In this document: piece by piece, positions 1 through 34,935 of the stretch
How positions within the stretch are numbered: position 1 is the first letter of the stretch
Layout: each line of letters opens with the position of its first letter
From: Paecilomyces variotii
Lineage: Eukaryota
Strand: one strand, 5' to 3'
Assembly: GCA_004022145.1 (NCBI GenBank)
Contig: RCNU01000006.1
DNA length: 34,935 bases
Notes under the pieces: model-generated
Databases searched by the model: none
Seen by the model: only the letters and a program-made list of their open reading frames with translations
What the model was told of the DNA's origin: nothing
Made by a program: the position numbers and the translations under genes

Positions 1-663
1 ATTATCTTTTATACTTTTTAGTTTTATTATATTTTATATTTTTTCTATATAAACTTAATATATAGTAGTAGGTTTAATCCTTTTTTTCCTTAAAAGTTTT
101 AATATTTCTTTATCTTTTAAATTAATAATAGCCTTTTTTATTAATATAAATATACTAATTTTATATTTATATCCTTTTTCTAGCTATTTCCCTTTATCTT
201 AAGCCTTAAGTTTTTTTTCCCTTTTTAGTTTTTTAGGATTTTTAATCCTCTTTTTTTTTCTCCTCTTTCTCTATATTTTCCTCTTTTTTATTTAATATTA
301 GATCTATTAATAAGCTCTTACCTAAATCTTTTATTTAGTATTTTTTTTTTCTCTATAATCTCTTTTAAAAGATTATTCTCTTTTATTTTTATTTTAATTT
401 TTTACAGTTTTTTATTAATAGGCTTTTAAAAAATTAGTCCTTCTTTATTAAGGGCTTTTTTTAAGATATCTCTTACTTTTTTAATATTAATTAATTAAAG
501 GCTCTTTTTAGTTAATATTCTTTATCTCCTAATATTATAAAATCTATTAATTTATACTCTTACTAGATATATAGCTACTATTTTCTAATCTCTAATATTA
601 AAAGCTAATTCTCTTATAGCTATTAAGATCTAATATAATTATCTAATAATTAATAAGACTTAG

Positions 664-938
664 AGTTAAAAAGAATAAGTTCAGATAAAATTCCTAGATT
701 ATCTAATTATCTTAGAGGGCTAATAATACTCTAGGAGAAAGAGTATTAATATATATAATAGATATAAAATATATATCTACATTTTTTTAGTTAGGGTAAT
801 AGACTTTTATATAGAGCTTAAGAAGTAGTTTCTCTAAGCTACCTAATTTTATTAAAGTAAAATTATTACTAAAGACTTCTTTAAAATAAAATCTTTATTA
901 TATTAAGAACTACTAGTTCTAACTATTATTTTATAATA
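664..938 (-). repeat. Copia 3' LTR
   Basis: Gap-free alignment to 5668-5942 with ~28 differences by my count, all transitions. Preceded on the minus strand by a purine tract (939-948, AAGAAGAAG) in the PPT position. Confidence 0.95.
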
Positions 939-949
939 CTTCTTCTTAG

Positions 950-3900
950 TCTAGACTTACTAAGTTAGCTAATTTTAATTAACTTAAAAATCTTAGAAAG
1001 TCTGCCTTTAGCAGTAGTTTAATAAAACTATCTGCTATTATATCCTATATTCTAATAAACTCTATATTAATCTTATTCCTTTAGTATAGGTTATATATAT
1101 AATAATATGCGATATTAATATATTTTAACCTTTTATAAATATAGGTATCTCTAATTAATAATAGTAATATTTAGTTATTCTTATAGACCTTAATTAAAGA
1201 ATTAATAATAAAAACTTACTTTTCTCTTACTATTAGCTTAAATTCGTTTAGATTAATATAGTGCCTATATTCTAAATCTCTTAAAAAAAGGGCTAACTAC
1301 TAGAACTGCTTTATAGCTTAATATATAGCTATATATTTAGCCTCTATAGTTAAAGTTATAATAGATTTTTACTTCTTATTTAATTAGCTTATTAAATTAT
1401 TAGCTAGAGTAAAAATATTCCCTAAGATTAATATCTAATTAGTCTTATCTATTATATAATTTAAGTTTAAATACCTAATAAGTCGCTAGTCTTAATTTAT
1501 ATTAAACTTAAGACCTAAGTATATAGTTAATTATAAGTATCTTATAAGAGACTTTAATACTTTAAAATGCCTTTTAAATAGATCTAATAAATATTAATTT
1601 AATCTGCCTATTATAAATATAATATCTAGTCTTATTAAGATTATTAAGTAGATTAAGCTATTAATAATTCTCTAATACTTTCTTTAGTTTATTTTTTTAT
1701 TCTAAAAGCTAAATAGTTTTAGGGAGTTATATTTATTTAATAGGATATTAACTAGATATACCTTTTCTTTACTTATTCTATATTATAATAAGAGTTCCTT
1801 AATATAATAAGATTAGTTTATTATTAATATTTAGTTCTACCTATTTTAAATAACTTAAATACTAAAAATTTTCTTTATTTCTTTTAGGTTCTTTATCTTA
1901 TATATTAATCTAAACTCTTATTTAAATTAGTAGATACTCTCTATTTACTTTATATTAATTAAGATATTATTAATATATATTAGGAGTAAAATCTCTTTCT
2001 TTAAGTATTATAATAAGCATAAGTTAGTATTAATCTATATAAAATCTATTTTTTAGAGTATTTTTATATAGATTTAATTCTAATTCCTTATAGCTTGCTT
2101 TAAACTATATAAAGATTAAAGAATTTTTAATACTATTCTTAGTAATATATTTATTTCTAATAGAGATATTATATAAATCTTTTCCTTTAATATTAACTCT
2201 ATAAAGGTATTATTAATATTTATAATATAGTATTTATAATCCTCTATTATAATAATAGCTAGGAATACTTATAATATATTATATTATAAAGTAGGAGTAA
2301 AGATATACTTAAAATTAATACTATATTTCTAAGTAAATCTTTAAATAATAAGGCGTGCCTTAAGCTTCTAAAGGGAACTATCTAAGTTATGCTTTATAGC
2401 TAATATTTAATAGCTAATTATAATATTAGCTCCTAATAATAGTATAACTACTTTAAAAGTTCTATTTATTTAGAGTATATCTATTTTAGTTTTAAATATA
2501 TTCCGCTATAATTTACTTTAACTAAGGTTATTAATTATAGTATAATATAAATTTAAAATTAAAATATACTCTTTTATTATATATATTGCTATTATAGTAT
2601 TTAATGCTTAGTCTATATACTTCTTCTAGTTTATATTAATACTTAGAGGTAAGAGATTTAGTGCAAGCATTGCTTAGTATAATTTCTTAGTATCTTATTT
2701 ATTATCTAGTAACTTAACCTTCTCCCTCTTATACTTTATTATATAGGAGATCTTTATATAAGATATAATTTGTTTATTTAATAGGGATAAGAGATTTATC
2801 TATAAGTCCTTATAATTATTTAGATTATTTAAATAAGAATAATTAGATATTTTCTCTTATTCTATAATTTTATTATAGTAAAAAGCTTCTTTTTCCTTTT
2901 AAAAAAAAACTAGAACTTCTTTATAGCTCTTCTCCTAATTATTAATATTATTCTTCTTTTTGCTTAAAAATATATATATACTTAAAATAATAAGCTAAGT
3001 TATTAATTAACCTTTTAAATTTTTTATTAATACTATATTTAATAATAATCTTTAAAGAATCTTAAAGTCTAAATTTTCTCTTAATTTATCTTTAAAGAAC
3101 TTAGTTTAATAGGTCTTAATAATTTTTTTTATATCTAGAGCCTAAACTTTCTACTATTTATTTATTCTCTTAATATATTTTATAAAAATATAGATCCTGC
3201 CTTAATCTATTAATTTATCTCTTTATATACCTTATAATAGAGATTTTAAGTTTATATATAATATTACTTAATATCTCTACACTTTTAGATAGTTAATTAA
3301 TAGCTTAACTTTAATAAAAGCTTTCTCTAGAGATATTTAAACCCTATTAATTATTAGTCTATTTAATACTCTATTTTTAATATATATATTAGTTTAAGCT
3401 ACCTTTACCTATAATTTAACTAGTAGGTTTAAATCTTTAAGTATAGCTCTTATTCCTTTCTTAATAGTCTAATATACCTATTCTATAGCTTTATTTTATA
3501 TTAATATATATAGAACTATTAATTTATAATAGATATTAAACTATTTTCTCTAGGTCTTAAAAAGATTCTTAAGTTCTAGTATATTATTTAATTATATACT
3601 AAGAATTTAAAGACCTATTACTGTCTTAATCTCTCTTTTCTATTTATTTAAAATAGGGGCAGTATTAGATTTGGCTCTTATTAGAAATACCTATATTTTT
3701 TTTAAAAAATTATCTATAATTATTAAGAAATAAATATATCTATTCTTAGACTTTAGTATTTAACCGCATATATCTATATAGATAAATTTAAGGATATTAG
3801 CCTTTTATATACTAATAGTCTCTCTCTTATTTCTAATATTAGCTATAATATATATTATATACTAGTAGTCTATTACTACTTTAATAGGCTTTTTTAATAT

Positions 3901-5640
3901 AGTTAAGTTATGCAAATTTTTAACTTTTTTAGGTTTAAGATAGTTAATTCTCTTATACTATAGCTAATACTTCTCTTAAATTTTATTTTAATAAAATCCT
4001 TCTTTTTCTTTAATTTTATTTTAATAAGATCTTTTTTTTTAATCTATAATTATAGCATTAAGAGTATTTTTAGTAAAGATAGATATAATAGGTATATACT
4101 ATAACTTAGGCATTTAATCTAAGAAAACTCTTTTAATAATATAAACTCTATATTTAATAGTATCTTAAATTATAACCTTATCTAACTTATTTAATATAGA
4201 TATTATTTTTTTATTAAAATACCTGTATATATTTAACTACTAACAGAATATCTTAGTTAATAAGAGATTTACCTTAAGGTTTAATATAAGCAATATGTTT
4301 TCTAGGTCTAATATCTTCTTATCCTTATCTCTTAAAATAGCTATCTCTATATATTTTAAATATAGGATCTCTCCGCCTATATAAATATATCTCTATTAAA
4401 TTTAAATTAGTAATCCTCTAAAGTAATAGTTTTTATTAATTATATATAAACTAATATTACTATTTATATATTATTAGAATAAATTCTTACTAATAATATC
4501 TTTTAAAAGGTAAATAATTTTATATAAGACTTAGTTATTAAAAGTAACTGAAGTTAAAGATTTTAGTTAAGATTAGCTCTTCCTAGAGTTTAAGGTTTTT
4601 TCTGCATTATATACCCTATACTTCTTATCCTTTAAACTCTTATTTTTTAAAGATTAAACCTTTTTATAAATTTTATTAATTATTTCTATTACTATCTTAT
4701 CTCAGATAATAAGATTATTAAATATTTACTTAAAAGACTTCTTTCTTTATCTTTAGCTATCTCTTATACTTCTCTAAGCAGTAAATAAAAATAGGCAATC
4801 TTTAATATAATAGTCTTCCTTATAGATATAGTATTTAATAAGAGTTTACCTATTCTTTATTAAGAATATAATAATTAGTTTTACTTAAAATTAAGTCTTT
4901 ATTTCTTCTAGAATAGCTAGAATATTATCTGCCTTTAAATTCTTATATATATTAATTATTGCCCTAATTATAGTATATTCTTTAAGTAGTATTAAAAGCA
5001 GTTATTATATTTTAACCTTAAGCTTAGCTAAAAAAGATATTGCGCTATTAGATATTATAATTCTCTTTTTTATTTATTATAATTAATTCTAAGCATCTAA
5101 GATTATTTATCTAGGAATTATTTAAAAGTGCGTAAATAATTAGATAAGTTAATACTTTTAACTAGGGAGAGTTTTTATATATTTTGTTTATAGAGCCTTC
5201 TATAATATATATATATTATTAGAGTTAATAAATCTATCTTAATTGTCTTTAAATAGATATTTAATAATTTAATATTAAATAGCTATATCGGCCTTATTAA
5301 ACTAATTATTATATAGTTTTTTAATAAACTTAATAGCTCTCTAGTAATCTTTACTAATAAATTATCTTTTTATATAAATAAACTATTTCTTATAATTCTC
5401 CTTTAAAAGGGTAAAAATAAATTTCTCTTTCTTGCTTTTAATATTATCTATTAAAGATATAATAATAATAGATTAATACTCTAACCTTTAATAGGATTTA
5501 ACCCTTATTAAATTTAGTGCCTAATATAGCATTAAAATAGTCTTATTATAGATTCTCTTATATAAGAATAGCTTATTATTACTAGTTTAAACTTAAATAT
5601 TTAGGATAAAGTAATTTTTGCTATATAGCTATTTCTCCTA
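950..5640 (-). pseudogene. Copia gag-pol pseudogene
   Basis: De-RIP minus-strand motifs: integrase 'PY...QNG..ER' (~3480-3515); RT 'LLIYVDDI' (~1964-1987) and 'TRPDIAFA' (~1612-1635); RNase H 'KKQKSIATSTMEAEYIA' (~1327-1378), 'RSKHIDIAYH' (~1103-1131) and 'ADGFTKPL' (~1013-1036). Start and end are approximate. Confidence 0.9.
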
Positions 5641-5652
5641 AATTACTATAAA

Positions 5653-5667
5653 CCTAGGCTTATAACT
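5653..5667 (-). promoter_or_regulatory. Primer-binding site of the Copia element
   Basis: Minus strand AGTTATAAGCCTAGG directly after the 5' LTR is a RIP version of GGTTATG(A/G)GCCCAG, the internal initiator-tRNA-Met fragment PBS of copia-type elements. Confidence 0.75.
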
Positions 5668-5942
5668 AGTTAAAAAGAATAGGTTCAGATAGAATTCTTA
5701 GACTATTTAATTATCTTAAAGGGCTAATAATACTCTAGAAAAAAGAGTATTAGCATATATAATAGATATAAAGTATATATCTATATTTTCTTAGTTAGGG
5801 CAATAGACTTTTATATAGAGCTTAAGAAATAATTTCTCTAAGCTACTTAATTTTATTAAAATAAAATTATTGCTAAAGACTTCCTTAAAGTAAAATCTTT
5901 ATTATACTAGGGACTACTAGTTCTAACTGCTATTTCGTAATA
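5668..5942 (-). repeat. Copia 5' LTR
   Basis: Direct repeat of 664-938. On the minus strand it starts TATTACG (RIP of TGTTACG) and ends ...TTAACT. Confidence 0.95.
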
Positions 5943-6829
5943 CTTAGTTTATAATCTTTTAGCCCTATTTCTTTATAGCTTTATAATAGCCTTTATTAAT
6001 ATATTTATAATTCTTTTTTACTTATATTTTTAATTCTTTTAGCTTATTAATAGCTAATATTTCTTTCTTTTTTATTTCTTTTAATAGCTCTTATTAGTTT
6101 AAAAAATTATAAAAATTATTAGCTATTTTATTATACTTGCTTTAAAAATTTAAAATAATTGCTATTATATTATTTATAAACTAAATCTTTTTTTCTTTAT
6201 TATTAGCCTTACTTATTATCTCTTTTATAAGCTTATAAATTTTGCTAACTATAGTATATATATATATTTTAAATTAAAGAGCTTTATCTTAATAGATAAT
6301 ATTTTATATTTTTAATATATTTTTTTCTATTTTTAATATATATCTTTATAAAATAACTCTTTAAAATAGTTTTTAAATAAAAAGATATATTTAAAAGATA
6401 AGATAAGGTTAAGTTTAATTTAATTTAGTCTTTAATTACTTTTACTATAGTATTATATAATATAAAAAATAAGATTTTTATAATAAGATAAGAATTTTTT
6501 ATTTATTATTTATATTCTTTACCTAATATTTTCTATTTTTAGCTTTATTTATAGACTTTTTTAAGATATTTAAGCTAATATTATATATTTTTTAGTTATC
6601 TCTCTTTTTCTTTTTTCTTAATTATTATTAGATATTTTTAAATCTTTCTCTTTCCCTAAAGAAAATACCCTTATCTTAAATTTATTCTTCTTCTTTTCTT
6701 ATTATAGTATTAGTATTTATTTTATTATTATTCTTCTATTTTTTCTCTTTTTAAACTAACTTCTTATTTAGTATTAAATTTATTTTATTACTAGCTTTTT
6801 ACTTCTCTTTTTTTAAGCTAATATTTTTA

Positions 6830-9800
6830 AAAGGAGGATATTAAAATAATAACTGCATATTTTAATCTAGATAGTATTTAGTCTATATTATCTTTACTAT
6901 TATTTATTTACTAATCTTCTTGCTTAAGTTCTATATTATTATTTACTACTAATATATCTTTTTAATTACCTTATAAATAATAGCCTTTTAAATAATTTCT
7001 ATAGATTAAATCTTAAAAAGCTATACTATTTAACTCTTTAAGCTTATAGAAACCTTTTTAAAGGATTTTTTTAATTTAATATAGTTTAAGCTAGCAATAT
7101 ATTAGTTTAATAAAGTAAAATATCTTAAGCTTTATATTATAAAGTAAAATAAGTTATTTTTTAATTAGTTATTTTTTATAAAGTCGCTTTTTATTATTAA
7201 AGGCTTTTTTATTAGCTTCTTTTATATGCTAAATATAAAGCTATACTTTTTTTATATTTTAATCTCTAAGTTCTATTTACTTTATATAAAGAAAGAGAAA
7301 GTCTTCTATAGTTTTAATTTTATCCTATATTAATATCTTTTAGGTAAGTACTTTTAGTTTAATTAGTAATATTATATTATATCTTATAATTACTCTAAAT
7401 AGTATTAAACTAATAAAGGTCTTAATTATATTCTTATCTGCCTAGATTATAGCTAGCAGATAATTTATCTAATTTATTTTTATTCCTTTTATAAGTTTCT
7501 TAATACTATATATAAAAGACTTATATATAACTTTAATTACTTTATTTATTTATAGGTTATATAATAAGACTTTAATATAGTTAATCTTATACTTTTATAC
7601 TAATATATTAACTATAGCTTTATTCTTTAGTCCTCTATTATTAATAAGAGTTTCTATTATTTTTTAATAATAAATCTAGTCTTCTTATAGGAATTTAATA
7701 GTAGCTTCTAAAATAAGGCTACTAAGCGCTTTATATTTAATCTAGCTAAAGTTATCTTAAAGTATAATAATATAAGTTTTTCCTTTATTAAATAATATAA
7801 TCTTATAGATATTTAAATATAGCTTTAATCTCTTTAATAAAATAAATATTAATTATAAAACTTTTTCTATATATTTTTTATTAGCTTTTTAATATTTATT
7901 ATATATCTTTATTTATCTAGCAATATATTTATATAGGCCTTTTTACTAATATTAATTAGCTACTTTCTTATATATTGCTTTATATTTTTAATATCTATAT
8001 TCTTTATAAAGGGCAGTAAAGATCTCTTTTTACTTTCTTTTATTATTAATAACTATTTAATAAAGCTAATTCTGCTATATTCTCTAGAAAAAGACACTAT
8101 TTTATATTATATACTTTATAGCCTCCTTCTTAAACTTAATATATTATCTCTAGTTTATATTATCTAGTTTTATTATAGTTTATAACTATTTTATAATTAG
8201 TAAAGACTTTTCTAATTAATATAATATAGGTATTAATTAAGAGATACTATTTAATTCTACTTCTTATATATTAATATAATAGATTATATAAAATTATAGG
8301 TTTAAGAATTCTTTTATATTATTATCTTCTGCCTTTTTTAAATCTTATTTTATTATTAGCTTTTAAAATAATTTATCTATAACTAAGTTCTTTTTCCCTA
8401 ATATATAGACGATATTAAAATTAAATAGCTAAATTTAAATAATCTATTAAGTAATTATTAACCTAAAGAGGTTTATAGCTATTTTATTTAATTGCGCAAT
8501 TAGAATTTTTATATCTATCTCTAGTTAAAAGTATATATTATATAGATATATTTAGAATTTATAAAGCGCCTTTAATATTATCTTATACTTTAGTTTTCTT
8601 TTATTATATTGCCTCTCTGCCTATATTTATACTTTACTTTTATATTTAGCTAAATATCTCTTATTAAACTTCTTTTTTTTTAAGTAAGTTATACTCTCTA
8701 TTTACTGCTATTAGTATTAATATTAATAATAATTATATCTCCCTTTCTATAGTTAATTAGCTTAAATATTAATGCTATTATTAGGGCTATTTTTAAGATA
8801 TTTATTACTTTTTATTATTTTAGCCTTTAAAGGAAGTTTTATCTCTTCCTTAGTATTAAGTATATTAACTTAGCCTTAATAATATATTTTTTAATCTATA
8901 TCTAGTAATAGGCTATAATCTCTAGAAATCCTTTTTTTTTTATAAGTTCTAATAAAATAACTATTCTAAGATTTTAATTACTTTAGCTAACTTAAAATAT
9001 CTTCTCTTAGTATTATATATATAGCCTATTATTTTAATTCCTAATACTATAAATTATAATTTCTCTTTAATAATTATTAAATCTATAAGTTTAAGATTAT
9101 ATAATATTTTATTAATATTCTAAATATATTTAAATATAAACCTTTTAATTTCTAATAATATCTCTTCCCCCTTATAATTAGTTTTAAGCCCTTATATTAG
9201 TATATTATCTAAAAATATATTATAGATATTAGGAATATTATCTATTAGTACTCTTATAACCTCTTATATAAACTCTTATATTATATTTATTTATCTTTAG
9301 AATAATTTAGCTTAATAAATTAAACTAATTTTTAATATATAGAAAGCTATTAAATCCTATAATTTCTTAGCTAATTTTAATTAATTATACCTAGAGAATA
9401 AGTTTATAAGTGTTAATACTAGTATTCTACTAAACTCTTCTAAAAACTTATTAGCTAAAGAGGATAAATTAATATCTTATATTATTATTTAATTAACTTC
9501 TATAATTATATTAATTAGCTAATATTTATTATTTTTCTTTTTTATTAGGAATTATAGATTTTAATAGAGTCTTTAACTATATTTAAAGATCTCTATATTT
9601 ATTCTCTTTTTTATTATTTCTTATATTATATTATAGAATACCTTTAGTATTAAGAAGCTTTTTATCTATTATAGTTTATAATCTATAGTCTAAATAATAA
9701 TTAGAGGTATAATTTCTAGGCGTATTTATTTAATCTCTTTAAATATTTAAGTAAGAGCTATTTTTTAGGCGAAAAGTATCTTTATTAATAGTTCTTTCTC

Positions 9801-10419
9801 TTTTAGCTATAGATTATCTCCTATAATAAGATTCTTTAAATAGTTTAATATTAGTCTTATTCCTTTTTTAATATTTAATATCTTTAGCTAAATATATTTA
9901 ATAAATCCTTTATATATTTTTTTTATACTTTTTTAGAGATTCTTATAATAATACTCTCTAATAATTTCTTTTTATTTTAATAGCCCTCCTAAAGCTATTA
10001 TAGGTCTATTTAATATATTTATTAAATAAATCTTTTTATATTTCTTCTTATACTATATATTAATAGAATATTTTATTTTTATAGTAAAAAAGTTATATCT
10101 TTTAAATAGTCTATACTTCTATAATCTTCTAACTTCTTTATTTAATTTAGTAGGTTTAAATATTCCTACCCCTTTATTTTTAATTTCTTTACTTACTTTA
10201 AAGCTAATATTATTTATTAAGTATAGCTTCTATAGGCCTTCTCTATTTTTAGTCTAATATTTATTATTCTTTTCTAACTTTAGTTTAATAACTCTTATAC
10301 CTAGAATAATAGATTATATAATATTTCTTTTCTTAACTTATTTTTTAAGTTATCTATTAAAAATACCTATACTATTACTTAATTCTTCTAGTTTATAAAA
10401 TAAATTATACTTTCTACTA
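6830..10419 (-). pseudogene. pol: Gypsy pol pseudogene (RT-RNaseH-integrase)
   Basis: De-RIP motifs on the minus strand: 'DANLPPLADEFSEEF..VDLFSGYDQL..RDLTAF' (~9345-9480) and 'VFLDD' (~9205-9219) for RT; 'LYGVHFQLETDAKTLIAQLN' (~8485-8545) for RNase H; 'DGGPENK' (~7620-7640) for integrase; 'LVLLHD...RWLGPY' GPY/F (~7080-7155). Many RIP-generated TAA/TAG stops. Confidence 0.9.
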
Positions 10420-10499
10420 TACTAGGGAAAAAAAGTACCTTAGGTTCGGGTTAGGGGTACTAATTTACTATAAAAGAAGAGGTTTAATTATTAATTTTA

Positions 10500-10870
10500 G
10501 ACTTTTTACCTAGGTAAGAATAATTTTATCCCTTATAAGGGAAATAAAATCTTCTTTTACCCAGATAATAAAAACATAAAAAATCTAGAAAATAAAATTT
10601 TTCTTACCTAGGTAATAAGCAATAATAAAAATAGAATTCTTCTTATTTAGGTAATAAATAATAATAAAAATAGAATTTTTCTTACCTAAATAATAAGAGA
10701 TAATAAAAAAAGAATTTTTCTTATCTAGGTAATAAGCAATAATAAAAATAAAATAAATTCTTCTTACCTAGGTAATAAGAGATAATAAAAATAAAATTCT
10801 TTTTACCTGGGTAATAAGAGATAATAGAAAAAAAATTCTTTTTATCTTCTTTTTATTTAGATAATAAAAG
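10500..10870 (+). repeat. Sub-terminal minisatellite, ~9 units of ~39 bp (TTCTTCTTACCTAGGTAATAAGAGATAATAAAAATAGAA)
   Basis: Directly visible tandem units, each with the palindromic core TTACCTAGGTAA (variants TTACCTGGGTAA, TTACCCAGATAA). Confidence 0.9.
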
Positions 10871-11968
10871 ACTAAGAAGATATAATATTAATATAAAGCA
10901 ATTAGAGCGGGAATTCCTAAGATCTTAAAAGATAATAATTTTATTTTAGTAAAATATTAGATAGACTTTTATATAGCTAAAAAGTTGCTAAAGCTTTCTA
11001 ATTAGATATAGTATATTATTATTAAAACCCCTTTATCTCTTATAAGAGAAATAAGTTATAAGTATATTTTCTTGCTAGATAAATAGAATAGAATCTAAAA
11101 GATTAAAAATATATCTTATATTATATTTATAAAAAACTAAAGAATATAAATATAGATAAGACTTAGGCTATCTTACAGATTTTAAATAAAAAGAAGGAGA
11201 TATATAAACTAATTATATATAGAGTAGAAAAATATAGTATTAATAAATTAAAAACTTTTTAAATATTCTTAGTCTGCAATAATTAAAGGTAGTAGAATTT
11301 ACTCTTATATCTATTAGCTCTATTAGATAAGTCTAAGCTTTTTTAATATTAACTACTTCTTTAGGCCTTTAGATAAAAAATTTTTAAGAGGCAAATTAAT
11401 AATAAGATACTTACCTAAATATATAATATAATTCTCCTATTCTCTAATATCTTAATATAAATTAGTATAATATATGTACTATTATTACTACTACCCAAAA
11501 TAGCTTAAAATAAAGAGTTAAAAGGCCCCAGTCTTACTAAAGTAAAATAGGTTTATTAAATTATAAAATAGCTAATAATATTCTATATAGGTATATCTTA
11601 AAAAATTTAGATTATTCTTTCTAGCTGCAAAACTATTTTATAATAAATAGAAGAGATCTATTATATATAATAAGTCTAACCCCTATAAAGCATAAAAAAT
11701 TATTAATTAATACTAATACTCTAAAGACTAAAAAAATATAAATAACTAATATTAATTCTAATAAGTCTATATAGAAAAGTATTTAAGGGCATTTATTAGA
11801 ATTAATTTAAGTCTAATTATAAAGTATCTTATTAGTTTAGTCGGAATCTTATAATAATAATTAATCTATTAACTATTAATATATTATACAGCTGTAATAT
11901 AGCTTTTAATAAGGCCTTTATTAAATATTACTAGAATACTATATATAAGCTATTTATTTTATAAAAAA

Positions 11969-13060
11969 ATGGCAGCAATTATAATATTATCTTTAATTAT
12001 TAATTAATAAACTAGCTATATCTAAGTAAGCTTAGTAAACTATAGATTAGATTAAGTATATCTTTAAGCAATCCCCTTTAGTTAACCTAACTAAAATCCC
12101 TGTTATTACTAAATAGCTTGCAGTAAATTAAAAACTAATAGAGCTTTTAACTAACTAATATTAAATTGCTATATTGTAATAATTCTTAGCTAACTAATCT
12201 TTAAAATTCTCTAATAATATTATTAAATTTTAATAGGCTTATAATATCTATAATAACAATATTTTATTTCTATTATATTATTACAATAGCTCTAGTAATA
12301 ATTTTTACTAACTATAATAATTATAGATAGATATACTACCCTATTAGCTTAACTGCTAATTACGCGATAACTATACTATTAATATTACCTGATAATAATA
12401 GAGATTAATAGGTTGCTCTTACTAAATATATTAAATATAATTCTGAATTTACCGATTATATCTAATATATAGTATATTAAACTATTAAACAAGAAATCCT
12501 GTAAGTCTTATATATTACTAATTGAGACAGTTTTTCTATAAATTAGTTTATTAGTTTATAGCGACATAAAGCATATTATTCTTTATATAATAAATAGTAT
12601 TTAACTATAGTTACCCAGCTATTATTTTAACTTATAACTTTTGCTTATCTAAAAGAGTTATAAATTAAATATATATATACTTGCAATTCCCTTATAAGGG
12701 AAACCCAGCTTAAATGCTATTAATATCTCCTAGTACTAGTATTCCCAGATTAATAATTTAATTAAAATAATCTATCGCGTTAGCGGATTTAAAACTTAAT
12801 AGATTTCCCTTACTAAGTAGGACTATATAACTTAAATACTCCGCGAAGAAGATAATAATACTCTTACTAAGTAATTTACCCCTAAGACTCTATAATTACT
12901 AGATATACTACTATTACTATCTAATAGCCAATATTAATAAATAGCTAAATTTCTCCTTATATAACTAGTTTTAGTAGATCTCTAAGATATCTTATATAAA
13001 ATTAATTACTATAGCATTCTCTATTAGTCGCTTTTTCTTTATATTATATAATAATATAAT
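11969..13060 (+). pseudogene. RIP-degraded intron-containing gene of unknown function
   Basis: Candidate ATG at 11969. Fungal-type introns at ~12501-12546 (GTAAGT..CTAAT..TAG) and ~12670-12733, the latter containing TTCCCTTATAAGGGAA. De-RIP reading is protein-like ('YWYSQIDDSIKTIHRVGGFKTQ..ILREED'). Boundaries and frame are uncertain. Confidence 0.4.
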
Positions 13061-13249
13061 ATAGATATATATATAGGGCAAAAAGCAATTAATAAACCCG
13101 CTATCTATTATCTCCTTTAATTACTCTTTCTATCCGGTAATAGTAAAGATATAAAATATAAGACTCTTAATTTACAAACTAAAGTTATCTAATTTTACTA
13201 GTAATATATGATTAATTTCTGTAACTATATAAAAAATATATTATTGCCT

Positions 13250-14049
13250 AAAGTAATAATTAATATAAAGAGTTATATAGACCGCTTTTCTCAACTATTT
13301 TAATATAAACTCTTATAGTTAATTTATTTATTAATTCTAATTCTATTAAAGCAGCTAGCTCTCCTAAATCTAGTAGAATAAATATAGTAATCTATAATAA
13401 TCTTAAGTTTTATTAGTAACTTTCTAATCAATTATTACTCTTATCCTAAGATCTAATATTTATTAACCTTTAATTATATTATAGTAAACAGGTAATTGTA
13501 AGCTTTATTTATATATATAATTAATAAAGAATATAAGAGACTGGGCGAATATTTAAAGGCTAAGAGAAAAGACTCTATATTAGGGGTCTCTATTAAGAAA
13601 CTAGTAGATAAATATTAGGCTATAATTAAGAATTAGACTAGAGATTAAAGCAATTAAAGAGATTAATCCCTAACTAATTTCTTTAAGTATTTATACTATA
13701 AATCTTATATAAAAGATAGTAATAGTAATAATAATAGTAATAATTATTTAATCCTATATTTATTAATATTATTAGGCATTATAATAGAACGGGATTATTA
13801 ATAGAGCTAATTAGGGGTAAAGAAAATTATTAGCTATATAATAGCAAGTTATAGTTAGGCAGCAGACTAATTCTAATAGTCTATTATCCCTCAGCATATA
13901 ATTCTACTAACTTAACATTATTAATAATTTTAATAAAAATTTCTGTAACTATATTATTAGTAATATTAGATTAATAATACCGCGCTATAAAAGAGGCTAA
14001 TTATATAAAAGATTAAGATTTTATTAGAAGGCAATAGTAGTATTTTTAC
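13250..14049 (+). pseudogene. RIP-degraded gene of unknown function, split by the hAT insertion (continues at ~22967-23030)
   Basis: De-RIP frame 'EYERLGEYLKAKRK...YDGTGLLMELIGGKE...QYRAMKEA...FVRRQWWYLY' reaches the TSD and continues in frame after it as 'QSRQGKTFIFHEKEIV'. The start is approximate. Confidence 0.45.
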
Positions 14050-14065
14050 TAGACTGGTTATATGG

Positions 14066-14260
14066 GTAATTCGGTTCGGTTCGGGGGAGGGTTAGACCGC
14101 CCATAGCGGGTTTTAGTTTAAGGCAGGAAAACTATACCTAAACCGAACCGTATTCTGGCGGTTTGGTTTAAAACCAAAAAAACCAAAATATTTGCCAAGA
14201 CCGGGCGCTAAATTAACTTAAGTTAGATTTTTCTTAAACGGTTCGGTTTAAATGGTTTAT
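14066..14260. repeat. hAT left sub-terminal (GGTTC)n / AACCG motif cluster, putative transposase-binding sites
   Basis: TTCGGTTCGGTTCGG, AAACCGAACCG, CGGTTTGGTTT and AAACGGTTCGGTTT occur in both orientations. The binding role is by analogy with Ac-type sub-terminal repeats. Confidence 0.75.
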
Positions 14261-14789
14261 ACAGTTTATAGTGTTAAAGGTATTAATATTCTATATTATT
14301 TTATATTATTATTAAATTTATATCCTTTTAAATCTATAGCTAAAAAATAGTTTAGATATAATATTATTATATTAAATCTAAAAGTATAAAGATAGTCTTT
14401 TAAGATATTATTAAATATTAATATAGATTTTAAAATAATTGTTATAGAAATATATATATATATTTATAAATTATAGTGCTAATAGAGTATTATTAAACAA
14501 TATATATAATTTATTATAAAAGCTAAAGTTATTAAACTAAAGAATAGATTTTATTTACTATTATTATTCTTAATAGAAAGTAATTTCTAGATTATTTTTT
14601 TAATAAGTTAACAGTAAAATCTATATATAATTAGTAAGTTATAATTTTTACAGAAAATATATAAATTCTATATATTTATAAAACTTACTAAAATTCTAAC
14701 TTAAGTTTAAACTACTAAGATTATATTATTCTTATAGCTATTTTTTTTTTATCTAGATACAGTTTTTAAATCAAATATTATTCTCTTAT

Positions 14790-15850
14790 AATGGATAATC
14801 CCCTAATTAAGCTATTTGATATAACTATTCTATTATAAATTGCAGATATTTATTTTGCCCCGATTTGGCTCTATTAATATGATATTATAATGATAAAATC
14901 AAGGTCTTTTTTTTTGCTAATTTTAAGAAATGATTCTGTGCTGGAAGAAGAAATTGATGTAGTTATTTTTAGCTAGGATCTTGTGGATTATAATCCCAAA
15001 TTATAAGATGCTTTCCCTTATTATTTAAGGAAGTAATTAAAGCAATCTCTTAAATATGCTAGAATTATTTGTCCTAAATTAGATCAGCTATTTATGTTTT
15101 TATTAGTGTATTAAATATAGTAAGTTAGGTTGCTTAGTATTTTTTTGCGGTAGACTATAAGTAGAAATATATATCTCGCATATTAATATTGGGCAATAAA
15201 GTTTGCCAATTTACCTTTTAAGTGGTATTAGGAAAAGAAAGAAGGTAAGAATAAATATAAGGGTGTCCCTTAATCTTATTAAGCTAAATAAGAAATATAG
15301 CAATTTTAAATAAAGTAGCTTTAAAATTAGTAAAGATATCCTTAAGAATAATCGGATTAATCTTAATGGTAACTATTGCGATCTAGGGCTAATATCTTTC
15401 TTTTCTAAAGGCGAATTGAATGAAATAGTTTTAAAAGAGAAATATTAAGATTTTATAAAGTAATAGTTAAGAGAAATTATAAGTTATTTATTATTATAAT
15501 AGCTCTAGATGCGGAGGGTGGTTTAAATAGATAATCTGAGCTAGAAAAGAGCATTTTAATTTAAGTTAGAATATACTAGAAGGTTATATTTAAAGTGTTT
15601 AGCGCTATTTTAGTTATATTACTAAATGAACTAACTATTGCCTATATATAACTTGGCCTATAGAGAAATAAGATAAGTAATAAATATTATGTGCTAATCT
15701 TTTAGTTAAGTATATCTAACTAAAACTTAGGAATCTAAAGCGCCTTTAAGATATTATTATAAGTTATTGAGAAAAAAATGCAAGCGGTAAGTTATTGTAA
15801 GATATTACTAATAGTAGAGATAATAATAAATTAAATATATAATAGACCTA
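14790..15850 (-). pseudogene. Possible second cargo gene of the hAT, unknown function
   Basis: Coding-like composition. One minus-strand de-RIP frame reads as protein ('PWIAMVTIEINPIVLEDIF...EGHPYIYSY...VNWQTLLPNIDMRDIYFY...HLAIWDYNPQDP'). No family recognised and the strand is not certain. Confidence 0.3.
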
Positions 15851-16339
15851 CTTATAATTTAACTTAAGTTAAAATTTATAAGTTTGGTCTTTAAAAAATA
15901 GGTAAGGCTTGCTTATTTAATTAGCAGTAATCTTATCAGTAATAGTTAACTAGAGTAGTAATAAAATAATTAATAAGAGAGCCTAGGGAGTTTCTAACAT
16001 TATATACCTATATATACACGATTTCTTAATTAGGTATAGTCTACATTAAGAATATATATATTATATTATTTTTTCTTTTATTGTATTTATTTCTTTTACT
16101 AAATATATTCTTTAATAAAAAGAGTAGATTTTAACCTGGTTAAAATTTGATTGAGGAACTCTAGGTAAGGAATAGTATATAGATTAGATAACAATCTAAC
16201 TTAAGTTAGATTGTTTTTAAGGATATAAGGGAAGATTATTATATATTACTATGAGTTACTAACCTTATTATAATTAAAATTCTAATTTAAGTTAAAGGCT
16301 CTATAACTTTACTTATTAAAGAGATAGTATAAATAATAA

Positions 16340-19260
16340 AAGCACCTATTAAATAATAAGGCAAACTCTCTAGGATTTTAATATAGAGAATTTAGCTAGA
16401 AGTATTAGCAAAAGAGACCTAAGGCTTATAATTATAGTAATTCTATAGAACCCTATTTAGATTTTAAGCTTATTTGGATTAATATGCTATATAGGCCGAA
16501 GGCTTATATAGCTAAGGCTAAAGTCTTTTTAATAATAAGAGATAATATAATCTGCGCAGAGCTTGAGAATAAATATCTGGGAATATTGTGTGTAGATATA
16601 AGAAAGCTTAAAATATCTTAGAAAGATATAAAATATAATTAAGATATTAATACTAACTATATTAAGAACTTAAAGAATAAGTTCTATATTAGTATATAGA
16701 GATTTAATATTAATATATAAATAAAAGCAATCCTAAGTGCTAAGGACTTTAACCTAGTATTATAGGTATATATAGCGGAATTATTAGAATTAGCAGATAT
16801 TAGTAATATCTGCAGTCTCTTAAGGCAGCGGTAGGGTAGAGATAATAACTTTTTTATCTATCTGGAGAAGTGGCTAGAAGAGCTTATATTACTAGTATTA
16901 TAAGCTAGGCAATATTACTGCATAGCTCTTCTAAAACTGCTGATTAAGTAAAAAGAAGCGGCTATTATTAAAGCTATTAATTATAAAGAAAAGATAATTA
17001 AGAGATTATAGGCTGATATATATCCCTATTTTAACTTAAGTTAGAATTTAGCTAATTGATTTATAGGTGTATCTTTAGGCTATTAATCTTTATAATAAGA
17101 TAATATTATTAGAAGTTCTTATAATATTACAATCTAATTGTAAAGATATTGCTTATATTAATATTAATAGAGAGTATATATTCTTATTTATTAAGGAGTA
17201 GGAGAAAAAACCTATAGACTAACGCAAGGAACTGCTAAAGAACTATAAAGAGTTTAAAAATTAGGCGCGCCCTATTATTAGTGTATTACTTAATTACGCA
17301 GCTTATATTATAGCCCCTCTATATAGTAATGTTTAGTTATAATATTTATAGGAGTATTTGCGGACAGCTTATAGTTACTCTTATTAGAATTATATATTAG
17401 GAGAGATAATTATAAATATAAAGCTAGATTAGGTATATTTAGGGATTTAATTTTAATTTTAATTTTCTAATTTAAGTTAGATCTAGATTACAGAGTTTAA
17501 GAAGTTTTTTAGCTTTATTAAGATAATCTTTATAGATAAATAGAGCGGAATAGTATCAGCAGAGGATTAGAGACTAATTATTAAGTATTATTATAGCGCA
17601 AGCAATTATACCTTATATATGTTATTCTTTCTTTTACGGGCAGATTATAAAAATAATAGATTTAAACTATCTCTAGATTACAGGTAGTTTAATAAATAGT
17701 TATTATTTTGCTTAAAGATTCCTGTATTATTTTTTAAGAACCCTATTTAATAACTATCTTTCTTTATGGCTCTGCCGGATAAAGTATATATATAAATATA
17801 GAAGAATGTTTTAGAGAATAAAGAACTTAAGTTCCCCTTATAATAAGTTCTAACTTAAGTTAAATATAAAAATTAATTGCAAACTAATTATTATAAGAGC
17901 TTATAGATTAATCTTAATAATAAAATTAGTCTCCTATTAAAATCTATATTAAAACATATTATATTCTAATATAATTTAGAATAGCAGTATTCTGCCGTAG
18001 CCTCTAAATGTCTCTAAAAATTCTAATAGATAAATGAACTTTAATATTCCCTCTTTTATAAGTCTAATAATATATATACTACTAAGGGCTTTGTAAAAAA
18101 ACTTACTAATAAGCTCTATGAGGACTTCCTATAGACCTAGGCAGATTTAAAGCATTATATAATAACCTTACTTAACTATAATTAGAATTAATACTAATAT
18201 CTTTTAGCTATTAGAACTATATAGCGACCTCTGCTTTTAGGATATTAAGGAATAAGATAGTTATAACTAATAGTATATATATCTTTTCTGTTTTAAGCGG
18301 CGTTATTAGGCCTGTGTCTTTTATATAACTTCTGAAGCAGTCTTACTCGACTTTAAGGGTATTATAAATTAATTTAATAATAAGAGTAAGATTATAAGTC
18401 TGGACTATTCTAACTTAAGTTAAAACTAATATAATATAGGGTAAATAACTTTCTACCTTTATTGCCTTTAACAATATTATATAGTGAGCCTAATTCTAAT
18501 ATAATAACGCAGTAAAGAACCTAAAAATCCTAAAAGTTAACTAGTATAAGGATGATTTAAAGACCTAATTTAATATTGCCGGGGCTCTATAGATATATTG
18601 ATTTATTAAAAGAAATATAATTTATATTATAAAGCTTAGCTTCTCTGAGACTAATAATCATAAGAAGGATTCTAAGGATCTTATTAAGACTAAGGTATAT
18701 ATGCCACTAATCTAACTTAAGTTAGAAATTAACCCGATCTAGGAGGAATAATATTAGTATTTATAAATATTAAGAGAGGTTGCCGATCTTTTAATTAAGT
18801 AGGACTAGGCTCTAAATATAGATAATATAAATAAATATCTGCGGCGCTTTACGCTGGACTATAATCTTAAAATTGAGAATAAATATATTGTTTAGAAGAA
18901 GTTGTATACGCCTTTTTTAACCTTATTAAACTAACTACTAATAAATAAACGCCCTTATAATAATAATAAGGAATAACACGAGCTGGAAAATTAGAAACAG
19001 CTCTGAGCTGTTATTTTTGATATCTTAAGGAAGAAATAGAAAGTATTAAAGGATTCTATAGGTAAATGGATTAATATGTCTATTCTAATTAAAGTTAGAA
19101 CAAGATTTAATTAAAATTCTAGATTGAGATGCAGAGATTAATAGGGCGAATAATATGCCTTAAAGGAATAGTACAGATAATAATAATAAAGGTAAGTTAT
19201 TTTTCCTATTAATTATATTATTAAACAGTTATAATAATATTATTATTATAAGTATAGGAA
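16340..19260 (+). pseudogene. Multi-intron cargo gene with N-terminal ParB/Srx-like (DUF3723-like) domain
   Basis: De-RIP frame: 'YLGILCVDIRKL..W...NRDI...HVKNLKNKF..GIQRFD....MKA' (~16573-16730), 'VLQAGQHRRIAL' (~16895-16930), an intron at 17018-17066, then 'YLWAVDLYD' (~17070-17096) and 'LRSN.......DGE' (~17127-17174). This motif order matches what I recall of fungal DUF3723 proteins (G.HR...W.VDLY...DGE). Further GT-AG introns at ~17433-17493, ~18394-18439, 18695-18742 and ~19062-19122. Confidence 0.6.
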
Positions 19261-19737
19261 TAGGGCTAAGTTTTTAGTTTAGGTTTGGATTTTTTAATTT
19301 AGCTCTGGGTAAGCTATCTTAATAGTGTTTGCTTAGTATATAAGAAACTAATTTAAGTTAAAAGTAAAATAATTAGGTTTTTTTTAGACTAATAATATAA
19401 TCTCTATTTCTAAATTAAATTATCTAAAAGTGGTTTTTCTTTAATAATAAGAACTTATATTATTTAGAAGCTTTATCTCTAACTTAAGTTAGAGTAGATT
19501 TTATTAATAGGACAGAAATTAGTTCTTAGGGATTTAATTTGAATTAATATAGCTGTTGCTTCTTGTTTCTATTTTAAGATAATAATTAGGGATAGAAGAG
19601 TAGGACTGCGAAGATAGGGACTATAAAATAAAAGAAAAAAATAGTATATCTTAATAATCTAGGCTAGCTCTATAATAACTTAAGATATAAATATATCTGA
19701 GTAGGAATCTAACTTAAGTTAGAATACTATAAATATT

Positions 19738-22600
19738 ATGCCGCCGCCGATACTATTATTTTTAAGTTTCTTCTTTTCTTTATTTTATTCTAATGCGGAT
19801 ATATTAGGATTATTGGGTCCTTTATTATAGTTTCAGAATTATATTATTTATACTCTTGCAGAGACCTATAAAACTCCTTTATCTTTAAATACTAATATCT
19901 AGGATATAAATTTTGATTATAATCTTATTGAACAATATAAGCCTTAATTTAAAGCTAATATTCCTAACTTAACTGAACTTAAGACAATAAGATATAGTTG
20001 AGGAAAGGCTATTATCTATCTAGCTCTTCTAGAATAGGTTTAGATTTTTAAATCTTAATAAAGTAAAATAGAGTTTATAAAATAGCAGTCTAAGTTTTAA
20101 TAGGTAAAAATAAAGATTTAATTATATATATAGTAATATTATTAAGAAGTTATAGACAGTATTTCTGGCGTCCCTTATATATAATATTTATATTACTCTA
20201 TATTTCTTTAATATCTTTATAAAGGAGGAAATGGCACCAGCTTAATAGCCGCCTATATAAAAAGGGCTATATACTGATCTAGAGATAAGACTCAGAAAAA
20301 TAGCAATATTTAAAATATATTAATTGTAAAGGTAAGAATTAGGTAATTAATATAGACTTTATTACTAATATTTTCTTTAGAAAACTTTTAATCTAATATA
20401 TATACTAGATGTATTATATAATCAGATCCTGTATTTTATTATAGGATATTGCTAATTGTTTTAAATAGTTAAATATATTTAGTTCTGCTGTATATTATAT
20501 ATAGCTGCTGGTAATTTATATCTAGAGTTATCTAACTAATATTAGATTTGAGCACGCCTTTTTAAACTTAAGGAGATTAATTATATTAAAATATTGTTAT
20601 ATTTATTAGAGTAAGGAAAGATTTCTCTAGTATTAAATTATTAGATTAGTTAAAATTAATATTCTTTTCTTGCTATAACTGGGTATTTTATTAATATAAA
20701 ATAAGTATACAGAGAAGTATTCTTAGCCTTCGATCCTGTCTATAGATTATATACTAGGAAAAACTTAGCTAAAATACTATTAAAGAATCTTTGTCAATAT
20801 AATCTATAATATTAGATTCTTGCTATTATTACAGATAATGCAAATAATAATATTACCTTAATAGCGGAGCTAGATAAAAGCCTAAAAGGTAAGCTTAAAA
20901 CAGATTTATTATTAGAAGATTTCTAAGATATAATACTAAGTTAACTTATTTTAAATCGCTATTATATTCTATATTTAGCATATATTTTATAACTTGCAAT
21001 TAATGCTTTACTAGGTAAACTCTATATTAATGCTTTTATTAATAATAGTATTAGTTAGGATATAAAAAAGGATAGAAGCCTATTATATTCTTAGGGTATC
21101 CTAATATTATTAGAAAAGGTATTCTCTATCTAACTTAAGTTAGATTAATACTAATAGATTTCTGTATAGGTTTGCAAGATTATTAGATTTATTAATGCGA
21201 GCCCTTAGTGTTAGGAATATTTTTTAATATTATAATAATTAAGTACTAGTTAGCTAAAATTATTACTTCTTAATTGCTAGATATAATAGAATTTAATATA
21301 TCTTATGCTTATATATATCCTTAAACTATATATAGTAATTGGATAATTTATTATATTATAGGCTAATAAAGATGTTTATTTTCTGATATTATCCCCTACT
21401 AAATGGTATTAGGTTAAATATCTTATTAAGTTAATCTGGCTATTCTATAATCTTACTCTTGCTATATTAAAGATAAATAGTCTATTAATTTATAGGGTTT
21501 TTGAAATCTATAATACTATCTTTAATTATCTTAATAACTGTATAGAGCGTTTAAAATTAAAAAAAGCTATATAGAAGATTTAACTCCGAGATGCTTTATC
21601 TAAAGCTTATAATAAGTTATGAACTTATTATGCTAAAATATATGAATCTTAAGGATTTATATATGTAATTGCAACGATCCTTTACCCCAGCATAAAATTT
21701 AAATATTTTAAAACTTAGGTCTGGTAAGATATAATAAAAAACTAGTATAATACTTATAAAAAGATTTTTTATAAGGTATTTTAATATTATAATAATTAAA
21801 ATCTAAATATTAAGGTATAATCGGGAACCTATTTATTAGTCTTAACCTTAGATTATATGCTTACATAATCTAAATATTGTTATTTCCCTTTAAGTACTAT
21901 TAGTATTTATTGAGAAATTCAGATTTATCTTACTAAAGGTAATATTCTATCCAATATTATATTTAAATCATATAATATTATTCTAACTTAAGTTGGATTA
22001 GGTTTATTAGAATCAGATAATATCCTTAATTATTAGAGAATTAATAAACATTAATTCCCAATTCTTATAATAATAGCCCGAGATTTTCTTATAATCCTAT
22101 TAAGTGGTATTAGTATAGAATAATTATTTAATAGTGCCCGAGATATCTGCTATTACTAATATAGCTGACTACTTCTTAATATAATTTATGCTTTAATACT
22201 TCTTATGTGTACTAAAAATTTTATTATTTAGTAGGAGTTTAAGGTAATAACTAATAATATAGATATAATACCTGATAATCGACAATTTAAAAGGGAGGAG
22301 ATTAAATCGCTAAATCTAATTAGTAATAATGAGGATATAGATAATATGTCAGAAGGAGAGATAGATATAGATAATAAAGATTATCGGATAGAGTAGTTTA
22401 GGGGTTAAGGTCTTTTAAGTATTTAAATAGATTAACCTATTATTGAGTCTATTTATAATAAAGGAGAATAATTAGATGAATTGCTTATACCTAAAGTTTT
22501 TATATATTCTTAGAGAAATGTAGTAACTATAGATAGATCTAAGTCTTCTAGTTATTACTTGCGCTAGATTAACTATATTAAAGGCTAATATAAATATTAA
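19738..22600 (+). pseudogene. hAT transposase pseudogene
   Basis: De-RIP motifs: 'KISLALDCWTS.NQHSFLAVTGYFI...YREVFLAFDPVYGSHTGKNLA' (~20618-20770), 'ITDNANNN' (~20828-20851), 'HIPCLAHILQLA' (~20963-20998), 'TRWNSTYLML' (~21281-21310), and dimerisation domain 'FPIL..MARDFL.IP.SG..VE.LF.SARDIC' (~22055-22150). Introns at ~20332-20380, 21119-21169 and 21939-22001. ATG at 19738 is a candidate start. Confidence 0.92.
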
Positions 22601-22759
22601 GAATCTAACTTAAGTTAGACTCTAATATTATATTCTAATATTATTCTACTAATTTTTAGTTAATATTTAGTAATAGATATTATAAAGAAATAAAAATCTA
22701 AATAGTTCTTAAAGATTAATAAGATTTATATAAAAATTTAGATTAATCTAAAGTAATTA

Positions 22760-22945
22760 AAAAAAACTAAAAAAATTGAATTAAACTAAAAAACCTAAAA
22801 AAACTAAACTTAAAAAAACTATATGGTGCATTATAAACTATTGGTTCAGTTTATAAAGTCTATAAACTATTCCGGTTTATAAAATTATAAACCGAATTAA
22901 ACTATAGGCGGTTCGGTTCGGTTTAGTTCGGTTTTTTTAGTTTTC
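22760..22945. repeat. hAT right sub-terminal AACCG/CGGTT motif cluster
   Basis: GCGGTTCGGTTCGGTTTAGTTCGGTTT and AAACCGAA, plus mutated AAACTA copies upstream. Confidence 0.75.
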
Positions 22946-23176
22946 TATAACTACTCTAATCTTTACTAGAGTTAATAAGGGAAGACTTTTATATTTTATA
23001 AAAAGGAAATTGTTTAATCTATATAATTATAATTATTATAGCAGTATAACTAAGATTAAATATAAGATAATTGCTTTAATATAGGTTCTAGCAAGTAGAT
23101 AATTAGAGGCTTATTTAAGATATTAAGGTCTATTATGCCGTACACATAGAGATATATATATAGAATATATATATCT

Positions 23177-23178
<2 letters not shown>

Positions 23179-23216
<38 letters not shown>
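23179..23216. repeat. (TA)19 microsatellite
   Basis: Direct reading; shorter TA runs lie just upstream. Confidence 0.95.
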
Positions 23217-23220
<4 letters not shown>

Positions 23221-23949
23221 ATATTATGCTAATATAACGCGGTTCTATATTACAATAAAAGTCTATAAAATATCCTTAAAATAAAACTGATAATTACTTA
23301 ACTATCTGAGTACTTAAATGTTTTAATTAATTATTATTAATAATGTTTACTAAGCAATTTCCTTTTAATAATATTATAATTCTCCTATATTAGCTCTAAT
23401 ATAGATAGTATTACTATATAATTAAATGTTTTCCTTTTAATAAAATCTTAGTAAACTAATATAATTCAGAAATAATAATTAACTATTATATTTAATCTAA
23501 TTCCCTTATAAGAGAATTAGGGGACCTATAAGTAGTAAGATATCCTAAGATATTTATCTATTGCGAGCCCCTGAGAAAAAAAATCTTATTATTTTAGTAT
23601 TTTTTTACTAAAAATTAATTTATAATCTTACTATTATAATAAAATGCTATACTATTAATTTTATACTATACCTTGCCGATTAAAGATATTATTAAAGAAA
23701 CTTAATAGCTAATAAGAATTAAATTAATAAGCTATTTAGGATTTTCTTAGCAGCTTTAGCTAATTTAGCGGTATTTTAAGTTTTTAATAATCTTATTCTA
23801 ATTTAAGTTAGAGAATTCTTAATAAGCAAATATATAAAAAAATATAATTACTAAAAGATATTATAATAATTATACTATTATAATTAAGGCTATATTAATA
23901 AAGTTATTTGGCCTCCGAATTATCTAGTAATATTACTAAGATTTAATAA

Positions 23950-26900
23950 GGAGTCTCTATATTAGTTACTAATAACCCCCCTAAAATATAAGATATTAAA
24001 ATTATTAATAATTTGTAGATGCCTATAATAGGCTAGATATTACTAGCAGTAGATATTAATATCTCCCTTACTACTAATAGTAATACTAATATAATAATTC
24101 TAACCTTATTTTAAATATTAGTAGAAGACATAAATTAAGACTATAAAGATCGATTAATAGCTATTTTAGAGCTTACTTTAAATTCTTTTAACTTCTTTAC
24201 TAAAGCCTTACCTAGTTAATTATTAATAGCCCTAGTATTTAAATACCTAATTAGCTTACTATTAATAAGTTAATACTCTATACCTCTAATAAACTTAATT
24301 AAGATAGAAGAGAGTAATAGTCTTATTTAGGACTTATCTAACTATAATACTCTTACTAATAAGGGTAAAGCCTATATTATAAATATTAAAAGCAATAATA
24401 AGATAATAAGCAATTTTAGTTTTAATCTATTATTTTCTAATAAATTATTTAAGCAGGAAATTAATACCCCTAATCTAGATAGAGATAATAATAATTTTTA
24501 TAATTAAATTATTGCATCTATAAACTGTAAAACTCTTATAGCAATTACCTATAAGTTTACCTATTTATTACTTTATTTAATTAAGTTATTAATTAATTAG
24601 CAGCGCTCGACTTTATTAAGATTATATCTTATCCTTTATTTAACTTTAATAAAGCCTATAATATGCTTTATAAATAATACTATATTAATTATAGCAGTAA
24701 TAATTATCTATATAGAGATTATAGATTGAAACTTTTATAAAAATCTGAGACTCTTATAAGGACCTTTTATCTTAACTATCTTTATCTTATTAATAATTTA
24801 AACTATATATTTAATTATCTTAATAGCAATAATTTTCTATTTATAATTATCTTTACCTTCTACTACTAAAACTCTAAATATTAGCTAGATATTAGTAATC
24901 TTCTTTAATACTCTATATAAGGGCGCTACTTCTAATTAGCAGAAGATTATAAATAATTTATATAGTTTATTATTATATATAGGGGAGAGTTACTAAATAA
25001 AGCTATAATAACTGCTCTCTCCCTAAAATATATATAAATACTCGCAGATTATATCTGTTTTATTTTTAAAGAAGATGCTAAACTAATTATATATAATATT
25101 TTATATAAATAGCAGATCTTAGGACTTAATTCTGTAAGACTAAGTATATAATAATAATATTATTTCTAATAAATCTTTATTAATAAATAGGAGGGGTTCT
25201 TTCTATAATAGGAGGATATTCTAGCAGATAAATAATAATATAATATAATTTTAATCTTTTATATATATGCTTTCGGAGGTAATATTAACCTTAAATTATA
25301 TAAATATAACTTTATACCTAAGACAGAAAATGTTAATTTATTTTATAAAAGAAATTAAGATAATTTTATAATAAGTCTGCCCGCAGAGCTTTATTCTTTA
25401 CTAATATTTAAAAATTAGCCTATATCTTTAGAGCCTAAAAACCTATTAATACCTTTAGAATATAAAGATCTCTTTAAAACTATCTCTAATTTTAAAGGTA
25501 ATAGCAAAGTAATTAGCTCTATCTTAAATATATAATATTAATTATACTTAGACAGTATATTAGCTATATTAGATTTTAAGTTATATAAATATATTAATAT
25601 AAAATATATCTCTTATATTTTTTATAATATTACTATTAAATTATAATCTCTCTCTTATAAATACTTATTACTTCTTATTAATCTTCTAGCAATATAGGTT
25701 AAAGAATTTAATTTTTATAAAAATAAGTGTAGTATCTATCTATAGGCAATAAATATATATTAAAATAATTGCTAAATATCTTATCTTCTATTATTTCTAT
25801 AAATAGGAGTTATTATACTAGCCGCTAAATATATAGAGCAGTTAACCTAAGCAATATAAGTAATATAAATAATTAAATTCTAGGCATATAATATATAAAA
25901 GTATATTATCTAGTTTAATAAATAAGATCTTATAGTTATATAAGGGCTTACTATATTAATAATATGCCTACTGCTATTTATTCTTACTACCTAATTAATT
26001 AAGAACTACTATTAATATACTTTAGATAAAATAATAGAGTTAAGGTTAAGTAAGCCTGAGAATATCCTATAGGAAGAAATTTACTTACCCTTATTTAAAT
26101 CCTCCTCTAGTATTAATTATAATAATTATACCTATTAGCGTAAATAAGTATAATTATAATAGGTAATAAGAAGTAATTAGTATAGTTTATGAATAGAATA
26201 ATAGTTTATAATCCCTGTAAATAAATTTACTAGGCTAAAATCCTATTATAAAATAGCCTTTATACTGATTATCTATTTTATTAATATATTCCTCTATTAT
26301 ATAGATATATAGAAGGATCTTATTTAAGAAATCTCTTATAATATTAGTCTTTCTATTTATATTCCTTATTATAATTTAAAATTAGGAGTAATTTCTCTTA
26401 TACTAATAAATATTAAATCTACTATTAATATAGTAATCTAGATATTTCCTATAATTATAATCGCGTAACTTTATTTCTTTAAAATAATTTAGCTTAGCTT
26501 TTTATAGCAATAAACTTAAAATAAAAAGCTCGCCTTATAACTTATAGCGTAAGAGGCAGTTATAATTATTAATTATTTTAGCTACTATATTATTATTAGC
26601 GACTAATATATGCTATTATATTATATTCTATACTATATTAATTCTTAAGACTATCTATATTATTACTACTAGCTCTATATAGATCTAGATATTCTTTTGC
26701 TTACCTAACAGACCCTAGTATTAAATAAATAGCTCCTTATTAGGGATTTAGATAAGCCTTAGTTAATATATCTTAAGGCATTAATTATCTATTATAGTAA
26801 GTATATAGCTTAATATATCTATTAATAAATTGCTATAGAACAATTTATTAGACTTATATTAGGAGATTTTTTTTATTATAGACTTAATATTATAATATAG

Positions 26901-27550
26901 ATAGTGATTTTTTTTAATTATTTCTATGCTATCTATATATATAATTATATTATGCGATATTTATAGCAGTAAATAAAGGGATATAGTTATAATATCTATA
27001 TTATAATTATACAGAAGATTATTAATAACTATAAAAAGGACCTATAGCTATTAATATAATAGACCTACTTAAAGATATATTCTATTTATATATATAATTA
27101 TATTAATCTTAAGCATTAAGATCTAGATTAGGCGCTAAATACTAGCTATTAAATTCTTCTATTTAACTTTGCAGAGATCTTTTAAAAGATAGCTAATAAG
27201 TCTAAAACTATATATTCTATAGATCTCTTTATCTTCTCCTAATTAAACTAGTTCTAGTACTTTTATAGCATAATAATATATATTAAATATATTATTAAAC
27301 TAGCGGCTAGGCTAAAGACTATTATTTATCTTCTCTCTATAGCTATTTAATAAAGCTATATTTAGATATTCTCTAATCAGCTAAGCAGCGGGGTATTTTA
27401 TATAAATAGTTTTAAAGAGCTATATAAAACATAGTTACCTATAGTAGCGCCTTATAAGGGTTCTATAGTTTAACTATAGGTCTATATTTTCTTATAAATA
27501 AACATGCCTAAATAGATTATATCTGCATTTAATAAATATATTGTAAAATA
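23950..27550 (+). pseudogene. Large RIP-degraded gene of unknown function
   Basis: Long plus-strand de-RIP frames read as protein: 'LAALDFIEIASHPSFDFDEAYDML' (~24597-24670), 'GRYFQLAEDYE' (~24922-24955), 'GVVIPAAKHMEQL...IKFQAYNVQKH...QGLTTL' (~25806-25958), 'KLALATYGVR' (~26526-26555). It could be more than one gene, and the boundaries are approximate. Confidence 0.45.
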
Positions 27551-28279
27551 TAACTAGAATAATAATTATAATCTTACTAATTACTTCTAATATATTTAAG
27601 AGATTCTAACTTCTAACCTTAGATAGAAGAAATACTAACTTGCTATTATCTATACTACTGTCTTTATATATTATACTATTTAATTAGGGACTAATAAATA
27701 TAAGAAACTAAAGGTAAGTAAGAAGTCTATAAAGATCTAGATTAAAGAAAAGCTATAGATAAAAGATCCCTTCTAATAGGCGGTTATCTTTATTATTTAC
27801 CTAATATAGAAAATCTTTCTTAAATATTATAAACTAGAATAAGTGTTATAATTATAGTATATATAGGTCGATTTTAATAATAGACTTAGTTAGTTCTTAC
27901 TTTCTTATATATAATCTTTCCTATACTAATTAATCTTAATATATATAAGTTATTAAAAAGCAAAACTAAGTATTTTTATTTAATTAGAATAGCTAGAGAT
28001 ATATAGTAATTAAGCTAAATTATATATCTATAAGTTAATAGCTTGCCTATTCTCTGCCTATAAACTATATATTATATTTAAAATCCTATAATAGGAGCTA
28101 TAATATTAGATTTTTAAAATATTTATTCTAAACATAATAAAAATAGAAAATATAGTTTAATTAAATTGGTTTAAGTCTCTTTTAGATTTAAACATATAAT
28201 AGTATATAGAGTATAGACTTTTTATTAGTAAATTATATAATTTTATTATAATAAGTTCTCCTAGCGCCGCTTCTTTAAT

Positions 28280-28565
28280 TAAAAATAAGTTATTATTTAA
28301 ATAAGAAGTCTAGTTTCCTTTATAAGAGATAGTTATTACTTAGATAAAAATAATAATTAATTTCTCTTATAACAGAATAAGTTGTTATCTAGATAAGAAG
28401 CTAAAACTTTCCCTTAATAAAAGGATTATTACTTAAATAAAATTTCTCTTATAAAAGAATTATTACTTAAATAAGAATAATATTTAATTTCCCTTATAAG
28501 AGAATTATTATTTAAGTAAGAATAATATTTCCCTTATAAAAGAATTATTACCTAAATAAAAAGCT
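28280..28565 (+). repeat. Minisatellite, ~6 units of 40-47 bp (TTTCCCTTATAAGRGAA...TTATTACYTARATAAGAA)
   Basis: Visible tandem units of the same family as 29680-30425. Confidence 0.88.
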
Positions 28566-28654
28566 AGCTTAATCTTATAGTCTTAGAAACTATTATTAGA
28601 TTTTTAGCATTATCTATATCTTTACCTCCTTTAATATTACCTGATTATAGTAAT

Positions 28655-29395
28655 TATAAAACTATTACCTATATTACTAATAGTATAAAGGTTAAGACTA
28701 ATTATAATAAGTCTTAACCTTAACTGCTATATTAACTGTAAGATATTGCTATTTTATAATTATTACCTATATTACTAATAATATAAAGGTTAAGGCTAAT
28801 TATAATAAGTCTTATCCCTATATTATTATATTAGCTACTTAGGATATTACTGCTCTATAATATATTATTAATTATTTTATATTAGCTGCTTAAGATATTA
28901 CTGCTCTATAATTATTACTTATATTATTAATAGTATAAAGGTTAAGGCTAACTATAATAAGTCTTATCTATATACTGCTATATTAGCTGCTTAAGATACT
29001 GCTTTATAATTATTACCTATATTATTAATAATATAAAGGTTAAGGCTAATTATAATAAGTCCTATCCCTATATTATTATATTAACTGCTTAAGATATTGC
29101 TGCTCTACAGTATATTATACTTTATATTAGCTGTTTAAGATATTACTACTTTATAACTATTATCTTATTAGTAATAGTATAAAGGTTAAGGCTAATTATA
29201 ATAAGTCCTATATTATTATATTAGCTGCTTAGAATATTACTGCTCTATAATATATTACTAATTACTATTATATTAGCTGCTTAAGATATTATTACTCTAT
29301 AACTATTACCCTATTAATAATAATATAAAGGTTAAGGCTAACTATAATAAGTCTTATCCCTATACTACTATATTAGCTGCTTAAGATATTACCGC
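28655..29395 (+). repeat. Complex tandem repeat, 6 long units (98-152 bp) with an internal ~50-bp sub-repeat
   Basis: The anchor AAAGGTTAAG occurs at 28687, 28785, 28937, 29035, 29181 and 29327. The sub-unit TATATTAGCTGCTTAAGATATTACTGCTCTATAA occurs once or twice per unit. Confidence 0.9.
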
Positions 29396-29679
29396 TTATT
29401 ATAAGAAACTTAATATAATACTTTATATTAAAATCTATATTATCTGCTGTAAGAGTAGTTGCTATCTAATTAGATTTTATTATTTCTATATCTCTATTAT
29501 AGGTTAAATCTTAGTTATATTAAAGAGTATATATAGACTATACCTGCAAATATAGATAGAATAAATTATTTTTACCTAGTTTTCTCTCTTCTTTTTCTAA
29601 AAGATTTATTCTTAGTTTTAGATATTATGCAGCTTACTAGTATAAGCTATATAAATAATTAATAAAAAACTAAATTAAG

Positions 29680-30425
29680 ATAACTTTCTCTTATAAGGGA
29701 ATAATTATTACCCTAATAAAAAGTAATATTTCTCTTATAAGGGAATAAGGTATTATAAATAAGTAAGATTTTCCTTATAAGAGAATAATTATTACTTAAG
29801 TAAGAAGCGATATTTCCCTTATAAAAGAATAAATTATTACCTAAATAAGAAGCTAGCTTTCTCTTATAAGGGAATAATTATTACTTAAGTAAGAAGCGAT
29901 ATTTTTCTTATAAGGGAATAATTATTACCTAAGTAAGAAGTAATATTTCCCTTATAAAGGAATAAGTTGTTACCTAAGTAAAAAGCTAGCTTTCTCTTAT
30001 AAAAAAATAATTATTACCTAAATAAGAAGCGATATTTCCCTTATAAAAGAATAATTATTACTTAAGTAAAAAGCTATATTTCCCTTATAAAGGAATAATT
30101 ATTACCCTAATAAGAAGCTATATTTCCCTTATAAAGAAATAAGTTATTACTTAAGTAAAAAGTAATATTTCCTTTATAAGGGAATAATTATTACCTTAAT
30201 AAAAAGCTATATTTCCCTTATAAGAGAATAAGTTATTACCTAAGTAAGAAGCTAGCTTTCTCTTATAAGGGAATAAATTATTACCTAAGTAAGAAGCTAG
30301 CTTTCCCTTATAAGGGAATAAGTTATTACCTAAATAAAAAGCAATATTTCCCTTATATTATTTAAGTAAGAAGCAATATTTCCCTTATAAGGGAATAATT
30401 ATTATCTGAGTAAAAAGCTAGCTTT
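29680..30425 (+). repeat. Minisatellite, ~17 units of ~44 bp (TTTCCCTTATAAGGGAATAATTATTACCTAAGTAAGAAGCGATA)
   Basis: Directly visible. Each unit carries two palindromic cores, TTCCCTTATAAGGGAA and TTACCTARGTAA. Confidence 0.95.
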
Positions 30426-30829
30426 TATTTATAAGTAAATATAATCTATTTTTCTTAAGCTGACTATTATTATAATATATACCTGTTAATTATATAATTA
30501 GCTTATTTATCTTTACTTAATCTTTAGGATATTAAATTAAGCTATATTATATAACTAATACTTCTCTATATATTTATTTAATTATCTTAATCTAATCTTA
30601 TTTATTTAATTATCCTAATCTAATTCTTATTGCTTAATACTCTTTATCTAGTAATATATATATATAAATTATTTAGGTAATTTAATAGCGAGAATAAGAG
30701 ATATAAATATATTTTTTCCCCCTAGAATCTTTTACACTTCCCCTTAAAATCTTTCTCTTTTTATATCTTTATTTATTACTAAACTTAATATATCCCTTAA
30801 ATAACTTCTTTTATAGATAATAGTTAGTA

Positions 30830-32670
30830 ATTAATATAATATAGCCCTATAAATAATTACTGCTATTATATTTAATATGCCTTATTTTTATAATAGATTA
30901 CCTTAGCTAATCTAAGAGATCTTAAGCTAATATAGAGAAGACCTTTAGAGAACCTCTTCTCCTTAATATTATAACTATAAGCCGCAGGCTAATTCTTCTA
31001 AGAGTAAGTATTTTTAATCTCCTCTTCTTATATTATATTAATTGTAAATAGCTATAGATCTTATTATAGTCTCTTTTAAGCTTAATAATAAACTAGACCT
31101 AAAGAAGCTAATCTATAGGATTAAAAATCTTCTCCTTAAACTTCATTATATTATTATAGCATTTAAGAGTATACTAGAATAATTATCTATACTTTTAAAT
31201 AATAGATAAAAACTTTTTTATTTTTTCTTGCTATATTTTACTATATAAATATTTCTTTTTTAAATAGATTTTTCTTAATAAATATAGGTAATTAATTAGG
31301 CGGGATAATTTTTATTAGCTTTTTAATATTTTATCTAGCTATAGCCTCTTTCCCTATTATGTTTATTACTTAATTATTAACTATATCTATTAATTAAGAG
31401 AATAATTCTAAAGAAGTTATAGATACCTAATTAAATAAGTCCTCTTTATATATATAATATCGCTTAAGTTAAGACTTTAGATAAAACTAATTATATATAT
31501 TTATATTTATAGGGAGTAGGGCCCTGTATTCTATTAGCTATATTAATTATATTATTCTTATATTATTTTATAGTATATAATAACTTAAGGGTATATCCTT
31601 AAGGGCTAAATATACTAAATATTTAGATAAAAATAGCTTAGCGCACTATTAAGTTATGCAGCTTAAACTTAAACCCTAATAATTAGGAATTAAATAAATA
31701 TATAAGAGGTAGTTAATAAGAAAGAATTATTTCCCTTATTAGAGAAATTAGATAGAATAAGAAAAAGTTATTTCCCTTATAAGAGAAAAGCAAATAATCC
31801 TATTAATAATTAAAATGATTAATTATTTAGTATAAGAAATACTTATATAATTATTCCTACTATCTAGGAATATTATAGGTATTATTATTATACTTATTAT
31901 ATATATAATTTTCTCTTCCTCTTACTATCTTCGCCTACTCCTTATTACAGATAATATTAAGTTATTAATATTTTTATTTATAAGGTAATTTCCCCTATAA
32001 AAGAATTTATATAATATTAAAATCTAGAGTAATAATATAGATCTATCTATTATGCTCTTAAAGATAGTAAATAAATAATTAAACTAGACCTAATTATTCC
32101 TAAGTAAGATTAAATTAAAACTGTCTAAATCCCCTATAAAATCATTTTATTCCTTATCCTCTAAAGCATCTATTAAATCTATATTAAATTCTAGGATTAT
32201 ATCTTCTATAATTAGGGTAATATAGCTAATTTTAAGATTAGTTATAGAGAGGCTTTAAAAGATATCCTTATAAATTAATAATAGGTAGAGAATAATCTAA
32301 TATTAGTTTTACAGCTGCTAGGCTAAGAATAATAATATATTATTAGATTTCTATATCTTTAATAGCTAATATCTGTTTAAATAAGCTTAAATTATAATAC
32401 AGTTAAATCGACTTATAGGTTTATATTAGACTAGCTAGTATAAGAAGATATATTTAATAATTATATAATAAAAGCATATACTAAATATATTTATCTCTAA
32501 TTCTTGCTGTACTAATAATTAGTAACCTATATATATAACTTATTAGATTATATACTATAATTCTACTATAAATTATATAGTTTTTAGAACTCTATATATA
32601 TTTTGCGTTAAAGATATTCTCCTATAGCTATTTTAAGGCTATTAATACTACTATAGATATTATTTATCTG
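30830..32670 (-). pseudogene. Possible RIP-degraded gene(s), unknown function
   Basis: A minus-strand acceptor (TTTTTTTGCAG, ~32668-32679) and protein-like de-RIP frames ('LEMAMGEYLQRK', 'FELHDLIVRQAIL', 'KLMKIVPPDQLP'). No family recognised. Confidence 0.3.
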
Positions 32671-33279
32671 CAAAAAAAATAGAATATAGGATATTAATTA
32701 AATAAGAGGAAAAGAGCTGCTATTAGTATAAATACTAATACTAATAAAGATAAAAGAGGAATAGAATTTAAAATCTTAAAAAAAATTAGAAATTAATATT
32801 TATTTACTATTTTAAATGACTTAACTAAATAATAGATTACTATTCTTAAGATTAGGGCTAGGTAATTTTAGCTATTTATTAGGCCTGGCAATTAATTATA
32901 ATCTTAATATATCTCTTAATTAAGACTTTCTATTAAAACTAGGAGAGTTAATTCTTATACATAGACTAATCTAAGTATTTAATTAGCTTAAAGGATAAGT
33001 AATCTAATAATATAAGATAAATAAAGAATTAAATAGTAAATAAAGCAGCTAAATATAAATCCCCCTTTTTATCTCCTTAGATACCTCTTTTATTATTCTT
33101 TAACCCTTTTATAACCTAAAAATTCTACTTTTTATTATAATTATTTTTTACTTAGAATCTTTTTATTATAGCTTTTATATTAAAGTAATTATAAATTAAT
33201 CTTTTAGCCTCTAGCTATTTTAGTTATATTGTTTAAATTATTTATTTAATAAGTTTTAACTATATAAGATAAGATTTAG

Positions 33280-34800
33280 TAACTAATATAGGAAAGTCTT
33301 CTATTAATATTAATAACCTTTACTTATTATAATTCTAATATATTATTGCGAAGATCTAGTATCTTTAAGCCTTCGCTAACTATATAGTATATTAAAGATA
33401 TTCTATATTTATACTTAATTTAGGAATAATCTAACTAGTTTATTAGTATTTAAGCCGCCTTTCCTATTAATATAACCGATTATTTGCCCTTAAAAATATA
33501 TTAAACAAAGGTTATAAAATTAATATTTACCCTCTTTAGCTAGATAAAGATATTTTGCAGGCTATAAAGATAATATATATAGAGATTATTAATATATCTT
33601 TTTAAAAGGTACTTATATTAATACTTATAGATATTAATCTGTCTACTCTTCTAGAATATAATAGTAGATATAATTTTATCTTGTTAGATAATAATAATAA
33701 TATATTTAATCTTTTATTTAAAATCTTCCCTATCTTAGATATTAATTATTTGTTAGATTCTTTAAAATCCCTAATTTAAAGGCCCTATAGAATTTTATAT
33801 AGATTAGAGTATATATATAAATAATAAATTATAAATTCCCTTTATTAAGATACTATAGATTAATAGGTTTTCTCTTATATAATAAATTATAATATTAAGT
33901 TTAGTATAGAATTACCTATACCTTTCTTAAAATAAGCTCCTTTATTCTAATAATATAGTATATCTATATTTATAATTAGGTAGAATTATAAAATTATAAG
34001 TAGTATTATTATAAAGATTAAAATAATATTAAGACTATATTTATCTGCTTTATAATAGCTAAGCAAGAGATACTATATAAAAAGAACCTTATTTCCTACT
34101 AAATAGTAATATATATTTAATATAGCTAGTCTAGCTAATAGGGGAAATATAATATATATTTATATCCCCCTCTATAAGCACTACTATAAGTATATTACTT
34201 TCTATCTTAGGGTAAATATAAAAATAACTGCTAATAAGATTCCTTTTATATATAGCTTTATATATAAGGGCTTTTCTTATTATAGCCTTTTTAATTTATT
34301 ATATAATTAATTTTATATAATAATACTAGCAGGTAAAGATTAGTCCTAATTCCCTTATAAGAGAATTAACTAAGATAATTACTTAAATAGATAAAGCCTA
34401 TAATCTAATAAGATATACTCTTATATATAGATTTATTTACTAACTAAGCTATTTTAATATAATTACTATTAATCCGCTATTAATAAATATTTATACTAGA
34501 AGAAGTTATTATTTAATACTATTTAATATAGAAAGTCTCTTTATAATAAGATTCTGTAATTAAAATATAAGGACACTATTTAGTTATAAATAGCGACTAT
34601 AAATATTTATAATTAAAGTTAATTTAAGCTTATAGGTATTTAAGCGCAATATAAGTACTTAAGTATAATATATTTTAATTAGTTAGTGCCCTAAAGATTA
34701 TTATATTAATTTATGCTTTATATCTTTATACTAATAAACTGCAGATCTATAATCTATAGAATAACCTATATAATATCTTAATCGCGTATAATAGATATAT
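33280..34800 (+). pseudogene. Possible RIP-degraded intron-containing gene next to the telomere, unknown function
   Basis: De-RIP frame 'IAKIQYLQAFANHM...YSSRLSYQYNRLFALENVLNKG...KDILQAMK' (~33345-33570). Candidate introns start at ~33609 and ~34333, the latter containing TTCCCTTATAAGAGAA. Confidence 0.3.
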
Positions 34801-34841
34801 AAATTTAATTATTAATCTTTTATTCTAATTCTATTTCTTTA

Positions 34842-34935
34842 TTAGGGTTTAGGGTTTAGGGTTTAGGGTTTTAGGGTTTTAGGGTGAAGGTTTTAGGGTT
34901 TTAGGGTTTTAGGGTTTAGGGTTTAGGGTTTAGGG
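34842..34935 (+). repeat. Telomeric repeat tract (TTTAGGG / TTTTAGGG), right chromosome end
   Basis: One TTAGGG, six TTTAGGG, five TTTTAGGG and one TGAAGG unit. The G-rich strand runs 5'->3' towards the end of the sequence. Confidence 0.95.

Follow-up and report, generated by a model that had tools for sequence, protein, structure and literature searches.

A RIP-mutated, telomere-adjoining repeat with its own palindromic motif in Paecilomyces variotii

Does a short palindrome that recurs on both sides of a hAT transposon mark a single mobile element, and if so, of what kind? The question is raised by a stretch of Paecilomyces variotii DNA of 34,935 nucleotides (contig RCNU01000006.1, assembly GCA_004022145.1; hereafter the window), in which an initial annotation had tied positions 10420 to 34841 into one multi-gene unit carrying a 16-bp palindrome. 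The window has a G+C content of 20% and is strongly depleted in CpA/TpG, as is typical of fungal DNA altered by repeat-induced point mutation (RIP). We find that the palindrome unit is a real, unclassified repeat that falls into none of the known classes against which we could test it. Our preferred reading, to which we assign a probability of about 0.45, is a dead, RIP-mutated, low-copy multi-gene element of ~15-15.5 kb without the hAT, linked to the telomere and equipped with its own binding sites. The features of the window are collected in Table 1.

Table 1. Features of the window, from left to right.
Feature	Position	Strand	Description
copia element	664-5945		repeat pair 664-941 / 5668-5945, 278 bp, 90% alike; nested in Gypsy-like element
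Gypsy-like pol frames	5946-10421	-	flank outside palindrome element; cut off at ~10421
left end	10422-10461		CTAG, followed by a stem of 6 bp (8 bp with two T counted as C changed by RIP) enclosing TTAGG/TTCGGG/TTAGGG telomere-like units
single array-like unit	10503-10543	+	contains palindrome 10528
39-bp tandem array	10589-10847		6.5 copies; carries second palindromic motif
fragmented gene remnant(s)	10950-13700	probably +	with introns; palindromes 11035, 12687; weak, shifting frame signal
hAT transposon, separate family	14050-22958	+	8-bp target duplication 14042-14049 / 22959-22966
extended palindrome, ~25 bp	23496-23522		around 23501, upstream of long gene
largest gene remnant	23850-27780	+	~1300 codons in all; candidate intron 24551-24600 between a short first exon and ~1070 codons in a single register
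first palindrome array	28315-28561		~40-45 bp units; 5 recognisable copies
compound tandem array	28655-29421		~46-52, 98 and 146-152 bp units; palindrome-free
44-bp tandem array	29685-30420		17 units, 15 recognisable palindromes
further gene remnants	30730-34841	both	best signals 31900-32300 minus, 33250-34335 plus
telomere repeat	34842-34935	+	TTTAGGG type; joined straight to palindrome element

The palindrome and the continuity of the unit

We scanned the window for the palindrome, tolerating up to three C>T/G>A changes plus one other change. The element contains 28 copies, 8 single and 20 in arrays. All eight single sites that had been claimed were recovered within 1 bp (10528, 11035, 12687, 23501, 31731, 31772, 31990 and 34350). 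The arrays, credited earlier with about 23 copies, hold 20 that we could recognise (5 in 28315-28544 and 15 in 29686-30395), and the higher figure is fair because a few further decayed copies are visible there. Three copies are exact, 16 have at most one mismatch and 23 at most two. The same scan found none in the hAT, as had been stated, and one weak extra match at 5553, inside copia. The compound array sits between the two palindrome arrays.

Compared with 100 dinucleotide shuffles per segment, the palindrome is in excess in all three non-array segments. Allowing up to 1, 2 and 3 mismatches, we counted 2, 2 and 3 copies in 10420-14051, 1, 1 and 1 in 22975-28270, where the excess thus amounts to a single copy, and 2, 3 and 4 in 30450-34841 (shuffle means at most 0.09 in each segment). 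The corresponding counts were 0, 0 and 0 in the LTR-element part, and 0, 0 and 1 in the hAT (shuffle mean 0.13, maximum 2). The palindrome as written is probably a product of RIP itself, and its four central letters may originally have been any pyrimidine-purine pair.

We also counted a second palindromic motif (TTACC..GGTAA type): the left segment has 5 instances and the right arrays have 10, with none in the LTR part, the hAT, 22975-28270 or 30451-34841. The sites at 23501 and 34350 share the extended palindrome (23496-23522 matches 34344-34369), and the unit at 10503-10543 matches the unit of the 44-bp array 19 kb away.

The hAT that interrupts these segments is flanked by the target duplication ATTTTTAC/ATCTTTAC and gives a Pfam match to Dimer_Tnp_hAT (E 0.00039) just below the family cut-off. 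Contigs from public sequencing runs show loose ends of other hAT copies at 14050 and 22958-22960, and its summed contig depth is 900-2500. In one contig of public run X2, position 14041 is joined directly to 22959, without the hAT; this join and the 8-bp target duplication show that both flanks belong to a single repeat. A strict scan finds 8 copies of a palindrome that the hAT has for itself. RIP has affected the window's hAT less than the majority of those found in four public runs, whose reads differ from it mainly by C>T and G>A changes. An (AT)37 microsatellite lies at 23152-23224, ~190 bp to the right of it.

The proposal that all these segments form one unit thus stands as regards the flanks of the hAT, and it also stands for the link between the left array and the right arrays; what attaches the last 4.4 kb is only the palindrome and its 25-bp extended form. 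This last part has no long similarity to the rest of the element, and we found no long internal duplication among the element's segments. A patchwork of independent repeats, heaped at a chromosome end and having in common a motif to which a host factor binds, would fit that dissimilarity as well as the mixed orientation of the genes. We nevertheless consider a patchwork improbable: the left and right flanks were continuous, two motifs and an array unit are common to parts 19 kb apart, and both motifs are missing from the neighbouring LTR elements and the hAT.

We estimated copy number in run X2, in which 0.90 of the window's words occur and from which the window itself may derive. The left flank is present there in at least three versions, which overlap 11992-12362 with 0, 41 and 51 differences over 371-431 letters, and summed depth over the left flank is 177-253 vs 55-66 for single contigs. 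These figures indicate about 3-4 copies, an estimate made for 12.3 of 24.4 kb (10860-23140), summed contig depth not being the same as copy number. Cover of the left flank is thinner in runs X4, X5 and X6, and the presence of the element therefore differs between samples.

Two palindromes had been placed inside introns, for which we find weak support. The placement of 34350 is partly upheld, as it lies within a plausible GT-AG intron (34333-34390): upstream, the best frame has 9 stops in 144 codons vs 18 and 21 in the others; downstream, no frame stands out (17, 15 and 16 stops in 136 codons). The site at 12687 has a plausible acceptor at 12733 and no clear donor.

We also looked for the palindrome beyond this genome. 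A motif scan gave no locus in viral contigs, two bacterial matches in prokaryote genomes and three loci in metagenomes, none of which extends into a match with the window. The three metagenome contigs (L001 9838-10098, L002 9960-10057 and L003 708-933) look bacterial and have 41-42 bp tandem arrays with near-identical 16-bp palindromes of the TTCCCTCGTGAGGGAA and TTCCCTTACAAGGGAA types; their likeness to the window is probably convergence. Six spellings of the palindrome found no match in a literature search that stopped short of subscription papers and supplements. In the literature searched, neither the element nor palindromes of this sort are described for fungal transposons; the family could be part of a transposon library given in a supplement.

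Gene remnants read through RIP

The unit had been thought to hold about five genes. We find good support for one long gene; the remaining signals are too fragmentary to be counted. We used a RIP-aware codon model, which chose the expected frame in 4/4 control regions and follows the Gypsy-like pol as a single clear frame to ~10400. Over 24560-27780 one register scores +9.9 on the plus strand and a similar +8.3 in register on the antisense strand; the scores of the four remaining frames run from -53 to -104. The long gene likely, though not certainly, lies on the plus strand, and the candidate intron would link two plus-strand frames, the upper starting at ~23850. It is palindrome-free inside. 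The remnants near the telomere include four palindromes (31731, 31772, 31990 and 34350) and the candidate intron 34333-34390.

Conventional searches returned almost nothing. With Pfam, six-frame translations with X at stops (10.6-14.0, 23.2-28.6 and 30.4-34.8 kb) gave two sub-threshold matches (E 0.14 and 0.064), and the long frame gave none, whether whole or in five pieces. The long frame had no match in PHROGs, and its ~1070-codon part none among plasmids by tblastn. Against 1.84 billion representatives, phmmer gave one 34-residue match, with a query in frame only for its first ~250 residues. Three word-seeded homologue searches, for which at best ~3 intact 5-residue words per 100 were expected, found nothing; nor did Rfam, nor PDB sequences for three frames and for a Gypsy control. 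No intact relative, protein family or binding protein emerged from the searches run, and a single-sequence AlphaFold model (pLDDT 48) was set aside. 

The controls show how such negatives are to be read. The copia element at the left of the window, whose frame is unbroken across ~1470 codons, gives a Pfam match to RVT_2 (E 2.3e-13). The adjoining frames at 5946-10421, which we take to be Gypsy from motifs read by eye, have no Pfam match. As Pfam and PDB miss even these adjacent frames, including the reverse transcriptase, their negatives weigh little and do not show novelty.

Since the standard searches overlook even these frames, we built RIP-aware profiles from bacterial proteins. A profile of 25 bacterial RecQ proteins reached a maximum of 9.9 bits in the window. 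Four held-out helicase pieces (24-31% identity) scored 22-42 bits after simulated RIP, a control that is optimistic because the simulation shares the mutation model and is without introns. The RecQ core is absent from the retained part; a gene may have been lost past the present telomere. Other profiles were less telling. A PIF1 profile, calibrated at 48% identity only, peaked at 10.1 bits outside the element, and an uncalibrated DDE_Tnp_4 profile from four proteins found nothing. A bacterial tyrosine-recombinase profile, calibrated on closer relatives, gave 14.7 bits at 11906, a level equalled by 3/20 column-shuffled profiles. Among the controls, a bacterial reverse transcriptase profile missed the Gypsy reverse transcriptase, and the top match of an integrase profile was marginal (13.2 bits at 3627, in copia). 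The earlier view that the mobilising gene is either novel or lost needs qualifying: in a calibrated test a RecQ/SF2 helicase proves absent, and an ordinary transposase or recombinase may be hidden, given that Pfam and PDB miss the Gypsy-like frames.

The left boundary and the telomere junction

The element begins inside the Gypsy-like reading frame, its exact left boundary being inferred from where the pol frame ends. The fold of the left-end stem is not stronger than that of shuffles (z 0.56). Helitron 3' ends have CTRR followed by T, with a hairpin nearby, and non-autonomous Helitron copies are without the Rep-PIF1 helicase gene. Read from right to left, the unit could be a rolling-circle element with its 3' end at CTAG 10422-10425 and a hairpin 8 bases inside. 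It would then be a non-autonomous Helitron that has captured genes, or else a new type that relies on the 1300-codon protein. The minus strand does read CTAG then T with the stem-loop adjoining (10421-10461); yet the hairpin is not significant, the boundary is inferred, and the PIF1 profile, with its calibration at close range, finds nothing. We hold a rolling-circle origin to be quite improbable.

On the right, the unit runs to position 34841, which is a junction with the telomere, not a demonstrated terminus. One interrupted unit (GTGAAGG, 34884-34892) and T-runs of varying length occur in the telomere repeat, where read errors are possible. We rejected a right terminus at 30725 because the inverted match was too weak: the 17 bp at 30709-30725 form an inverted, RIP-compatible match to the left end that was chosen post hoc, and its level is also attained in 2.7% of shuffles and in 7% of the control 40-mers. 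Past this match there are still four palindromes.

These ends bear on the distinction between a telomere-linked element and an internal one. An ordinary internal DNA transposon or a Starship-like element could have inserted into the Gypsy-like element and later been cut by a break healed with telomere repeats; the palindromes would then be transposase or regulator sites, and the mobilising gene would be hidden by RIP or lost. The sharp left boundary in the pol frame, the subterminal arrays and the blindness of standard searches here are all compatible with such an origin, and a first gene that points inward occupies the captain's position of Starships (PMC9156397). We still regard an internal origin as unlikely, if with a real chance of being right: there is neither a second terminus nor a target duplication, the inverted match at 30709-30725 is weak, and the tyrosine-recombinase score is one that shuffled profiles also reach.

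We favour the telomere-linked reading since the telomere is joined directly at 34842 and we could recognise, ahead of the telomere, nothing of a second half of the Gypsy-like element. The layout also resembles that of Magnaporthe subtelomeres (PMC1635262). The several versions of the left flank, their uneven presence between samples, the hAT-free join and the likeness of the motif arrays to those of VANDAL (PMC5735166) count in its favour as well. The reading is weakened in that the right end is accounted for just as well by telomere addition after a break, a common event at the ends of fungal chromosomes (PMC1635262), and in that our searches turned up no intact relative, protein family or binding protein. 

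If the telomere-linked reading holds, the element would have become the chromosome tip, replacing all beyond a point within the Gypsy-like element, and the hAT would have jumped into this copy later. The palindrome would most likely be bound by a dimeric protein that the element itself encodes; the palindrome copies are kept outside the long reading frame and multiplied through tandem duplication. The family could thereby switch on or shield its own copies, like VANC for VANDAL, and might spread by recombination between ends or through nicking by the 1300-codon protein. The evidence so far is one dead copy without an identified gene. It supports this mechanism weakly, with end-specificity, binding, anti-silencing and the route of spread all being proposals. 

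A bolder version would assign the unit to a new class of mobile element in fungi, one that is specialised for life at chromosome ends and lacks any helicase, transposase or reverse transcriptase of a familiar kind. The 1300-codon protein would mobilise it as a rolling-circle-type nicking enzyme with the hairpin-CTAG as stop signal, and an element-encoded anti-silencing or recruiting protein would read the private palindrome on non-coding DNA, as a fungal VANDAL/VANC counterpart used also by unrelated hAT and Gypsy families. We find this version very doubtful.

Comparison with known systems

Starships share with the palindrome element the build of a large multi-gene fungal element with its first gene at one end (PMC9156397). 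The palindrome element differs in that no DUF3435 captain or cargo family was detected, a weak test since Pfam controls fail, and in having no target repeat and tandem arrays at its end.

In layout the element is closest to fungal subtelomere units (PMC1635262; 10.1101/2024.02.27.582403; PMC9910759). TLH subtelomere regions with helicase-associated repeats are described from Magnaporthe oryzae (PMC1635262) and, as TLHcr of 6-13 kb, from Fusarium oxysporum (10.1101/2024.02.27.582403), and the Magnaporthe units have arrays at the inner boundary, telomere-like motifs and a palindrome in one repeat (PMC1635262). Like these, our element is a repeated unit adjoining the telomere repeat, with private tandem arrays, an array at its inner boundary, telomere-like motifs, a palindrome in a repeat and transposon insertions. 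Unlike them, it has no RecQ helicase core, holds several genes, exists in only ~3-4 copies and spreads its palindrome over the whole unit. A RecQ gene defines TLH regions and is missing from the retained part, which therefore fails as a TLH region. Class H and related subtelomeric AT-rich elements of Aspergillus flavus are likewise RIP-mutated telomere-adjacent repeats with no identifiable transposon; compared by description only, they differ in that the section on them in PMC9910759 mentions neither genes nor palindromes. Fungal chromosome ends contain RIP-decayed repeats that defy classification, and the known set would be broadened by a telomere-linked unit of several genes that lacks the RecQ helicase usual there.

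The suggestion that private palindromes reflect a general strategy is plausible and has a described counterpart in plants. In VANDAL elements of Arabidopsis, the binding sites are motifs private to a family that stand in tandem arrays of non-coding DNA (PMC5735166). Both systems are multi-gene elements in which a short motif, specific to the family, occurs in non-coding DNA and introns and has been multiplied by tandem repeats, and within the window we do find the motif in non-coding DNA and in tandem arrays. VANC motifs differ in being 9-bp and directional, the word palindrome being absent from the main text (PMC5735166). The host there is a plant, and no VANC-like or Mutator gene was identified in the palindrome element; the analogy is one of working only. 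If private palindromes are indeed sites for element-encoded proteins, fungi would have a plant-like system of sequence-specific self-recognition or anti-silencing.

Follow-up and report, generated by a model that had tools for sequence, protein, structure and literature searches.

Short repeated protein-binding sites belong to the normal anatomy of hAT transposons, in which transposase-binding repeats lie subterminally (AAACGG in Ac/Ds, and similarly in Hermes), and parS, the site of the bacterial protein ParB, is a 16-bp palindrome. In Arabidopsis, the VANC21 protein of the transposon VANDAL21 is described as localising to the introns, intergenic and terminal non-coding regions in which its motif has accumulated (PMC5735166). 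DndB, a DGQHR-domain protein of the ParB/Srx group, is reported to bind palindromic inverted repeats and to autoregulate (PMC4507180), and the DGQHR domain itself is described by a QR pair together with a DGQHR pentapeptide (PMC4619093). Genes for DUF3723 proteins travel with mobile elements, including in Paecilomyces variotii, and are given no known function in these accounts (PMC9156397, 10.1101/2025.02.28.640899, PMC11162782).

Here we analyse a window of 34,935 nucleotides of P. variotii DNA (contig RCNU01000006.1) that contains a hAT transposon with an accessory gene beside its transposase gene, as in VANDAL21, and with an element-specific short motif in its own introns, intergenic and terminal non-coding DNA, again as described for VANDAL21 (PMC5735166). 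This likeness rests on layout and motif accumulation, and no sequence relation is claimed. The present element is a hAT whereas VANDAL21 is Mutator-like; the VANC motif is 9 bp long, non-palindromic and spreads by tandem repeats, whereas the palindrome here has 16 bp, occurs singly in short introns and forms no tandem arrays; and the host defence is RNA-directed methylation for VANDAL21 but RIP here, to which the copy in the window has lost. The palindromic 16-bp site also recalls ParB-parS, although there is no ParA-like partner here, the element lives in a eukaryote, and its sites are dispersed across 9 kb and not gathered in one centromere-like cluster.

Results

At 14050-22958 lies a copy, inactivated by RIP, of a hAT transposon family with two genes. 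Its 13-bp terminal inverted repeats, TAGACTGGTTATA at 14050-14062 on the plus strand and, on the minus strand at 22946-22958, an end whose reverse complement is TAGAGTAGTTATA, agree at 11/13 positions, and it is flanked by an 8-bp target-site duplication (ATTTTTAC at 14042-14049, ATCTTTAC at 22959-22966) that is 7/8 identical, the single difference between the copies being a C/T transition. Similar to Ac/Ds and Hermes the element has subterminal repeats near both ends, with GGTTCGG, TTCGGTT and CCGAACC motifs in the left subterminal region (14070-14248; motifs at 14070-14084, 14141-14149 and 14240-14248) and GGTTCGG and TTCGGTT motifs found by motif search on the right (22890-22933); five of the six GGTTCGG words in the window lie within 200 bp of an element end. 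Unlike in the usual hAT element, the palindrome forms a second, distinct motif that occurs throughout the interior, including the introns of both genes. The transposase gene is on the plus strand at 19737-22396, RIP-mutated and with approximate start and end. It matches a Penicillium digitatum hAT transposase, P0010 (E 3.6e-35; tblastn segments 20591-21724 and 22055-22360), and the PF05699 model (18.8 bits at about 22019-22147). Thus the proposal of a sequence-only reading, that this is a hAT element of about 8.9 kb with terminal inverted repeats and a target-site duplication, is borne out.

Contig comparison showed that the hAT family is multi-copy with the second gene inside. One contig (run X1) carries a deletion joint 14227|19363, the left side of which falls at the palindrome 14212-14227 and the right side at 19347-19362, and contigs from two runs part from the window sequence directly after 22619, the end of the palindrome 22604-22619. 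At the protein level, the only relatives of the two-gene family in the public collections searched were P. variotii hypothetical proteins.

The second gene, called gene 1 here, could be mapped in part (16484-19163, plus strand) by tblastn of P0013, an intact 778-aa hypothetical protein of P. variotii that is annotated as a spliced gene. The alignment places exons at 16484-17017, 17067-17432, 17481-17842, 17897-18158, 18208-18393, 18440-18694, 18743-19075 and about 19125-19163, and the spliced reading of 2298 nt is in frame and identical to P0013 at 452/766 residues with 0 gaps, while all 63 stops of the window in this gene (63/63) fall at W, Q or R residues of P0013. Gene 1 codes for a product of at least 778 residues that includes an AGQHR motif. 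Upstream, at 14793-16483 on the plus strand, coding-like frames with a low stop density in single frames may represent either N-terminal exons of gene 1 or a different gene; for this region no Pfam or NCBIfam match and no homologue was found. These data agree with the earlier claims that a second gene is present, which we find to be multi-exon and on the same strand as the transposase gene, and that it is a long-term resident, seeing that a multi-copy family carries the gene, an intact spliced version exists in P. variotii, and the palindrome is common to both genes.

The identity of the gene 1 product is less firm. The protein-language-model neighbours of P0004 and P0011 were Ascomycota DUF3723 clusters (0.93-0.95), similar to the DUF3723 auxiliary genes of Starship giant transposons, and the product has a QR pair followed by AGQHR, which resembles the QR pair and pentapeptide given for the DGQHR domain (PMC4619093). 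In contrast, a Pfam search of P0004, P0011 and P0013 gave no match, nor did the PF12520 model on intact P0013, and whereas Starships are built on a tyrosine recombinase, the carrier here is a hAT of 9 kb. TIGR03187 (DGQHR) scored 22 bits on the partly RIP-mutated P0011 but 7.4 bits (E 3.3) on intact P0013, so that, unlike for ParB-parS or DndB, the HMM score stays under threshold and is not stable between the two, and the motif has an A where the DGQHR family has a nearly invariant D. Two AlphaFold models (pLDDT 44.7 and 37.2) were too poor to use. The sequence-only reading had reported GQHR, WAVDLY and DGE motifs; these are not literal in the window, which itself reads ARQYY and AINLY, but intact P0013 has GQHR (142-145), WAIDLY (182-187) and DGE (212-214), so its mental reversal of RIP was essentially right. 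Its label of a ParB/DUF3723-like protein fared less well: the DUF3723 neighbours and the AGQHR after QR lend it weak support, and the missing Pfam match and low TIGR03187 score mean that a ParB/DGQHR assignment is not robust. Full-text literature searches found four papers that mention DUF3723 and hAT together, and none that mentions both DUF3723 and ParB.

The palindrome TCTAACTTAAGTTAGA occurs in 17 copies with at most two mismatches inside the element, where 0.24 would be expected for the whole window; 6 of these are perfect, 5 have one mismatch and 6 have two. Window-wide there are 18 matches at this threshold, whereas 100 shuffles gave 0.24 on average and never more than 2; the 18th lies at 23797, 840 bp outside the element, in unassigned sequence. 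At up to three mismatches there were 25 matches in the window against 2.87 expected, and the three extra ones in the element are at 19347, which looks like a genuine degraded copy, at 20531, which falls in coding sequence, and at 17965, which is doubtful as a copy. Counting the 17 copies and that at 19347 gives the about 18 noted previously, and the density is approximately 1 per 0.5 kb of element. Among words of 12 and 14 letters, those most frequent in the element are without exception fragments of the 16-bp palindrome, and no other repeated words of similar frequency were found in the element. The arms run beyond 10-11 bp in only 2 copies, and half-sites of the 16-mer showed no enrichment; an exact 16-bp unit without half-site enrichment is more readily explained by a dimer site than by a long hairpin.

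Of the mismatched letters in the in-element copies, 13/17 are C>T or G>A. The palindrome contains no CpA or TpG, and about a quarter of the assumed pre-RIP content of these dinucleotides (which we set at ~12.5% of dinucleotides) survives in the element, for which reasons its A/T letters are probably ancestral. Furthermore P0014, from an unmutated copy, reads F-N-L-S-stop (ADVCPHFNLS, then stop) into intron I1, which places the palindrome there also. Since every one of its six reading frames is closed by a stop codon, the palindrome can persist inside a gene only in an intron.

What the present analysis adds is that, as read from the alignments and the sequence, the palindromes within genes do lie in introns. 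Alignment of P0013 defines seven gene 1 introns on the plus strand, of 46-54 nt, and 6/7 hold the palindrome: I1 (17018-17066, 49 nt; palindrome 17030-17045), I2 (17433-17480, 48 nt; palindrome 17466-17481, which makes up the 3' end and includes the acceptor AG), I3 (17843-17896, 54 nt; palindrome 17849-17864, immediately after the donor hexamer), I5 (18394-18439, 46 nt; palindrome 18409-18424), I6 (18695-18742, 48 nt; perfect palindrome 18711-18726) and I7 (19076-19124, about 49 nt; palindrome 19084-19099), the junctions of I7 being approximate and the final HSP of low significance (E 5.1). The exception is I4 (18159-18207, 49 nt), into which P0016 reads and which has CTTAACTATAATTAGA, with 5 mismatches, in place of the canonical palindrome. 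In the transposase gene, on the same strand, T2 (21119-21169, 51 nt), a 17-codon in-frame gap relative to P0010, contains a perfect palindrome at 21129-21144, and T3 (21939-22001, 63 nt; GTAATA..TTAG, with the reading frame continuing into the hAT C-terminal domain) contains one at 21982-21997; T3 lies within a stretch without P0010 alignment and was read from sequence. With offsets of 6 to 33 nt from the donor, the palindrome has no constant place in the intron and so is not a fixed splicing signal.

The remaining copies lie outside the mapped introns, in terminal, upstream, intergenic and downstream non-coding DNA. With two mismatches each, they are found at 14212-14227 among the left subterminal repeats, at 14695-14710, about 83 nt 5' of the first coding-like ATG (14793), and at 15555-15570 and 15858-15873 in the upstream region. 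Also upstream, a perfect copy with arms to 13 bp (16195-16210) has an intron-like setting, with GTAAGG 30 nt upstream, and a copy with two mismatches (16281-16296) falls in a candidate 48-nt intron (16251-16298), both settings being read from sequence without homologue support. The intergenic DNA holds the degraded copy at 19347-19362 (3 mismatches) and a perfect one at 19478-19493, and further perfect copies end 13 nt 5' of the putative transposase ATG at 19737 (19708-19723) and lie downstream of the transposase reading frame (22604-22619).

Discussion

Taken together, we suggest that the palindromes are putative dimer-binding DNA sites of an element-encoded protein, resembling the motif accumulation of VANDAL/VANC, a reading to which we give a probability of about 0.45. 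It is favoured by an enrichment confined to the element (17/18 matches at up to two mismatches), by the retention of gene 1 with the element, as seen in the multi-copy family and the intact annotated gene, and by the DUF3723 neighbours and QR...AGQHR of gene 1, which is like the DGQHR/ParB-Srx group. That copies occur in introns and also clearly outside coding introns (14212, 19708 and 22604) points to a role at the DNA level rather than in splicing. The reading is weakened by the copy at 23797 outside the element, by the motif containing the fungal branch-site word CTAAC and supplying the acceptor AG of I2, and by the 6/7 introns of near-equal length with the motif, which could equally mean a shared intron origin. 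The intron location thus fits the VANC analogy yet also allows its main rival, in which a family of introns multiplied in the element, similar to introner-like elements or symmetrical 'sister' introns, and the palindrome, as their conserved core, reflects common origin instead of a protein site. Fungal introns that proliferate and are internally symmetrical have been described (PMC8469720; PMC3609843), and, as there, many short introns here have an internally symmetrical sequence in common (PMC8469720): the motif is in six homologue-defined gene 1 introns and two transposase introns, all of 46-63 nt, and even I4, without the motif, aligns well to I1 (z 5.3). We nevertheless consider this origin unlikely, as no common sequence was seen among the introns beyond the 16-mer and splice signals, the placement of these 16 nt within the intron is variable, the arms end by 8-13 bp compared with the 45-55-nt inverted repeats of described symmetrical introns, and at least 14212, 19708 and 22604 are outside plausible introns. 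Moreover, unlike introner-like elements, all copies seen in the sequence examined here were in one transposon family and not spread across host genes.

Somewhat less probable still is that the element uses the palindrome to recruit a protein of the host, for instance a transcription factor or one that acts on chromatin or as an insulator, without an element-encoded reader. The same enrichment and layout evidence would serve this explanation, copies do lie near both putative gene starts (14695 and 19708), and nothing links the motif directly to the gene 1 protein; it leaves the travel of the second gene with the element unexplained, and the 26 kb of flanking DNA, in which sites for a host protein should also turn up, contain one copy only, a weak test given that the flanks are all RIP relics. 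Action in RNA, as a splicing signal or a small pre-mRNA hairpin, we regard as improbable. The motif carries the branch-site word CTAAC on each strand together with AG acceptors, the order being CTAAC, then TTAAG and TTAG, and the acceptor that P0013 implies for I2 is its own AG, but in I1, I3, I5, I6 and T2 the acceptor is 15-32 nt 3' of the motif and separate branch-like words (GCTAAT, ACTAAT) are closer to it; RNA signals do not require palindromy, a hairpin of only 6 bp closing a 4-nt loop is weak, and subterminal and downstream DNA also hold copies. An artefact, by RIP convergence on one AT-rich word or by chance in low-complexity DNA, might be expected in a window of 14-26% G+C with heavy RIP mutation, but is close to refuted: as many as 3 matches were seen in 0/100 shuffles, most copies retain the C and G letters of the motif, the unmutated P0014 reads through it, and flanking relics of equal composition have a single copy.

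If the palindrome is, as we favour, a DNA-level cis element at which an element-encoded protein would bind as a dimer, its putative reader would more likely be the gene 1 product, with the transposase as the alternative. A site retained in nearly all of the minimal introns (46-54 nt) would give a dense element-specific array, through which the protein could find and cover the whole element. A neighbouring relic element has palindromes of its own, in subterminal tandem arrays, which suggests that short palindromic repeats resembling protein sites recur in transposons of this genome. For the present family the array may serve to counteract silencing and so keep the element active, in the manner of VANC, or might instead allow autoregulation at both gene starts or bring the element together for transposition.

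Results

The element and its setting

Low G+C content (14-26% across the whole 34.9-kb window), the absence of any frame open for 80 codons between 13000 and 24000, RIP indices in the element of 1.29 (TpA/ApT) and 0.56 ((CpA+TpG)/(ApC+GpT)), with lower values still in the flanks, and about 13 TTAGGG-type telomere repeats at the window end (34842-34935; TRF consensus TTAGGGT) together identify this DNA as subtelomeric and as a graveyard of fungal repeats mutated by RIP. Within it the ends of the element (14050-22958), as drawn in the sequence-only reading, were borne out: the 13-bp terminal inverted repeats agree at 11/13 positions (left TAGACTGGTTATA against the reverse-complemented right TAGAGTAGTTATA), and the flanking 8-mers ATTTTTAC and ATCTTTAC form a target-site duplication identical at 7/8 positions, the sole difference being a transition. 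The heptamer GGTTCGG occurs six times in the window, five of them within 200 bp of the element ends, the usual position for hAT subterminal repeats. A 583-residue single-frame reading matched the Penicillium digitatum hAT transposase P0010 (600 aa; domains PF27041, PF27039 and PF05699) at E 3.6e-35 with 97% of the query covered, and tblastn placed the transposase homology at 20591-21724 and 22055-22360. On the mutated transposase reading itself PF05699, the hAT C-terminal dimerisation domain, scored 18.8 bits, below its cut-off of 21.4; Pfam found nothing beyond this weak hAT domain in the three forward frames, and NCBIfam found no match in the same frames. By its 8-bp target-site duplication, short terminal inverted repeats and transposase homology, the element belongs to the hAT superfamily.

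No second copy of this hAT family was found in the window by default-scoring self-comparison or by tblastn, and alignments of about 57% identity between element and window under lax scoring were discarded as noise. The hAT is flanked on either side by relic DNA with palindromes of its own (10500-10850, 12687, 23501, 28320-28600, 29685-30420, 31731-31787 and 34350). With at most 2 mismatches, one of these neighbour palindromes, TTCCCTTATAAGGGAA, occurs 23 times where 0.06 would be expected, and a second, CTTACCTAGGTAAG, is also recurrent, together with its RIP form CTTACTTAAGTAAG; both lie mostly within 39- and 44-bp tandem arrays. Compared with the 14-bp core of the hAT palindrome, CTTACCTAGGTAAG differs at one symmetric position pair, and its un-RIPped form also at the central pair. 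The hAT was probably inserted into this other, palindrome-bearing element, one end of which may be the stretch at 10443 (CTAGGG..GGTTCGGGTTAGGGG), which carries the sole GGTTCGG outside the hAT ends and lies just before the neighbour's palindrome arrays.

Distribution of the palindrome

Allowing 2 mismatches or fewer, we count 18 matches to the palindrome TCTAACTTAAGTTAGA in the window, whereas 100 shuffles gave 0.24 on average and never more than 2; 17 of the 18 lie inside the element, and a limit of 3 mismatches adds one further convincing copy, at 19347. Copies are spaced at roughly one per 0.5 kb, the element repeats no other word nearly as often, and C>T or G>A changes account for 13 of the 17 mismatched letters of the in-element copies. 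The repeated unit is 16 bp; its arms seldom extend further, no longer arms emerged even when RIP-type mismatches were allowed, and half-sites are not enriched. Since the motif contains neither CpA nor TpG, it is hit less by RIP than most sequence, and the palindrome may be visible partly through this survival. Its three frames hold the stop codons TAG, TAA and TAA, and because it is palindromic the opposite strand carries identical stops.

Between 16484 and 19163, the mapped part of the second gene (gene 1), all six palindromes are intronic. In the transposase gene one copy (21129) sits within a 51-nt in-frame stretch that is missing from P0010, and another (21982) within a 63-nt GTAATA..TTAG stretch across which the frame is kept into the C-terminal domain; 20327-20380, a likely transposase intron by direct reading of the sequence only, has no copy. 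The remaining copies lie among the left subterminal repeats (14212), upstream of the first coding-like ATG (14695), between the genes (19347, 19478 and 19708, the last ending 13 nt upstream of the putative ATG of the transposase), downstream of the transposase (22604), and at 15555, 15858, 16195 and 16281 in a 1.7-kb upstream stretch. This stretch (14793-16483), with its four palindromes and coding-like single frames, had no detected homologue, and may hold the remaining N-terminal exons of gene 1 or else a further, third gene. The element's non-coding DNA has accumulated a short, element-specific motif, as would be expected of a parS-like or VANC-like self-recognition array.

The single match outside the element (23797-23812, 1 mismatch) lies 840 bp beyond its end, and the six frames of the surrounding 22959-27000 had no Pfam match. 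The 14-mer core did not occur in published papers in a full-text search. In metagenomes the exact 16-mer is present at no fewer than 120 loci, and among the matches listed neither blastn nor tblastn found any relative of the element. Eight of these loci (L020, L044, L066, L092, L096, L102, L106 and L116) are members of a family of bacterial intergenic repeats, over 110 bp long and centred on the identical 16-mer. The loci with 2-3 sites are this repeat, which adjoins kinase and response-regulator genes (at L092, a 2084-aa kinase/GAF/PAS/histidine-kinase gene and a LuxR-type response regulator). Given the very large collection searched, we take the bacterial repeat to be a look-elsewhere coincidence.

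Structure of gene 1

Of 1.84 billion representatives, a phmmer search with 1200 residues of frame 2 matched only three, two P. variotii hypothetical proteins and one unnamed metagenome protein (JGI/IMG), all copies of one family. Through the clusters of these matches we reached P0013 (KAJ9287551.1), a stop-free 778-aa P. variotii relative. Word-index searches with the gene-1 query P0004 found no longer proteins and only family copies among those of comparable length (E 10 or less), and a metagenome scan with P0011, a partly RIP-mutated copy, found no relative. P0013 is colinear with the window over 16493-19160, and with splice sites placed by hand the spliced window reading (2298 nt) is in frame and gap-free against P0013 residues 1-766, with 452/766 identical. 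All 63 stops in this reading fall at P0013 Trp (25), Gln (25) or Arg (13) residues, which is exactly the signature of RIP and shows the gene model to be sound. At several donors the window has A for G, as TpG>TpA changes would give, and in one unmutated public copy, on an 8.4-kb contig, the short exon-into-intron open reading frames P0014-P0017 show canonical donors and the motif of the first intron itself.

Seven introns (I1-I7), of 49, 48, 54, 49, 46, 48 and about 49 nt, interrupt the mapped part of gene 1. Six of the seven contain the palindrome, with I4 holding only a look-alike at 5 mismatches. The motif lies at an offset of 6 to 33 nt from the donor; it abuts the donor hexamer in I3, and in I2 its final AG is the acceptor. 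Three annotated P. variotii proteins (P0005, P0007 and P0008) track gene 1 as far as the equivalent of window position 18928 and then diverge into a continuation (..YYRKFVPHFSAIARPL..) that we take to resemble a Ty3/gypsy pol segment, which suggests a retrotransposon insertion in that copy.

Identity of gene 1

The sequence-only reading had labelled this gene a ParB/DUF3723-like cargo, and the label finds weak support. In the ESM Atlas the first match of P0011 (0.95, 169 shared features) belongs to a cluster in which 22% of the members carry PF12520 (DUF3723) and the second (0.94) to one in which 78% do, while P0004 has a DUF3723 neighbour at 0.93; shared features number 149-169 over the two queries, and these alignment-free feature matches are rated by the tool itself as leads only. 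On the other side of the balance, P0013 matched no Pfam family, PF12520 included, at E up to 10, and P0004 and P0011, with the further queries P0005 and P0012, gave chance-level Pfam matches at most. The DGQHR model TIGR03187 (cut-off 58.85 bits) scored 22 bits on P0011 (E 1.1e-4), in a match starting exactly at GQHR, and 19.4 on P0004. Differences between P0013 and P0011 run in the RIP direction from the former to the latter, and the score falls to 7.4 bits (E 3.3) on P0013, the least mutated protein; we therefore do not trust the P0011 match. What P0013 does contain is QRQ at 115-117, AGQHR at 141-145 (four of the five DGQHR residues, with Ala for Asp) and LWAIDLY at 181-187, and its match to FxxxN is indistinct. 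AlphaFold2 models (mean pLDDT 44.7 for P0011 with a shallow alignment, 37.2 for P0013 alone) were too poor for a fold search, PDB sequence searches gave nothing relevant, and PADLOC on P0011 gave one chance-level match only.

Family copies in public reads

Contigs from four public runs cover the element in thousands of pieces at 85-99% identity, with differences that are nearly all transitions. Over 19990-22662 the summed contig depth, a quantity that does not measure copy number, is roughly double that over the gene-1 half. In run X1, one contig connects 14227 directly to 19363, fusing the palindrome at 14212 to the degraded copy at 19347 and deleting the whole of gene 1, and in two runs contigs leave the window sequence right after the palindrome at 22619. 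Besides the deletion joint, joints and loose ends at 15855, 18702, 21120 and 22619 lie at or near palindromes. The deletion contig shows that derivatives lacking gene 1 exist and that the repeats sometimes form joints, as would be expected of recombination or repair between 16-bp repeats. Joints that remove introns were not seen in the RNA-library run X20, whose copies are mutated and whose library may hold DNA, so that this absence carries no weight in either direction.

Discussion

The best explanation for this arrangement, to which we give a probability of roughly 45%, is the one proposed in the sequence-only reading, namely that the palindromes are read by a protein that the element itself encodes, and the gene-1 product is the more likely candidate for this reader. 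We keep this explanation because the layout matches that reported for VANDAL21 and its VANC21 protein, in which an element-specific word likewise occupies introns, spacers and terminal non-coding DNA (PMC5735166). In the present element the word is one exact, dimer-type palindrome that is also found next to both gene starts. A binding site that kills every reading frame would be confined to introns within genes, which would fit a word in nearly every intron. The same observation cuts both ways, as it also fits a proliferating family of introns with a common core, of the kind described in PMC8469720; introns of one length do share a core here. However, what they visibly share is limited to the 16-mer and the splice signals, the position of the motif varies, and we consider this origin unlikely. 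That variable position, together with the copies outside introns, also argues against the palindrome being purely a splicing signal.

How far the candidate reader may resemble ParB is more doubtful. The DGQHR domain is described as having a QR pair, the DGQHR pentapeptide and FxxxN, and is linked to the ParB/Srx fold (PMC4619093); the QR...AGQHR...WAIDLY series of gene 1 is similar, although it has Ala at the nearly invariant Asp of that family. A full-text literature search found no paper joining DUF3723 and ParB. The most elaborate form of the proposal, which we regard as improbable, would have a eukaryotic cut-and-paste transposon with its own ParB/DGQHR-like (DUF3723-related) DNA-binding protein, which would load at an array of candidate parS-like 16-bp sites, one in nearly every intron, and along the whole 9-kb element, and so label the element as self, to counter silencing or to assemble it for transposition.

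hAT elements are regarded as one-gene transposons, and plant VANDAL elements have so far, to our knowledge, supplied most documented cases of element-encoded self-recognition. The present family, which retains a large second gene and has one exact palindrome in almost all of its introns and spacers, suggests such an element-encoded system in a fungus as well, and shows that a motif lethal to reading frames can persist inside genes by way of minimal introns. DUF3723 genes are the commonest accessory genes of the Starship giant transposons. They are described as Starship accessory genes of unknown function (PMC9156397, 10.1101/2025.02.28.640899 and PMC11162782). With a small element, an obvious candidate DNA target and intact P. 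variotii copies, the question of what these proteins do would become directly testable by gel shift, and if the ParB-like reading is true, the DUF3723 genes of Starships would also be readers of element-specific DNA words.
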